Assembly (NCBI GenBank): GCA_024636785.1
Contig: JAGXGK010000025.1
Coordinates: 19,476-83,475, forward strand
DNA from: Gammaproteobacteria bacterium
GTDB taxonomy: Bacteria > Pseudomonadota > Gammaproteobacteria > SZUA-229
DNA length: 64,000 nt
Direction: 5' to 3'
Shown here: positions 1 to 64,000 of the stretch, in pieces
How the letters are laid out: each line of letters opens with the position of its first letter
Numbering within the stretch: position 1 is the first letter of the stretch
Program-made: the position numbers and the translations under genes
Notes under the pieces: model-generated
The model's input: only the letters and a program-made list of their open reading frames with translations
Told to the model about the DNA's origin: nothing
Databases searched by the model: none

Positions 1-2
1 TG

Positions 3-3000
3 CGACTGGAAGAGGCTTTTTTTGCGCTGGCTCCGGTTAATTCGTTGCTACGCTGGACACCCACTGTCGGGGACGTAAGTCTGGTAGGCGCAGATCTTTA
101 TATCGAACGTTATGCCGACAACCGATGGCGAATTCAGGGTGTTGAATTTAGCGCCAATGCGGCAGAGGTCTCCGGTAATAATGATTCCAGCGAACTCATT
201 GCGGCAATAAAAAACACCAGTTTTTCCTTACTGGAAAGTGATATTCACTGGCAGGATTATCGGCTGCAATCCGAGCCGCTGGATTTTATCGGTGCCAATA
301 TCTATGTTGAAGAGTACTTCGGTGATCATGCACTGGAGATAAATCTACAGTTGCCGAAAATTTACGGGGAATCACTTCGGCTGGTGGTTAAGACCAGCGA
401 TGATATCGAGTATCTAGCAGACGCGGATCTGGATGTTTATATACAGGGCAAGTCGATCAATATAGATCAGTGTCTGTCAGTGCTGGATATGGCAGAGGTG
501 CCTGAAGTCAAAGGTATTCTCAGCGGTGAATTATGGCTGACCATGCAGAGCATGCGTGTATCTGACATCAGCGTCGATGCCCTGGTGAAACAGCTGGAGG
601 TCAACCGGGAAAATCGTGGGCGCTTCGCTGTCGATAGTCTTGAGGGCAAGATTGACTGGGCGAAAACAGCGGGCGGCTGGCGGCTCAATGGCCGTGATCT
701 TTATCTGGTGAAGCAGGCCAATGCCTGGAAACAGCCTGCCAATGTTGCCCTGGTGCAGGACAGGGCGGGTTTATCCGCCAGTGCAAACTATCTGCGCACG
801 CAGGATTTAATCAGCATCGCCGGCGTTTTTTTAGATGAAGCGCAGGCCGATATTGCCGACGCTTATCAGCTTAATAATTTCGGGGGTGACCTCTATAATT
901 TATCACTGTTTCTGCCCGCTGAAGACAGCGCAAACATCGAGCTCTCTACGGTTTTTGAGAACCTCTATTTGCAGGTGCCCGACAGTGACATCTCTTTCAG
1001 CGGTATAGATGGTTCCCTGCTGTACAGTGACGCACAGGCCAGCATCCAATTGCTGTCCGAGAAGGTGGTCATGGATTTTGGCGAGCTGTTTCGCCAGCCG
1101 CTGAAGGTTGATCGGGCTTCAGGCGTGGTGCATGTCGAGCATGAAAACAATCGCTGGCAGATCCGCACGGATAATTTCTATGCGTTGAATTCCGAGGTGG
1201 AGATAGATACCCGTCTGGAACTGCTAAAAAATGAGGACAGCGCATGGTTCGCTGATATTCAGTCTGATTTCAGAAATGCCAGCGGTGCATCTATTCAAAA
1301 ATATTATCCGGTGCCGATCATGTCGGCGGATCTGCTCCAGTGGCTGGACACTGTGGTCACTGACGGCGCTGTTGATTCGGGCAGTTTCATTATCCACGGT
1401 GATTTAAACCGTTTTCCTTATAAGAAAAATGAGGGGGTTATGCAGGCGGTTTTTGATGCCCGTGATTTGAACATGAAGTTTCTCCGGGGCTGGCCCAGCC
1501 TGAATAAAGTAAATGCGCATGTTCGTTTTTATAACTCGTCAATGGCCATTACCGACGCCGGCGGTGAAACTTACCGGGGGAAAATGACGGGGACGGAGGT
1601 GCTCATTCCGGATCTGAATAAACCGCGCTTGTTCATCAATGGCACTATTAACGCACCGGCTCAGGATCTTCAGCAATACGTCTGGGACAGCGGCCTGAAT
1701 AATATTTTAGGCGCCACCATGAAACAGTTTCAGGCCAGCGGTGAAATCGAAATCCAGCTGGCACTGGAAGTGCCACTAAATAAAAGCGATGACAAGATAC
1801 AGGCCAGAGGTAATGTGCAGTTCAGGGATAATGAACTGTATTTTCCAGTCATAGATTATGCCCTTGACAATGTTTCGGGGCGACTACTTTTTAACGGAGA
1901 TCAGTTGCTGGCCAGTAATGTAAAAGCGACCTTTGAGACGGCGCCGGTCAGTATTGATGTGGTTACCAGCGGTGAAGATAAAGCCGGTTCCGAAACCATT
2001 TTTTATATTAGAGGTCTTCTGCCTGCGGATGGCTTGCTGAAAAAATTTGCATGGATTCCACAGGGCTGGATGGAGGGTGCTTCATACTGGGATGTGGCGG
2101 TGCATCTACCGGCAGTGGTTGATGATTACGAGGTGCATGTTGAGATGAGTTCAGAACTTGAAGGCACCAGTATCCATTTTTCAGATGCGGTGAGTAAGGA
2201 TGCGGTGGCTTCACTGCCGGTTGAACTTGAGCTGAAGGCGTTGCTAGGTGTTCTGCATCTGGATATAAAAGCCGGCGAAAAATTCTCTCTATTTGCCGGC
2301 AGAGATGAAGAAGCGTTCTGGAACTTTGTGCTGGACTCAAGTCTGTTGCGAGGTAAAGGCTCACTGGCAGAGGATCTTGATAAAGCCTCCACAGTAACCA
2401 TGGATCTTGAATATGTTGAACTGTACAACTTGTTTAATAACAGCAAGAAAAGTGGAGATTCAGTCTCCCTGTTGCCGATTTTTTTCCCCTCACTTAATCT
2501 TAAAGCTGGAGTGCTGGTGTGGAATGACTGGAAATTCAATAATGTTAAACTTGAAACCAGCTGGCATTCTCACGGCATGCTGATTAACTCCTTGAGCCTG
2601 CAGAGTCCTTCGTTGCAGATTACCGGTCGGGGTAGCTGGCTGACCTCCTGGCAGAACAGGCATGAATCCAATTTTAAATTTTTTATAAACAGTGATGATT
2701 TTGGTCATGCCCTGTCTGCGTTAAAACTGGGCGACAGTATAAAAAGCGGCAAGCAACAGGCGACGGTGGACTGGCGATGGTTTGATGAACCTTATAATTT
2801 TTCCTGGCAGACTGTTCAGGGCAGTTCATATTTTAAAATTGAGGAAGGTGAAATCAGCGAGCTGGACCCCGGTACCGGCGGCAGATTTGTAGGTCTGTTT
2901 AATATCTTTAAGCTATTTGACCGTTTATCGCTGAATTTCAAAGATGTATCCGGCGAGGGTTTCGTTTTTGATTCGATTGAAGGTGATTTTGAATTCAATG

Positions 3001-3281
3001 ACGGGTATGCTTCCACCCGGAATGTAGAAGTAGACGGGGCGGTGGCGGCTATGAAGCTCGGTGGAAAAATCGGCATGGTGAATAAAGATTATGATCTGAC
3101 CATGCAGGTGAAACCGCATTCATCCGCCGCTGTATTTACCACCGGCACATTAGCCGGAGGGCCGGTTTTGGGTGCGGGTCTTGTGCTGTTAAATAAGCTG
3201 TTCGGTTTGGAGAAAGGCTCTTATAATGAGTATGAGATAACGGGTTCATGGATTGATCCGAAAATAGAAAAAAACCGGTGA
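3..3281 (+). CDS. yhdP: YhdP/AsmA-like large envelope protein, 5'-truncated by window edge
   Basis: Frame is open from nt 3, with no stop upstream of the listed TTG at 45. More than 1078 aa. C-terminal tail YEITGSWIDPKIEK is typical of the YhdP/AsmA2 family. Followed by a C-N hydrolase, as in many gammaproteobacteria. Confidence 0.7.
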   Translation, partial: RLEEAFFALAPVNSLLRWTPTVGDVSLVGADLYIERYADNRWRIQGVEFSANAAEVSGNNDSSELIAAIKNTSFSLLESDIHWQDYRLQSEPLDFIGANIYVEEYFGDHALEINLQLPKIYGESLRLVVKTSDDIEYLADADLDVYIQGKSINIDQCLSVLDMAEVPEVKGILSGELWLTMQSMRVSDISVDALVKQLEVNRENRGRFAVDSLEGKIDWAKTAGGWRLNGRDLYLVKQANAWKQPANVALVQDRAGLSASANYLRTQDLISIAGVFLDEAQADIADAYQLNNFGGDLYNLSLFLPAEDSANIELSTVFENLYLQVPDSDISFSGIDGSLLYSDAQASIQLLSEKVVMDFGELFRQPLKVDRASGVVHVEHENNRWQIRTDNFYALNSEVEIDTRLELLKNEDSAWFADIQSDFRNASGASIQKYYPVPIMSADLLQWLDTVVTDGAVDSGSFIIHGDLNRFPYKKNEGVMQAVFDARDLNMKFLRGWPSLNKVNAHVRFYNSSMAITDAGGETYRGKMTGTEVLIPDLNKPRLFINGTINAPAQDLQQYVWDSGLNNILGATMKQFQASGEIEIQLALEVPLNKSDDKIQARGNVQFRDNELYFPVIDYALDNVSGRLLFNGDQLLASNVKATFETAPVSIDVVTSGEDKAGSETIFYIRGLLPADGLLKKFAWIPQGWMEGASYWDVAVHLPAVVDDYEVHVEMSSELEGTSIHFSDAVSKDAVASLPVELELKALLGVLHLDIKAGEKFSLFAGRDEEAFWNFVLDSSLLRGKGSLAEDLDKASTVTMDLEYVELYNLFNNSKKSGDSVSLLPIFFPSLNLKAGVLVWNDWKFNNVKLETSWHSHGMLINSLSLQSPSLQITGRGSWLTSWQNRHESNFKFFINSDDFGHALSALKLGDSIKSGKQQATVDWRWFDEPYNFSWQTVQGSSYFKIEEGEISELDPGTGGRFVGLFNIFKLFDRLSLNFKDVSGEGFVFDSIEGDFEFNDGYASTRNVEVDGAVAAMKLGGKIGMVNKDYDLTMQVKPHSSAAVFTTGTLAGGPVLGAGLVLLNKLFGLEKGSYNEYEITGSWIDPKIEKNR

Positions 3282-3308
3282 GCGTGGTGCAGAGAAAAAT
3301 TAGAAGCA

Positions 3309-3755
3309 ATGAACAGGTTCAAGACAGTGTCTAATATCGAATCCGCTATACCGGCTGCCGGTAACACTCTAAAATCTTTCCTGCTGCTGTTTGTCTTTGT
3401 TTCGGGCATGTTGTCGGCAACGATGGTACACGCCGAAATCGGTGCCGGCTTGCAGCACTTCGAAACCCGGGGTTGGAAGCTGGCAGAAGAGCAGTGGGAT
3501 CTGGTGAAACAGGGCGAACATCTGCTGAAAATGCCGATGATGCATGAGGTGGTCGAGGCCTGGTCACTGCGAAAGGGGCAGGTCATCGAGTTGCGTTACC
3601 CCGGCGGTGAAGAAGGGGAGTTATGGGTTGAAGAGCTGATGGACTGGCTGATCTCGTTAGGCATTGCCTCGCAATACTTGCTTGCCGTACCCGGTAGCGG
3701 CGAAGCAGATGTTATTATGATAAAAATATTAAAAACTGGAGATATATCGCGGTGA
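3309..3755 (+). CDS. hypothetical protein with N-terminal hydrophobic segment
   Basis: 148-aa ORF with hydrophobic stretch FLLLFVFVSGMLSATMVHA. 4-nt overlap with the next gene. No family recognised. Confidence 0.45.
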   Translation: MNRFKTVSNIESAIPAAGNTLKSFLLLFVFVSGMLSATMVHAEIGAGLQHFETRGWKLAEEQWDLVKQGEHLLKMPMMHEVVEAWSLRKGQVIELRYPGGEEGELWVEELMDWLISLGIASQYLLAVPGSGEADVIMIKILKTGDISR

Positions 3756-4582
3756 CTAAGGTAGCGGCCATACAGATGGCATCAGGTCCAAATGTACAGG
3801 CAAATTTGGATGAGGCTGAAAAATTTATCAAAATTGCAGTTCTGCAGGGCGCGGAACTGGTGGTTCTGCCGGAAAATTTTGCCATTATGGGGATGTCTGA
3901 AACCGACAAGGTAGACATTGCCGAGGTCTATAAGGAAGGCTTAATTCAGAACTTTCTGAGTGAGCAGGCAGCTAAACACGGTATCTGGCTGGTAGGCGGC
4001 ACCATACCCGTTCAATCGCGGGATGCCAGAAAAGTTTCTGCGGCGTGCCTGTTGTTCAATGATGCCGGCGCGGTGGCGGCGCGGTATGACAAAATTCATC
4101 TCTTTGATGTGACGCTGGCGGAGAGTGGCGAAAGCTATACTGAATCAGAGACCATCGCTTCAGGGGATGAAGTTGTGGTTATCGAAACCCCTTTCGGTCG
4201 TCTGGGCCTGGCTGTCTGTTACGATCTGCGGTTTCCTGAAATATTCAGGGCCATGTCTGACTCGGGAGTCGATATTATCGCTCTACCTTCATCGTTCACC
4301 AGTTTGACCGGGAAGGCGCATTGGGAAACGCTGATTCGGGCGCGGGCCATTGAGAATTTATCGTATGTGGTTGCCGCGGCACAGGGCGGTTATCATGTTA
4401 ACGGGCGGGAAACCCACGGTGACAGCATGATTGTTGATCCATGGGGGATGGTGCTCAACCGTCTGCCTCATGGTACCGGCGTCGTGGTTTCAGAGGTTGA
4501 TCTTGGCAAACTAAAGAAAACCCGCAAGCTGTTCCCGGCACTGGAGCACCGGCGTCTGAACTGTAAAATAAATTTTGGTTAA
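3752..4582 (+). CDS. carbon-nitrogen hydrolase (nitrilase superfamily)
   Basis: The Glu/Lys/Cys catalytic blocks are visible: LVVLPENFA, ARYDKIHLFD, LGLAVCYDLRFPE. GTG start. Confidence 0.85.
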   Translation: MTKVAAIQMASGPNVQANLDEAEKFIKIAVLQGAELVVLPENFAIMGMSETDKVDIAEVYKEGLIQNFLSEQAAKHGIWLVGGTIPVQSRDARKVSAACLLFNDAGAVAARYDKIHLFDVTLAESGESYTESETIASGDEVVVIETPFGRLGLAVCYDLRFPEIFRAMSDSGVDIIALPSSFTSLTGKAHWETLIRARAIENLSYVVAAAQGGYHVNGRETHGDSMIVDPWGMVLNRLPHGTGVVVSEVDLGKLKKTRKLFPALEHRRLNCKINFG

Positions 4583-4625
4583 GCGTCTATCCAGAGGCTG
4601 ACATATTATTCAGTCAGTTTTCGCT

Positions 4626-5129
4626 TTACAGATCGCGCAGGTATTTGAACAGCTTGCGCGCTGAAGTCGGTGGTTTTTCCTGGAGCCGTTCACGTTTGGC
4701 CTGGCGAATCAGCTGGTTGATATGCTGACGGTCAATCTGGGGGTAGGCGTCGATAATCTCACTGAGCGCGGCTTTATCCTCTTCCAGTAGACGGTCACGC
4801 CAGCGCTCTATTTTTCTGAAGTGGGCGCTGTTGGTATCGTGACTGTGCTGGAGATGTTCAACCTGCTTTTTTAATTCTTCACTGTCGATCTGGCGCATGA
4901 TTTTTCCGATGTACTGACGCTGTCGTTTAAGCCCGCCACGGGACTGTATTTTACGCGCGGTGCGCAGAGCATCATCCAGTACCTCAGGCAGGTTCAGGGC
5001 ATCCAGCTCACTCTGTTTCATGCCGATCAGATCTTCGCCCAGCTTTTGCAGTGCATCGCACTCGCGTTTTACCTGTGACTTGCTCGGCGGCAGGTCTGTA
5101 TCAAATTCGTCTTCAGTAGTCACGGTCAT
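4626..5129 (-). CDS. darP: ribosome-associated protein YjgA/DarP (DUF615)
   Basis: 167 aa, with PSKSQVKRECDALQKLGEDL and a charged helical body typical of YjgA. Confidence 0.75.
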   Translation of the reverse strand: MTVTTEDEFDTDLPPSKSQVKRECDALQKLGEDLIGMKQSELDALNLPEVLDDALRTARKIQSRGGLKRQRQYIGKIMRQIDSEELKKQVEHLQHSHDTNSAHFRKIERWRDRLLEEDKAALSEIIDAYPQIDRQHINQLIRQAKRERLQEKPPTSARKLFKYLRDL

Positions 5130-5904
5130 TGAATCCTTGAATGGTATCCATGGCGGATTTAAATTTCATGGTTTTATCGGATGGAAATTGTACTTGATCA
5201 AGTAGCATGGAGAGTTGCAGCTTGCCGTCTTTCCATTTATCAACTTTGACCGGTAAATTGTTCAGGCTGGGCGCCAGCCACATAAAGATGGGGCTTTTGT
5301 CGGGCGCACTCTCTCTTTCCACTTTTATCGCTCGAATGCTGTTGCCGTTAACTTCAATTTTTTCGATGCCATGGGTAATGAAGGTGTAACTTTTAAACTC
5401 GCCCTTCACCATCATGGTGTATTGCTGGGGCGGCCCATTTTCTGTGGTGTTGAGCATTAGGGGAATCAGGTAGCTGCAAGTGTCCCAGACCGGTTCATCG
5501 ACACTGAGGCTGAGTGCTTCTCCATAGGCGGTGCCGGTCACGTTACCTTCCAGCTCGCCGTCGGATCGGGACCAGTTTATTTTGATCAGGATATCGCGAT
5601 TTTTATCATCGGGTGAATCCTGCCGGTAGCTGAATTCAGTGAGCAGCAATTGTTCATGGGGCCTGGAGATAAAGCTGCTTTCATCCAGCTGATCACTGCG
5701 TAGCAGTGCGGCCAGGCCGACGGCTTCGCTGTGTTGCGATATACGCAGGCCATTGTTTTCATGTTGCAGCGTGTAGTCGCTTCGAGCCATAACGATGCCG
5801 TATTTTTCCAGGTTGTAGCTGGCGGTAAATTCGAGTGGCAGGGCAGACGCTGTCGAAGACAGAAACGCCAGTAGCAGCAAAATCGTGCTGAATGTGATTT
5901 TCAT
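5113..5904 (-). CDS. DUF3108 domain protein (secreted)
   Basis: Signal peptide MKITFSTILLLLAFLSSTASA when started at the internal Met. TGATG overlap with the purN stop. Conserved position downstream of purN. Confidence 0.6.
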   Translation of the reverse strand: MKITFSTILLLLAFLSSTASALPLEFTASYNLEKYGIVMARSDYTLQHENNGLRISQHSEAVGLAALLRSDQLDESSFISRPHEQLLLTEFSYRQDSPDDKNRDILIKINWSRSDGELEGNVTGTAYGEALSLSVDEPVWDTCSYLIPLMLNTTENGPPQQYTMMVKGEFKSYTFITHGIEKIEVNGNSIRAIKVERESAPDKSPIFMWLAPSLNNLPVKVDKWKDGKLQLSMLLDQVQFPSDKTMKFKSAMDTIQGFNDRDY

Positions 5905-6566
5905 CAGGGTAAGGTAAGCGTTTCGTGTTGCCATAATGCGGCTTCTTTTATAAGTTTGTTATCAAAGTGTATGTGATTGTCGATCAGCCTGAGTCGGCCT
6001 TCAATAAACCACGCAATGGCGAGCGGATAAATGATGTGCTCCAGTTCTAACACCCGACCGGCAAGCGCCGTTTCGTCTTCATCATCGAGTATCTCTAACT
6101 TAGCCTGTATGACCACGGGGCCGCTATCAAGTTCGTTGCTGACAAAATGAACACTGGCACCGTGCTGATCATGGCCGGCTTCGAGCGCGCGGCGGTGAGT
6201 GTGCAGGCCTTTGAATTCGGGCAGTAATGAAGGGTGAATATTAAGAATGCGCCCCGTAAAGTGGTCAATAAAAGCCGCCGGCAGGATGCGCATAAAGCCG
6301 GCAAGCACAATGAGGTCGGGTTCCAGCTCGGCTACCTGTTGAGATAAGGCGGCATCAAATTGCCGGCGTTCCGCAAACCCGGTATGGTCGATAACAATGG
6401 TCTTAATGCCCGCCGCCGCTGCTTTTTTCAGACCCAGAGCATCGGGGCGATTACTGATAACGGCGCTGATGCGGGCGCGGATTTTCTTTTCGACCACGGC
6501 ATCAATAATCGCCTGAAGATTGCTGCCCGAGCCTGAAATCAATATGACGATTGAGGGGGTGCTCAC
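5904..6566 (-). CDS. purN: phosphoribosylglycinamide formyltransferase
   Basis: ISGSGSNLQAII and NIHPSLLPEFKG motifs. Located downstream of purM. Confidence 0.93.
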   Translation of the reverse strand: MSTPSIVILISGSGSNLQAIIDAVVEKKIRARISAVISNRPDALGLKKAAAAGIKTIVIDHTGFAERRQFDAALSQQVAELEPDLIVLAGFMRILPAAFIDHFTGRILNIHPSLLPEFKGLHTHRRALEAGHDQHGASVHFVSNELDSGPVVIQAKLEILDDEDETALAGRVLELEHIIYPLAIAWFIEGRLRLIDNHIHFDNKLIKEAALWQHETLTLP

Positions 6567-6578
6567 TATTAGTTTCGA

Positions 6579-7634
6579 TTATTTGAAAATAACGTCGGCT
6601 TTGCCCGAGGTCTGAACAATTTCACCCAATCGCCAGGCTTTTTCGCCCGCCGCATTGAAGGCGCTGATGATGTTGCCGGCATCTTCCTCAGCGACGATGA
6701 TGGCCATGCCAATGCCGCAGTTGAAGGTTCGGTACATCTCGTTGATTTCGACATTGCCATTTTTCTGCAACCACTCAAACACCGGCGGTAACTGACAGCT
6801 CTGCTGGTCGAGGATCGCCCGGGTGTTTTCGGGCAGTACTCGTGGAATGTTTTCCAGCAGGCCGCCACCGGTAATGTGCGCCAACGCATGCATGGGAATA
6901 GTTTTTAATACTTCCAGAATCGAGGCCACGTAGATGCGCGTCGGTGCCAGCAGTGCCTCGCCCAGCGTGGTTTTGCCGCAGGCCTGATCCAGTGAAGCGT
7001 CGCTGACTTCGATGATTTTTCGGATCAGCGAATAGCCGTTGGAGTGCGGGCCGCTGGAAGCCAGGGCGATGATGGCATCACCGGCTTTGACTTTCGAGCC
7101 ATCGATAATGTTCTCTTTCTCCACCACGCCGACGCAGAAGCCCGCCAGATCGTAATCATTCTCGCTGTACATGCCGGGCATTTCAGCGGTTTCACCGCCG
7201 ATAAGCGCCGCACCGGACTGGCGACAGCCTTCGGCAATGCCTTCAATGACGCTGGCGGCTATCTCCGTATTCAATTTGCCGGTGGCATAGTAGTCGAGGA
7301 AGAACAGCGGTTCGGCGCCCAGCACCAGAATGTCATTGACGCACATGGCCACCAGATCGATGCCAATGGTGTCGTGTTTGCCCAGCTCTATCGCCAGCTT
7401 CAGCTTGGTGCCGACCCCGTCGGTGCCGGAAACCAGTACCGGCTGTTTGTAGCCTTCAGGAATTTCAAACAGGCCGCCAAAACCGCCGATGCTGCCCATG
7501 ACGCCGGGACGTCGGGTGCTGGCGACGCTGCCGCGAATTTTCTCGATCAGCTGGTTGCCGGCATCGATATCGACACCGGCATCGCGGTAACTGAGGGAGG
7601 GAGAGCTGTTCTTGCTGTGAGTATTATCCGACAT
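6579..7634 (-). CDS. purM: phosphoribosylformylglycinamidine cyclo-ligase (AIR synthetase)
   Basis: 351 aa with [12 protein letters not shown] and GGFGGLF motifs, and full-length PurM-like sequence. Confidence 0.95.
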
Positions 7635-7690
7635 GGGTTAAAACCGGTTTTTGTTGGCGATTAGTGCATCACGATGTTTTGATGGTTTAA

Positions 7691-7793
7691 TAGGAGGCTG
7701 TCGGATTCAGGATGAATTGGCTGCGGAAGTGGAAGATTTGTGCTCACTCTCCCACTCCCTCGCTTCAATTCCCCTAAACCCGACAGCCTCCTA
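7691..7793. repeat. palindromic intergenic repeat element, copy A (103 bp)
   Basis: Termini TAGGAGGCTGTCGGATTCAGGATGAATTG ... CAATTCCCCTAAACCCGACAGCCTCCTA are inverted repeats. Homologous copies lie at 11344 and 47454. Confidence 0.85.
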
Positions 7794-7884
7794 GAGCATT
7801 TTAATGGTGCGATATTGTACACGCTCCTTGCTGTGGGATTGTATAATCTATCGAAATAATCCTCTAGTTAATAATAGTGTGTCT

Positions 7885-9147
7885 ATGGTTTCTCAAAAAA
7901 TAAGCAATCTTACCGGCTCAGGATCAAAAACAGGGCTGACAATGCTTCTGTTCGCCTTCTGGGCATGCCTGTTGTCTCCGATGTCTGCCTCTGCGGTGGC
8001 GGTTGCAGGGCTGTTTGAAGTCCAGATGACCGTTCTCGATGAAAGCACCGAGGTTCGGCGTGCGGCGTTGAACGACGGTCTGCTCGAAGTGTTGATCCGG
8101 ATTTCAGGTGATAGTGAATTGCTGCAAAAAATCGAGCAGCCCCCGGCTGACGATTACGTGCAGCGGTTTGAGTATTCGGAGCAGGATGCTGCGCTGAGCG
8201 GCGGCGTGGCGGGTGAGAAATTGCAGCGGCTCTGGGTGCGTTATAACGCGACCAGAGTGATGGATTTTCTGCGCCGGCAGAACATTCCTATCTGGGGCGA
8301 ACACCGCAGTCAGGCGGTGATCTGGCTGGCGGTGCGCGATGGCGGGCAGCGCTATGTTCTGAAAGAGAGCGATAAATCGCCGATTAAAAACAGCGTCGAT
8401 GCAGCTTTCAGTCGCCGTGGTATTCCGGCCATCTGGCCGAAAAATGATGAAGCCGATCAGCAGATCATTCGCTTCGCGGATGTCTGGGCAGGGTTTGCCG
8501 AACCCCTGCAAAAAGCTTCAAAGCGTTACTCAGCGGGATCTATTATCACCGCCAATCTGGGCTGGAATGGCACTGAGTGGAAAGGTGAATGGTCATTATT
8601 GATGGCTGGTGAGCTTAAAAAATGGAGTCTGAGCGGGGCTGATTATGCCAGCGTGATTGTAAAAGCCGCTGATTTGATCGCTGATACTATGGGGCAAAAA
8701 TTTGCGGCACTGCAATCTTTCGATATCTCACAGCAGAAAAAGGTAATGATGGAAATAGACAAGATCAGAAGCGTGGAGGCCTTCCGCGCCATTGAAAACT
8801 ATCTCTCCAGCCTGTCGGCCGTGCAGTCGGTGCAGCTTTCGCAGGTAGAGCCGGAGCGGGTCTTTTTCGAACTTGCGCTGCGCACCAAAATCGATGATCT
8901 GATCAATCTGATACAGTCGGGCTCAACCCTGGCCCGGCTTCCCGACAGGGTTGTCACGCTGCCTGCTGATGAAAGTGTTGCTAATACTGATGCGGTTGCA
9001 GCCACGGTTACGCCGGCTGAGGATGTTGACACGAAATCTATAGCTGACCCCGGCACTGAAACCGCAGTAGTCACGGCTGACGGTACCGTGGTGGTGCAGC
9101 CTTCTGCTGTGGTGCAACGAACCATCTATCGCTTCGAGTTACGTTAA
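7885..9147 (+). CDS. DUF2066 domain protein (secreted)
   Basis: Lies between purM and hda, the conserved position for DUF2066. Signal-like LLFAFWACLLSPMSASA. Start uncertain (7885 or 7942). Confidence 0.6.
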   Translation: MVSQKISNLTGSGSKTGLTMLLFAFWACLLSPMSASAVAVAGLFEVQMTVLDESTEVRRAALNDGLLEVLIRISGDSELLQKIEQPPADDYVQRFEYSEQDAALSGGVAGEKLQRLWVRYNATRVMDFLRRQNIPIWGEHRSQAVIWLAVRDGGQRYVLKESDKSPIKNSVDAAFSRRGIPAIWPKNDEADQQIIRFADVWAGFAEPLQKASKRYSAGSIITANLGWNGTEWKGEWSLLMAGELKKWSLSGADYASVIVKAADLIADTMGQKFAALQSFDISQQKKVMMEIDKIRSVEAFRAIENYLSSLSAVQSVQLSQVEPERVFFELALRTKIDDLINLIQSGSTLARLPDRVVTLPADESVANTDAVAATVTPAEDVDTKSIADPGTETAVVTADGTVVVQPSAVVQRTIYRFELR

Positions 9148-9149
9148 TC

Positions 9150-9890
9150 GTGTCTCTGTCCAGCAAGGTGGATCAAACATTCAGGCAGTTGCCGCTGCAT
9201 TTTGGTGTGCGCAATGTGCTGAGTTTCGATACGCTGGTGGCGGGTGCTAACGCGGTGGCGGTGGGCATTGTGCGGCAATGTGCCCTGGGCGAGGGCGAGA
9301 AGCAGGTCTACATCTGGTCGGCCGAGAGTGAGGGCAAGGGTGGCGGAAAAAGTCATTTGTTACAGGCCGCCTGCCATCTGGCGGCAAAAAATCAGCGCAC
9401 GGTGTGTTATCTGCCTGCCGCAGAGATTCTCAATCTGCCGGTGCAGGTGCTCGATGAGCTGGAGCAGCTGGATCTGGTCTGTCTGGATGACATCGAGTTA
9501 ATGGCGCAATCGCCCGACTGGGAAGAGGCGCTGTTCGATTTGATCAACCGCATGCGCGAATCCGGCAACAGTCTGTTGCTGGCGGCATCGGTCTCGCCGG
9601 AAGCTATGGCTGTGAAATTGCCCGACCTGCGCTCGCGTCTGGCCTGGGGGCCGGTCTTCCAGCTGCAACCGTTGAGCGATGCCGAGAAGCTCGAAGCCCT
9701 GCGCATTCGAGCCGGATTGCGCGGTCTGGAACTGCCCGACAACGTGGCCGACTACCTGATACGCCATTACCCGCGCGACCTGTTCGGCCTGTTCGAACGG
9801 CTCGATGTGCTGGACACCGCCGCCATGGCGATGCAGCGGCGACTGACGGTGCCTTTCGTCAAATCCGTGCTGGATGATATTGATAGTTAA
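9150..9890 (+). CDS. hda: DnaA regulatory inactivator Hda
   Basis: DnaA domain III-like AAA+ protein of 246 aa (GKSHLLQAAC, DLVCLDDIE) in the conserved purM-hda neighbourhood. Confidence 0.85.
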   Translation: MSLSSKVDQTFRQLPLHFGVRNVLSFDTLVAGANAVAVGIVRQCALGEGEKQVYIWSAESEGKGGGKSHLLQAACHLAAKNQRTVCYLPAAEILNLPVQVLDELEQLDLVCLDDIELMAQSPDWEEALFDLINRMRESGNSLLLAASVSPEAMAVKLPDLRSRLAWGPVFQLQPLSDAEKLEALRIRAGLRGLELPDNVADYLIRHYPRDLFGLFERLDVLDTAAMAMQRRLTVPFVKSVLDDIDS

Positions 9891-9906
9891 CTGAGAAAAA
9901 ACATTC

Positions 9907-9977
9907 ACCGCAGAGGAAAAGCTTTTAATTATGGTTTTACCTATAATTTTTTAAGGTTTTCTCCGCGCCTCTGCGGT
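9907..9977. repeat. inverted repeat between convergent genes (possible bidirectional terminator)
   Basis: ACCGCAGAGG (9907-9916) pairs with CCTCTGCGGT (9968-9977). Each arm is followed by AAAAGCTTTTA. The loop is long (~51 nt), so terminator function is uncertain. Confidence 0.4.
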
Positions 9978-9993
9978 AAAAAGCTTTTATCTA

Positions 9994-10374
9994 TCATTTT
10001 TCTAAATCTACAGCATCTTCTTTCTGCTTTCTTGCGCTCAGCCGGGTGTAGAGGACGGTGCCGACAAAAAACAGCAGGCTGAATGCGGTAACGTAGAGGC
10101 CGATCATCAGGGTTTCGTCAGCACCGGCGTACCAGATTCCGATAATAAAATAGAAGATCGCCAGATAAATTGACCAGGCGTGGGTATAGGTTTTGCCGTG
10201 GAGCAGGCCGCGCAGCGGGAACATGAGCGGGCCGAGTTGCGTCAGGATGATGATCGAGATCAGATGCGCTTCGGTCTTGTTGATCAACAGATGCCAGGCG
10301 AAAAGTCCGATCATTAGTCCGAAATAACCGGTCAGGGTTAGCCAGCGGGAGAGCATGAGGTTTGATGTCGACAT
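9994..10374 (-). CDS. DUF2069 membrane protein
   Basis: Four hydrophobic helices. Internal start MSTSNLMLSRW lies immediately after the wrbA stop. The upstream part of the listed ORF overlaps wrbA and is probably spurious. Confidence 0.6.
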   Translation of the reverse strand: MSTSNLMLSRWLTLTGYFGLMIGLFAWHLLINKTEAHLISIIILTQLGPLMFPLRGLLHGKTYTHAWSIYLAIFYFIIGIWYAGADETLMIGLYVTAFSLLFFVGTVLYTRLSARKQKEDAVDLEK

Positions 10375-10378
10375 AAGT

Positions 10379-10972
10379 TTAATCTTTAAGTTTTTTTGCG
10401 GTAGTAGCCACGCGGCGACCCAGTGCGAGGCAGAGTGCGCGCTCTTCCTGGCTGAGCACGTTGGGTTCGCTGTCACTGGTGACCCGGCTGGCGCCATAGG
10501 GTGTGCCGCCGGTGCGGGTACTGAGCAGTTCAGTCTGTGTGTAGGGCAGGCCGGTAATCAGCATGCCGTGGTGCAGCAAAGGCAGCATCATGGTGAGCAG
10601 GGTACTCTCCTGGCCGCCGTGCAGGCTCATGCTGCCGGAAAAAACGGCTGCGGGCTTATCCACCAGCTTGCCGCTCATCCACAGAGGAGTGGTGCTGTCG
10701 ATAAAGTATTTCATGGCCGCGGGCATATTGCCGAAGTGAGTCGGACAGCCCATGACCAGGCCATCACACTCTTCAAGATCCCTGAGGCTGGCGTAGAGCG
10801 GGCCGTCATCGGGAATGGCGTTCTCGATCTGCTCGGTATTGGCCGATACCGACGGTACGGTACGAATGCGCGCCTCCATGCCTTCAGCCTCCTCGATACC
10901 GTGGGCGATGACATTGGCCATTTCGGCGATGGTGCCGCCGGGGCTGTAGTATAAAACCAGTATTTCAGACAT
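10379..10972 (-). CDS. wrbA: NAD(P)H:quinone oxidoreductase WrbA (flavodoxin-like)
   Basis: ILVLYYSPGGTIAEMA, PTHFGNMPAAMKYFID and GGTPYGAS blocks align with WrbA. Confidence 0.88.
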   Translation of the reverse strand: MSEILVLYYSPGGTIAEMANVIAHGIEEAEGMEARIRTVPSVSANTEQIENAIPDDGPLYASLRDLEECDGLVMGCPTHFGNMPAAMKYFIDSTTPLWMSGKLVDKPAAVFSGSMSLHGGQESTLLTMMLPLLHHGMLITGLPYTQTELLSTRTGGTPYGASRVTSDSEPNVLSQEERALCLALGRRVATTAKKLKD

Positions 10973-11323
10973 TTAAAGTATATCCAGAATTTTTTCAGGG
11001 GGGCGGCCAATGGTGGCCTTGCCGTTGTGAATAACAATCGGGCGCTCGATGAGAATGGGGTTCTCGACCATGGCCTGAATCAGTGCATCACGGCTCAGGC
11101 TCTCATCAGCCAGATTCAGCGCTGTATAAGGGGCTTCCTGTTGGCGCATCAGATCGCGGGGCTCGAGCGAGAGCAGATCCAGAATTTCCCTGAGTTCGTC
11201 GACGCCGGGTGGCGCGCTCAAATATTCGACAATGTCCGCCTTAATACCCTTGCTTTCAAGCAGTTGCAGGCTGGAACGGCATTTTGAGCAGTTGCGATTC
11301 AGATAAATACGTGTTGAACTCAT
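10973..11323 (-). CDS. ArsC/Spx-family reductase (YffB-like)
   Basis: The internal start gives MSSTRIYLNRNCSKCRSS with the family's N-terminal Cys motif. The upstream extension of the ORF runs into repeat copy B. Confidence 0.7.
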   Translation of the reverse strand: MSSTRIYLNRNCSKCRSSLQLLESKGIKADIVEYLSAPPGVDELREILDLLSLEPRDLMRQQEAPYTALNLADESLSRDALIQAMVENPILIERPIVIHNGKATIGRPPEKILDIL

Positions 11324-11343
11324 GATTAACTCCTGAATTAAGC

Positions 11344-11423
11344 TAGGAGCCTGTCGGATTTGGGATGAATTGGCCGCTCTCCCGCTCCCTCGCTTCAATC
11401 CCCCTAAGCCCGACAGGCTCCTG
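11344..11423. repeat. palindromic intergenic repeat element, copy B (80 bp)
   Basis: Sequence runs TAGGAGCCTGTCGGATTTGGGATGAATTGG...CAATCCCCCTAAGCCCGACAGGCTCCTG. It lacks the ~25-bp central insert of copy A. Confidence 0.85.
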
Positions 11424-11579
11424 TAGAAGCTTACTGGAAGTGACACAGGGGGAAAAGCTAAATGTAAAATTTAGTCTCTAGTTTGCAGTAGGCGGTTACA
11501 TTCTCAAATTTTTGTGGCTATAATCGGTAGCCAATTGAGACGAACAACAATAAATTTTTTTTTAATACTGGAGTACTAC

Positions 11580-12236
11580 ATGATGCGAACAACAGCCATA
11601 CAAACAACAACACGACTGCTTTTTGCAGCCCTTTTAAGTCTGGGTCTGATGACAGGTTGCGCAACTACCGGCGAAACAGGACCCACTGCTGAAGAAGCCA
11701 TTGCAGCTGCCAAATCAGCGAATGCAGAAGCCAGGGCTCTGGGTTTTGAATGGAACACGACTCAAGGTCTTATTGATTCAGCCGAAAAAGCCCTCGCCGC
11801 AGGCAAAGAAGACGAAGCTAAATCTTTAGCCGATGAAGCCAGAAGACAGGCTGAGAATGCGATAGCACAAGGTATGCTTGCAGAAAAAGCGATGAACGAT
11901 GCTGCATTAGTCGGTGCTGAGTCAGATATGTCTGATAGCAAGCAGATGGACGCAGCGGCAGGTGTAACCAGTTACTCTGTTGTAGGCGGCGATAACTTGT
12001 GGAATATTTCAGGCAAAGAGCAGGTTTATGGTAATTCTTACCAGTGGCCACTGATTTACAAAAACAACCGAAACAAAATCAAGGATGCCGATCTGATCTA
12101 TCCCGGTCAGGTATTTGATATTGATCAAAACCCTTCATCTTCAGCAGTTGATGCAGCCGTTAACCATGCTAAAACACGTGGTGCATGGTCAGTGGGTGAT
12201 GCAGAAGAATCTGATCTAGATTATCTGGCGCGTTAA
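11580..12236 (+). CDS. LysM domain lipoprotein
   Basis: Lipobox LGLMTGC. C-terminal LysM block YSVVGGDNLWNISGK...YPGQVFDI. Confidence 0.75.
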   Translation: MMRTTAIQTTTRLLFAALLSLGLMTGCATTGETGPTAEEAIAAAKSANAEARALGFEWNTTQGLIDSAEKALAAGKEDEAKSLADEARRQAENAIAQGMLAEKAMNDAALVGAESDMSDSKQMDAAAGVTSYSVVGGDNLWNISGKEQVYGNSYQWPLIYKNNRNKIKDADLIYPGQVFDIDQNPSSSAVDAAVNHAKTRGAWSVGDAEESDLDYLAR

Positions 12237-12260
12237 TTTGATCCCGGATATGTGATTGAA

Positions 12261-12287
12261 AAAGGCTCGCTTGCGAGCCTTTTTTTT
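12261..12287 (+). terminator. rho-independent terminator
   Basis: GGCTCGC-TT-GCGAGCC stem followed by T8. Confidence 0.8.
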
Positions 12288-12376
12288 CGACCTGAAAATG
12301 TTGTATCCTGAAATAGTTCAATGAAAATCTATTTGCCCATTTCACAAACAACCGCTCGTTTATAGGAGTGTAATTG

Positions 12377-12661
12377 ATGTTATGCAAACGCTATTTGATT
12401 TCCGGGCAGGTGCAGGGCGTCTTTTACCGCAGCAGCGCGCAGCATCAGGCAAACCTGCACGGCCTGCGCGGCTGGGTGCGAAATTTGCGCGATGGTCGGG
12501 TCGAGCTGCTGGCCTGTGGCGATGAGACGGATCTCATTGAAATGGAAAAATGGCTACAAATAGGCCCGGAAGACGCAAAAGTGTCTAATATAGAACCAAT
12601 AGAAGAAACGCCGGAAACGATTCCCGATACTTTTGAAGTAAGACCAACCTCATCACTGTGA
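12377..12661 (+). CDS. acyP: acylphosphatase
   Basis: ISGQVQGVFYRSSAQHQANLHGLRGWVRNLRDGRVE matches the acylphosphatase signature. Confidence 0.88.
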   Translation: MLCKRYLISGQVQGVFYRSSAQHQANLHGLRGWVRNLRDGRVELLACGDETDLIEMEKWLQIGPEDAKVSNIEPIEETPETIPDTFEVRPTSSL

Positions 12662-12680
12662 CTGTCACAGAGCGAATATT

Positions 12681-14462
12681 ATGAATGCCGTGGTAAAAAA
12701 TACAATGAATCACAAACTGGACGTGCACGAAATTCTGACCTGGCTGGAACAGGATGGAATGGTGACAGCCGAAAATGCGCACATGCTGCGTATGCTGGCA
12801 GAAGGTAAGGCGTTCAAGGGCAAGCATCCGCTGGAAATTATTGCTGAACGAAACTGGGCGGATGAGAAAAAACCGCGCCACCTGACATTGGACACCTTAA
12901 CCGAGTGGTTCGCCGAGCGCGTGGGGCTGCCCTATTTAAGAATCGACCCCCTGAGCGTGGATGTCTCCGGCGTCACCGGGGTGATGTCTTTTGCCTATGC
13001 GGAGCGTTTTAATGTGCTGGTGGTCAAGGTGGAGCCGCACTTCATCACGGTGGCCACCGCTCAGCCTTTCGATCGTGACTGGGAGGGCGAACTCAGCCGT
13101 TTACAGAATAAGGAATTCAAACGGGTGATTGCCAGCCCGGAAGAGATTCGCCGTTATCGTATGGAGTTTTATACCGTATCGAAATCGGTGTTTGGCGCGC
13201 AGAATGACATGCAGCCGGGGCCGGGTAATCTACAGAATCTGGAATCGCTCATGGAGCTGGGACGTGTCGGCAAGCTGGATGCGAATGATCAGCACGTGGT
13301 CAATATTGTGGACTGGTTGCTGCAATACGCCTATGACCAGCGCGCCAGTGATATCCATCTGGAGCCGCGCCGTGAAATGAGTATCGTGCGTTTCCGCATT
13401 GATGGTGTGCTGCACGAGGTTTATCAGATACCGACGCCGGTGATGGCGGCGGTATCCAGCCGCATAAAAATTCTGGGGCGCATGGATGTTGCCGAAAAGC
13501 GCCGTCCTCAGGATGGCCGCATGAAAACCCGCAATCCGGACGGGCAGGAGATTGAGCTACGTCTGTCCACCATGCCTACCGCTTTTGGCGAGAAGCTGGT
13601 GATGCGTATTTTTGACCCCGAAGTACTGGTGCGTAATTTTCAGGAGCTGGGTTTCAGCAGCCGGGATGATGAGATGTGGCAGGCCATGATCCACCAGCCC
13701 AATGGCATCATTCTGGTCACCGGCCCGACGGGTTCGGGTAAAACCACCACGCTGTACTCGTCGCTCAAGCAGCTGGCCAAACCGGATGTAAACGTCTGCA
13801 CCATCGAAGACCCGATCGAGCTGGTCGAGCCCGCTTTTAACCAGATGCAGGTGCAGAAGAACATCAATCTGGATTTTTCCAGTGGGGTCAAGACCCTGCT
13901 GCGACAGGATCCGGATATCATCATGATCGGTGAGATTCGCGATATGGAGACTGCTGAAATGGCTATTCAGGCCGCACTCACCGGGCATCTGGTGCTGTCC
14001 ACGCTGCATACCAACGACGCGCCTTCGGCCATTTCCCGGCTGATGGATATCGGCGTCGCGCCCTACCTGATCCAGTCTTCGGTGATCGGGGTGATGGCGC
14101 AACGGCTGGTGCGAACCCTGTGTCCGCACTGCAAGCAGCCGGTTGAAATTGATGACGATGTCTGGCGTACACTGGTCGCGCCCTGGAAATCCAAAAAACC
14201 CGAGACCGCTCAAAAGCCGGTAGGCTGTCTGGAATGCCGCAACACGGGTTATCAGGGGCGTATCGGTATCTATGAGATGTTCACCTTCAGCAAGGCGATC
14301 AAAAAACTCATCACCGTGAACTGTGATGTTGGAGCCCTGCGCCAGCAGGTGCTCAAAGACGGCCTTATCCCCATGCGCCTTAGTGGCGCCAACAAGGTGG
14401 CGAGCGGTGTCACCACCATTGAAGAGGTGATGCGAGTCTCACCTCCACCCCTGGACAGCTGA
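12681..14462 (+). CDS. GspE/PilB-family secretion ATPase (orphan)
   Basis: Walker A GPTGSGKTT, Walker B DPDIIMIGEIRD, His box TGHLVLSTLHTND and tetracysteine CPHC...CLECRNTGY. No other T2SS/T4P genes nearby. Confidence 0.85.
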   Translation: MNAVVKNTMNHKLDVHEILTWLEQDGMVTAENAHMLRMLAEGKAFKGKHPLEIIAERNWADEKKPRHLTLDTLTEWFAERVGLPYLRIDPLSVDVSGVTGVMSFAYAERFNVLVVKVEPHFITVATAQPFDRDWEGELSRLQNKEFKRVIASPEEIRRYRMEFYTVSKSVFGAQNDMQPGPGNLQNLESLMELGRVGKLDANDQHVVNIVDWLLQYAYDQRASDIHLEPRREMSIVRFRIDGVLHEVYQIPTPVMAAVSSRIKILGRMDVAEKRRPQDGRMKTRNPDGQEIELRLSTMPTAFGEKLVMRIFDPEVLVRNFQELGFSSRDDEMWQAMIHQPNGIILVTGPTGSGKTTTLYSSLKQLAKPDVNVCTIEDPIELVEPAFNQMQVQKNINLDFSSGVKTLLRQDPDIIMIGEIRDMETAEMAIQAALTGHLVLSTLHTNDAPSAISRLMDIGVAPYLIQSSVIGVMAQRLVRTLCPHCKQPVEIDDDVWRTLVAPWKSKKPETAQKPVGCLECRNTGYQGRIGIYEMFTFSKAIKKLITVNCDVGALRQQVLKDGLIPMRLSGANKVASGVTTIEEVMRVSPPPLDS

Positions 14463-14561
14463 AACCGGTCGCCATCATCAAATAAAGGCATACAAAAAAC
14501 CTGATTTCTTCTTTATTAGCAAAAGGTTATAATTCAGCTCCAAATGAATATGGAGTTGATT

Positions 14562-14948
14562 ATGTCTTACTATTTCTCAAAAATTGTTGATGATTCCTTT
14601 GATGATGCGATTGAGCGTGTTACCGGTCTGCTGAGTGAAGAGGGTTTTGGTGTACTCACCACCATTGATGTCGCCGGCACATTGAAAAAGAAACTGGATG
14701 TGGATTTTCAGCGTTACACCATACTGGGCGCCTGTAATCCCGGCTATGCGCATAAAGCATTAAGCGCCGAAGATAAAATCGGCACCATGCTGCCGTGTAA
14801 TGTCATTGTTCAGGAAACCAAGGATGGCAAGACTGAGATCGCTGCGGTTGATCCGATGGCCTCGATGATGGCGATTGAGAACCCGGCTCTGGGTGCCATT
14901 GCCACTGAAGTTCGCGAAAAACTGAAAACCGTGATTGATCGTTTATAA
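14562..14948 (+). CDS. DUF302 domain protein
   Basis: ~128 aa whose sequence pattern (FGVLTTIDV...YTILGACNP) is typical of DUF302. GGAG lies 8 nt upstream of ATG 14562. Confidence 0.7.
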   Translation: MSYYFSKIVDDSFDDAIERVTGLLSEEGFGVLTTIDVAGTLKKKLDVDFQRYTILGACNPGYAHKALSAEDKIGTMLPCNVIVQETKDGKTEIAAVDPMASMMAIENPALGAIATEVREKLKTVIDRL

Positions 14949-15051
14949 GTCGGTCGCTTATAACGGCAGGGTCGCCGGATATTGTTGTGGCACTAAATAT
15001 CCCGGCGACCTGCTCAAATTTAATTTATATACATTCTTACCGGAAATAAAT

Positions 15052-15315
15052 ATGGCTCAACCAGAAATTACAATTTATTCAAGCAAATTTTGCGGCTTTT
15101 GTGTAGCGGCGGAAAGGCTGTTCAAGAGCAAAGACATTGAATATAAACTGATTAAGGTCGACGAAGATCCTTCCCAGTTTGAGCACATGGTAGAAATTAC
15201 CGGGCGTCGCACAGTGCCGCAAATATACATTGGTGAGCACCACGTCGGTGGCTTTGATGAGCTTTCAGCAATTAACCAAACGGGCGAATTAAAAGCTCTG
15301 CTTGAGTCTGAATAG
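15052..15315 (+). CDS. grxC: glutaredoxin (Grx3-like) with CGFC active site
   Basis: 87 aa with TVPQIYIGEHHVGGFDEL. The active-site position reads CGFC instead of CPYC. Confidence 0.85.
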   Translation: MAQPEITIYSSKFCGFCVAAERLFKSKDIEYKLIKVDEDPSQFEHMVEITGRRTVPQIYIGEHHVGGFDELSAINQTGELKALLESE

Positions 15316-15348
15316 CTCTAATCAGACATTAAAGCGCGGAGAAGATTA

Positions 15349-16776
15349 ATGAATTACCTGCCCATATTTGTTCAGATAAAACAACGTCCCTGTCTGGTGG
15401 TGGGCGGTGGTTCAATCGCTGCGCGCAAAGTCGCGCTGCTGCGAAAAGCGGAAGGCGACGTTACCGTGGTTTCGCCGGAACTGTGTGCTGAGCTGAGCGA
15501 GCTGGCTGCAACCGGCAAGATTCAGCATAAAGCCAAAACCTTTTCGCCCGAAGATATGGATGACAGCGTTATTGTCATCGCCGCAACCAATCAGCGCGAA
15601 GTTAATCAGCAGGTTTCAGCGCTGGCGCATGAGAAAAAACTGCCGGTGAATGTCGTCGATAATCCGGCGCTGTGCAGTTTTATCATGCCCTCAATGATCG
15701 ACCGCTCACCGGTGCAGATTGCCATTTCAACGGGCGGGGTTTCACCTGTACTGGCACGACTGATCCGCACCAAACTGGAAGGTACGATTCCCGCCGCCTA
15801 CGGCAGGCTGGGTGCGCTGGCTGAAAAATTCAGGGATAAAGTCAAAGCGGCGTTTCCCAATACCGAAGCCCGGCGTAGTTTCTGGGAAAGTATTCTGGAA
15901 GGGCGGGTTGCAGAACTGGTCTTTACCGGCCACGAAGATGAAGCCGGAGCCTTGCTGGATAAAGCCATTACCGAAAAATCCGCACAGCCTGAATTGCCGG
16001 GCGAAGTATTTCTGGTCGGTGCCGGTCCCGGTGATCCTGATCTGTTAACGTTTCGTGCACTGCGGTTAATGCAGCAGGCCGATGTGGTGGTATACGACCG
16101 GCTGGTATCGCCTGCGATTATGGAAATGGTGCGCCGTGACGCCGAGATTGTGTATGTTGGCAAAGAGCGTGACAAGCACATCATGCAGCAGGAAAATATT
16201 AACCAGTTATTAGTGCGCCTGGCCAAAGAGGGTAAACGGGTACTGCGTTTAAAAGGCGGCGACCCCTTCATTTTCGGTCGCGGCGGTGAAGAGATCGAAC
16301 TGCTGGCACAGGAAGGCGTGGCCTTTCAGATCGTACCCGGTATTACCGCCGCCAGCGGTTGCGCCTCTTATGCGGGCATCCCCTTAACCCATCGTGATTA
16401 CGCCCAGTCCTGTGTCTTTGTCACCGGTCATTTGAAAGATGGCTCAGTGGATCTCAACTGGAAAGCGCTGGCGCATCCTAATCAGACCGTGGTGTTTTAC
16501 ATGGGGCTGCACGGTGCACCGACCCTGTGCAAAGAGATGGTGGCGCATGGTTTGCCGGGCACCACCCCGGTCGCGCTGGTCGAGCAGGGCACGACCCCGC
16601 AGCAGCGTGTTTATATCGCCACGCTGGATACCTTGCTCGACACCATCAAGAGCGAGGATATCAAGCCACCGACGCTGATCATTGTCGGTGATGTTGTTAA
16701 TTTGCACGACAAGCTCAAATGGGTAAAAGAGCATCATAGCGAAGATAAAGACAGCGTGTTTGCATATAAAGGTTAA
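15349..16776 (+). CDS. cysG: siroheme synthase (precorrin-2 dehydrogenase/ferrochelatase + SUMT)
   Basis: 475 aa. N-terminal Rossmann VVGGGSIAARK and C-terminal SUMT blocks VGAGPGDPDLLT and LKGGDPFIFGRGGEE. Confidence 0.92.
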   Translation: MNYLPIFVQIKQRPCLVVGGGSIAARKVALLRKAEGDVTVVSPELCAELSELAATGKIQHKAKTFSPEDMDDSVIVIAATNQREVNQQVSALAHEKKLPVNVVDNPALCSFIMPSMIDRSPVQIAISTGGVSPVLARLIRTKLEGTIPAAYGRLGALAEKFRDKVKAAFPNTEARRSFWESILEGRVAELVFTGHEDEAGALLDKAITEKSAQPELPGEVFLVGAGPGDPDLLTFRALRLMQQADVVVYDRLVSPAIMEMVRRDAEIVYVGKERDKHIMQQENINQLLVRLAKEGKRVLRLKGGDPFIFGRGGEEIELLAQEGVAFQIVPGITAASGCASYAGIPLTHRDYAQSCVFVTGHLKDGSVDLNWKALAHPNQTVVFYMGLHGAPTLCKEMVAHGLPGTTPVALVEQGTTPQQRVYIATLDTLLDTIKSEDIKPPTLIIVGDVVNLHDKLKWVKEHHSEDKDSVFAYKG

Positions 16777-16804
16777 GTCTAAATTACATTCTTCCTTACT
16801 AAAT

Positions 16805-16840
16805 AAAACCGCGCAGTCAGTCATGGCCGCGCGGTTTTTT
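16805..16840 (+). terminator. rho-independent terminator
   Basis: CCGCGC...GCGCGG stem followed by T6, downstream of cysG. Confidence 0.75.
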
Positions 16841-17061
16841 ATGCTTAGAGCCGGGCGCAATCGCCTTCATCCAATTGTTTTTAAAGGGCTTTTTTCAAGA
16901 TGTTAGCTGTTATCATGAGCGGTGTATGCGCTGTATTATTTGTGCATTGAGTATTACCCGGCTGTGGTAACTTATTTATAATAGTACTTGACTGAGTGTT
17001 TCTGAAGGCTGCATCAGTGAGCTATTTGACCATTTTTCTATCCGGGGTGATTAGATCTGGC

Positions 17062-17676
17062 ATGAAAAAAATATCCCTGTTTTTGTTTTGGACGCTGTCT
17101 GCACAATGCCTGCTTAATGCCGCAGTGGCAGAGCAAAGTATTGTAGATTGCGACCCGATTGTTCATCTGGATGGGCAGGCAACAACCTTGCAAAAGGCTT
17201 TAAGTCAGCTGGCGGAGAAATACCATTTCGTGCTGACTTTTCCCGTGGATGCGGACCGGCTCGTGGAGCCGGTAGATTCAATGACATTGAGTCAGGCGGT
17301 GAAATATCTGACCGCCGAGGTCAATACAGTTTTGCAATATGAGAAAATTGAGGGCTGTGCAAAACCGCAACTGGTCTTACTGGAAGTGTTGCCGGTGGGT
17401 GAGGATACCGAATATGTCTATGTGAAACCGGTGGAAGAGTCGCCTGAACTTGTTCAGCCGCATATCCAGCCAGCGCCGGCACCGGCGCCCCATCAACCTC
17501 CTGCAGCTGAGCCGGTTCATATCGATGATATGGAGCTGTACGCCGAGGAGGTGCTTTTGAATAAACGTAAGATGGATGCCTCGCTTGCCCCCGAGCAGCG
17601 GCTGGAATTAAACCAGATGATGCAACAGGTCAGAGCGCGGCTGGAAGCCGAAGGCCTGCTGGAGCCAGGCAGATAA
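17062..17676 (+). CDS. hypothetical secreted protein with Pro/Ala-rich segment
   Basis: Signal peptide MKKISLFLFWTLSAQCLLNAAVA. PAPAPAPHQPPAAEP linker. No family recognised. Confidence 0.5.
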   Translation: MKKISLFLFWTLSAQCLLNAAVAEQSIVDCDPIVHLDGQATTLQKALSQLAEKYHFVLTFPVDADRLVEPVDSMTLSQAVKYLTAEVNTVLQYEKIEGCAKPQLVLLEVLPVGEDTEYVYVKPVEESPELVQPHIQPAPAPAPHQPPAAEPVHIDDMELYAEEVLLNKRKMDASLAPEQRLELNQMMQQVRARLEAEGLLEPGR

Positions 17677-17688
17677 ACGGGGCGGTTT

Positions 17689-18099
17689 TTATCCCGGGCT
17701 TTCTGTGCCCGGATGCTCGCCGTCGAGATAAACCCAGCGATCGTCACTTCGGCTAAATCGACTGATTTCATGTAACTGTAAAGCGCGACCATTGATTTTA
17801 TAGGTGGCGATAAATTCAACGCTGCCCTGTTCGTCATCGACGCACCCCTCTGCGGTATTCTTTATGCGCAACCGAATCCATTTTATCTTCGGATCGAATT
17901 CGATGTTCTCGGGTCGGGTCTTTTTGTGCCAGGTCTTTTTCAGATAAGACTCATTTCCATTTATATAGGCGCTGTATCTTGAACGCATTAACTGCTCGGC
18001 GGTTTCAGCATTGCTATCGCCGTTCAGGTATTTTTCACAGCATTGTGAAAAAGATTTTTCCGAGCCGCAGGGGCAGTTTTCGCGATGATAGATACTCAT
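17689..18099 (-). CDS. ychJ: YchJ family protein (SEC-C motif, UPF0225)
   Basis: N-terminal CPCGSEKSFSQCC motif and LMRSRYSAY block. Confidence 0.8.
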   Translation of the reverse strand: MSIYHRENCPCGSEKSFSQCCEKYLNGDSNAETAEQLMRSRYSAYINGNESYLKKTWHKKTRPENIEFDPKIKWIRLRIKNTAEGCVDDEQGSVEFIATYKINGRALQLHEISRFSRSDDRWVYLDGEHPGTESPG

Positions 18100-18243
18100 A
18101 AGCTGTGAATTATACGGTGGTTTCAGATATTCATGGCTTTTCTGAGGGCGTCGGAATTTTATATAAGTAAAATCATAAAGACGGGTGCTCGCCGGGTTAA
18201 TAAAGTAACGTGCTATTTCGAATTAGTTGAGTCGTTTCAAATA

Positions 18244-18281
18244 AAGAGAAAAAAGAAGCCCGGTCTAACCGGCTTCTTTGT
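18244..18281 (-). terminator. rho-independent terminator after napC
   Basis: AGAAGCC(C)GGT / ACCGGCTTCT stem followed by a T-run on the minus strand. Confidence 0.7.
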
Positions 18282-18306
18282 TTCTACAATATTTAAAGTC
18301 TGTTAT

Positions 18307-18939
18307 CTAATTACTGCCGATGACTCCGGTTGGATCAATCGAATGCATATCCGGCAATTCATGAGCGATACCCTTGTGACAGTCGATACAGGTCTTGCCT
18401 TCATCAAGCGCAGTTGAGTGCTGCCTGATCGCGCGTCGCCCCTGTGTGCCGAAGTCCATGAATTCAAAGTCATGACAGTTTCGACACTCTCGTGAATCTG
18501 TTTTTTTCATCGCCGTCCAGACATTGCCAGCAAGTTTGAGACGTTTGGCCTCAAACTTCTCGCGTGTGTCGATGGTGCCAAGCGCTTTGTGCAATAGCTC
18601 GTTACTGGCCTGTATCTTGCGCACGATTTTATGCTGCCACTCTTTCGGTACATGGCAGTCAGGGCAGGTGGCGCGAACACCGGTGCGATTGCTGTAATGA
18701 ATGGTTTGCTTGTACTCTTCATAGACATTGTCTTTCATTTCATGACACGAGATACAGAAATCTTCAGTATTGGTCATCTCCATCGCGGTGTTGAAACCAC
18801 CCCAGAAGATGATACCCGCGACAAAGCCGACGGTGAGCAGAGCGCCCAGTGAATATCGGAGAGAAGGCTTCTTCAATTTCTCCCATAAGCGGCAGATAAT
18901 ATTGCACTCGGTAGATTTGTTGCTATTCATAACGGACAT
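18307..18939 (-). CDS. napC: NapC tetrahaem quinol dehydrogenase (NapC/NirT family)
   Basis: N-terminal TM helix and four CXXCH motifs (CISCH, CPDCH, CRNCH, CIDCH). Last gene of the nap operon. Confidence 0.93.
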   Translation of the reverse strand: MSVMNSNKSTECNIICRLWEKLKKPSLRYSLGALLTVGFVAGIIFWGGFNTAMEMTNTEDFCISCHEMKDNVYEEYKQTIHYSNRTGVRATCPDCHVPKEWQHKIVRKIQASNELLHKALGTIDTREKFEAKRLKLAGNVWTAMKKTDSRECRNCHDFEFMDFGTQGRRAIRQHSTALDEGKTCIDCHKGIAHELPDMHSIDPTGVIGSN

Positions 18940-18965
18940 CCATAAACAGGTTGCTAATTGAGTTG

Positions 18966-19424
18966 TTATTCACCGGAAATCGCGGTTATCGGCTCAAATT
19001 CGTTTTCCACCAGCGCAGGTGCATTAACCTGGGGTACATGGCACTGTGTACAGAAATACCGACGTGCTGATACATTGGCCAGGACATGTTTATCTCTGTC
19101 CTCGAAATGGGTCTGGCTGATTTTTGTCGCGCCCGCTTCGCGGTAATTTTTCCAGCTGTGACAGGACATGCACTTATTGGATTTAAGATTGATTCTGTAA
19201 TTGTCGATTTTATGTGGAATCAGCGGGGGCTGTTGTACATAGTCGCGTGCAATGGGGCGACCATCTTTGGCGTATCTTTTATGCTCAGGTGCCGAGGAAG
19301 TGCGATCCAGTTCCGAAGCGCCGCGCAGTGATTCAATTTCAGCCGAGTGAGATTGCAGTGAAGTGGTAACTGCAAGCACGCCCAGCGTAATGGATGCGAT
19401 TATGGATAGTTTGTTGATCATCAT
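18966..19424 (-). CDS. napB: NapB dihaem cytochrome c subunit
   Basis: Signal peptide and two CXXCH motifs (CMSCH, CTQCH). 152 aa. Confidence 0.9.
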   Translation of the reverse strand: MMINKLSIIASITLGVLAVTTSLQSHSAEIESLRGASELDRTSSAPEHKRYAKDGRPIARDYVQQPPLIPHKIDNYRINLKSNKCMSCHSWKNYREAGATKISQTHFEDRDKHVLANVSARRYFCTQCHVPQVNAPALVENEFEPITAISGE

Positions 19425-20365
19425 AGGACCTCTGCTTCAGTAGCTTGATTGGTGTGTTCGTTAATAGGGTGTTTGTTTTCGTGTTTATTATTCTCAGCGG
19501 TGTCATCAGTGCTGTTATTAAAGCGTAAGCCGAAATGAAAAACCTGCTTACTACAGACATCGATGCAGCGACCACAATTTGTGCAGTTGGGCGATGTGAT
19601 CACCGGGCCGATACCCTTTTCAGCGCCTTTTAATGCGGGGCGTATCACCTGCTGCTCGGGACAGACCATAAAACAGTCCATGCAGTCATTGCACTGAGCA
19701 CGGGCATCTGCGCGAATCCGTAAAGGGCTGTGCGTACCCAGCAGGCTGTAGAAAGCACCGACCGGGCACAAATGACTGCACCAGCCGCGCCGGCTGATAA
19801 TAAAATCGAAAACAAAGACGGCGAGCAATACAATCCAGGCCATGCCCATGCTGAAGATAAGACCGCGATGCATCATTGAGACCGGGTTGACCGTTTCCCA
19901 TGCTATGTTGCTGACAGCGAAGGCCAGCAGAAGGGTGACCGCGAGCAGCCAGTAGCGGGTATTTTTTGAGATGTTTGATGCGCTCTTAATGCCAAGGCGC
20001 TCACGTAACCAGTGCGCCAGATCGGTAATCATATTGACCGGGCAGACCCATGAGCAATATACCCGGCCACTGACTAACAGATAAAACACCAGAATGATAA
20101 CCGCGCCGATAATGGCGGCTGTTTCCGGCAGATGGCCGGCGAACAGCGATTGCAGTAATACATAGGGATCGGTCAGTGGCAGCGTGTCCAGGGTCAGACT
20201 GGCGTTGAGGTTACCCTTGACGATCCAAAGGCCAAACCACGGCCCGAGCATAAATACAGTCAGGATCGACAGCTGACTAAAGCGCCGTACCAGTAGCCAC
20301 TTGTGAGCCACCAGCCAGCCTTTGCCCTGTACCGCTTCTGCACCGGGATAGCGGAGTGTTTTCAC
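19421..20365 (-). CDS. napH: NapH membrane Fe-S quinol dehydrogenase component
   Basis: Polytopic. CX3CP motifs (CSWVCP, CSHLCP) and two C-terminal 4Fe-4S motifs. Confidence 0.9.
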
Positions 20366-21279
20366 GGCGACTCCTCCATGCTCCGGTTTAATGTTTCCAG
20401 AGGATCACTGGCAAACGGGGTCTCATCCGAACGGCCTTTGGAACTCTCCCTGTCACGCTCATCAAAAATCAGCCCTTCACCTTCGTAATCGTAACGCTGG
20501 CCTTCGGGCAGATTGTATTTGTGTTCGATATCAGGGCTGACCAGACTGTGACCGGTCTTCTCTTTCTCTTCCCAGCCCCAGCGATAGTGCTGCCCCAATT
20601 CGCCTTTGGCCAGGCGCAGAGGCAGTACCTTGATGGCAGCCTCTTCGAGTACACAGCCGTATTCGCACTTGCCGCAGCCGGTGCAGTGCTCGGAATGTAT
20701 TGTGGGGATGAACATGGCATGTTTGCCGGTGCGCACGTTGGAGACATGCTCCAGAGTGATCGCCTGATCGATGGCCGGGCAGATGCGATAACAGACATCA
20801 CAACGCAGCCCCTTAAAGTTGAGGCAGGTTTCTTCATCCAGCAGTACCGCCAGACCCATGCGGGCATTATCGATCTCTTCCAGACTGTGATCCAGTGCAC
20901 CGGTGGGACAGGCTTTGACGCAGGGGATGTCGTCGCACATTTCGCACGGTATCTCCCTGGCAGTGAAGTAGGGTGTACCCAGCGTGGCCGGGCCGCCCAA
21001 TTTTGCCAGACTGAGTGTGTCAAACGGGCAGTCGCGTACGCACAGGCCGCAACGTACGCAGGCACTGTTAAAATCCTTCTCGATCAGGGCGCCGGGCGGA
21101 CGCAATGCCTCTGCCGAGAGGGAAACCGATTGCCGTGAATACAGGCCGACGCCCAGCCCTATGAGCGCTGCTACGCCGGCAGTTCGTGCGCCGCTCACCA
21201 GGAAGCGTCGACGACTGACCGATGCGGGTATGCGCGATGAGGTCTGTTGGGAAAGCATCTTTTTCCTGTTCCGGTTCAC
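20362..21279 (-). CDS. napG: NapG periplasmic ferredoxin-type protein
   Basis: Twin-arginine SRRRFLVSG and four Cys clusters ([12 protein letters not shown] etc.). Confidence 0.9.
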
Positions 21280-21292
21280 GTCAGCTCAGGCT

Positions 21293-23833
21293 TCAGGCTT
21301 TGACCACCTTGATGGCGCACTTCTTGTAATCCGTCTCTTTCGATAACGGATCAGTGGCATCCAGAGTGACCTTGTTGATCAGGCGGCTGGCATCGAACCA
21401 GGGCACAAAGATCAGCCCTCTAGGCATCTTATTGCGGCCCCGGGTTTCAACTCGCGCTGTCATTTCACCCCGGCGACTGACCACCTTGGCGGGCAGTCCG
21501 CGACGCAGACCACGCGCCTTGGCATCATCGGGGTGCATGAAGATCACCGCATCGGGAAAGGCCTTGTACAGCTCGGGCACACGGCGGGTCATGGAACCGG
21601 AATGCCAGTGTTCGAGCACCCGACCGGTACATAGCCACAGATCATATTCTTCATCCGGGCTTTCCGCAGCAGGCTCGTAGGGCGCGGTGATGATATTGGC
21701 GCGACCATCTGCCTGGCCGTAGAAATTGACGCCTTCACCGGCTTTTACATAGCTGTCATAGCCTTCGCGATAACGCCACAGCGTCTCCTTGCCATCAATC
21801 ACCGGCCAGCGCAGACCGCGTACCTTGTGATAGGTATCGAATTCGGCCAGCTCGTGGCCTTTTTTAGGACCTTCCAGCTGGAAGCGGCGGTACTCTTCGA
21901 ACAGGCCTTTCTGCACGTAGAAGCCGAAATCTTCCATTTCGTGGTTGCCGTATTTATTGCCGTCGCTGTCCTGCACGGTCACTTTCGGGAACTTGTCGAC
22001 CTGGCCATTGGCGTACAGCACTTCGTAAAGAGTTTTGCCACGCAGCTCGGGTTTTTTGGCGATAATCTCTTCCGGCCAGACATCTTCAACCTTGAAGCGT
22101 TTGGAAAATTCGATCACCTGCCACATGTCCGATTTGGCTTCACCGGGTGCCTCTACCTGCTGGCGCCAGAACTGGGTGCGGCGTTCGGCGTTGCCGTAAG
22201 CACCCTCCTTTTCGGTCCACATGGCGGTGGGCAGAATCAGGTCAGCCGCCATGGCGGTGACCGTGGGGTAGGGGTCGGAGACGACGATAAAGTTCGCCGG
22301 ATTGCGGTAGCCGGGGTAGGTCTCCTCGTTCATGTTGGCGCCGGCCTGCATGTTGTTATTGCACTGCACCCAGTAGGCGTTGAGCTTGCCGTCTTTCAGC
22401 ATGCGGTTCTGTAACACCGCGTGATAACCGGGCTTGCCGGGAATGGTGCCTTCGGGTAGCTGCCAGATTTTTTCCGCCAGGTCGCGGTGGTCTTTTTTCT
22501 TCACTACATAATCGGCGGGCAGACGGTGCGAAAAGGTACCTACTTCGCGCGCGGTGCCGCAGGCGGAAGGCTGGCCGGTCAGCGAGAACGGGCCGTTGCC
22601 CGGCTCGGAGATTTTGCCGGTCAACAGGTGCACGTTGTACATCAGGCCATTGGCCCAGACACCGCGGGTGTGCTGGTTGAAACCCATGGTCCAGAAAGAG
22701 GTGATCTTCTTATTGGGATCAGCATATAGCTTGGCCAGACGTTCCAGCTTTTCTTTCGGCACGCCGGATAATTCTGCGGTGTATTCCAGCGTATAGGGTT
22801 CGAGGGATTTGGCATACTCTTCGAAAGTAATGCCGGAAAGCTTGCCTTTGTTGGCGTTTTCGGCCTTTTTCTGCAGGACATGTTCCGGGCGCAGGCCGTA
22901 ACCGATATCGGTCGGGGTCTTTTTGAAATTGACGTGCTTGTCGATGAAATCCTGATTGTAGGCCTTATGCTGAACGATGTAGTTGGCGATGTAGTTCAGA
23001 ATAGCCAGGTCGGTCTGGGGCGAAAATATCATGTTGTTATCGCCAAGATTGAAACAGCGGTGCTCAAACGTAGATAACACGTGGACTTCACTGCCTGCTT
23101 TGGTCAGACGGGTATCGGTCAGGCGCGACCACAATATGGGATGCATCTCTGCCATATTCGAGCCCCATAAGACAAAGGCATCGGCGTGTTCCAGATCATC
23201 ATAGCAGCCCATGGGTTCATCAGCGCCAAAGGCGCGCATAAAACCGCCCACCGCGGAGGCCATGCAGTGGCGTGCATTGGGGTCAATGTTGTTGGAGCGG
23301 AAACCGGCCTTGTAGAGTTTGGAGGCGGCATAACCTTCCCATACGGTCCACTGACCGGAGCCGAACATGCCTACCGTGGAGACAATCTCTTCCGGTGGCT
23401 TGCCCTTGTTGGTTTCCAGATCGTTTTTCAGTGCAGCCTTGAATTTCTCCTCCATGACATCAAACGCCTGCTCCCAGCTAATAGGGGTGAAATCACCATC
23501 CTTGCTATAGTTGCCGTTGCGCATGCGTAGCAGTGGCTGTGTAAGTCGATCCTTGCCGTACATGATTTTGGAGAGAAAATAGCCCTTGATACAGTTGAGC
23601 CCGCGGTTGACCGGGGAATCAGGGTCGCCCTGAGTCGCGACGATGCGGCCACCCTTGGTGCCGACCAGAACGCTGCAACCGGTCCCGCAAAAGCGACACG
23701 GGGCTTTGTCCCAGCGAATGGAATCTTTAGACTGTGCCAGTGCTTCTTTGACACCGGGTATGGTGATACCCGCTGCTGTTGCGGTGGCGGCTATCGCATT
23801 GGATTTAATAAAATCGCGTCGGGTCAGTTTCAT
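21293..23833 (-). CDS. napA: periplasmic nitrate reductase catalytic subunit NapA
   Basis: 846 aa. Tat signal [14 protein letters not shown]-terminal CRFCGTGCS 4Fe-4S motif and molybdopterin oxidoreductase body. Confidence 0.97.
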
Positions 23834-23879
23834 TATCAGGCCTCCTGTTGACCGGTGTACCTCTGTATAAACAGAGATC

Positions 23880-24131
23880 TTAATTATCTGTTAATGGCAA
23901 ATCATCAAACTGGTGGTAAATCATTGAGGTGGATAAAACGCCGGGGACATCGTGCATGAGCACCAGCAGGTCGGACATTTTTCCGGCATTCTCCTGTTCG
24001 ACGGTGACCACGATGCGGCCATCCTCATTACTGCCGTGAACTTCAACCCCTTCCATCAGCGCCAGTGCCTGCTGCACCGACTGGCTGTTTTCAGGGTAGG
24101 ATCGAACAAGTACGCCACTGATATCCATCAT
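23880..24131 (-). CDS. napD: NapD chaperone
   Basis: 83 aa, immediately upstream of napA. NapD-like sequence (ISGVLVRS...VEVHG). Confidence 0.85.
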
Positions 24132-24146
24132 AATTCCTGTCGTTAA

Positions 24147-24641
24147 TTAGTGTTCATGGTTCATGCTAATGGCCTGGGTCGGGCAGATAGCCACACAGGC
24201 GCCGCAGCCGGTACATGATTGAAGATCGAATCCGGGTACAGAGACGCCGCCGAGGCGCGGCGTCATGCTGATACTGCCTGCTTCGCAGGGGTCGTAGCAG
24301 CTGCGACACTCCACACCTTTAAAGGCGAGGCAGTTGTCTGGATTGAGCGCGGCGATCACTGCCCACGGTTGCTGCCCCTCAATTATTGTTAACGCGCCTG
24401 TCTTGCAGGCTTTGGCGCAGTCACCACAGAACAGGCATTCCCCGGCATTAAAGTTGATGACGGGATAATTGCCGCGCCCTTTTTGAATGATGTTGGTCGG
24501 GCAGCGTTCAATGCAGTCACCACAACCATCGCAGCTGTCCAAAAATTGATTTTCAGTGCCGGACCAGGGCGGCCGAACGGGAGAAGCTTTTCCCGAGTAA
24601 TCGCCGCGTAAAAACTGCGTTCTGTTGATGGCTGTATTCAC
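24147..24641 (-). CDS. napF: NapF ferredoxin-type protein
   Basis: 164 aa with four Cys clusters (CDGCGDCIERCP, CLFCGDCAKAC, CRSCYDPC, CTGCGACVAICP). First gene of the operon. Confidence 0.88.
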   Translation of the reverse strand: MNTAINRTQFLRGDYSGKASPVRPPWSGTENQFLDSCDGCGDCIERCPTNIIQKGRGNYPVINFNAGECLFCGDCAKACKTGALTIIEGQQPWAVIAALNPDNCLAFKGVECRSCYDPCEAGSISMTPRLGGVSVPGFDLQSCTGCGACVAICPTQAISMNHEH

Positions 24642-24705
24642 TTCCGTTATTAGTCCGTGCGAATAATAAGTGAATCTAGAGTAGGCTTTTTAATATAAGA
24701 AAATG

Positions 24706-24719
24706 ATGATGTAAATCAA
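24706..24719. promoter_or_regulatory. FNR-type box upstream of napF
   Basis: ATGAT-GTAA-ATCAA matches 9/10 of TTGAT-N4-ATCAA. It is centred ~70 nt upstream of the napF ATG. Confidence 0.6.
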
Positions 24720-24943
24720 GTTCCTTAATTTTTATTGAAGATGAATTGACCAGCCGTAGCTGGAGCAAGCCATTTCATTTTGTTTTTAATTAAACGCGGC
24801 TGTCTGATTCTAAGTAAATAAGCTAAGATACTGATGTATGGACATGGTGTTCCGGCGTTGCGTAAAACCAGAAAAAAGCAAACGCTAAAAATTTGTGCAC
24901 AATGCTGTTGTCCAGACATAAAAACAACGACTAGACCTGTTAA

Positions 24944-25180
24944 ATGAAAAATTCATTACCAAATTATCGCGATTCCGGTGAGCCAAAAACACCCGCTCTT
25001 CTGGTTCAGCCAGCAACAGAGTCGGTGCCGAGTCAAATGCAGCCAGTGTCAGCAGCAGCAGAAGAAGGCGGCTTGATGGTTTTCTTCGGTATCGGGATGG
25101 TTATTAATGTTGTCATGATTTTGGCATTCTTTATATGGGCAATTAAGCAGTGGAGAAAACATGATGCCGCAAAGAAATAG
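24944..25180 (+). CDS. small membrane protein
   Basis: 78 aa with one strong TM helix (MVFFGIGMVINVVMILAFFIWAI). Overlaps the start of the SCO gene. Confidence 0.45.
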   Translation: MKNSLPNYRDSGEPKTPALLVQPATESVPSQMQPVSAAAEEGGLMVFFGIGMVINVVMILAFFIWAIKQWRKHDAAKK

Positions 25181-25805
25181 AGGTCTGTATCGGGGTACTA
25201 TACTGCTTGTTCTGTTGTTATCGGTAACAGGGGTCTGGTACGTCAGTACGTCGCCTTCGAGTCCACCGCCCGAGCTGGTGGGAGTGCTCCGGCCAGCGCC
25301 GAAAATACTTAAACCGGTTGAGCTCATTGATCAGAACGGAGACGTGGTCAACACGCAGCTATTTAAGGACAAATGGTCTTTTGTTTTCTTCGGCTACACA
25401 TCCTGTCCCGATATCTGTCCGACTACCCTGCATGTATTAAATGCCGTCACCGATATACTCGGAAAAGATAAAGCCGAGCTGTTTCCGGATACCCAGGTGG
25501 TATTTATTTCAGTGGATCCGGAGCGCGATGCGGTAACTGATCTTGCCGATTACGTGAAATTTTTTAACAGGGATTTTGTGGGATTGACCGGCGATAAAAA
25601 AGATATCGATAATATTGCGCAGCAATTTGGGGCGGGTTATGTCCTCGAAGAAGAAACAGCGCCCGGGCAATACACGGTCGCCCATACCAGCGCTGTTTTT
25701 CTGGTTACACCTGAGTTAGAACTGGTCGCTGCTTTTTCGCAGCCGCACAATCCCAAAACTATTGTCGCTCAGTATGAAAAAATTCGAGCCTATATCTCAG
25801 AATAA
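25161..25805 (+). CDS. SCO/SenC family copper chaperone (copy 1)
   Basis: N-terminal TM anchor, FFGYTSCPDICPTT (CxxxC) and downstream His (VAHTSAVFLV). Confidence 0.88.
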   Translation: MMPQRNRGLYRGTILLVLLLSVTGVWYVSTSPSSPPPELVGVLRPAPKILKPVELIDQNGDVVNTQLFKDKWSFVFFGYTSCPDICPTTLHVLNAVTDILGKDKAELFPDTQVVFISVDPERDAVTDLADYVKFFNRDFVGLTGDKKDIDNIAQQFGAGYVLEEETAPGQYTVAHTSAVFLVTPELELVAAFSQPHNPKTIVAQYEKIRAYISE

Positions 25806-25849
25806 CGGTGTTTTTAACCGGCTATCCTGATGCAGTAATTGTCGTATCG

Positions 25850-26350
25850 TTATTTGGTGACGTGGTCGAACTTAATAAGATGCTCGTTGATAATACCGGA
25901 TTTCACCAGTTCTATATAGTTATCGTAAAATCTGATGGCGCAAGGGTTGAGTGAGCCGCACTGGAACTGAAGCTGACCTTCTACCATTTCATACTTCTCT
26001 ATATGTACTGTTGCAGCCTGATCAAGAATGTCGAATTTGCTTCTTGTAAAGGCGCCTGTGTCTGATTTACGGCCAACTTTTTCAAAAACCCCGTCAATCA
26101 TATCCGGCGTAACGCTGCTTGCATAAGGGTAGGGGACATACAGTATCGCTACCCACTGTTCCGGGTAGAGTTTTATATAGATATTGTTATTGGTCTCTTT
26201 TGCCGCTGAAGTATTATTGCCTTCTCGGGCAAAGTGACCAGAGAGGATGTCCATCTCTCCCGCAGTCTGTTGAGCGAGCGCACTCCCGGACAGCATAGTG
26301 AGTAGTGCAATCAGGCTTGCGGATAGATAACCGGGCAGAATATTTTTCAT
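25850..26350 (-). CDS. hypothetical secreted protein
   Basis: Signal peptide ending SALAQQ. 166 aa. No family recognised. Confidence 0.5.
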   Translation of the reverse strand: MKNILPGYLSASLIALLTMLSGSALAQQTAGEMDILSGHFAREGNNTSAAKETNNNIYIKLYPEQWVAILYVPYPYASSVTPDMIDGVFEKVGRKSDTGAFTRSKFDILDQAATVHIEKYEMVEGQLQFQCGSLNPCAIRFYDNYIELVKSGIINEHLIKFDHVTK

Positions 26351-26393
26351 TAGATGAGTTTCTCTTTAGAGGTTTGTAGACGACATAATATAT

Positions 26394-26765
26394 TTAGTAA
26401 AATGACATTGGATTGCGCGTGAGTGCGACAGAAACTATGTAGCTAAAACAGAGTAATGCGGCGAGCCACGCGGCTATGCGGATTTTTTTCGTTGCTCCGT
26501 AATGAAGTGCAATCATACCAAGTGCTATGTAAATGACCAGTGCTAAAACTTTGGCGGTTAACCAGTCATGTGTGAAAGGGTACTGGTTTATTTTCATGGT
26601 CAGGACGATGGCACTGGCGAGCAGTAGACTGTCAATGCCAGCCGCCAGTATTCTTACCCATTTTTTCTTCAGAACTTTCGAATCCATAATCATCCACAGA
26701 CCGCGGATGATAAAAAATATCAGCGTGAGAATGACAGTGGATACATGAATGTACTTAAACAGCAT
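26394..26765 (-). CDS. SirB2-like small membrane protein
   Basis: 123 aa with four TM helices. The N-terminus IHVSTVILTLIFFIIRGLWMI resembles the SirB family. Confidence 0.5.
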   Translation of the reverse strand: MLFKYIHVSTVILTLIFFIIRGLWMIMDSKVLKKKWVRILAAGIDSLLLASAIVLTMKINQYPFTHDWLTAKVLALVIYIALGMIALHYGATKKIRIAAWLAALLCFSYIVSVALTRNPMSFY

Positions 26766-26792
26766 TTTTCAGAAGTTCTGGCCTGGCCGTTG

Positions 26793-27836
26793 TTACTGGC
26801 TGCGCAGCTGGTGATTTACAAATAACGCAGCGGTCAGAAGCATTACTGCTCCGCCCTGATGCGCCGCAGCCAGTGCAACAGGAACGATCATCAGCAAAGT
26901 GGAAATGCCCAGAGTGATCTGCAGAGCCAGCGCAGCCAGCAATACATAGATACTGATGTGAGTCATCGCTTCCAGTTCCAGTTTCCTTGTTTTCAGCCAG
27001 AAAGCAGGAATGATTAAAAAAAGCAGGGTCGCCAGTACACGGTGATCAAATTGTACGGTGATAATATTCTCGAAAAAGTTACGCCAGAAGGGCTCCAGTA
27101 AAAACAGTCCATCGGGTATTAATTGTCCATTCATTAAAGGGAATGTATTGAAGGCGAATCCGGCTCGGGTGCCGGCAACAAAGCCGCCAGAGACGATGGT
27201 GATGAAAATAACAGTGGTGATGATTGAGGCCAGCCGGGTGAGTTTTGGCTCGTTCACACGGATTGCAGAGCGTTCTTTTGGCCGCAGTAAATCCAACGCG
27301 ATCCAGAACATATAGGCATAGATAATAATGGCCAGAGTCAGGTGCGCGGTGAGGCGATACTGACTGACATGCGGGTTATCCACTAGGCCGCTTTTTACCA
27401 TATACCAGCCCATTAACCCCTGAAGCCCGCCGAGTACAAACAGGGTGAGCAGTTTGGGGGTAAGCGCTTTGTCGATTTTTCGGGTAAGCAGAAAATACAT
27501 GAATGGAATAAAGAACAGCAGACCAATGCCTCTACCCAGAAGTCGATGTGCATATTCAAACCAGAAAATAGCTTTGAATTCATCCAGTGACATGTGGAAA
27601 TTTTTTAGCTGGAACTCGGGGTATTGCTGGTAAAGATAGAAGGTATGCTGCCAGGCTTCCTGATTAAGCGGTGGCAATATGCCCATTAGTGGTGCCCATT
27701 GCACCATGGAAAGACCCGAGCCGGTTAGGCGTGTTACCCCGCCCAGTACCACCATGCCAAAGATTGTTGCGCAGCAAATAAGTAGCCAGATGGCAATAGC
27801 CTTATTTGAATCATGGTTATCAAGTAATTTAGTCAT
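26793..27836 (-). CDS. ctaA: heme A synthase (COX15/CtaA family)
   Basis: Polytopic, with conserved His blocks FEYAHRLLGRG and VQFDHRVLATL. The ATG at 27836 overlaps the hemerythrin stop (ATGACTAA). Confidence 0.82.
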   Translation of the reverse strand: MTKLLDNHDSNKAIAIWLLICCATIFGMVVLGGVTRLTGSGLSMVQWAPLMGILPPLNQEAWQHTFYLYQQYPEFQLKNFHMSLDEFKAIFWFEYAHRLLGRGIGLLFFIPFMYFLLTRKIDKALTPKLLTLFVLGGLQGLMGWYMVKSGLVDNPHVSQYRLTAHLTLAIIIYAYMFWIALDLLRPKERSAIRVNEPKLTRLASIITTVIFITIVSGGFVAGTRAGFAFNTFPLMNGQLIPDGLFLLEPFWRNFFENIITVQFDHRVLATLLFLIIPAFWLKTRKLELEAMTHISIYVLLAALALQITLGISTLLMIVPVALAAAHQGGAVMLLTAALFVNHQLRSQ

Positions 27837-28239
27837 AAGGTGAATGTGATTTTTCGGCGTTATGCAGATGTGTATCATGAGTTTTGAAGTGCGCCAGAAA
27901 CCAGTTGTTCAGGCGCTCGCGTAATCGTTCGGTGTCAAGCTTTGTACTGGCTTCAACGTCATCGGTGATTTCGCCGATTTCGTCAAGTAGGCGCTCGTGG
28001 TCGGCTCGATGGGCTTCATAATCCTCGTAATTATGTTGTTCCATCCAGCGTTCTTCAAGTGCGAAATGGGAGGATATGCTGCCATAGATGTCACCCAGGC
28101 AACTGATGATGCCATTTTTATCCGCTGTATCGCCCAGCATCTCATAGGCTGTATTAATTAAATTTATTAGTTCCTGATGTTCGTGGTCAACACCGGGAAT
28201 TCCCGTGGAATATTCTTCGCGCCATTCAATTAATGTCAT
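27829..28239 (-). CDS. bacteriohemerythrin
   Basis: Hemerythrin His/Glu/Asp ligand pattern: GVDHEHQELINLIN, HFALEERWM, HRADHERLL, WFLAHFKTHD. Confidence 0.9.
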   Translation of the reverse strand: MTLIEWREEYSTGIPGVDHEHQELINLINTAYEMLGDTADKNGIISCLGDIYGSISSHFALEERWMEQHNYEDYEAHRADHERLLDEIGEITDDVEASTKLDTERLRERLNNWFLAHFKTHDTHLHNAEKSHSPYD

Positions 28240-28545
28240 GTCCAGGCCTCTATCATGATTATCGAATTCGTAATTATTTGAAAACAGTCACTTGAGTAAA
28301 TAAATTCTCAAGCATTGCCTGCCCTCAGCGAGTGGTAAGGATCAAATTGTAATCTTTTTGACAATCAGATGTAATCCGGACTCTATCTAAATAAGCAAAG
28401 TTGCATATATTTATTGGCAGCGTTATTGCGGGAAGATCTCGTGTTGTGTAATTTATATATAATTGTGCATGTAAATAGTGCGTAATTACATTCTATATGA
28501 TATCGTAAAACGAATGAACGACTATATATTTACTAAATAGTTCTA

Positions 28546-28559
28546 TTGATATAGATCAA
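28546..28559. promoter_or_regulatory. perfect FNR/CRP-family palindrome TTGAT-ATAG-ATCAA
   Basis: Exact consensus 14-mer in the ~490-bp AT-rich divergent region between the hemerythrin-ctaA and HCO operons. Confidence 0.65.
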
Positions 28560-28731
28560 GTCCCGTATTCTGAGATTCTATATCCTTTTGCTTATTGCAG
28601 AAGAGTGGCTATTAAACATTAGTGTTGTGTATTTGTTTGGTTCAAAGTGGCGATTTGAACTACAGGGAAGTGAGTAGTCGGCAAAAAATAATAACTTAAA
28701 TAATATAATTGCTTTAAGAGGACATTCCATT

Positions 28732-28893
28732 ATGACAGAAGAGATTCATATACCCAAACCAGAGCGGATTCCGTTTTTCCAGCGAATGCTGGATAACCCG
28801 TTTTTATTACTCTTTATAGGTGTGGCGATGCCCACGGTTTTCTACGTTCTTTGGGGCGTTATGGAAGTCGCAACAATACCTATCGCCAAATAA
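28732..28893 (+). CDS. 53-aa single-TM micro-protein, candidate HCO subunit IIa-like (absent from ORF track)
   Basis: The ATG is preceded by AAGAGGA. Translation is MTEEIHIPKPERIPFFQRMLDNPFLLLFIGVAMPTVFYVLWGVMEVATIPIAK. It ends 20 nt before subunit II. Confidence 0.6.
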   Translation: MTEEIHIPKPERIPFFQRMLDNPFLLLFIGVAMPTVFYVLWGVMEVATIPIAK

Positions 28894-28913
28894 AAAAATA
28901 AGAGGATAATCTT

Positions 28914-29459
28914 ATGAGCTCATTTTTACCCCCTGCTGACAGGATATGGTGGAAGGTTCCCGTTGGCCGTCAGGAAATTGTCTGGATCAGCATCGCGCTG
29001 GTCTGGTGTTTAATTATGTTTTTTATGATGCCTTACTGGCATGTATACGGGAAACAGAACCTTTCCAGCGAGGCCTACCAGACCAATGCTGAGAAGTTTG
29101 GTGCATCAGTAGAAACTTTTGTTGAGAAATATCAGACTCGTATAGACGAACAATCGGGTATACCAGTCGTAACGCCACCCGCCGGCAGTGATATCTATAT
29201 GCTGGGCAGGCTCTGGCAGTGGTACCCCATTCTTGAACTGGAAAAAGATAAAACCTATCGACTTCATTTAGGTTCGATGGACTGGAACCACGGCTTCTCA
29301 TTGCAGCCGGTTAATATCAATTTACAGGTCGTTCCGGGCTATGAAATGGTTATCAAGATAACCCCTGATCAAGCGGGTGAATATACAGTAGTTTGCAACG
29401 AATTTTGCGGCATCGGTCACCATACCATGGTCGGCAAAATCTACGTGAAGGAGAATTAA
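28914..29459 (+). CDS. heme-copper oxidase subunit II-like (single TM + CuA cupredoxin); norS-like
   Basis: Complete CuA motif: H in DWNHGF, then CNEFCGIGHHTM (CxExCGxxHxxM). One N-terminal TM helix. Confidence 0.85.
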   Translation: MSSFLPPADRIWWKVPVGRQEIVWISIALVWCLIMFFMMPYWHVYGKQNLSSEAYQTNAEKFGASVETFVEKYQTRIDEQSGIPVVTPPAGSDIYMLGRLWQWYPILELEKDKTYRLHLGSMDWNHGFSLQPVNINLQVVPGYEMVIKITPDQAGEYTVVCNEFCGIGHHTMVGKIYVKEN

Positions 29460-29460
29460 G

Positions 29461-31194
29461 ATGGCGAAATTCAGAGTTTGTCCCGATTCGGGCTTCTATT
29501 TTGACAAATCGGCTGAGAGCCTGATGAAAGTCAATGCGGTAGCGGGTGCTGTCTTCCTGCTTATCGCGGGTATACTGGCACTGGGCGTTATCCTGACGCG
29601 CTGGCAGGAAGTACATTTACTACCCGCAGATCTGTTCTATCAGGTATTGACCGCACACGGCATCAATGCCTTGATTTTCTGGGTTATCTTTTTCGAGATA
29701 GCGATTCTTTACTTTGCATCATCGACCTTGTTACGAAGTCGACTGGCTGCGCCTGGTTGGGCATGGGCAGGCTTCGCTTTGATGATCATTGGCGCGGTGA
29801 TGAATAATGTTGCTGTCTTGCAAGGTAATTCCAGTGTTATGATGACATCCTATGTGCCGATGCAGGCGGCCCCGCATTTCTATCTGGGGCTGATACTGTT
29901 CGCGGTCGGCGCACTGATCGGATGCTTTGTGTTTTTGGGGACCTTAGTGATAGCTAAGGACGATCAAACTTACCAGGGATCAGTCCCGCTGGTGACCTTC
30001 GGTGCCTTAACCGCTTGCATTATCGCCATCTTTACGATCGCATCGGGTGCCATTATTCTGTTCCCGACATTTCTCTGGTCGATTGGTTATATCAATCACA
30101 TTGATGCTGAAATGTACCGGATTATCTGGTGGGCATTGGGCCATTCGTCGCAGCAGATTAATGTGGCTGCACACGTTTCAGTCTGGTATCTCATTATCGG
30201 TATCCTGTTTAATGCACGTCCGATGTCTGAGAAGGTCAGTCGCTTTGCCTTCCTGCTCTACATCTTCTTCCTGCAACTGGCCAGTGCCCACCATATTCTG
30301 GTTGACCCGGGTGTAAGTACAGAGTGGAAGATCTTCAATACCAGTTATGCGATGTATCTGGCGGTATTGGCCAGTATGATCCACGGTTTGACCGTACCTG
30401 GCGCGATGGAAGTAGCTCAGCGCGGCAAGGGTTACACCAAGGGTCTGTTCGAATGGTTGCGTAAAGCCCCCTGGGGGAACCCGGTGTTCTCCGGCTTCTT
30501 CTTTGCATTGGTCATTTTCGGCTTCATCGGTGGCATCACCGGTGTGGTTATGGGTACTGAGCAGATTAATCTGATCATCCATAACACCATTTATGTACCT
30601 GCGCATTTCCATGCCACGGTAGCGGTGGGTACGACTCTGACCTTTATGGCCTTGACCTATCTGCTAATTCCGGTGCTGTTCAGACGCGCTCTGTTCCTGC
30701 CCTGGGTGGCCAAAATGCAGCCTTATGTATTTGCCGGCGGCATGACCATCATGATCCTGTTCCTGCTGGGTGCAGGTACTCTGGGCGTCTCACGTCGTCA
30801 CTGGGACATGGACTTCACTGGCGCGGCGCTGAGTTTTGAATACCCGGGTACGGCCTATATGATGATGGCTGTCGGCGGTATTGGCGGTGTACTGGGCGTG
30901 CTTGGTGGTGCTATGTATCTGGTCGTTACCGTGGGATCGTTGCTCTTTGGTAAGAAACTGGAGCCTTCTGCCGGTCTGTTTCAGAGCTTTGGTGTACCTT
31001 TGGCCGCTTCAGCCTACAATATTGACCAGCCAGATCAGTTACAGATGGCACCTAAGCTGGCTGTAGAGGAGCATGGTAGTGGTGGTTTCGAAGCACCGGG
31101 AACGTTTGTTCTGGCTTTGGCCCTGCTGGTCTGCTTCGTTGTTTACTACGCAATCAACTGGGATTATCTGGCCTCAGTCTGGCCAATGGGCTAG
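29461..31194 (+). CDS. heme-copper oxidase subunit I-like, putative sNOR-type NO reductase catalytic subunit; norY-like
   Basis: All six canonical His are present (LTAHGINA; WWALGHSSQQ; LASAHHILVDP; VPAHFHATV). The Tyr of GHPxVY is absent (GHSSQQ). Confidence 0.75.
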   Translation: MAKFRVCPDSGFYFDKSAESLMKVNAVAGAVFLLIAGILALGVILTRWQEVHLLPADLFYQVLTAHGINALIFWVIFFEIAILYFASSTLLRSRLAAPGWAWAGFALMIIGAVMNNVAVLQGNSSVMMTSYVPMQAAPHFYLGLILFAVGALIGCFVFLGTLVIAKDDQTYQGSVPLVTFGALTACIIAIFTIASGAIILFPTFLWSIGYINHIDAEMYRIIWWALGHSSQQINVAAHVSVWYLIIGILFNARPMSEKVSRFAFLLYIFFLQLASAHHILVDPGVSTEWKIFNTSYAMYLAVLASMIHGLTVPGAMEVAQRGKGYTKGLFEWLRKAPWGNPVFSGFFFALVIFGFIGGITGVVMGTEQINLIIHNTIYVPAHFHATVAVGTTLTFMALTYLLIPVLFRRALFLPWVAKMQPYVFAGGMTIMILFLLGAGTLGVSRRHWDMDFTGAALSFEYPGTAYMMMAVGGIGGVLGVLGGAMYLVVTVGSLLFGKKLEPSAGLFQSFGVPLAASAYNIDQPDQLQMAPKLAVEEHGSGGFEAPGTFVLALALLVCFVVYYAINWDYLASVWPMG

Positions 31195-31211
31195 CGTTAG
31201 TAACATCTCAT

Positions 31212-31251
31212 AAAAAACGCGGGAAAGCCTCTGGCTGTCCCGCGTTTTTTT
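31212..31251 (+). terminator. rho-independent terminator after HCO subunit I
   Basis: ACGCGGGA...TCCCGCGT stem followed by T7. Confidence 0.85.
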
Positions 31252-31490
31252 ATGCTTAAACCTAAATCCGTGGCTTAACCGAGGCGTCTGGCACAAGCCC
31301 CTGGCTCCACAGCGGATCAAAAAATGCCCGCTTAACCTAAGGGTGAAGCTAAGATTTTTTGAAACCCCTGTGAAACCAATATCTTGCACCATGCATCTAC
31401 GTTTAAATCACGGATTCAGCTTTAAAGAAATCTGTTTTCACACTTTTATGATACCCTTTTCAAATTATTCCACTTTGAGCTTAGATAAGT

Positions 31491-32342
31491 ATGAAGTTAT
31501 TTCTGGTTTTCAGCTTTTTACTGAATTTATTGTTCTTTCACCTTTCTGCTTATGCAACTGCACCGCTGGAGAAAGAAATTCCCATCCAAAAACGGGCGGA
31601 TGCAGCAGCAAGCTTTGACTACGATAGCGCCCTTAGAATTAGTCGAGAGGCTATTGATAACCAATTAGGGGAATATGCATTTACCAATGCCGAAGGTCAG
31701 GCAGTTGCAATGAGTGATTTCGCGGGCAAGCCGCTGGTCTTAAGCATGGTTTTTACCAGCTGTTATCAGATCTGTCCGATGACAGCCCGGCATCTGTCCA
31801 AGGTGGTGGAAAAGGCACGTGACGCCCTGGGCAAGGACAATTTTGCTGTCGCCATTGTCGGTTTTGACACTCCCGTTGATACGCCCGAAGCCATGCAGTA
31901 TTTTGCCAACAAGCAGGGCGTTCATAACAAGGATTGGCACTTATTGAGTATTTCCGCTGATGATGTAAAAGCCCTGTCGAAGGATACTGGCTTTATATAT
32001 TTTCCTTCGGCCAGTGGATTTGATCATCTGATTCAGACCACCATCATTGATGCAGAGGGAAAAGTTTATCGGCAGGTGTATGGTCAGGTATTTGATACGC
32101 CCATGTTAATTGAGCCACTGAAGGAGTTGATATTAGGTCGGCCACAGCCGGATCAGACTTTTCTTTCTGATCTTTCTAACAAGGTCAGGTTTTTCTGTAC
32201 CACCTATGATCCGGTTCGTGATAATTATTATTTTGACTATTCGTTGTTTCTGGGTATTCTAATAGGTGGCTCAATTATTTTGTTCACATTTGTGGTTATA
32301 TTCAGAGAGTGGCGTAAAGGTAATCAACGCTCTCATACTTGA
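31491..32342 (+). CDS. SCO/SenC family copper chaperone (copy 2) with C-terminal TM anchor
   Basis: Signal peptide, thioredoxin-fold FTSCYQICP (CxxxC), His in GFDHLIQT and C-terminal TM helix LFLGILIGGSIILFTFVVIF. Confidence 0.8.
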   Translation: MKLFLVFSFLLNLLFFHLSAYATAPLEKEIPIQKRADAAASFDYDSALRISREAIDNQLGEYAFTNAEGQAVAMSDFAGKPLVLSMVFTSCYQICPMTARHLSKVVEKARDALGKDNFAVAIVGFDTPVDTPEAMQYFANKQGVHNKDWHLLSISADDVKALSKDTGFIYFPSASGFDHLIQTTIIDAEGKVYRQVYGQVFDTPMLIEPLKELILGRPQPDQTFLSDLSNKVRFFCTTYDPVRDNYYFDYSLFLGILIGGSIILFTFVVIFREWRKGNQRSHT

Positions 32343-32413
32343 TATGTATCATTAGAGACTAATATAGCAAAGTGCTAAAATTCATCCGTCCATTCATTTG
32401 AGAGAAAAATTCT

Positions 32414-33976
32414 GTGTTGATCAATCCTATGAAGAGAGCCTATCTGGCTCTGGAATCCTGGTTCAATATTTCTTTTGGCACACATTGGAATCCAATGTAC
32501 CATCTGGGCACATTGACATTTTTTTTGTTCTGGATCATTCTGGTTACGGGTCTTTATCTGTTTGGGTTTTTTCATGGCAGTATCGATGGCGCTTATGACT
32601 CTGTCGAATATATCACTCACGATCAGTGGTATGCGGCAGGTGTGATGCGAAGCCTGCATCGTTACGCTTCCGATGCGGCGATTATTACCATTCTGCTGCA
32701 CCTGTTCAAAGAGCTGGCCTCGGGCCGTTATCACGGTGCCCGCTGGTTTTCCTGGGTATCAGGCTTGCCAACACTCTGGCTGGTAGTGACACTGGGTATA
32801 ACGGGCTACTGGCTGGTATGGGACGAACTGGGGCAATACGTGGCCATTGGTTCTGCTAGGCTGCTGGACTCCCTGCCCATATTTTCCGGTTCCATGGCCA
32901 GCAACTTCCTGCAAGGGCAGATGACAGATCGCTTCTTTATTCTTATAGAATTTTTGCATCTACTGGGTCAGCCGCTAATACTGTTTTTTCTGTTATGGCT
33001 GCACGTCAAACGACTTTCGAACGTCAATATAAATCCACCACGCGGTCTGGCTATAGGTTGTTTTTTAGCCCTGCTGGCATTGTCATTTATCAAGCCTGCG
33101 GTGAGTCATGCCCCGGCTAATTTGAGTTCAATGCCAACAGTGCTGGAGCTCGACTGGTTCTACCTGAACGCCTATCCATTGATGGATTACTGGTCAGAAG
33201 GTAAAACATGGTTGTTGGCAACCGCCATCACAGTTATATTGATGCTGCTGCCATTGCTACCGACAAAGAAAGCTGTCCCCGCTGCGGTGGTTGATCTCGC
33301 GCACTGCAATGGTTGCGAATTGTGTTTTGATGACTGCCCCTTTGAAGCAATCTCAGTGCAGGCGCGTACTGACGGCAGAAAATTTGAAAAGGAAGTTGTT
33401 GTCGATCCCTCCCTATGTGCATCCTGTGGAATTTGTATGGGCTCGTGTCCCTCCTCAAATCCATTTAGACAGTCCAATGAAGAGCTTAAAACGGGTATTG
33501 ATATGCCGTCGTTGCCGGTCGACAAAGTGCGTACCTTGACCGAACAGGCGGTAACATCAATGACCGGTTCCGCCAATGTTCTTCTGATCGGCTGTGAGCA
33601 CGGGTTTAATGTCAAGCAGCTTGATAATAATGAAACCGGAAGTGTGAAGTTAATTTGTAGCGGTATGATTCCACCCTCACTGATTGAATATGCATTAAAG
33701 AAAGGCGCAGACGGTGTGATGATTGTAGGTTGTCGCCACAATGACTGCTTCTATCGTTTTGGCAATCTCTGGATAGACAAGCGATTTTCCGGTGAACGCA
33801 AGCCGATACTCAGGAGCCGTGCAGATCGGCGTCGTATTAAAGTATTTGGCGGCGCTGAAACGGATAAAAAACTAATTGAAAAAGAACTGGAAGTTTTTCG
33901 CCATGAATTACTGGCGATAACCGAGCAAACTGATCTGCCTGAACAGGCTGAAATTAAAGAGTCTCCAGATGTTTAA
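32414..33976 (+). CDS. fusion protein: dihaem cytochrome b N-domain + 2x[4Fe-4S] ferredoxin + MvhD/FlpD-like domain
   Basis: Haem b His pairs are SLHRYASDAAIITILLH (H-x13-H) and FLHLLGQPLILFFLLWLH (H-x14-H). Fe-S motifs are CNGCELCFDDCP and CASCGICMGSCP. The MvhD-like block is KLICSGMIPPSLIEYALKKGADGVMIVGCRHNDCFY. Confidence 0.8.
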   Translation: MLINPMKRAYLALESWFNISFGTHWNPMYHLGTLTFFLFWIILVTGLYLFGFFHGSIDGAYDSVEYITHDQWYAAGVMRSLHRYASDAAIITILLHLFKELASGRYHGARWFSWVSGLPTLWLVVTLGITGYWLVWDELGQYVAIGSARLLDSLPIFSGSMASNFLQGQMTDRFFILIEFLHLLGQPLILFFLLWLHVKRLSNVNINPPRGLAIGCFLALLALSFIKPAVSHAPANLSSMPTVLELDWFYLNAYPLMDYWSEGKTWLLATAITVILMLLPLLPTKKAVPAAVVDLAHCNGCELCFDDCPFEAISVQARTDGRKFEKEVVVDPSLCASCGICMGSCPSSNPFRQSNEELKTGIDMPSLPVDKVRTLTEQAVTSMTGSANVLLIGCEHGFNVKQLDNNETGSVKLICSGMIPPSLIEYALKKGADGVMIVGCRHNDCFYRFGNLWIDKRFSGERKPILRSRADRRRIKVFGGAETDKKLIEKELEVFRHELLAITEQTDLPEQAEIKESPDV

Positions 33977-34481
33977 TTCACAAAATAAATTTGTCAGGTA
34001 TGCTTTACAGGCGATTAATTATGCCGTTTTTATCGCGATAGTTGGCTACTTCTCAACCTCACCTTCGTATCGGCAGTTAGCTGATGATGAAGCAATCATC
34101 ACTATTTCTATTAGCCATGCGGGTGAGTTAAAAGAGCTGTGTCAGAGGCGTAGCCAGGAAGAATTGATGGCATTACCACCTAACATGAGAGCACCTATGG
34201 AATGCTCACGGGAACGCTCACCGGTCATTATCGAGGTACTGCTTGATGGGCAGCCGATGTATTCACATAAGGCTGAAGCACCGGGACTCTACAATGATAG
34301 CGGTATTGATATTTACCATACTTTAAAGGTGTCTGCAGGCAGCCATCATCTCGCTCTCAAGATGGATGACAGCGTGCTTAAGGAGGGCTTCACCCATCAT
34401 TTCAGCCAGGATGTGGAGATTGCACCAGCTGAGATATTGTTGATTGGTTTTGAATCCGGCCGGGGTTTTGTTATCAGATAA
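33969..34481 (+). CDS. hypothetical single-TM protein co-transcribed with the cyt b-FeS fusion
   Basis: 8-nt overlap with the upstream gene. N-terminal TM helix INYAVFIAIVGYF. No family recognised. Confidence 0.55.
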   Translation: MFNSQNKFVRYALQAINYAVFIAIVGYFSTSPSYRQLADDEAIITISISHAGELKELCQRRSQEELMALPPNMRAPMECSRERSPVIIEVLLDGQPMYSHKAEAPGLYNDSGIDIYHTLKVSAGSHHLALKMDDSVLKEGFTHHFSQDVEIAPAEILLIGFESGRGFVIR

Positions 34482-34512
34482 ATCGTGTGTTATAAATCCT
34501 GATAACAGTCTT

Positions 34513-34696
34513 AGGGATCCGGAACATACTAATATACCATCACGAATCCCGTCTTCAGGCCATCTTTGGCCGCGCCTCAATCGCAAAATCCTCGCCCTAG
34601 TAGCCCTGCTACGCCTACGATTTTGTTCAATTGGCGCGACCAAATATGACCTAAATTCGGGCGCGATCCAGGTACATTAGTATGTTCTGGGTCCCT
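34513..34696. mobile_element. 184-bp palindromic MITE-like element
   Basis: 25-bp terminal inverted repeats AGGGATCCGGAACATACTAATATAC / GTACATTAGTATGTTCTGGGTCCCT match at 22/25. The interior is also self-complementary (GGCCGCGCCTCAATCGCAAAATC vs GATTTTGTTCAATTGGCGCGACC). No coding capacity. Confidence 0.7.
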
Positions 34697-34878
34697 TATT
34701 TAGTGGCCAGATATTGAATTAAATTAAATGAACTCACGGCCAGAACAAAAATAATAGCAAAGAACACCAGATCCCGATGTTTGAACTGTTTTCCTCGAGC
34801 CTGTTCAACGCGGGTAAGAATCCAGCTTGATCCAAAGTAGAGCACTAAGCCTGCTGTTGTAAAATAAACAAATTCCAT
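34696..34878 (-). CDS. possible small membrane protein
   Basis: 60 aa with two hydrophobic helices. Weak support. Confidence 0.3.
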   Translation of the reverse strand: MEFVYFTTAGLVLYFGSSWILTRVEQARGKQFKHRDLVFFAIIFVLAVSSFNLIQYLATK

Positions 34879-34951
34879 AATTAAAAACTCTCGTCTTATT
34901 TAAATGATTCATCCAGGAGCCGCATGCTCGTCTGGAAATTTTGTTTGAGTT

Positions 34952-35392
34952 TTATAGCTGTTGCGGATACATATGGAAAACGAACAGATATATCACGACC
35001 CCGGTAATCGAAACATACAACCAGACAGGTAAGGTCCAGCGCGCTATGCGAGGATGTTGTTTGATGTTGCCCCGTAATGCAAGTGTCGCGGTGGTAATAA
35101 CCAGAGGTACGAGTAGCATGGCGAGAATGACATGCGTACTGAGAATTGTAAAATAAACAGGCCTTATTATTCCCGTTCCGGCGAATGGGTGGAAGCCAAC
35201 ATTAATATGATATATGGAATAGGACAGTAAAAAAATGGCAGAAGTAATCAGGGTTGCAGTCATGCATATCTGGTGGGCACGGAGGTTCTTCTTTTTTATA
35301 TGATAAAAGCCGCTCAATAGCAAAATGGCTGCCAGCGCATTTAATAATGCCTGCACGTGCGGAAGATAAGGGATTAATGTTTCGATAGTCAC
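34952..35392 (-). CDS. DUF420 membrane protein (CtaM-like oxidase assembly factor family)
   Basis: 146 aa with four TM helices. HIKKKNLRAHQ and HPRIARWTLPVWLYVS blocks are typical of DUF420. Confidence 0.7.
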   Translation of the reverse strand: MTIETLIPYLPHVQALLNALAAILLLSGFYHIKKKNLRAHQICMTATLITSAIFLLSYSIYHINVGFHPFAGTGIIRPVYFTILSTHVILAMLLVPLVITTATLALRGNIKQHPRIARWTLPVWLYVSITGVVIYLFVFHMYPQQL

Positions 35393-35571
35393 GATAGATT
35401 ATGCAATGCCGGTTATCATTAAAATTTATAGTTGGTTTCAAGGGGATGTTATTAGTTTTTGATTATACCTGCTTTTTACAATGTAACCCTGATCATGGCA
35501 TAGACATAAACTGACAGTTTATTCGAACTTGAAAAAATGTAACTTATAACGAATAATAAAAACTAATCGGT

Positions 35572-36771
35572 TTAGCTATTGAAGCACACTCGGCGCGAAT
35601 AGGCGGTGAGTTGCAGGCGTTGCTGATCTTCATCTACCCCGATCTCATCATTGTCGAGATAACAACCGGGGTCTTCCGCCCAGAAATTATTGGTGAGCTG
35701 CCAGGCGCGTGTGCGCGTGTTCCCGCCGCAGATACTGCGATAAGCGCAGGGCGCGCAGCGGCCTTCGACCGGGCGCTCCTTGAGCTTGAGACCGGCCATT
35801 AGCGGGTCGCTTGTATCCATCCATATTTCCGAGAACGGACGTTCCTTGATATTACCGATGGTGTATTCCCACCACATGGTGTCCGGATGGACATTACCGA
35901 TGTTATCGATATTGGAGATGTTCACACCCGACGAATTTCCACCCCACTGCATTAACAGCTGTTCGAGGTGGTCGGCATGTTCGGGCATATTTTTTCTTGC
36001 CCACAGCAGCATGTAGGCACCATCGGCGTCATTGTTACCGGTGACAAATTCGCGTTGGCGTCCGGCTTTGATGTCGGCGAGGCAGGTTTCAAACATCAGG
36101 TCCATGGCATCGCGCGTCATCTGATGATGTAAATCATCGCGCCGGTTCTTGTTGCCGCGACCGGCGTAGTTGAGGTGCGACAGATAGAACTTGTCGATGC
36201 CTTCGTCGTCCATCAATTTGAGCAGAGCTGGGAAGTCCTGTTTGTTGTCCTGAGTCAGGGTGTAGCGCAGCCCTACTTTTATGCCCGCCTGATGACATAA
36301 ACGAATACCCTGCATGGCTTCATCGAAGGAGCCCTGTTTGCGTCTGAATTTATCGTGGGTTTCACGCATGCCGTCGATGCTGATGCCGACGTAGTTATAG
36401 CCCACGTCGACGATATCCTGAATGTTGTCTTCAGAGATCAGAGTGCCGTTAGTTGAAAGACCGACATAAAAACCCATATCCTTGGCATGGTGGGAAATTT
36501 CAAAAATGTCAGGGCGCATTAATGGTTCGCCACCCGAGAGGATGAGCACCGGTACACCGAAGGACTTGAGATCATCCATGACGCTGAACACTTTTTCGGT
36601 GTTTAATTCACCCGGAAAGTCTTTGTCCGCAGAGGTGGCGTAACAGTGTTTGCAGGTCAGGTTACAGCGTCTAATCAGATTCCAGATAACAACCGGGCCG
36701 GTGGGTTTGCGCGGGGCCGGGGTCTCAGTGGGACTAACCAGTTGTTGCATGTACTGTGAGATACGAAACAT
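35572..36771 (-). CDS. nirJ: heme d1 biosynthesis radical SAM protein NirJ
   Basis: CNLTCKHCY radical-SAM motif. 399 aa. Last gene of the nir biosynthesis operon. Confidence 0.9.
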   Translation of the reverse strand: MFRISQYMQQLVSPTETPAPRKPTGPVVIWNLIRRCNLTCKHCYATSADKDFPGELNTEKVFSVMDDLKSFGVPVLILSGGEPLMRPDIFEISHHAKDMGFYVGLSTNGTLISEDNIQDIVDVGYNYVGISIDGMRETHDKFRRKQGSFDEAMQGIRLCHQAGIKVGLRYTLTQDNKQDFPALLKLMDDEGIDKFYLSHLNYAGRGNKNRRDDLHHQMTRDAMDLMFETCLADIKAGRQREFVTGNNDADGAYMLLWARKNMPEHADHLEQLLMQWGGNSSGVNISNIDNIGNVHPDTMWWEYTIGNIKERPFSEIWMDTSDPLMAGLKLKERPVEGRCAPCAYRSICGGNTRTRAWQLTNNFWAEDPGCYLDNDEIGVDEDQQRLQLTAYSRRVCFNS

Positions 36772-36777
36772 TGTTTG

Positions 36778-37305
36778 TTATCCTTTGTCTTTCAGGCGTA
36801 AGCCGGTTTTTTTGAGTATGCGCGTGCTGAACAGTATATCGTGCTTGCGGGCCTTACTGCCCAATAAATCCGCGATCTGTGACACTTTCTGCAGCACCTC
36901 GTCACGGTCGTGACCGTGCACCATGGCGAATAAATTGTATGTCCATTCGGGTGGGAAACGCGGGCGCTGGTAGCAGTGGGTGACCATATCGAGCTGCCCC
37001 AGCTGTTCGCCAGCCTCATCAATAAAGGTGTCATCCACATCCCATACCGACATGCCATTGGCGGTATAGCCCAGTTTGTAATGATTGGGGACAACACCGA
37101 TGCGGCGAATGCGGTGATCAGCTTTCATGGTCTCCAGTCTGTCCATGAGCAACTGCGTATTAATGCCCAGCTGTTCGGCGATGATGCGATAGGGCTCAGC
37201 CACCACCGGTAGGCCGGACTGTGTGGCCAGCACAATGCGACGGTCAAGCTCTGCAAGTTGCCGTTCATCCTTCTTCAGTGGATTGTGTTTTACCGTCTGG
37301 CTCAT
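36778..37305 (-). CDS. nirH: siroheme decarboxylase subunit NirH (AsnC-like)
   Basis: Internal start MSQTVKHNPL. LDRRIVLATQSGLPVVAEPY with a C-terminal NirD/G/H/L-type domain. The upstream extension overlaps nirG. Confidence 0.8.
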   Translation of the reverse strand: MSQTVKHNPLKKDERQLAELDRRIVLATQSGLPVVAEPYRIIAEQLGINTQLLMDRLETMKADHRIRRIGVVPNHYKLGYTANGMSVWDVDDTFIDEAGEQLGQLDMVTHCYQRPRFPPEWTYNLFAMVHGHDRDEVLQKVSQIADLLGSKARKHDILFSTRILKKTGLRLKDKG

Positions 37306-37321
37306 CTCAGTCACCCTGTCT

Positions 37322-37768
37322 TCAGGCTTTGAAGTGCAGGCCGACAAAGAATTCCTTTTGCTTGGGCATGTTGTAGACGGGAATGCCGGTGTGGTCTGCA
37401 ACGGCAGCGAGTGTGTTTTCAAGTTCCTGCTGGGTTTCAGTCGCGAGCACGAACCACATATTCATCTCATGATCGCGCTGGTAATTATGGGCGACCTCGG
37501 CAAAAGCGTTGACCTGTGCGGTGACCTCATCGAAGCGCTCTTCAGGCACCTTCATGGCGCACAGGCTGAGCGCGCCACCCATATTCACCGCGTTGTACAT
37601 CGGGCCAAAGCGGGTCAGCAGGCCGCTGTCCAGCATCGTTTGTACGCGGGCTATCAGCTCATCTTCAGTGCTGTGCAGGGTTTCAGCCAGTACCGCAAAA
37701 GGGCGATCACAGACGGGAAAATCGTGCTGTAGCGTGTTGATAATATTTCTGTCCAGCGCGTCCATCAT
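37322..37768 (-). CDS. nirG: siroheme decarboxylase subunit NirG
   Basis: 148 aa (LDRNIINTLQHDFPVCDRPF), a paralogue of the neighbouring subunits. Confidence 0.8.
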   Translation of the reverse strand: MMDALDRNIINTLQHDFPVCDRPFAVLAETLHSTEDELIARVQTMLDSGLLTRFGPMYNAVNMGGALSLCAMKVPEERFDEVTAQVNAFAEVAHNYQRDHEMNMWFVLATETQQELENTLAAVADHTGIPVYNMPKQKEFFVGLHFKA

Positions 37769-38781
37769 CAGTGCCGGAGTTGCGGCTGGTTGTTACGGTA
37801 AATCGCGCCACGCTGTTTGAAGCGTCGACCACTGAAGAGCACGGTGTGCGGGATGTTTTCCAGGGCCAGGCCTTCGATCATAGTGTCGATGCATTCGAGC
37901 ACCTCTTCGCGGTCACGGCCATGCACCATGCAGAACAGGTTGTAGCGCCACGCGGGCAGCATGCGCGGGCGTTGATAGCAGAGGGTGACGCAATCCTGCC
38001 TGCCCAGTTTTTCGCCAAGGCTATCTACTTCATCGTCAGGCACATCCCAAACCACCATGGCGTTGGCGCGATAACCGAGTTCATGGTGACGCACCACGAT
38101 ACCGAGGCGTTTGATCACGCCGCCGTTGATCATGGTTTGCAGTTTTTCAATTACTAGCTGCTCCGACCAGCCCAGACGCTCGGCAATTTCCTGATAGGGG
38201 CGGGCCACCAGTGGCAGGCCGCGCTGGATGACTTCGATTAAATCCTCGGCACTGGCGAGCTGTGTTTCAACGGCCGGAATAGCGGATGCTGCATTTGACG
38301 AGGCGGCTTTAATTTCGTCGACATCATCCCGGTCTTCCAGATTCATGCGAAAGCCGAGGTCGATGTGGTATTCCTTGAGCAGCGGCAGCGACAGCACTTT
38401 GTAGCCGGTTTGTTGTTCAATATCAACCAGAGTGTGTTGTAAGGTATCTTTGTTTTCAGCCGTGGCCACAAACCATAGATTGAAGTCATGCTCGCGCTCA
38501 TAATTATGATTCACCTGCTGATAGGCGCTTACCTGTGCGGCCACCTGCACAAGCTTGTCGGCGGGTACCGCCATGGCGGCGAGGGTGCTGACACCGACTG
38601 TGTTCGGGCTGAATACCGGACCCACGCGGCTGACCGCGCCTCTGGCCTGCAGCTCTTTCAGTTTTTCGATAACCACTTCGGTCGTGGTGTTCAACGCCAG
38701 CGCAATCTGCTCAAACGGCAGGGGGTTCAACGGAAAATTACGTTGAAAGTCGTTGAGCAGTTTTTCGGTCAGGTCTTCCAC
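37768..38781 (-). CDS. nirDL: fused siroheme decarboxylase NirD-NirL
   Basis: 337 aa containing two tandem AsnC-like/NirDGHL modules (LLNDFQRNFPLNPLPF... and VIQRGLPLVARPY...). Confidence 0.8.
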   Translation of the reverse strand: MEDLTEKLLNDFQRNFPLNPLPFEQIALALNTTTEVVIEKLKELQARGAVSRVGPVFSPNTVGVSTLAAMAVPADKLVQVAAQVSAYQQVNHNYEREHDFNLWFVATAENKDTLQHTLVDIEQQTGYKVLSLPLLKEYHIDLGFRMNLEDRDDVDEIKAASSNAASAIPAVETQLASAEDLIEVIQRGLPLVARPYQEIAERLGWSEQLVIEKLQTMINGGVIKRLGIVVRHHELGYRANAMVVWDVPDDEVDSLGEKLGRQDCVTLCYQRPRMLPAWRYNLFCMVHGRDREEVLECIDTMIEGLALENIPHTVLFSGRRFKQRGAIYRNNQPQLRH

Positions 38782-38809
38782 GATAGTGATCTCTGTTTAA
38801 ATTGACTGT

Positions 38810-39982
38810 TTAAAGGCCGGTTTTGTGCGCGCGCACGGTGGCAAAAATGCCGCTGGGTTTGTTGGCCGGCAAGCGCACGCGTTCTTCAAAGCTTTCAGTG
38901 TCATAAACCACCAGCTGGTCGTCATCACGAATCGATGCCCATAGCTCTTCACCGCGAGGTTCAAACTCCATGTGCAGCACGCCCTTGCCGGGCTGTAATT
39001 TTTTGATGATCTTCAGCGACTGTGTATCAATCACTTGCAGGGTGTCGTTGTTCGGTATGGCAAAGTTGACCCAGACGTGGCGGCCATCAGGGCGGGCCAT
39101 GACAAAAATCGGCTGGCCGTGTACTTTAATGCGACCGGCTTCGGACCAGTTCCGGGTGTCGATCACCAGCACTTCGTGGCGACCCACGGCAGGTACAAAT
39201 GCATACTGTCCAGCCATCGCCCAGCCTTCCAGATGGGGCATTTTATAAACCGGCAGCTTCTGCTCGCCTTTACCGTAGTGGTCCAGTATACGTTTCACCC
39301 CGGCATCGAGATTCCATAGATCAAGGAGCGCCATGCCGTCTTCTCCAAACAGGCCGGCAATGTAATAACGGCCATCGGGTGAAATCAGCGCATCGTAGGG
39401 ATTGCGGCCGATGTCCTTGAATTTCTGAATCGAGGGTTTGTCTGGCCGGGACATATCGGCCACCCAGATTTCATCCGCATCCCACAGGCTGAAAACAAAC
39501 TTCTGCCCGGGGGCATCAACCAGGCCGATGACTTTTGAAGTCTGTTTCGTATCGCCATAGCTTGCCGGAATATCGGCCACCAGTGCCAGTGTTGCGGCAT
39601 CAAATATCTTCACGCCACCGGGCTCGTAATTGGAAACTGCCACCAGCGAGCCGTCCTGGGAGATGGCACCGCCGATGCTGTTACCCGCCTGCATAATGCG
39701 CTTGACGATTTTTCGCGTCAGCATATCCACCTTGGTGAGGCCGCCATCACGGCCAAAAATGTAGGCGTAACGCTCGTCGCGGGAATAGACCGCCGAGGCG
39801 TGCGACAGATCGCCCAGACCTTCAATGCGACCCAGGCTGGAGTTGCCGGTGGTTTCGATAATCTGAATACTGCCGCTGGCGCGTTCGATCACCAGGGCAA
39901 GATCACCGGTGCCGCGTAAATCCGCTGCATGCACCGGGATAAGCAAGACCAGTAAGAGTGAAAAGAGGGTGGTGCGGATCAT
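38810..39982 (-). CDS. nirF: NirF, cd1-like beta-propeller heme d1 biosynthesis protein
   Basis: Internal start MIRTTLFSLLLVLLIPVHA (signal). GTGDLALVIERASGS and a propeller body with no haem c motif. ATGA overlap with the nirC stop. Confidence 0.85.
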   Translation of the reverse strand: MIRTTLFSLLLVLLIPVHAADLRGTGDLALVIERASGSIQIIETTGNSSLGRIEGLGDLSHASAVYSRDERYAYIFGRDGGLTKVDMLTRKIVKRIMQAGNSIGGAISQDGSLVAVSNYEPGGVKIFDAATLALVADIPASYGDTKQTSKVIGLVDAPGQKFVFSLWDADEIWVADMSRPDKPSIQKFKDIGRNPYDALISPDGRYYIAGLFGEDGMALLDLWNLDAGVKRILDHYGKGEQKLPVYKMPHLEGWAMAGQYAFVPAVGRHEVLVIDTRNWSEAGRIKVHGQPIFVMARPDGRHVWVNFAIPNNDTLQVIDTQSLKIIKKLQPGKGVLHMEFEPRGEELWASIRDDDQLVVYDTESFEERVRLPANKPSGIFATVRAHKTGL

Positions 39983-40329
39983 TGGGAAATCCCCTGTTTG
40001 AGCTGCCTGGCGATCCACAGCGCATCGTCGGCGGAGAGCATGGTCTTCCAGCCGGGCATGGCGGTATTGGCATGGCCTTCGAGAATAGTGACCACCAGAT
40101 ACTCGGTCGGTTTGCCTTCGAGCTGTGCCGGCAGCAGGGCGGGGCCGAGGCCGCCTTTCAGGGTCATACCGTGGCAGGAGCCGCAATCCTGTTTCAGCAG
40201 GTGCATCAGCTCGCTCTGGCGCGATGCCGCGACCTCTGCCAGTGCCGGTTCCGAGATTAATCCTGAAACCAGCATCAGACTAACTAAGAACAGCGGTGTC
40301 TTCAACAAAATCAGACTCCTGTAGTGCAC
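39979..40329 (-). CDS. nirC: NirC monohaem cytochrome c55X
   Basis: Signal peptide and a single CGSCHG. 116 aa, between nirE and nirF. The listed start overlaps the nirE 3' end by 50 nt. Confidence 0.8.
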   Translation of the reverse strand: MHYRSLILLKTPLFLVSLMLVSGLISEPALAEVAASRQSELMHLLKQDCGSCHGMTLKGGLGPALLPAQLEGKPTEYLVVTILEGHANTAMPGWKTMLSADDALWIARQLKQGISQ

Positions 40330-41074
40330 ATTGAAACCAGTCGAGTTCTTCGGCCAGCGAAACCACTTCGCCGATAATAATCATCACCGGCGCTTTCAGT
40401 CCAGATTGGTTCACGTCACTCTGCAACTGGTCGAGGCGGGAGAGAACGCGCTGTTGGCTTTTGGTGGTACCGTTTTCAATCGCCGCCGCCGGGGTCGAGG
40501 CACTCAGGCCGGCCTCGATGAGTGAATTGCAGATTTGCGACAGATTGGACAGCCCCATGTAGATGACCAGCGTGCAGTCGGGATCGGCCACATAGTGCCA
40601 GTTGATGTCGAGCGGTTCATCATTTTTAAAGTGACCGGTGATGAGGCGAACGCTGCGGCTCAGGCCGCGGTGGGTCAGCGGGATGCCGCTATAGGCGCTA
40701 CAGCCGGAGGCAGCGGTAATGCCGGGCACCACTTCAAAAGCGATATGGTGCTGTTTCAGCGCCAGAACTTCCTCTCCGCCGCGCCCGAAAGTGTAAGGGT
40801 CGCCGCCTTTCAGGCGTACAATTCTGCGACCGGCTTTGGCCAGGTTGACGATGGTCTCGTTGATCTGCTCCTGCGGAACGCAGTGTTTGCCCACTTCCTT
40901 GCCCACCGACACGCGGCTGACGCCCGTGGGGATCATGTCCAGAATTTCAGAAGAGACCAGGCGGTCATAGACCACGATATCAGCCTCCTGAAGCAGGCGT
41001 AGCGCCTTGAGGGTCATCAGTTCCGGATCTCCCGGTCCGGCCCCCACCAGTGAAACGAAGCCATGATTATTCAT
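40280..41074 (-). CDS. nirE: NirE uroporphyrinogen-III C-methyltransferase (SUMT)
   Basis: Internal start MNNHGFVSLVGAGPGDPELMT. LKGGDPYTFGRGGEE block. Confidence 0.88.
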   Translation of the reverse strand: MNNHGFVSLVGAGPGDPELMTLKALRLLQEADIVVYDRLVSSEILDMIPTGVSRVSVGKEVGKHCVPQEQINETIVNLAKAGRRIVRLKGGDPYTFGRGGEEVLALKQHHIAFEVVPGITAASGCSAYSGIPLTHRGLSRSVRLITGHFKNDEPLDINWHYVADPDCTLVIYMGLSNLSQICNSLIEAGLSASTPAAAIENGTTKSQQRVLSRLDQLQSDVNQSGLKAPVMIIIGEVVSLAEELDWFQCALQESDFVEDTAVLS

Positions 41075-41167
41075 AAAAAACCGCCAGTCGTTATTTTTTG
41101 CAAGTCTTACATCATGGATGTTTTGCTTACACGAAACCAATATTGACCTGCCTGAAGCAAAGTGTCA

Positions 41168-41181
41168 TTGATGTAAGTCAA
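41168..41181. promoter_or_regulatory. DNR/NNR-type box TTGAT-GTAA-GTCAA upstream of nirE
   Basis: Centred ~100 nt upstream of the nirE ATG and downstream of the nirS1 terminator. Confidence 0.6.
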
Positions 41182-41233
41182 GCTCGTCTATTGTATCTAA
41201 AATCAGTATCTTAAGAGAGGAAAAAATTGAGGG

Positions 41234-41276
41234 AAAATAAAAAACGCCCGCAGGAGAGGCTCTCCTGCGGGCGTTT
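41234..41276 (-). terminator. rho-independent terminator after nirS (copy 1)
   Basis: 16-bp stem AAACGCCCGCAGGAGA / TCTCCTGCGGGCGTTT followed by a T-run on the minus strand. Confidence 0.88.
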
Positions 41277-41288
41277 GGTTCTAGCTGC

Positions 41289-43073
<1,785 letters not shown>

Positions 43074-43169
43074 TCAATAATTTATTAGTTGTTAATATAG
43101 ATGCGTTATTAATACTTTTTGAGGTGCATTTAGAGTTGAAGAGTCTGTTCGATAGTTGGAGGAATTTTT

Positions 43170-43183
43170 ATGACCTAGATCAT
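43170..43183. promoter_or_regulatory. weak FNR/DNR-like palindrome upstream of nirS copy 1
   Basis: ATGAC-CTAG-ATCAT keeps the TGA-N6-TCA core but matches only 7/10 of consensus. It lies ~145 nt upstream of the ATG. Confidence 0.3.
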
Positions 43184-43260
43184 GTAAGCCTGAATTACCT
43201 GCATTAAGAGGTACTAAAATAATAGCTGGTTTGGTAATTGTTAATTAGAGTGAGTACAGT

Positions 43261-43302
43261 TGTTATTTGTTATTTGTTATTTGTTATTTGTTATTTGCTG
43301 TT
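43261..43302. repeat. heptanucleotide tandem repeat (TGTTATT)x5 plus one degenerate unit
   Basis: Read directly from the sequence. The stop codon of the NosR/NirI-like gene lies inside the array. Confidence 0.95.
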
Positions 43303-44820
43303 TGTGGAGGCAACTGTTTCTTTTAATGTTTTGCGTTTTTCCTGTCGTTTGCGTTTATCCACCAATGGCGGACACTTTTTGTCATTCCAGTAAGTAACCT
43401 GACAATCCAGGCAGTAATGGCATTCCTGACTGATGATTTCGCCGGTTAAACGAATCGCGCCGACTTCACATTCTGTCCGGCAGGTCTGGCAGGGGCGGCC
43501 ACATTCCTTGCGTCGGCGTAACCAGTCAAAGATTTTAAATTTTGAAGGGAAGGTGAGGGCGGCACCCAGTGGACAGAGATAACGACAGTAAAATTTCCGG
43601 TTCCATATTGAAATAAGGATGAGGCCGGCGGCGTAAACCACGTAGCCCCATTCACGTTGAAAATGTAATGTAACGGCGGTTTTGAAAGGCTCGATTTCGG
43701 AGAACACTTCGGCCTGCGCCAGTGACTGCAACGACAGGCCGAAAAGGCCCAGCATGATTAGGTATTTAATTGCCCACAGGCGTTCGTGCACGACAACGGG
43801 GAATTCGTAAGAGCGGATGCCGAGCTTCTCTCCCAGTTTGTAGACGATTTCCTGAATGGCGCCGAAAGGACAAAGCCAGCCACAATAGACGCCACGACCC
43901 CACAGCAATATGGTCATGGCTACGAAGGTCCAGAGGATAAACATCATCGGGTCAATCATGAAGGTTTCCCAGCTGAAGCCGTGTATCACCGAACTGGTAA
44001 AAGTCAGTACATTGACGATGGAAAGCTGTGCGAGAGAATACCAGCCGATAAAAATGACGGTATAAACCAGATAGCCGTAACGCAAATATATGAGCAGTGA
44101 TGGATGATGAGCCAGCCAGTCCTGGAAAATAAGAATGAAAAGCAGCAAGGACAGCCCTATTAACAGCACGATGATCTGGAACGTTTTATCGCGCCAGGCA
44201 TAAACCCAGATAGGCTCCTCTGCTTCAAGATCGGCCGTGTGCTGTGTGGCTCCCTCTCCGATCAATCCACGTGATATGGCGATTTTCCGTAACGGCTTCA
44301 TGATGGTGGCATTCAGCACCATAGCGGTAATGGTGGCGCCGGATATGCCGTCCAGAGTGACGTAGCCTTCACGTCCACTGCCACCCAGCTGGACACGGTT
44401 ACCGGCATTCAGGCCCAAATACTGGTTTTTGAAATCCGACAGATCCTGTTCGGAAACGCCAGCCAGTAAAATCGGCTCCTGATGTTTGACAATTTCAACA
44501 CCGGTGATTTTCCCGCTTAAATCAAAACCGACCAGAGTATGAATCGGTTTGCCCGAATAGGCCGGTATGGGCATGACATGATCAGTGAAAAACACATAAC
44601 CCAGCAAGCGTTTACCCTGATAAACCGCTGCCGATTCGGGTTCCCCCTCAAATGGCCCCAAATTGTCAGCAGCGGGGAAAAATTGCAGAGCAAAAGGCGT
44701 AGCTTCCGCTACCGGGTTGTTTTTAGTGAAGGTGTTTGCGTCGGCCGTTCCGAATAGAAGGCATGATATTACGACAATACACACCAGGTAACTTCGGCAG
44801 GGTTGAGTGTTCATGAACAT
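43291..44820 (-). CDS. short NosR/NirI-family membrane FMN/Fe-S protein
   Basis: Periplasmic FMN-bind-like GISGATIT, 5-6 TM helices, CX3CP motifs (CGWLCP, CRYLCP) and C-terminal Cys clusters CGRPCQTCRTEC and CHYCLDCQ. Confidence 0.75.
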   Translation of the reverse strand: MFMNTQPCRSYLVCIVVISCLLFGTADANTFTKNNPVAEATPFALQFFPAADNLGPFEGEPESAAVYQGKRLLGYVFFTDHVMPIPAYSGKPIHTLVGFDLSGKITGVEIVKHQEPILLAGVSEQDLSDFKNQYLGLNAGNRVQLGGSGREGYVTLDGISGATITAMVLNATIMKPLRKIAISRGLIGEGATQHTADLEAEEPIWVYAWRDKTFQIIVLLIGLSLLLFILIFQDWLAHHPSLLIYLRYGYLVYTVIFIGWYSLAQLSIVNVLTFTSSVIHGFSWETFMIDPMMFILWTFVAMTILLWGRGVYCGWLCPFGAIQEIVYKLGEKLGIRSYEFPVVVHERLWAIKYLIMLGLFGLSLQSLAQAEVFSEIEPFKTAVTLHFQREWGYVVYAAGLILISIWNRKFYCRYLCPLGAALTFPSKFKIFDWLRRRKECGRPCQTCRTECEVGAIRLTGEIISQECHYCLDCQVTYWNDKKCPPLVDKRKRQEKRKTLKETVASTNSK

Positions 44821-44882
44821 AGGGATTCGTTGAACTTTCTTATCAGGGTCTATAAATCATAAGATTATCAGAGTGTAAATAA

Positions 44883-45209
44883 TTAAGCGGATATCATAGC
44901 TGTAGACCATATTGGCCAGAAGCTGCCAAGCAATAATGCACCGGCAACAGTGCATAAAATGCCCATTCGTAGCTTCTGGGAATACATGAGCAGTAAGCCA
45001 CCATACATAAGCCATCCCCAGGGGGTTAGCAGTGACATCAGCAGTCCCAGAGGGTAAGTGATTATCATTGTTTCCATATCGAGAATCTTGTCTGATGGTA
45101 GCAGCTGTTTAAAACCATACCAAATGGCAAGAGAAAGCAGGAAAGCCAGCACAGGGCCTAAAATCAGCCAGGCTGTTGTTATTTTTATTTTGTCGTATAT
45201 CATAAGCAT
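44883..45209 (-). CDS. hypothetical membrane protein
   Basis: 108 aa with three or four hydrophobic helices. No family recognised. Confidence 0.4.
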   Translation of the reverse strand: MLMIYDKIKITTAWLILGPVLAFLLSLAIWYGFKQLLPSDKILDMETMIITYPLGLLMSLLTPWGWLMYGGLLLMYSQKLRMGILCTVAGALLLGSFWPIWSTAMISA

Positions 45210-45497
45210 CTTCAGTTTGAAGCAGTCAGAAAAGTTAAATAAAAATATTCATTAAATGCCGGTATTTATGCTCTAAATCAACTCGTTTTTTATCAAGCTG
45301 CTGCAAAATAATGGTGTGGATTAATGAGTGGAGCTTAGCATGAACCTTATTATACTTAGGGATTTTAAAGTAACTTTCATCGGATATGAGAAATGAAGCT
45401 AAAATTTCATAGTTACAGACTATAATAACTTAATATTGTATGGTGTAGGCGGTGAAGTCACTCCGGTAGTCATACCGCTTTTTACAAGAGATTTTTA

Positions 45498-46064
45498 ATG
45501 AATCAAAATACAACTATGTTCGGTGTTTCACTAGTTCTCCTCACGCTCATCGTGGCGGTCATATTGGGTTTCATGACGGGGCCAACCAGCCCTCTAACCT
45601 GGTTGCTACTGGCAATATTGATTGCGGTTCCGTTTTTGTACCGGAAAATTGCGGCCAAAGATTTTCTCGAATGGAAGGGTTCATACAGTGTCGGTATTGA
45701 TTCCATCGATCAGCAGCACAGAAGATTAGTCAATCTGATTAACCAGTTACAGACAGCGGTGAAGTACTCCACCGGTGAAGAGTTTGAGCGCGAAGCACTG
45801 GATGAACTGGTGGACTACACCAGAACCCACTTTAAGTACGAAGAAAAGCTGATGGAGCAGAATGATTATCCTGACTTCGAACAGCACAAAGCGCAGCACG
45901 AAATGATGATCAAAAAGGTAAAGCAGGTGCTGGCCGAGTACGAACATGAACCCGAGACGGCCATGAACAATGCCGTTAGCTTTCTCAAAGGATGGCTAAT
46001 CAACCACATCAATGGTACCGACCAGCAGTACAGTCGCTACCTGATTGATAAAGGCGTGAAGTAA
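45498..46064 (+). CDS. membrane-anchored bacteriohemerythrin
   Basis: Two N-terminal TM helices followed by the hemerythrin ligand pattern (IDQQHRRLVNLIN, HFKYEEKLM, HKAQHEMMI, WLINHINGTD). Confidence 0.85.
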   Translation: MNQNTTMFGVSLVLLTLIVAVILGFMTGPTSPLTWLLLAILIAVPFLYRKIAAKDFLEWKGSYSVGIDSIDQQHRRLVNLINQLQTAVKYSTGEEFEREALDELVDYTRTHFKYEEKLMEQNDYPDFEQHKAQHEMMIKKVKQVLAEYEHEPETAMNNAVSFLKGWLINHINGTDQQYSRYLIDKGVK

Positions 46065-46101
46065 ATATAGTCAGGCTCGCATTTAGCAACAGGTTGCGCA
46101 A

Positions 46102-46485
46102 GTGAAAATACTTTTTCTGTTGGTGGTGCTGACGCAAAATGGCGCCGGTGATATCAACGTTTCGTTTGTAAATACCGACTCTCACGAGCAATGCCGGCAA
46201 AAAATATCAATGGTGGAAAATATTTTTTCCGCCGCAAATATCCCGATTATCGAAAGCCGTTGCCTGCAAAGTGATCTCAGCTTCTCCGAATTTGATCATG
46301 CCTCTTCCTCCCGCATGATCAAAAATTTTTATCTGATTCATCTGGACCGGGATACACTACAAATAAAATCTATGCCAGACTGGCGCAGCTGTAAACATCT
46401 GGAGAAAACAGCGGCCGGTCAGGGTAAAACATATTGCAGCAGTTCTGTGCAATCTCTTATTCCTGTTAGCTCTCATAATAAATAA
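46102..46485 (+). CDS. hypothetical secreted protein
   Basis: 127 aa with a hydrophobic N-terminus. No family recognised. Confidence 0.4.
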   Translation: MKILFLLVVLTQNGAGDINVSFVNTDSHEQCRQKISMVENIFSAANIPIIESRCLQSDLSFSEFDHASSSRMIKNFYLIHLDRDTLQIKSMPDWRSCKHLEKTAAGQGKTYCSSSVQSLIPVSSHNK

Positions 46486-46540
46486 TATTTCTCTCTTACC
46501 AGTCAGGACTTTTTCTGCGTTTATTCTTTAGGTATTTAGT

Positions 46541-47452
46541 ATGCGAGTTAAGCTGTTATTGCGTTACACCAACGTCGCCATTATTGTTCTGGTCAGCTGT
46601 GTTGTCGCTAGGGCCACGGCGGCTGCACAGTCGCCGATAAACTTTGCTGAAATCAGGGAGTTTGCCATTTTGGCCAATGCTGCCTATCAGCCGCTGCTAA
46701 AAATTCGCACGCTCAGCGCATTAAAAAAATACCTGCTTTCTCATTACAGCAACATCCCTGAAATTGAAATTTCATATTTCCTGATCACCGATGATGTTGC
46801 CAAAACTCAGATTATTGTCGTACGTGGAACCTCCAATGTTGAAAATGCAATGGTCAATGCAGCGCTCAAATTGACTCTGGACAGTCACCTGGGCGTGCGC
46901 CTGCATAATGGTTTTTCACGATCGGCACGAGCCATTTACACAGAAATAAGGCCGCTGTTAAAAACCGATTATGCCATCAGCGTCACCGGTCACAGTCTGG
47001 GCGGTGCTGTCGCCCTGATTCTAGCTATGCATCTGGACGTTGATGATTTTACGGTTGGAAAAGTAGTTACTTTTGGTCAGCCCAAGGTTACAAATATAGC
47101 CGGCACGGATGCATTTAAGCATCTCGATGTCATTCGAGTAGTGACGCCAAAAGATATGGTGCCTCTGGTGCCCCCATTTGATCCTGTAGATTTATACGAT
47201 CTGGATATTTACTGGCATTCGGGTAGAGAGATAATCCTCCTGGCTGACGCCACGTATGCGCTGCTGGAGGGTGTCAACAGCCTGCTGCGCGCCACCCGAT
47301 TCACGCAGGAGCCGCTTAATGATAAAAATTTACAGGAGCATCAAATGACGCTGTATATGCTGTTGCTGGACAAAAAAATCCCTGCGGCCAGTTTGGTGTC
47401 GTACACAAACAGCTTCAACCTGTTTAACCTGTTTGGTGCCGAAGAAAAGTAG
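46541..47452 (+). CDS. class 3 lipase family protein
   Basis: Signal peptide and nucleophile elbow VTGHSLGGAVA, with upstream IIVVRGTSN. Confidence 0.75.
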   Translation: MRVKLLLRYTNVAIIVLVSCVVARATAAAQSPINFAEIREFAILANAAYQPLLKIRTLSALKKYLLSHYSNIPEIEISYFLITDDVAKTQIIVVRGTSNVENAMVNAALKLTLDSHLGVRLHNGFSRSARAIYTEIRPLLKTDYAISVTGHSLGGAVALILAMHLDVDDFTVGKVVTFGQPKVTNIAGTDAFKHLDVIRVVTPKDMVPLVPPFDPVDLYDLDIYWHSGREIILLADATYALLEGVNSLLRATRFTQEPLNDKNLQEHQMTLYMLLLDKKIPAASLVSYTNSFNLFNLFGAEEK

Positions 47453-47453
47453 C

Positions 47454-47533
47454 TAAGAGGCTGACGGATTTAGGATGAATTGGCTGCTCTTCCACTCCCT
47501 CTCTTTAATTCCCCTAAACCCGACAGCCTCCCA
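47454..47533. repeat. palindromic intergenic repeat element, copy C (80 bp)
   Basis: Sequence runs TAAGAGGCTGACGGATTTAGGATGAATTGG...TAATTCCCCTAAACCCGACAGCCTCCC. Homologous to the copies at 7691 and 11344. Confidence 0.85.
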
Positions 47534-47770
47534 GGTAACATATAAAACGCTGAAGCGGCGTATGTGTAGTGAGCCTTCCAGCTGTCGACTCAACAAAAAC
47601 CCGGCATGAGGTACATTACGTTATGTCTCCAGACAACTCCAATAAAAATAAAAACTCAAAAATAACCCGCGAAAGACAAAAAAGACGTCAAAAATCCTTT
47701 TAAGTTGTTTTTTTAATTTTTCGCAGATAGAGCTTTCGCTTTTGTCAGAGGTTCTCAGCGGTGAATAATC

Positions 47771-49360
47771 TTAGTGGCTGGTGCCTTCCAGATATCGGGT
47801 TTTGTTGTAGACATTGTATTTGCCCGAGGGTTTGTTCATTGGCAGGCGCTTGATTTCTTCGAGGCTGTTGGCGTCGTAAACAATCACTGCGCCGTCGGTA
47901 TCCCAGATGCTGAGCAGGGCGTATTTGCCGTCGCGGGTGAACTCGACGTGAGCGGCGGTTTTGCCGGGGGCGGGGCGCAGGGTTTTGACGATTTCCAGGG
48001 TGCTTTTGTCGATTACATGCACGGCATCTTTATTCGGGCCGAAGAAAACATCAACCCAGGCGTAGGGACTGTTTTTATGGCTGCGCATGAAGAAGCCGGG
48101 TCCGAGGGTTTCGATGTTTTTGATGGTTTTCCAGCTTTCCATATCGATGACGCTGACGTTATTAGCTTTCAGGTTGGGCGTGGCCAGCACGGTGCGGCCC
48201 TGATATTCCCAGGTAATGCCGGAGCCGAGGTGGGGCATGCCGGGCAGCGCCAGATCAGGCACGATGACGCGACCGACATCCAGATTGACCACCTGACCCT
48301 TGCCTTCGCGCGAGGCACCGATCAGGTTCACGTAGTCCTGGTCGAAGAAAAAATCATCCAGATAATCGCTGACTTCGATTTTTCTTACCGGGAAGGGATC
48401 CGGCGTGATTTTCTCGCCGGAATCTTCGCGGTAATCGTGTACCCAGAAACCAAAGCCGGCAGGCGGATTATCATCGTAGGAGATTTCCCACAGTTCGGGG
48501 ATATCCTTTAAGGCGGCGATGAAACTGTTGCGTGGTGGTGCGGTATAGACGGCGCTGACGCGGGAAGTTTTGCCGGTATGGTCTTTGGCTTCGAACAATT
48601 TGATCGGGCTTAGGTCTTTGGCATCGAGCAGTACCAGAGTGTGCGGCAGGTAATTGGCGACCATGACATAGCGACCATCAGCAGAGACCGCCTGATTACG
48701 GGTGTTGATGCCGGCACGGATTTCGGCGACCAGTTTCAGGTTGTAAATATCGTATTTGCTGATCCAGCCATCGCGTGAGGCAAAGTAGACGAAGCGGCCG
48801 TCCGGTGAATATTTGGGGCCGCCGTGCAGGGCAAAGCGCGACTTGAAGCGGTGGATGGGTTCCAGTTTATCGCCATCGAGCAGGGTGACGTGGTGGTCGC
48901 CCAGCTCAACCACCAGAAACAGGTTCAGCAGATCGGCGACTTCAAACACGGGCTTGTCGGAGAGTTCGCTTGCTTTGTTATGAATGATCTGGCTGGCTCT
49001 GATTTCAGCCATGCCCCACACCGGCATCTGTTCCAGCGGTGTATAGATATAGTCAACCAGTGACCGGGTTTCTGTCTCGGAAAGCTTTTCCCTGAAGGCC
49101 GGCATCTGGGTGGCGACGCGGCCATTGGTAATCACTGTAGCCGCGTCTTTCATTTTCAGTCGTTTAAGATTTTCCGGCAGCAGTGCAGGCCCCATGCCGC
49201 CAAGGCGATGTTCATTGTGACATTCAGCACAATGATCCCGATAGAGTTGCTGTGTCTTGTTGACAGTCTTAGCCTCGGCCGATTCAGCCTGTGCCGGAGC
49301 CGAAAGTGTTGTTGCCAGCAGGCAGAAAGTGCAGAGCGTAAAAAAGGTTTTGTGGTTCAT
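47771..49360 (-). CDS. nirN: NirN-like cytochrome cd1-family protein
   Basis: 529 aa. Signal peptide, CAECHN haem c domain, cd1-type propeller and C-terminal KPSGKYNVYNKTRY. No other nirN candidate in the window. Confidence 0.65.
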   Translation of the reverse strand: MNHKTFFTLCTFCLLATTLSAPAQAESAEAKTVNKTQQLYRDHCAECHNEHRLGGMGPALLPENLKRLKMKDAATVITNGRVATQMPAFREKLSETETRSLVDYIYTPLEQMPVWGMAEIRASQIIHNKASELSDKPVFEVADLLNLFLVVELGDHHVTLLDGDKLEPIHRFKSRFALHGGPKYSPDGRFVYFASRDGWISKYDIYNLKLVAEIRAGINTRNQAVSADGRYVMVANYLPHTLVLLDAKDLSPIKLFEAKDHTGKTSRVSAVYTAPPRNSFIAALKDIPELWEISYDDNPPAGFGFWVHDYREDSGEKITPDPFPVRKIEVSDYLDDFFFDQDYVNLIGASREGKGQVVNLDVGRVIVPDLALPGMPHLGSGITWEYQGRTVLATPNLKANNVSVIDMESWKTIKNIETLGPGFFMRSHKNSPYAWVDVFFGPNKDAVHVIDKSTLEIVKTLRPAPGKTAAHVEFTRDGKYALLSIWDTDGAVIVYDANSLEEIKRLPMNKPSGKYNVYNKTRYLEGTSH

Positions 49361-49386
49361 GAAAGTTATTTTCTATAAAAATATGA

Positions 49387-49716
49387 TTAATCGACAACGT
49401 GGACTGTGCCCGTCATTTTCGGATGCGGGCCACAACGGTAGGGAAAGGAGCCGGTCTGTTTGAAGGTGCGCTCGTAGGTGTCGTCGGGGAACAGATAATC
49501 AGCCGGCTCTTCCTCCCCCAGCGCCTCAAACCAGACGCTGTGGTACTGGCGCTTTTCATGATTCTCCCAGCGTACGGTCTGGCCGCGTTTGATGGTGATT
49601 TCCTGAGGAATGAATTTGTATTCTTCAAGGACTACCAGCGGTGTTTCATCAGTTGCCATCGCTGCGCTCAGGCTGAGTGTCGAGATAAAGATCAGTAACA
49701 ATGACTGCCATTTCAT
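49387..49716 (-). CDS. amicyanin/plastocyanin-like type-1 cupredoxin
   Basis: Signal peptide. Type-1 Cu ligands are H in QYHSVWF and CGPHPKM (C-x2-H-x2-M). Confidence 0.8.
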   Translation of the reverse strand: MKWQSLLLIFISTLSLSAAMATDETPLVVLEEYKFIPQEITIKRGQTVRWENHEKRQYHSVWFEALGEEEPADYLFPDDTYERTFKQTGSFPYRCGPHPKMTGTVHVVD

Positions 49717-49772
49717 GATTTTGCCCTCTTATATGAATATGATTAGTCCCATCATAACCGAGGTCCGGCCCA

Positions 49773-49806
49773 CAAAAAAGGCCGCAGAGTTTATACCCGT
49801 GCGGCC
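49773..49806 (-). terminator. rho-independent terminator after the nirT-nirB-like gene
   Basis: GGCCGCA...TGCGGCC stem followed by T6 on the minus strand. Confidence 0.7.
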
Positions 49807-49825
49807 TGTATGGATAAAGCTCGGC

Positions 49826-51595
49826 TTATTTCCCTACGGCATTAATTTCCGCATCGTCATTATCAAAGCCCAGTATCAGCCCCAGTGAGACATGATGGAA
49901 ACGGCTGTTGCTGTAATCATCGTGTATGGCAAAACCGATGCTGTACATCTGGTCGGTGCTCATGCTGATGTCACCGGCTTTGTCCGAGCTGAGCTTACGG
50001 GTCATTTCAACCGTCCATACGCCATTTTCAAGGCTGCCGGTGAAATCCACTCCCTGACCGCCAGTCATGACGCGCTCGGCCAGAATGTAACCATCTTCAG
50101 ATTCACCTGTACCCGCTTTGTAGCGCAGCAGATCCATAAATGAACCATTTTCCAGCGCGGCCTGAATCTCGCCAGCCTCTTTCAATTTGTCCCAGCCGCC
50201 GCGTTTGGCATCATTTTTACCCTCGATCTCGATCTCGGTACGGCTCTCTTTAAGGTACTTGGTGAAGCCATTGCTGGAGTCGAGTCGACTGTCGGCCAGC
50301 GCTGACTGATCGGGCTGGTCAGGCATATCGTTGACATCGTGATGACAGCTTTGCCAGCAACCGGCACGCTCCGTGTATTCTACTTTGGGGTCGTCCTCAT
50401 TAATCGCCGCGAGCATAATTGCCAGCTTGATCGGATTTTTCGGATCCATCTTGCCGCCTTCTGCAAAAGGAATAGCTGCATGTTCACCGTCCGGCCACTG
50501 GAAGCGCATGTACAGATTTTCGCCATCGTGTTTGGCCTGCACGTTAACGTCAATGCTGCCGCGCTTGCCGGGAATAGGGGTAGGTTCGAGTTTCTCGCCG
50601 GAAACAATCAGTTTCCCGATACTCATTCCTTCACCTTCATGACAATCGAAGCAACGGTCACCGTATAAAAATCCACGTTTGCCGCCGTGGTCGCTGCCCT
50701 TGAGTACCCACTCCATAGAGGCCTGACCCGGATAAAAGAGGGTGACTTCTGCGGCTTCAATGCCTGACCAGTCGACACCCGTGACCGATTTTGTGCCGGT
50801 AGCGGCGGGTGCGGTATCAGCCTGACTTGAAGCTGGTGCTGCCAATTCGGTTTTGGCGGGCGTAGCATCCTCAGTTGTTTCAGTCTCAATAGCCGCCGCT
50901 GTTCCAGCCGGGTCATCTGTTGTGGTGACCAGCTTTTTATCGTTATCGATAAAAGCCTGCCACTGTGGCGCTATGGGGCGTTTGTTTTTTTCAACTGGTT
51001 TTGAAAGCTCTTCCAGCTCGCTTTCGCTCAACTGATCATGAACCTTGCTGTGCGCAATACCTTTGTGGCAATCGATGCAGGTATTGCCCCTTTCCATGGC
51101 GCCGGCATGCTGCCTACGCGAACGTTTCTTTTGATCTTCCGGCTTCATCGAATCGAAATTGTGGCAGTTTCGGCATTCGCGTGAATCTGTCTCCTTCATC
51201 GAACGCCAGACATTTTTGGCCAGGAATAAACGCTTGGCATTGAATTTTTCCGGGGTGTCGATGGTACCAAGCACCTTATGCAGGACCTCGTTACTGGCCT
51301 TTATTTTGCGCACGACTTTGTGCACCCAGGGGTCGGGTACATGGCAGTCTGAGCAGGTGGCGCGCACGCCACTACGGTTGGTGTAATGAATGGTTTTTTT
51401 GTATTCCTGATAAACATTCTCTTCCATCTCATGACAGGAGATGCAGAATTCCAGGGTATTGGTGACTTCCATGGCGGTATTGAAACCACCCCAGAAGATG
51501 ACACCGACAATCATGAAAAACAGGGCCGCGCCCAGTGTGGTTCCCATCAGGACCTTGCGCGACATTAAACCGAATTTCCTAGATGTATTAGTCAT
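49826..51595 (-). CDS. nirT: NirT (NapC/NirT tetrahaem) fused to a C-terminal NirB/EB_dh-like haem domain
   Basis: The N-terminal ~190 aa are highly similar to NapC at 18307 and carry four CXXCH motifs. An Ala/Thr/Pro-rich linker follows. The C-terminal ~330 aa carry CFDCH and CWQSCH (CX3CH). Confidence 0.75.
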   Translation of the reverse strand: MTNTSRKFGLMSRKVLMGTTLGAALFFMIVGVIFWGGFNTAMEVTNTLEFCISCHEMEENVYQEYKKTIHYTNRSGVRATCSDCHVPDPWVHKVVRKIKASNEVLHKVLGTIDTPEKFNAKRLFLAKNVWRSMKETDSRECRNCHNFDSMKPEDQKKRSRRQHAGAMERGNTCIDCHKGIAHSKVHDQLSESELEELSKPVEKNKRPIAPQWQAFIDNDKKLVTTTDDPAGTAAAIETETTEDATPAKTELAAPASSQADTAPAATGTKSVTGVDWSGIEAAEVTLFYPGQASMEWVLKGSDHGGKRGFLYGDRCFDCHEGEGMSIGKLIVSGEKLEPTPIPGKRGSIDVNVQAKHDGENLYMRFQWPDGEHAAIPFAEGGKMDPKNPIKLAIMLAAINEDDPKVEYTERAGCWQSCHHDVNDMPDQPDQSALADSRLDSSNGFTKYLKESRTEIEIEGKNDAKRGGWDKLKEAGEIQAALENGSFMDLLRYKAGTGESEDGYILAERVMTGGQGVDFTGSLENGVWTVEMTRKLSSDKAGDISMSTDQMYSIGFAIHDDYSNSRFHHVSLGLILGFDNDDAEINAVGK

Positions 51596-51690
51596 GGTTA
51601 GAGCTCACTTAGTTTTATTATGGTGTATTAAAAAAGTAACCTTGTTATAAAGTTACTTGTGTAATACGTGTCCTAATCTGTTTAGAAGCA

Positions 51691-51718
51691 GGGCGGACAT
51701 ACATGTTGTAGTCCGCCC
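51691..51718 (-). other. GC-rich hairpin between nirS copy 2 and nirT
   Basis: GGGCGGAC...GTCCGCCC stem. The U-tract on the minus strand is poor, so it may be an attenuator or stabiliser rather than a strong terminator. Confidence 0.5.
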
Positions 51719-51743
51719 CATTTCATTTATGTCGTAACTTTTA

Positions 51744-53408
51744 TTAAGTTACATGGTTAACGCGGTTATACACGTTGAACTTACCTGTTGGAGCGTAAAG
51801 TCCTTTAATACGTGCTTTTTCTTCCAGTGTTTTAGCATCAAAGATGATGATTTCACCGTTAGGTTTCAGACTGTCTGAACGATTCCATACAGATGCCCAT
51901 ACTTCGGTGCCATCTTTGTTGAACTCGAAGTGAACGGCTGCGTAGCCCTTTTTATCAGTTAGCTGAATAGTCTTAACAATCTTACGAGTTTTCTTGTCAA
52001 GAACTTTAACTGACTGCTGGATAGCAGGTTCAGGGTGTTTAGTCTGGTCTATCCAGACGTAATCACTCTTGGGATGGGTGCGCAGGAACACGCCTGCACC
52101 GTCGGTGTCAACGGTGTAGCAGAGTTTCCAGGCCTGATCTTTATGACCTTTTGGATCATTGCCCCAGACTGAGACTTTGCCCACGCCAAGATGCGTTGTA
52201 CCTGCTACAGGACCACACTTGTCATCGTTCCAGTTTGCACCAGGACCTGGGTGAGGTTTGCTGGCAACATCGATCATTGCTTCTAGCTTGCGATCCACGG
52301 TATCGATGACTACCATCTTGTCAGAAGCGTTAGCCGCGATCTGGAAGTAACGGCCTGTTGGGTCGAAGAAGCCATCATGCAGGTACTTGGCAGAATCGAT
52401 TTCGGTGATCTGCAGGTTATCAAGATCACTGTAATCAACCTGCCACATCTGACCTAATTCCTTCGCAGCCACTAACCAGGTAGGAGCCAACGGTGTGTCA
52501 TAGATCGCAGCAACACGTGACTCGTTAACATACTCACCATCAACGTTAACACCACGAGTAGAAACGACTTTCAGAGGTTCCATGGTTTTAGCATCAGCGA
52601 TAACGAAGTGGGGAGGCCAGTAACCGCCACCGATAACGTACTTGCCATCACCTGATACGGCAACGTCACGTGCGTCATAAGCAACCTGTACCTGAGCGAC
52701 TTTCATCTTGTCAGGGTTAGCCCATAGATCGATTTTAGTCATCATGCCATCACGACCCATGATGTACCAGAAACGGCCAGCGTCTTTAGCATGCAGGGTT
52801 TGATGATGTTCGACTGTTTTCAGTACGTGTACTGCATATCCGGTAGAAATGTGGGCAAGCACTTCTTTTTTATCACCGTCGATGATAGCGATCGAACCTT
52901 TATCACGTTCGATAGCGATGAAAAAATTCTCCCAGTTACGGCCATGCATTGGCTTGCTAGGATAATCTTTTGGTTCTATATAAACCTTCCAGCGTTCTTT
53001 CATTAATGCCAGAGACATTTCGGGTGGTACTGGGGGCTCCATCTGGATATACCGGGCCAGCAGGTTTATTTCCTCTTTGCTGAAGATATCATCAAAGTTG
53101 TTCATGCCGCCTTCGGTACCGAGGGTAATAATTCGCTCCAGACGTTTTGTGCCCAGTTTGAGAGTGCCTTTGGTGTTTTTGGCTTTATTGGGTTTTGGTT
53201 CCAGGTTTTTACCCGTGGCACCGACGCGTAAAACACCATGACAACCGGCACAACGCTGGAAGTACATGCTCTTTGCGGTTTCAAATTCAGCCTCGTTAAG
53301 AGGTACGAATTCATCTTTTTTGGCGAAGGCTACACCCGAAGATGCGGCCATGCCCACGCATGCGGCAACGAGTGCTGCACCGTATTTTAACTTATGTTTC
53401 GTGCTCAT
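51744..53408 (-). CDS. nirS: cytochrome cd1 nitrite reductase NirS (copy 2)
   Basis: 554 aa. Signal peptide, CAGCHG, d1 propeller and C-terminal TGKFNVYNRVNHVT. Its codon usage is distinct from neighbouring genes. Confidence 0.93.
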   Translation of the reverse strand: MSTKHKLKYGAALVAACVGMAASSGVAFAKKDEFVPLNEAEFETAKSMYFQRCAGCHGVLRVGATGKNLEPKPNKAKNTKGTLKLGTKRLERIITLGTEGGMNNFDDIFSKEEINLLARYIQMEPPVPPEMSLALMKERWKVYIEPKDYPSKPMHGRNWENFFIAIERDKGSIAIIDGDKKEVLAHISTGYAVHVLKTVEHHQTLHAKDAGRFWYIMGRDGMMTKIDLWANPDKMKVAQVQVAYDARDVAVSGDGKYVIGGGYWPPHFVIADAKTMEPLKVVSTRGVNVDGEYVNESRVAAIYDTPLAPTWLVAAKELGQMWQVDYSDLDNLQITEIDSAKYLHDGFFDPTGRYFQIAANASDKMVVIDTVDRKLEAMIDVASKPHPGPGANWNDDKCGPVAGTTHLGVGKVSVWGNDPKGHKDQAWKLCYTVDTDGAGVFLRTHPKSDYVWIDQTKHPEPAIQQSVKVLDKKTRKIVKTIQLTDKKGYAAVHFEFNKDGTEVWASVWNRSDSLKPNGEIIIFDAKTLEEKARIKGLYAPTGKFNVYNRVNHVT

Positions 53409-53522
53409 TGATTTAACTCCTAAAGTTTCCCAGTGGGTAAGTGTGTGTTCAATAATCTGGAAGTTTTGTTGTGTTTAAAAATCATACGAGTATTAAGATA
53501 TTCTTAAATGCGTCGAATGACT

Positions 53523-53536
53523 TTGATGTATGTCAA
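53523..53536. promoter_or_regulatory. DNR/NNR-type box TTGAT-GTAT-GTCAA upstream of nirS copy 2
   Basis: Centred ~121 nt upstream of the ATG. Confidence 0.6.
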
Positions 53537-53561
53537 CTAAAAAATAGATAGTGCTGATTTG

Positions 53562-53575
53562 CTGATATACGTCAA
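53562..53575. promoter_or_regulatory. second DNR/NNR-type box CTGAT-ATAC-GTCAA
   Basis: Lies 39 bp (centre to centre) upstream of the first box. Confidence 0.5.
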
Positions 53576-53783
53576 GTAATCTTGATGCTCAGGCCATGAA
53601 ATTTAAGCTTGAAGATTCAGGTTGAGAGTGCATGAACGTATTGCCACGCAGGGAGAAAAATTTCAGAGAGGTCAGACTGAGTGTGTCAGGGACGTGAGCT
53701 CAACGCAGTTTTTGTGCGGAGAGCATATTAGAGAGGTATTGTTAAGTTAAAAGAGCGGTGGGTACTCTAGTAACTGCTGACAG

Positions 53784-54788
53784 CTAACCGCCGGTCATAT
53801 TCATGAAGCGTACAATCTGGTCGGGCTTGTCACGAAATTCATGTTTTTCCGGTTTGATGGCAATGGCTTCGATAATGGCGTTTTTAAGTCCGTCGTTACT
53901 GATGCCCTGGCGCAGCAGAGGGCGAAGTTCGAATTTATGTTCCTGACCCAGACACAGATACAGAGTGCCATCAACCGACAGTCGTACCCGGTTACAAGTT
54001 TCACAAAAGTGCTGTGAGATGGGGGTGATGAAACCGATGCGCAGATTGGTGCCTTTAACCCGAACATAACGGGCCGGGCCACCACCGGGCATGACACCGG
54101 GGATCAAATCAAAGCGCTGCGCCAGACGGGCTTTAACTTCGGCCAGATTGATGTAGTGGTCGGTGGCCTTGAGGCCGGTGCCGCCGACGGGCATGGTTTC
54201 TATAAAGCGCAGGGTGAAATCTTGCTCAATACAATATTCAACCATCTCTTCGAATTCATCATCATTAATGCCTTTCATCGCCACCATGTTGATTTTGACG
54301 GGGCTGAAACCGGCTTCTTTTGCCGCCATCAAGCCATCGAGGACGGGTTGCAAATCGCTGCCGGTAATCTTCTTGAAGCGCTGAGGTCTGAGTGAGTCCA
54401 GGCTGACGTTGAGGCGGGAGACGCCGGCATCGTGCAGGGAGCGGGCATGTCGGGAGAGCAGGGATGCATTGGTGCTTAACGACAGGTCTTCAACGCCGGG
54501 CAGTTGATTGATGCGGTGTACCAGTGCGTTGAGATTTTTGCGTACCAGTGGCTCGCCGCCAGTGACCCGGATGCGCGAGACACCGAGTTCGGCAAAGGCG
54601 CTGATGACCCGCTCAATTTCATCAAAGTTTAACCAGTGCTCAGGTTGTTCGAAGTCTTTGAAATGCTCGGGCATACAATAGAAGCAGCGCATATTGCATT
54701 TGTCTGTAACGGACAGGCGTAGATATTCGATCTTTCTCTGGAAAGGATCAATCAGCTCTACTTTGTGGTCAGATGTTCCAGGGTTCAT
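53784..54788 (-). CDS. moaA: GTP 3',8-cyclase MoaA
   Basis: Radical SAM CNMRCFYCMP. 334 aa. C-terminal Cys cluster CETCNRVRLS and GG terminus. Confidence 0.95.
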   Translation of the reverse strand: MNPGTSDHKVELIDPFQRKIEYLRLSVTDKCNMRCFYCMPEHFKDFEQPEHWLNFDEIERVISAFAELGVSRIRVTGGEPLVRKNLNALVHRINQLPGVEDLSLSTNASLLSRHARSLHDAGVSRLNVSLDSLRPQRFKKITGSDLQPVLDGLMAAKEAGFSPVKINMVAMKGINDDEFEEMVEYCIEQDFTLRFIETMPVGGTGLKATDHYINLAEVKARLAQRFDLIPGVMPGGGPARYVRVKGTNLRIGFITPISQHFCETCNRVRLSVDGTLYLCLGQEHKFELRPLLRQGISNDGLKNAIIEAIAIKPEKHEFRDKPDQIVRFMNMTGG

Positions 54789-54975
54789 AAGATATCAGGC
54801 AGGCTCTGGTTACTTATGATGATACTACAGACTCAAGAGAGATATAAACATGATCCAGCTCAATAATAGAAACACAACAGAAGAGGATTTGCCGGACGAA
54901 GCCGCAATTGTTGCGCAAAGACGATGGTTTGAGGCCGAATTTTCGGGATTTGAAGCGTCGCGTGAGCGACCTGCT

Positions 54976-54989
54976 TTGATTTACATCAT
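54976..54989. promoter_or_regulatory. FNR-type box in the moaA / moaB divergent region
   Basis: TTGAT-TTAC-ATCAT is the exact reverse complement of the napF box 14-mer. Confidence 0.55.
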
Positions 54990-55079
54990 TGCAAAGAGCC
55001 GCGATAATGCAACAATACAATGACCATGAATTTAATCCACTTTTGAATAACAGGTCAATAACCGGGAAGTATTTTGATA

Positions 55080-55598
55080 ATGAATGAACGTAAGCTAATC
55101 CCCGTGAATATCGCTGTGATGACCGTTTCTGACAGCCGCACAGAGGAAAATGACAGCTCTGGCAAGGCCCTGGTTGATCGCCTGATCGAAGCGGGTCACC
55201 ACTGCACCGAGAAGGCGATTGTGGTCGATGATGTCTATCAAATCAGAGCCGTGGTTTCGCGCTGGATCGCGGATGCCGGGGTCAACGTCATCGTCACCAC
55301 CGGTGGCACCGGCCTGACCGGACGCGATATCACCCCGGAAGCCGTCAAACCGCTGCTGGACAAGGAGATTGAGGGCATCGGTGAGCTGTTTCGCTGGATC
55401 TCCTATCAGGAAATAAAAACCTCCACCGTGGCCTCACGGGCGCTGGGTGGCACCGCCAATGGCACCTTTATCTTCTGCCTGCCGGGTTCCACCGGCGCCT
55501 GCCGCACAGGCTGGGACAATATCATCGGGCCGCAGCTGGATTACCGCAACGGCCCCTGCAATATGGTCGAGTTAATGCCCCGCCTGCTTGAGAAATAG
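55080..55598 (+). CDS. moaB: molybdenum cofactor biosynthesis protein MoaB
   Basis: MoaB/Mog fold with [11 protein letters not shown] motif. Confidence 0.88.
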
Positions 55599-55635
55599 TA
55601 TTGGCCCACCCTTCGCTAGAAAAGAGGATATAAGC

Positions 55636-56865
55636 GTGTCAGAAGATTGTTGTGCATCACCATCGTTAATTTCTGTTGATCAGGCCAGGGCGCTGATTCT
55701 TGAGCCGGCTACCGCTGTTGCGCAGTTTGAGGCGATAGAGATTGAAAATGCACTGAGCCGGATACTGGCGGAAGACGTGCGCTCCAACATTAATGTGCCC
55801 GGTTATGACAACAGTGCCATGGACGGTTATGCGCTTTGCAGTGCCGATTGCAGCGAGGTCGGCGCAGCCCTGGTGGTGACGCAACGCATTCCCGCCGGGC
55901 AGGTGGGCAGCGCGCTGGAGGCGGGCACGGCGGCGCGAATTTTTACCGGCGCACCGATACCGGCGAATACCGATGCGGTGGTGATGCAGGAGCATTGCCA
56001 GCGCGACGGTGATCGGGTCATCATCAACAAAGCCATTAAGGCGGGACAGAATATTCGCCGCGCCGGGGAAGATATCGCGCAGGGCAGTGTAATACTCGAA
56101 GCCGGGCATCAGCTGCGAGCGCAGGAACTGGGTTTGCTGGCTTCGGTCGGGCTGGCGGAAGTGGCGGTGAAAAGAAAACTAAAAGTGGCGACTTTTTTTA
56201 CCGGCGACGAAATTGTCGAACCGGGCCATGAGCTGGCGCAAGGTCAGATTTACAATTCCAACAAATACATCATCAAGGGCTTGCTGAAATCACTGGACTG
56301 CGAAGTCATTGATCTGGGCATTGTTCCCGATACTCTGGATGCTACGCTCGAGGTTTTGCAGCGGGCCTCCGCCAGTGCCGATTTGATCGTGACCAGTGGC
56401 GGCGTTTCGGTGGGCGAAGAGGATTACGTGCGACTCGCGCTGGAACAACTGGGAGAATTAAAAATGTGGCGCATCGCCATGAAACCCGGCAAGCCCGTAG
56501 CTTATGGCAAAGTCGGTAAGGCGACTTTTATGGGGCTGCCCGGAAACCCGGTTTCGACTTTTGTCACCTTTTTATTATTTGTAAAACCGTTAATTTTAAA
56601 ATTGCAGGGCGCGGAAAAATACCTGCCGGTAAAAATGCCCGTGATTGCAGACTTCGAATGGCCGAGTCTGAAAAGGCAGGAATACTTACGCGTGCGTTTG
56701 ATTGAATCCGAGCAGGGCCTGCGGGCAACACTGTACCCACACCAGGGTTCGGGAGTGTTGAGCTCAGCCTGCTGGGCGGACGGGCTGGTGGAAGTGCCGG
56801 TAAGCAAGGTCATTGAAAGAGGTAGTAATGTTAGATGTATTCTGTTTGAAGGAGCATTGGCCTGA
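55636..56865 (+). CDS. moeA: molybdopterin molybdotransferase MoeA
   Basis: The GTG at 55636 is preceded by AAGAGGA. Blocks PGYDNSAMDGYA, TSGGVSVGEEDY and MKPGKP are present. Confidence 0.9.
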   Translation: MSEDCCASPSLISVDQARALILEPATAVAQFEAIEIENALSRILAEDVRSNINVPGYDNSAMDGYALCSADCSEVGAALVVTQRIPAGQVGSALEAGTAARIFTGAPIPANTDAVVMQEHCQRDGDRVIINKAIKAGQNIRRAGEDIAQGSVILEAGHQLRAQELGLLASVGLAEVAVKRKLKVATFFTGDEIVEPGHELAQGQIYNSNKYIIKGLLKSLDCEVIDLGIVPDTLDATLEVLQRASASADLIVTSGGVSVGEEDYVRLALEQLGELKMWRIAMKPGKPVAYGKVGKATFMGLPGNPVSTFVTFLLFVKPLILKLQGAEKYLPVKMPVIADFEWPSLKRQEYLRVRLIESEQGLRATLYPHQGSGVLSSACWADGLVEVPVSKVIERGSNVRCILFEGALA

Positions 56866-57344
56866 ATAAAAAATTGGCAAGAAACGGAAAATCGGCTTGT
56901 GCGACTTCAATGAAGCGAGGGATTCAATATTAATACATGATAGGACGCTTAATAATAAATAAGGAGGGTTACATCGAAGATTAATAATTACAAAGATCAG
57001 CTTATAGGTGACACTAGTATCTTTCTATTCAAAACGGTTGTTAATTACTGATTGACATAAATCTGAGTAAAGTGCTTAATATTCGCAAATATTAGGCATA
57101 CGGAATGTCGAGGGAGTTTCTGGATAAGTATTAATAATTACTCTCCTCCAATGTAATGATCTTCGCTATCCGGCTTTTAACGGCCAAATATTACAAAAGA
57201 TAATTCCCTTGACACTAAGTTGTTTAGTGGTTTTTTTGATTCGATAACCAGTGTGATTATCGATCAAACATTGCTGATATATCGCACCAAATGCATTGAT
57301 AAATAATAAAACTACAGTTTACGAACGAAAAAAGGATATAAAAA

Positions 57345-58286
57345 ATGACAATTACAAAAATAATACCACTTTTCTATTTCCTACTCATAAGTGGATGCTC
57401 CACTGGCACGATGGAAGTTATTAACAAGCCTGATTCGCAGCCACAAGTTAGCAAATCAATTATCTCAGAAGACGTTAAAGGCCTAAAAAGAAAGGTCGCA
57501 ATTGCTCGCTTTAGCAATGAGACTAAACATGGTAATTCATTTCTTTTAGACGAAAATAACGACCGTATTGGTAAGCAGGCAAGCGATATTCTTGCCGCCC
57601 GTTTGACTGAATCGGGTAAGTTTTTGATGTTTGAGCGACAGGACCTAAATAAAATTAAAGCCGAGCAGGATTTGGCAAACATCACGACAAAAACTGTTGG
57701 CGCAGATTTTCTTATCATCGGCTCTGTTTCAGAGTTTGGACGTACCACCGTAAGTGAGGTCGGCATCTTTAGTCGTAACAAGAAACAAAAAGCAAATGCT
57801 ACTGTAAATGTACGTCTGGTAGATGTAAAAAGTGGACAAATTATTTTTTCACAAGAAGGTAGCGGTGAAGCTCTATCAGAGGCTAATCGGGTATTCGGCG
57901 TTGGTGAATCGGCAGGCTATGACTCTAAATTAGATGATGAAGCATTATCAGCAGCTATTTCTAAATTAGTCAGTAACCTGATCGAGAATCTTCTTGATAG
58001 GCCCTGGTTGGCATATATTCTTGATGTGCAACAGGATCAGATCATTATATCAGGCGGAAAGTCACAGGGCCTTACTCAAGGAGATGAATTAAGAGTCATG
58101 AAAAGCGGGCGGAAAGTGAAGAATCCACAAACAGGTCTGGAAATTGAATTGCCAAGAGAAGAGATTGCAAAGATAAAAGTGATGTCTTTTGCAGGTGAGG
58201 GCAATAATGAAGTTGCTATTTGCAGGCTGTCTTCAGGAAAGATTGCTGGTTTAAAAACCAGCCAACTAATTGTTCAGGAGTTTTGA
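57345..58286 (+). CDS. CsgG/HfaB-family outer-membrane lipoprotein with extra C-terminal beta domain
   Basis: Lipobox LLISGC. KVAIARFSNETK and ADFLIIGSVSEFG blocks are typical of CsgG-like proteins. A ~90-aa C-terminal extension is present. Confidence 0.7.
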   Translation: MTITKIIPLFYFLLISGCSTGTMEVINKPDSQPQVSKSIISEDVKGLKRKVAIARFSNETKHGNSFLLDENNDRIGKQASDILAARLTESGKFLMFERQDLNKIKAEQDLANITTKTVGADFLIIGSVSEFGRTTVSEVGIFSRNKKQKANATVNVRLVDVKSGQIIFSQEGSGEALSEANRVFGVGESAGYDSKLDDEALSAAISKLVSNLIENLLDRPWLAYILDVQQDQIIISGGKSQGLTQGDELRVMKSGRKVKNPQTGLEIELPREEIAKIKVMSFAGEGNNEVAICRLSSGKIAGLKTSQLIVQEF

Positions 58287-58287
58287 G

Positions 58288-58614
58288 ATGATGTATATGA
58301 GAAACATATTGTTGATTATCGGTGCTCTATTTTTGCTGGTAGGGTGTGGCACATATAGTCAATCAGTGCAGGTAGATGATAACGCCTACCTACTATTGAT
58401 TGGTGATCCTACTGGCCATATAGTAACAATTGATACAGGTCAGCCAATTAAACTTAGCAATGAAACAACGTCGTTCAACCTAAATGGAAAAACAGCTACA
58501 AAAATACAGGTTCCAACTGGAACACATAGCGTAAAAATCATAAAAGACGGAGTTCTTGTCATTAACAGAAAATTTTACGTATCAACTGGGACATCATTCG
58601 AGGTGCAATTATGA
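58288..58614 (+). CDS. small lipoprotein (beta-rich, unknown family)
   Basis: Lipobox FLLVGC. CAGGAG lies upstream of ATG 58288. 4-nt overlap with the next gene. Confidence 0.6.
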   Translation: MMYMRNILLIIGALFLLVGCGTYSQSVQVDDNAYLLLIGDPTGHIVTIDTGQPIKLSNETTSFNLNGKTATKIQVPTGTHSVKIIKDGVLVINRKFYVSTGTSFEVQL

Positions 58615-58964
58615 AAAAGTTACCATTCTATGTTCTGATGTTATTTATTTTTAGCGGCTGCGCGACTGTTAGTCAATCTAATCTTTATTGGGGAGATTAT
58701 TCACATACTCTCTATAACGTAAAAAAGAATCCTGGAGAAGCCTCTAATGCAGAACATGAGAAAGAGCTTCATCATATTGTCGAGAAATCAAAATCTATGA
58801 ATCTGAGAGTCCCACCCGGAATTTATGCTGAGCTTGGTATGTACGCAAAGGAACGGGGAGAGAACAGCGCTGCCAATAATTACTTTGCACTTGAACTGGC
58901 AACATATCCCGAAGGAGAGGCTTTAATAAAGCGTGCTCTTAAAAACAAATCAAGCGATTCATAA
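58611..58964 (+). CDS. DUF4810-type lipoprotein
   Basis: Lipobox FIFSGC. LYWGDYSHTLY and ELATYPE blocks. Conserved partner of DUF799 (family name recalled from memory). Confidence 0.6.
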   Translation: MKKLPFYVLMLFIFSGCATVSQSNLYWGDYSHTLYNVKKNPGEASNAEHEKELHHIVEKSKSMNLRVPPGIYAELGMYAKERGENSAANNYFALELATYPEGEALIKRALKNKSSDS

Positions 58965-58976
58965 GAGGCATAACCA

Positions 58977-59648
58977 ATGAAAGCTAAGTTACTAATTCTA
59001 AGTACGATTGTTCTGTTTAATACTGGCTGCATGATGCAAACGACAACCAAATCTGAAGCATTTACAGAGATGTATAATGAGAAACCTGTTTCGGTTTTAG
59101 TCATCCCTGCGATCAATCAAAGCACCGCCGCTGATGCACCGATACTGTATTCATCAACAATCAATGAGCCACTGTCCAATGCAGGATATTATGTCTTGCC
59201 AATGGAATTAACTGATCGTTTTTTACGTAACGAAGGCCTATCCGAAGGAGAGGTTCTGAAAGATGTACCAGCGCAGAAATTTGCGCAATTCTTTGGTGCG
59301 GATGCAGTTCTTTACGTAACTATTGAGAAATGGGACACTAATTACTATGTAATCGGGGGCAACGTTACTGTTGGTGCACATTTTCAAATGAAATCATGCA
59401 AAACAGGTGAGACTCTATGGGCATACAGAAACGAAATGGTTTTAGACACCAGCGGCAACAATAACAATGGCGGGGGCTTGCTCGCTGCTTTGATCAGTAC
59501 TGCTATCGCCACGGCTACACAGGATTATGTCCCAGTTGCACGTAACGTCAACGTTCTATCATTGCAAGCTATACCTTTTGGAAAATATCATAAATTACAT
59601 GGCAAAGATCAGGCTGTAGCCATAGATGCGAGCAAAGTAACAAAATAG
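58977..59648 (+). CDS. DUF799 (GNA1162-like) lipoprotein
   Basis: Lipobox LFNTGC. VLVIPAINQSTAADAP...PLSNAGYYVLPMELTDRFLRNEG is typical of DUF799. Confidence 0.7.
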   Translation: MKAKLLILSTIVLFNTGCMMQTTTKSEAFTEMYNEKPVSVLVIPAINQSTAADAPILYSSTINEPLSNAGYYVLPMELTDRFLRNEGLSEGEVLKDVPAQKFAQFFGADAVLYVTIEKWDTNYYVIGGNVTVGAHFQMKSCKTGETLWAYRNEMVLDTSGNNNNGGGLLAALISTAIATATQDYVPVARNVNVLSLQAIPFGKYHKLHGKDQAVAIDASKVTK

Positions 59649-59709
59649 GCACAAGAAGGTTTAAGTAATCAAATCATGCATATTTAAGCTAATAAAGTAT
59701 ATAAGCTTC

Positions 59710-60056
59710 ATGATTAATGTGCTCAACAGGGTAGGTTTTTTCGCAATTACTTTATTATCAACCAATAGTGTAGTTGCTGATCACGTAGAGGGCAGTAATT
59801 ATATAGGCGTACAATATGCAAAGACTGCATATAATAATGACGGCGCATAAGATGAAACTAATCTAGTTGCATTAGTTGGTCGCATGGGCGTTAATGTTAC
59901 TAACGGTTTTCTATTGAAAGAAGGTTAGGTCTAGGCTTACAGGATGATACTGTAAGCATACTTGGTTCTAATGAGAAAATAGAAGTTGAGTCACTTGTTG
60001 GTGTATCTGCCTCAGCGCATATGAATGTTATTAGAAAACTTGCTGTAATTTCATAA
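59710..60056 (+). pseudogene. decayed outer-membrane beta-barrel protein gene
   Basis: Signal peptide followed by YIGVQYAKTAYNNDGA, then an in-frame TAA at 59848. It continues DETNLVALVGRMGVNVTNGF and needs a +1 shift to read RLGLGLQDDTVSILGSNEKIEVESLVGVSASAH. The terminal aromatic residue is missing. Confidence 0.7.
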
Positions 60057-60129
60057 TATGTTTCACAAGTCGCTAAGGTTCTAAAAACATTCTTAATAAT
60101 GCTTCTATCTTCATTTCAATTCCTAATGC

Positions 60130-60156
60130 AAAAAAAGCCCCGGCATAGACCGGGGC
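60130..60156 (-). terminator. rho-independent terminator after the porin gene
   Basis: GCCCCGG...CCGGGGC stem followed by T7 on the minus strand. Confidence 0.8.
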
Positions 60157-60215
60157 AAAAGGAAGAATTAGAGTTGTTATGTTTATTAGCAACTGATGAC
60201 TTAGAAGCGCTCGCT

Positions 60216-61532
60216 CTAGAAAATAATCAGAAGCTGAGCGGAGAGGCGATCATCCATGCCATCAAGAATCTGGTTGGCTGCGTGTGCTGATGCCAGATTA
60301 GGCGCTTCTGCATTTCTGGCTTCATAATTGACGATCAGTCGACTCTTCTTGTTAAAGAAGTACTGCGCACCCACTGTCAGGGTGTCGAATTTACGTTCTT
60401 TTGCCGCCACATCGGTCATACGATTGTAAACGTCGTAACGCAGATCCAGTTCCAGCTCGTTAGTCAGTGCATAACCATAATGCAGATAATAGCCGTCAGC
60501 TTCGCCAGTGGTCTCGACATTGAACGATGCTGTGGCTGTACCAAGGTTGTTTAAAGTACCCGGAACAGCGCCACCATCGCTACCATTGAAGATCATGCCA
60601 TCAGCGGTAATATATTCAAAGCCTGCGCGTTGTTTGCCTTTTTTGAAAGTCGTACCCAGGCCTGAGCGGGTACGATCATATTCACCGGCACCGGCAGCTG
60701 TCAGCGTCCGTTTACCGTCCTGATTCCAGGCAAACAGCTTCCAGCCTTCGCGACGTGCTCCTGCACCGGCATAAACCTGTTCAGAAGACCAGTACAGGTA
60801 GGTCTCCATGCTGTCATTGTTGTCGGCACGATTGATGCCGTTGCCGTTACCCAGCATCACCGCATAACTGTGTTCCCAGTCATTAACCTTGAAGGTGTCA
60901 AACATCTGGATACCAATATCACGGAAGGCGCCAACCGAACCATTGGGCCTATTAGCATCACCTGCGGCTGAGCCATCCCCGTCGAAAAAGCGCTCTAATA
61001 ACAGGCCATTGGTTGCTCCCGTGAAGTTGATGTAGTCAAACACATGGATTGCCTGCAAGCCTTCTTCCGAGCCCGGAGTTTTGAACTGGCCCACCCGAAA
61101 ACGAGCGCCATCGATATGATTGAGTGTGACGCTGGCATCGGTAAGTTTTGCGCTGCCGTTGTCGCCGGCGGTAATGCCATTGTTACCAAATTCAGCCAGT
61201 AAAAAGTAGTTGACATTGCTGTCCAGCGGAAGGCCGGTACCGCGTACACCCAGACGGGCACGAAGGACGTTGAAACCCTTGTTGGACTTCAAATTAGGTC
61301 TCATCTGGTTGAAGATGGCGTCCTGTCCTTTCCAGGGGCCCGCCTGAAGAGGCGTATTACTGGTAGAGCTGTATTCAGGCTGTATGAAGCCCCATACTTT
61401 TGCTCTCGGTGCGGCTGCGTCGCGTTCTGTGCCCTGTAGCATTAGCCAGTTCGCAGCCTGTGCGGTTGAGGCTGCCATTGTGCCTATTATCGCGGCAACA
61501 ATTAATATTTTTTCCGATGGTTTTTTTATCAC
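60216..61532 (-). CDS. outer-membrane porin (beta-barrel), specificity unknown
   Basis: Signal peptide ending TAQAA. Alternating beta-strand pattern, Gly/Asn/Asp-rich loops and C-terminal LLIIF. Confidence 0.7.
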   Translation of the reverse strand: MIKKPSEKILIVAAIIGTMAASTAQAANWLMLQGTERDAAAPRAKVWGFIQPEYSSTSNTPLQAGPWKGQDAIFNQMRPNLKSNKGFNVLRARLGVRGTGLPLDSNVNYFLLAEFGNNGITAGDNGSAKLTDASVTLNHIDGARFRVGQFKTPGSEEGLQAIHVFDYINFTGATNGLLLERFFDGDGSAAGDANRPNGSVGAFRDIGIQMFDTFKVNDWEHSYAVMLGNGNGINRADNNDSMETYLYWSSEQVYAGAGARREGWKLFAWNQDGKRTLTAAGAGEYDRTRSGLGTTFKKGKQRAGFEYITADGMIFNGSDGGAVPGTLNNLGTATASFNVETTGEADGYYLHYGYALTNELELDLRYDVYNRMTDVAAKERKFDTLTVGAQYFFNKKSRLIVNYEARNAEAPNLASAHAANQILDGMDDRLSAQLLIIF

Positions 61533-61608
61533 GCTTATCTCTCCCGAAATTTTTTATAAGTACTGTTTATCAGTACTGCTGGTTGCAGTACCCAGGTAAA
61601 AATATTGA

Positions 61609-62040
61609 TTATGGTTTTATCAGTGTGTAGCCTTCTTCGACTAAATCAATGATGCGCACAACACCGGCTGGCACCGGTTTGGCAGCAGCGTGTAATGTTG
61701 GTGTGTGCCCTAATATTTTGGTCATAGACGCAATGGTGTTTTCGCAGGCAGAGAACGTGACATTGTTGGTTATCAGGCCATCAATGCGTTGACTGTTTGC
61801 ATTCTTTTCAAATAAGAGTCGTAAGCCGGGGCCGAAAGCCACAATTTCAACGGCTACTTTATTCTGGCCATAATGTTTTATCAGGTTGTTGGCAACATTG
61901 AGTACCAGCGTTTGTTTGAAAGGATCGTTGTCGCTAATTTGCAATACGATCTTCTTCTCAGCAAAATCGTTTGCGGCATGCACAGGAAATATGAATGCCA
62001 TCGCTGCCAGCATTATCAGTGATTTATAAAATTTTCTCAT
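61609..62040 (-). CDS. secreted DsrE/DsrF-like (COG1416-type) protein
   Basis: Signal peptide. KKIVLQISDNDP..., VTFSACENTI (conserved Cys) and EEGYTLIKP are typical of the DsrE-like fold family. Confidence 0.65.
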   Translation of the reverse strand: MRKFYKSLIMLAAMAFIFPVHAANDFAEKKIVLQISDNDPFKQTLVLNVANNLIKHYGQNKVAVEIVAFGPGLRLLFEKNANSQRIDGLITNNVTFSACENTIASMTKILGHTPTLHAAAKPVPAGVVRIIDLVEEGYTLIKP

Positions 62041-62339
62041 TGTGACTCCACTCGTAATTATTTAAATACGCTTAATGAATGCCGTAACGCTGGCATCTAA
62101 TATAAAGACGGAGCTAATATGAATTTATTCACTGGAATTTGTTTTACTGGCTTAATTATTTAGTAGATTCACGTTATCATTGAAAATGCTGGCGAAAGTA
62201 TCCATGCTAAGCTTGATTAAAGAGTGCTGTTTTTGAACTTACGGCAACAATGTGTTAATTAAAATATAACAATATATTAATTAACTTATGTGAATAAATG
62301 GTCGATTGCATCGTCTCTACTTAAGGCGGGAGTTTTATT

Positions 62340-62888
62340 TTGAAAAAAGTTACAAATATGCTGGCTGCGTTCTCGCTGAAATCGGAATTCGCGGCGCGAC
62401 GTAATAAACTGTATCGCATCGCTTATTCATGGTGTCATAGCTCCGCCCTGGCAGACGATTTGGCTCAGGAAACGATTTATAAAGCGATGAAAAATGCCGC
62501 CGGCCTGCGTGACCCTGGCACTATTGATACCTGGTTGTATCGAATATTGTTCAATTGCTGGCAGGATTATTTAAGGGTTAAAAACCGAAATGTTGAATTT
62601 GTTGAAATGCACGACGAGGTACAGGCTGAGCATGCTGAAAGTTATCAGCAATCTCAGATCGTCAATCGTGTGCGCTCAGCAATCGAATTATTACCTATGC
62701 CGCTACGGGAAGTGGTGACACTGGCAGATTTTGCGGGATTAAGTTATGCGGAAATTGCTGAGATCATCGATGTACCAATAGGCACAGTCATGAGTCGGTT
62801 ATTCCGGGCACGAAAAAATCTAAAGCAGCAGTTGCTGGACTTCGGTGTAGATGAGCTTTCCGGCTGCAAGTTGCGGAGTATTAAGTAA
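62340..62888 (+). CDS. ECF-type RNA polymerase sigma factor
   Basis: Region 2 is DDLAQETIYKAMKN...WLYRILFNC. Region 4 is LSYAEIAEIIDVPIGTVMSRLFRARKNL. TTG start with an upstream GGGAG. Confidence 0.85.
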   Translation: MKKVTNMLAAFSLKSEFAARRNKLYRIAYSWCHSSALADDLAQETIYKAMKNAAGLRDPGTIDTWLYRILFNCWQDYLRVKNRNVEFVEMHDEVQAEHAESYQQSQIVNRVRSAIELLPMPLREVVTLADFAGLSYAEIAEIIDVPIGTVMSRLFRARKNLKQQLLDFGVDELSGCKLRSIK

Positions 62889-63622
62889 TGAGTGTTAATG
62901 AAATTACGGAAGAAAAATTAAATTTATTTGTCGACAAGCAACTCGATGCTGATGAGATGAATGAAATTCATCAGTTGTTGCTGGATGACAAGGTATTGCG
63001 TGAGCGTGTCTGTCAGCTAAAAGCAGTACGTGAGCTGGTCGGTTACGCCTACAGTGAAGTGCCACCTTCACGCTATGAGAAGGTCGGGGTAAAAAGTTCG
63101 CGCTCAATTTATGCAAAAGCGATGGCGGCCTCGGTAACGCTGGCTATAGGGGTGTTATTAGGCTGGGGAACTTACCAGTATAGCCCCGGCGCAAAAGGAA
63201 TTATCTCTGCTGAAAATACTTTTCAATATGTAGCTAATCAGGCAAGCGTGGATCATACGCAACGCAAAATTGTGCTGCATATCGATTCGGGCGATGTGCA
63301 GGTGGTAAATGCCGCCTTAACTGAAGCTGATCAGTTACTGGCGACTTATCGCAAAGCCAATACGCCAATGAAACTGGATATTGTCACTAATAAATCAGGT
63401 ATTAATGTTTTAAGGCCGGGTGTATCGCCTTATATAGAGCGTTTACAAAAAATGGCCGCTGACGGTAATGTATCGTTTTTTGCCTGCAAGCAATCTATTG
63501 CTAAAGCCCATAACATTGAAGGTGTTGAAATTGTTTTGATGCCCGGTGTGGTGGTTGACAGAACGGCCGCAGACATAATTCCACAGCGCCTCAAAAAGGG
63601 CTGGGTGTATATAAAAGCCTAA
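62888..63622 (+). CDS. anti-sigma factor with periplasmic DsrE-like domain
   Basis: Start overlaps the sigma stop (TAATG). N-terminal anti-sigma helix region, one TM helix (AASVTLAIGVLLGWG) and a C-terminal domain homologous to the 143-aa protein at 61609. Confidence 0.7.
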   Translation: MSVNEITEEKLNLFVDKQLDADEMNEIHQLLLDDKVLRERVCQLKAVRELVGYAYSEVPPSRYEKVGVKSSRSIYAKAMAASVTLAIGVLLGWGTYQYSPGAKGIISAENTFQYVANQASVDHTQRKIVLHIDSGDVQVVNAALTEADQLLATYRKANTPMKLDIVTNKSGINVLRPGVSPYIERLQKMAADGNVSFFACKQSIAKAHNIEGVEIVLMPGVVVDRTAADIIPQRLKKGWVYIKA

Positions 63623-63682
63623 CTTTATGAAACATCCGGTCTAATAAATTCTGGCAGTTGAAAGTTTGGTTTTTAACTGCCC

Positions 63683-64000
63683 TTAAGCCGCAACACTCTC
63701 CGCAAATAGAACCGTTTCAATCTGCCAGTGGCTTTCAGAGGCGTGCAGTATCAGGCAGGAAGGGCCGCCGTGGTTTCTGACCTTGCCGGCTGCACCGGGG
63801 TTAATCACCCAGGGTTCAGCTGTCTGGTCGATAATGCGTTTGTGGGTATGGCCATAAATCACCAGTCTGGCTTCAGCATGATCCCAGCGAAACTGGTCAT
63901 GGTCAGGATGATGGCCCAGACGATGACCGTGTTCGATAATGATTAAACCGCCGGGTAATTGCAATTGAGTGGAATAAGGCAGGGCAGCGACGATCTCTGC
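63683..64000 (-). CDS. metallophosphoesterase (YfcE/MJ0936-like), N-terminus beyond window
   Basis: Frame is open to nt 64000. IIIEHGH, VIYGHTHK and NPGAAG motifs. Confidence 0.7.
   Translation of the reverse strand, partial: AEIVAALPYSTQLQLPGGLIIIEHGHRLGHHPDHDQFRWDHAEARLVIYGHTHKRIIDQTAEPWVINPGAAGKVRNHGGPSCLILHASESHWQIETVLFAESVAA

Follow-up and report, generated by a model that had tools for sequence, protein, structure and literature searches.

We found that an ECF sigma factor gene on a gammaproteobacterial contig is paired with the gene of a 244-aa membrane protein, which is very probably a single-pass anti-sigma factor that holds the sigma factor with an RseA/MucA-like cytoplasmic domain and carries in the periplasm a DsrE-like domain, in which a single cysteine, Cys200, is invariant. 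Together with a divergent operon for a secreted 143-aa DsrE-like protein (DsrE143) and a porin-like protein, the pair makes up a module of four genes, to which our analysis adds two promoters. We lean slightly toward the overall explanation that these four genes form an envelope signaling module with a sulfur signal. The module is widespread, and the literature that we searched contains no description of it. Positions given here refer to the whole 64,000-nucleotide stretch of DNA that was analyzed (the window).

Gene organization of the module

The three reading frames at the center of the module were verified at their coordinates, with DsrE143 on the minus strand and the sigma and anti-sigma genes (62340-62888 and 62888-63622) on the plus strand; the pair thus spans 62340-63622. 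The sigma gene starts with TTG and the anti-sigma gene with ATG, and the sequence TAATG is the overlap of the sigma stop codon with this ATG. The earlier note, made from the letters of the sequence, had proposed an ECF sigma/anti-sigma pair coupled in this way, and the reading frames, the ECF domains, and the overlap all bear it out. The porin-like gene starts 76 nt after DsrE143, no terminator lies between them, and the two are predicted to be one operon with the porin-like gene second. A terminator-like hairpin (Table 1) is the likely 3' end of this operon. Rfam families were not found in the 64-kb window, and a repeat search of it returned a short palindrome only.

Table 1. Features of the module and their positions in the window
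Feature	Position	Strand	Remarks
Terminator-like hairpin GCCCCGG-TCTA-TGCCGGGGC, then T7	60137..60156	-	about 60 nt past the porin stop codon
Porin-like outer membrane protein, 438 aa	60216..61532	-	Pfam PF07396, E 3e-9; synteny
DsrE143, secreted 143-aa DsrE-like protein (MTH1491/COG1416 type)	61609..62040	-	single Cys99
ECF-type promoter motif GAATAAATTCATATTAGCTCCGTCT	62106..62130	-	ends 65 nt upstream of the DsrE143 ATG
ECF-type promoter motif GAATAAATGGTCGATTGCATCGTCT	62292..62316	+	ends 23 nt upstream of the sigma TTG
ECF (group 4) sigma factor, 182 aa, sigma-2 and sigma-4	62340..62888	+	Pfam, TIGR02937
Anti-sigma domain, residues 1-55 of the 244-aa protein	62888..63052	+	RseA/MucA/zf-HC2-like; helices 8-15, 21-33, 35-54
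Single TM helix, residues 72-96	63101..63175	+	conserved G88, G92, W93
Low-confidence linker, residues 97-125	63176..63262	+	AF2
Periplasmic DsrE-like sensor domain, residues 126-244	63263..63622	+	Cys200 codon 63485-63487

The porin-like protein has a signal peptide ending in ...STAQA/ANW. Its match to Porin_O_P (PF07396, anion/phosphate selective) is weak (37.1 bits, cut-off 20.9), and the best stretch covers only residues 81 to 160. No PDB sequence matched it at an E value of 1 or below, and no NCBIfam model did. The protein is anion-porin-like, with a putative anion selectivity. In relatives, the controlled operon is often larger: many add a secreted AhpC-TSA/Redoxin protein with a WGT(D/E)CPPC motif, whose gene stands first, a second DsrE paralogue, and DUF302.

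Sigma factor and predicted promoters

The sigma factor matches the Pfam families Sigma70_r2 (E 2e-13) and Sigma70_r4_2 (E 8e-17) and scores 89.5 bits against TIGR02937 (cut-off 42.9). It has only the sigma-2 and sigma-4 regions and lies above the ECF superfamily model, which is the domain composition of an ECF (group 4) sigma factor. No NCBIfam equivalog recognizes it at its own cut-off; against the RpoE equivalog model it reaches 92.6 bits, compared with a cut-off of 236. Its nearest solved relatives are SigH, AlgU, SigE, and RpoE.

The motif GAATA(A/T)-N14/15-CGTCT fits a GAA/AAC-type -35 element combined with a CGT-type -10 element. It occurs twice in the 64 kb, where 0.2 matches are expected, once before the sigma gene and once before DsrE143, each time in the correct orientation, and the intergenic region between these genes (62041-62339) yielded no sigma-70-like site. 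About 23 of the first 27 loci fetched keep the motif. Across 23 loci the plus-strand copy is present in all and the minus-strand copy in 22, while the rest of the intergenic DNA cannot be aligned. It is also present in most metagenome loci, including one of high GC content, and the minus-strand copy stands in many of them. We infer that the plus-strand copy is an autoregulatory promoter of the sigma operon and that the regulon consists of this operon and the divergent DsrE143-porin operon, on the basis of the conserved motifs upstream of both. Being compact and apparently orthogonal, the sigma/promoter pair might be of use in synthetic ECF circuits.

Anti-sigma factor

An AF2 model of the 244-aa protein shows three N-terminal helices, a transmembrane helix (residues 72 to 96), a disordered stretch (97 to 125), and an alpha/beta domain (126 to 244). 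The three helices are predicted with confidence within residues 8 to 54. Asp16 is invariant in the family. Taken alone, the N-terminus of the window protein has no significant profile match (best, NF010501 with an E value of 0.082). Within the family, zf-HC2 matches the N-terminus of 35 of 142 members (best E 6.6e-6) and RseA_N that of 7, and the family profile aligns with MucA (6IN7) at an E value of 0.012 and with RseA_N (8Z6G) at 0.02. The assignment as an anti-sigma factor comes from the family members, the gene order, and the topology. The protein is predicted to bind and inhibit the sigma factor.

Residues 1 to 60 lack an H-x3-C-x2-C zinc motif and contain a single cysteine, Cys42, which is 72% conserved. 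The protein is therefore not a member of the ZAS (zinc-binding) group. Non-zinc anti-sigma domains such as that of RseA likewise lack this motif. Neither of the domains of cell-surface signaling, a FecR domain and a TonB-receptor domain, was found in the module, and the outer membrane partner is Porin_O_P-like.

A periplasmic domain of about 140 aa behind one transmembrane helix had been proposed for this protein. The single helix and the periplasmic location stand, but only residues 126 to 244 (119 aa) fold into a domain in the model, and residues 97 to 125 are linker.

DsrE-like domain and secreted paralogue

Both the sensor domain and DsrE143 are predicted to have the Rossmann-like alpha/beta fold of the DsrE superfamily, of the MTH1491/COG1416 type. 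Their AF2 models have pLDDT values of 87.7 and 88.1, respectively. In Foldseek searches the target-normalized TM scores are 0.88 for the sensor and 0.92 for DsrE143 against MTH1491 (1L1S) and 0.86 and 0.90 against ST0148 (2PD2); YchN, TusD, DsrEFH, and SSO DsrE-like entries are matched as well. At the level of sequence, phmmer relates the two proteins to MTH1491 with E values of 6e-5 and 7e-5, and the family profile aligns with 1L1S along the full domain (E 5e-21). Neither window protein reaches the Pfam DsrE gathering cut-off of 22.7 bits (15.3 bits and E 0.023 for each); the model matches 43 of 142 family members at an E value of 0.01 or below (best 7.5e-9), and a second type of paralogue (par2) in locus L008 scores 46.4 bits. 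No NCBIfam model matches DsrE143.

DsrE143 has a Sec signal peptide ending in ...VHA/AND. BLASTP aligns it with the sensor domain at an E value of 2e-5, and hhalign does so over 116 columns (probability 99.2%, E 7.3e-20), placing Cys200 opposite Cys99. Judged by sequence, DsrE143 is a true paralogue of the sensor domain. The claims of the earlier note on this point have held up well: the neighbor is a secreted paralogue, the three peptide pairs quoted in its favor all occur in the translations and are aligned with each other by BLASTP and hhalign, the DsrE/COG1416-like fold is recovered by profile search and by AF2 with Foldseek (as MTH1491-like), and the cysteine proposed as conserved is so throughout.

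Cys200 is invariant in 142 anti-sigma representatives, which are mostly 25 to 38% identical to the query (one is 51% identical), and Cys99 is invariant in 28 relatives of DsrE143. Cys99 (codon 61744-61746) is the sole cysteine of DsrE143 and is part of an invariant F(S/A)AC motif. In the AF2 models both cysteines stand where a strand passes into a helix: Cys200 lies between a strand (195 to 199) and a helix (201 to 211), and Cys99 is the last residue of a strand (94 to 99), directly before a helix (100 to 110). In the sensor, W239 and Y241 are also invariant and H131, N168, G171, R234, and G238 are nearly so. The sensor and DsrE143 are of different subtypes and diverge at conserved positions (H131, N168, and GWxY in the sensor).

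Family members carry the database names "intracellular sulfur oxidation DsrE/DsrF family protein" and "DsrE family protein", which the module corrects: they are anti-sigma factors of the membrane, and one of their domains is exported.

Distribution

The family of anti-sigma/DsrE fusion proteins is large (739 clusters at 50% identity), and one member is present in Beggiatoa alba. The named or sampled hosts are Beggiatoa and Gammaproteobacteria of vents or sediments. The arrangement of the porin and DsrE143 genes divergent from the sigma and anti-sigma genes recurs in 18 MAG loci and in six distant ones; in the latter, identity is about 29% for the anti-sigma factor but 57 to 59% for DsrE143 and 45 to 72% for the porin. 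A gene for a free secreted DsrE-like protein accompanies the pair in 53 of the 55 loci that were informative, although the sampled loci are related to one another and such counts are not independent. The metagenome loci were found by a scan with an alignment of the Beggiatoa-type subfamily.

Literature searches combining anti-sigma factors, DsrE, and ECF returned no relevant description, and the text and nine supplementary files of the ECF reclassification (Casas-Pastor 2021) contain neither DsrE, PF02635, nor Porin_O_P. This agrees with the statement of the earlier note that no characterized example was known. Searches on COG1416 and MTH1491 yielded no functional work, and proteins of this type have no demonstrated activity; the papers on DsrE4 and DsrE5 do not deal with exported proteins of the COG1416 type.

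Nature of the signal

The window contains a denitrification set 8 to 45 kb from the module (napFDAGHBC, several cd1 nirS-type genes, heme d1 synthesis, a NosR/NirI-like gene, a COX1-like oxidase, and Moco synthesis). Control of these genes by the sigma factor was considered and rejected, as the motif occurs nowhere else in the window and the context is not conserved. A nitrogen oxide signal, for instance nitrite or NO acting through S-nitrosation of Cys200, would make the module part of this denitrification island and would accord with a hint of nitrosative stress in the earlier note. We regard this as highly improbable: the proximity speaks for it, but the strict motif is found only at the two module promoters and near no nir, nap, or nor gene of the window, and in other lineages the module stands beside ribosomal-protein, porin, DUF3683, citrate-synthase, and other unrelated genes. 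The hint is not supported.

We give an even chance to the proposal that the signal is a periplasmic reactive sulfur species (polysulfide or persulfide, for example) or a donor of thiosulfonate groups, for which tetrathionate is an example. The support is circumstantial and comes from the chemistry of the fold, the CPPC thioredoxin-like proteins in relatives' operons, a sox-linked cassette, and host ecology. For DsrE3A, persulfide or thiosulfonate chemistry of the cysteine is documented, and tetrathionate yields Cys-thiosulfonates on both DsrE3A and TusA (PMC4175335). On a plasmid of Methylosinus trichosporium OB3b, soxZ, soxB, a 143-type DsrE gene, a par2-type DsrE gene, and a DUF302 gene stand in a row. 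Rhizobium tumorigenes has DoxX, a sensor-subtype DsrE-like protein, and TlpA together, and plasmid pLAtc2 of Acidithiobacillus caldus carries a porin gene and a homologue of DsrE143, which are separated by about 1.6 kb and two genes on a single 14-kb record. Sulfur oxidation genes (sox, dsr, sqr, and fcc) were absent from the 64-kb window, and none appeared in the gene tables or Pfam matches of about ten loci (out of about 110). The link to sulfur is drawn because of the fold, these distant cassettes, and the ecology of the hosts.

Alternatively, Cys200 might be a redox switch that responds to oxidation of thiols in general or to electrophiles in the envelope (peroxide, hypochlorite, copper, or disulfide stress), with a regulon for thiol repair and protection instead of sulfur handling. 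We think this unlikely. Copper-resistance genes do stand near the module in locus L022, but in that single locus only. The AhpC-TSA/Redoxin CPPC gene that opens the controlled operon in many relatives would suit thiol repair, whereas the controlled operons invariably encode DsrE-like carriers, in most cases together with an anion-type porin, and no classic oxidative-stress enzymes. The single invariant cysteine in the sensor and in each free paralogue is as expected of such a switch. Likewise, the loci whose genes were examined have no dedicated sulfur oxidation gene adjacent to the module, but the homologous DsrE-DsrE-DUF302 cassette lies inside a sox cluster and the hosts, Beggiatoa and vent or sediment Gammaproteobacteria, point to sulfur.

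How sulfur oxidizers perceive reduced sulfur beyond the cytoplasm is a recognized gap in knowledge; the known regulators, the ArsR-type proteins SoxR and sHdrR, act in the cytoplasm and require import (PMC11582611, PMC10451225). The module is a testable candidate for a periplasmic sulfur sensor, with a defined promoter, a regulon of two to five genes, and two mutable single-Cys proteins.

Proposed mechanism

With sulfur as the signal, the module could work as follows. (i) A sulfur species would modify Cys200, by itself or with the free DsrE carrier as donor or acceptor in a transfer. (ii) The sensor domain would then change its state or oligomerization. (iii) This would open the linker of about 30 residues to regulated proteolysis and free the sigma factor, a release proposed by analogy alone; the freed sigma factor would read the GAATA(A/T)-N14/15-CGTCT promoters of its own and the divergent operon. 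(iv) The induced porin and carrier would raise uptake and handling of the compound. (v) The free paralogue and the thioredoxin-like protein would reset the sensor, which would constitute negative feedback. MTH1491, the closest solved homologue, is a homotrimer (PMC5495134), and homo- or hetero-oligomerization of the module's DsrE proteins is therefore plausible. A part for the free paralogue in sensing, raised as a possibility in the earlier note, receives indirect support from its presence beside the pair in nearly all informative loci and from the shared promoter motif.

A more specific version, which we consider doubtful, is that sulfane sulfur is passed from cysteine to cysteine between the free DsrE carriers of the periplasm and the anti-sigma factor's DsrE-like domain, so that the loading of the carrier pool, and not ligand binding, decides whether the anti-sigma factor is destroyed. 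If true, this would be a covalent relay, like a phosphorelay but based on persulfide, that feeds an ECF sigma factor, and it would represent a general periplasmic sulfur sensor of sulfur-oxidizing Gammaproteobacteria.

It is also conceivable, but rather improbable, that the sensor domain has no catalytic part and serves for docking alone: it would report whether free DsrE paralogue is there to form a mixed oligomer with it, in the way RseB protects RseA. What the cell monitors would in that case be the supply or export of the carrier, and no small molecule directly. The RseA/MucA-like N-terminus, the co-occurrence of sensor and free paralogue in those 53 of 55 loci, the place of the paralogue within the regulon (and hence feedback), and the trimeric state of the nearest solved homologues (PMC5495134; 8UJA is a designed cage derived from ST0148) are all compatible with docking. 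A cysteine that is invariant among such distant relatives is nevertheless hard to square with a pure docking surface, and the divergence between the sensor and DsrE143 subtypes at conserved positions also argues against it.

Comparison with known systems

The ECF26 sigma factors RpoE1 and RpoE4 of Sinorhizobium meliloti respond to sulfite, are dedicated to the metabolism of inorganic sulfur, are autoregulated, and control a small adjacent operon, much as is proposed for the sigma factor of the module; the likeness is one of description and not of group assignment (PMC3511301). We found no description of a DsrE-like sensor in their anti-sigma factors, the target is the sulfite dehydrogenase SorT, and the signal is apparently generated inside the cell (PMC3511301). 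The DsrE-like genes in the sox clusters of Methylovirgula thiovorans HY1 (PMC9371685) and M. trichosporium OB3b encode the same two secreted subtypes, together with DUF302, as the putatively sigma-controlled operon of many relatives. In contrast to the module, no ECF pair is linked to them in those genomes, and their function is likewise only predicted.

DsrEFH, TusBCD, and DsrE3A share with the module the superfamily fold (matches to 2HY5 and 2D1P) and a single conserved cysteine, and their paralogues act as oligomers. They differ in being cytoplasmic sulfur transferases without a signaling role, and their sequence similarity to the module is undetectable. Closer to the module are MTH1491 and ST0148 (1L1S and 2PD2; COG1416), with TM scores of 0.86 to 0.92 and the cysteine in the same ...(F/C)AC... 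motif; a C-terminal GW-Y-I motif is common to them and the sensor domain. Whereas these archaeal proteins are free and cytoplasmic, the domain of the module is exported, either tethered to the anti-sigma factor or secreted. The module thus gives a context to the MTH1491/COG1416 branch of the DsrE superfamily, whose function is unknown.

RseA/RpoE and MucA/AlgU are class I systems in which the anti-sigma factor is removed by regulated intramembrane proteolysis and has a periplasmic partner, RseB or MucB. The module resembles them in its cotranscribed sigma and anti-sigma genes, the N-terminal helical domain (related to theirs at the level of family profiles), the single N-in transmembrane helix, the periplasmic domain with a separate periplasmic candidate partner, and the ECF promoter before the sigma gene. 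It differs from them in that its sigma factor is no RpoE equivalog and has a GAATA-N-CGTCT promoter, its periplasmic part folds into a DsrE-like domain with a cysteine instead of the C-terminal region of RseA, and, in place of RseB or MucB, its candidate partner is the sensor's own paralogue.

A probable anti-sigma factor with a DsrE-like sensor domain

Computation shows the architecture of the sigma/anti-sigma module, the fold and paralogy of its two DsrE-like domains, an invariant Cys, a common promoter motif, and a conserved neighborhood. All ORFs claimed in the earlier note were recovered in place, and the three peptide pairs cited there are present in the translations; the stop codon of the sigma gene overlaps the ATG of the 244-aa protein (TAATG). 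The ECF sigma factor consists of sigma-2 and sigma-4 regions only, scores 89.5 bits against the ECF superfamily model TIGR02937 (above its cut-off of 42.9), reaches no equivalog cut-off, and has SigH, AlgU, SigE, and RpoE as its nearest solved proteins.

Searched alone, the 244-aa protein gave no significant anti-sigma profile match, and it lacks the zinc motif H-x3-C-x2-C. It is assigned as an anti-sigma factor because of its relatives: among 142 diverse representatives (most share 25-38% identity with the query, and one shares 51%), 35 match Pfam zf-HC2 and 7 match RseA_N, and the family profile over residues 3-52 matches MucA (6IN7, E 0.012) and the RseA N-domain (8Z6G, E 0.02). The AF2 model (pLDDT 87.7, 142-sequence alignment) has helices at residues 8-15, 21-33, and 35-54, a transmembrane helix at residues 72-96, a low-confidence stretch at residues 97-125, and a compact alpha/beta domain at residues 126-244. 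With the putative anti-sigma domain placed in the cytoplasm and a single transmembrane helix following it, the C-terminal domain must be periplasmic.

The DsrE-like fold proposed for this domain is borne out by phmmer, the family profile, and Foldseek on AF2 models. Pfam DsrE stays below threshold for both the sensor protein and DsrE143, the secreted 143-aa protein encoded divergently from the sigma gene (15.3 bits versus 22.7). By phmmer, the full domain of each aligns with the solved COG1416-branch protein MTH1491 (1L1S; E 6e-5 and 7e-5), and the family profile matches 1L1S at 5e-21 and ST0148 at 1.6e-11. Foldseek TM scores to 1L1S are 0.88 (sensor) and 0.92 (DsrE143), followed by YchN, TusD, DsrEFH, and other DsrE-like entries. 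The proposed paralogy also stands: hhalign of the two families gave 99.2% probability (E 7.3e-20, 116 columns), with Cys200 of the sensor opposite Cys99 of DsrE143. A single Cys is present in each of the exported domains, located at a strand-to-helix junction in both predicted models. As the earlier note had expected, this Cys is conserved: all 28 DsrE143 homologues aligned keep Cys99, and Cys200, together with D16, W239, and Y241, is invariant among the 142 representatives, at least 90% of which conserve H131, N168, G171, R234, and G238.

An exhaustive search of 50%-identity representatives returned 739 clusters at E <= 1e-3 and 487 at E <= 1e-10. The best 150 are almost all full-length matches of about 240 aa; therefore, to judge from sequence, the anti-sigma/DsrE fusion is an established and diverse family. 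The members that carry names come from "Gammaproteobacteria bacterium" MAGs, from hydrothermal-vent metagenomes, and from Beggiatoa alba, and are labeled "DsrE family protein," "intracellular sulfur oxidation DsrE/DsrF family protein," or hypothetical.

Features of the module and its surroundings (window coordinates unless a locus is named)
Feature	Position	Strand	Remarks
COX/SCO1 cluster	28914-33976	+	
Four Cytochrom_D1 paralogues	38810-40186, 41289-43031, 47771-49360, 51744-53408	-	cd1 NirS/NirN/NirF-type; one island
NosR/NirI-like protein	43291-44820		FMN_bind + Fer4_5; in Cytochrom_D1 island
NapC/NirT-EB_dh fusion	49826-51595	-	589 aa
Lipoprotein cluster	57345-59648	+	convergent with porin gene
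Terminator-like hairpin	60137-60156		strong; after porin-like gene
Porin-like gene	60216-61532	-	438 aa; signal peptide; Porin_O_P match, E 3e-9
DsrE143	61609-62040	-	ORF, 143 aa
Motif before DsrE143	62106-62130	-	ends 65 nt before ATG
Palindrome	62254-62285		directly upstream of sigma promoter -35 element
Motif before sigma	62292-62316	+	ends 23 nt before TTG
ECF sigma	62340-62888	+	ORF, 182 aa; TTG start
Anti-sigma	62888-63622	+	ORF, 244 aa
Second layout, example	L085, 3598-7442		DUF3379 anti-sigma, E 3e-48

Conserved neighborhood and promoters

The porin-like gene lies directly downstream of DsrE143, and the order porin-DsrE143, divergent from sigma-anti-sigma, is maintained in 18 MAG loci; the four-gene set also occurs in six loci of other subfamilies (L022, L023, and L024-L027). 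A free secreted DsrE-like gene accompanies the sigma/anti-sigma pair in 53 of the 55 loci that show 700 nt or more on each side (divergent in 43, downstream in 10), a count that measures conservation rather than independent events, as these loci are mutually related. Only L065 and L091 have no such gene within reach, and in L091 sigma is still preceded by the promoter motif. In many relatives, the divergent operon is longer and encodes a secreted AhpC-TSA/Redoxin protein with WGT(D/E)CPPC, a second DsrE paralogue (par2; Pfam DsrE, 46 bits), a DsrE143-type protein, a porin, and DUF302.

Examination of 80 metagenome loci revealed a second layout, in which a single strand carries, in order, sigma, anti-sigma(DsrE), one or two genes for secreted DsrE proteins of the par2 type, another ECF sigma, and a DUF3379 anti-sigma. 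It occurs without a porin at L085 and at L066, L068, L069, L073, L076, L078, L083, L087, L088, and L096, which suggests a two-sigma cascade in some lineages.

The intergenic regions share the motif GAATA(A/T)-N14/15-CGTCT, found on the plus strand upstream of sigma in 23/23 loci of the first set (two GTCA variants included) and on the minus strand ahead of the divergent operon's first gene in 22/23. Most metagenome loci, among them single-strand layouts and one high-GC contig, have it in front of sigma as well. In the 64-kb window, the strict motif occurs exactly twice, versus 0.2 expected by chance; no sigma-70-like site is present in the 62041-62339 intergenic region. We infer at the sequence level that the sigma factor autoregulates and directly drives the DsrE143-porin operon.

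In L022 and L023, identities to the window proteins are about 29% for the anti-sigma factor, 46% for sigma, 57-59% for DsrE143, and 45-72% for the porin; across lineages, the controlled genes (60216-62040) are far better conserved than their regulators, a pattern compatible with strong constraint on the porin/carrier pair or with its lateral transfer. The AT-rich palindrome GTTAATTAAAATAT-AACA-ATATATTAATTAAC is retained in the closest relatives (L003 and L004) and missing from loci further removed; a second regulator could bind there. The exact-match contigs, L001 and in part L002, carry the lipoprotein cluster (CsgG-like, 313 aa; a 114-aa protein; DUF4810; GNA1162-like); in more distant MAG loci, it was not detected.

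Other gene clusters in the window

An N-terminal cytochrome c domain is present in three of the four Cytochrom_D1 paralogues, whose island also contains heme d1 synthesis genes (NirDL-like, radical SAM, and TP_methylase), a hemerythrin, and a cupredoxin. Between the cd1 nitrite-reductase paralogues sits a fusion of a NapC/NirT tetraheme quinol-dehydrogenase domain (E 3e-72) with an ethylbenzene-dehydrogenase-type heme-binding domain (EB_dh, E 2e-31), which looks unusual. The COX/SCO1 cluster encodes, in order, a COX2-like protein (weak), a COX1-like protein (577 aa), an SCO1/Redoxin-like protein, and a 520-aa protein in which cytochrome b is fused to two [4Fe-4S] motifs and an FlpD (MvhD-like) domain. 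The cluster may represent an atypical module, an NO reductase or an oxidase, that brings along its own protein for electron input.

Nature of the signal

By analogy, the signal may be reactive sulfur. In favor of this, the predicted regulon would comprise additional DsrE-like carriers with a single Cys, a channel resembling anion porins, and, in relatives, a periplasmic reductase with CPPC. The latter is reminiscent of the thioredoxins serving the carrier proteins of the Sox system. Sulfur is also favored by gene contexts in Methylosinus trichosporium OB3b (soxZ-soxB directly followed by 143-type DsrE, par2-type DsrE, and DUF302), Rhizobium tumorigenes (a free sensor-subtype protein between DoxX and a TlpA reductase), and Acidithiobacillus caldus plasmid pLAtc2 (a porin and a DsrE143 homologue about 1.6 kb, two genes, apart in one 14-kb record). 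Methylovirgula has a periplasmic DsrE-like gene in its sox operon (PMC9371685), and Cys persulfide/thiosulfonate transfer is on record for the DsrE superfamily (DsrE3A/TusA, PMC4175335). Against sulfur, sox, dsr, and sqr genes are absent from the window and from the gene tables of about ten loci, and COG1416-type proteins have no proven activity; the sensor could instead be a thiol-redox switch for a non-sulfur signal or a switch operated purely by partner titration. The window's denitrification genes would suit a sensor of N-oxides, but no nir, nap, or nor gene there carries the motif, and this context is not conserved at other loci.

Proposed mechanism and comparison with known systems

If reactive sulfur is the signal, periplasmic sulfur species or free carriers would modify Cys200 or swap sulfur with it, altering the sensor domain, whose closest solved homologue is a homotrimer (PMC5495134). 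The disordered linker would then be laid open to proteolysis, cleavage inside the glycine-containing transmembrane helix (G88 and G92) would free sigma, and sigma would switch on both the carrier/porin operon and its own. Resetting of the sensor might fall to the free paralogue and the thioredoxin-like protein. On Azospirillum brasilense plasmid p2 (L029, 4727-6384), the gene for a secreted protein of the DsrE143 type (35% identical) immediately follows one annotated "site-2 protease family protein"; this adjacency may be coincidence and is of note given the proposed intramembrane proteolysis.

No account of a DsrE-like anti-sigma domain turned up in the searchable literature, the ECF re-classification paper, or its supplements. 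The module is a testable candidate for the sensing of sulfur outside the cytoplasm, one that would assign a role to an orphan branch of the DsrE superfamily. The system is not of the FecR type, the 244-aa protein is not a ZAS protein, and membership in ECF26 is not demonstrable. The module would work like RseA/RpoE-type ECF signaling, and the N terminus of its anti-sigma factor appears related to RseA/MucA; it differs from RseA/RpoE in having a DsrE-like domain as the sensor and, as the likely partner in the periplasm, a paralogue of that sensor.
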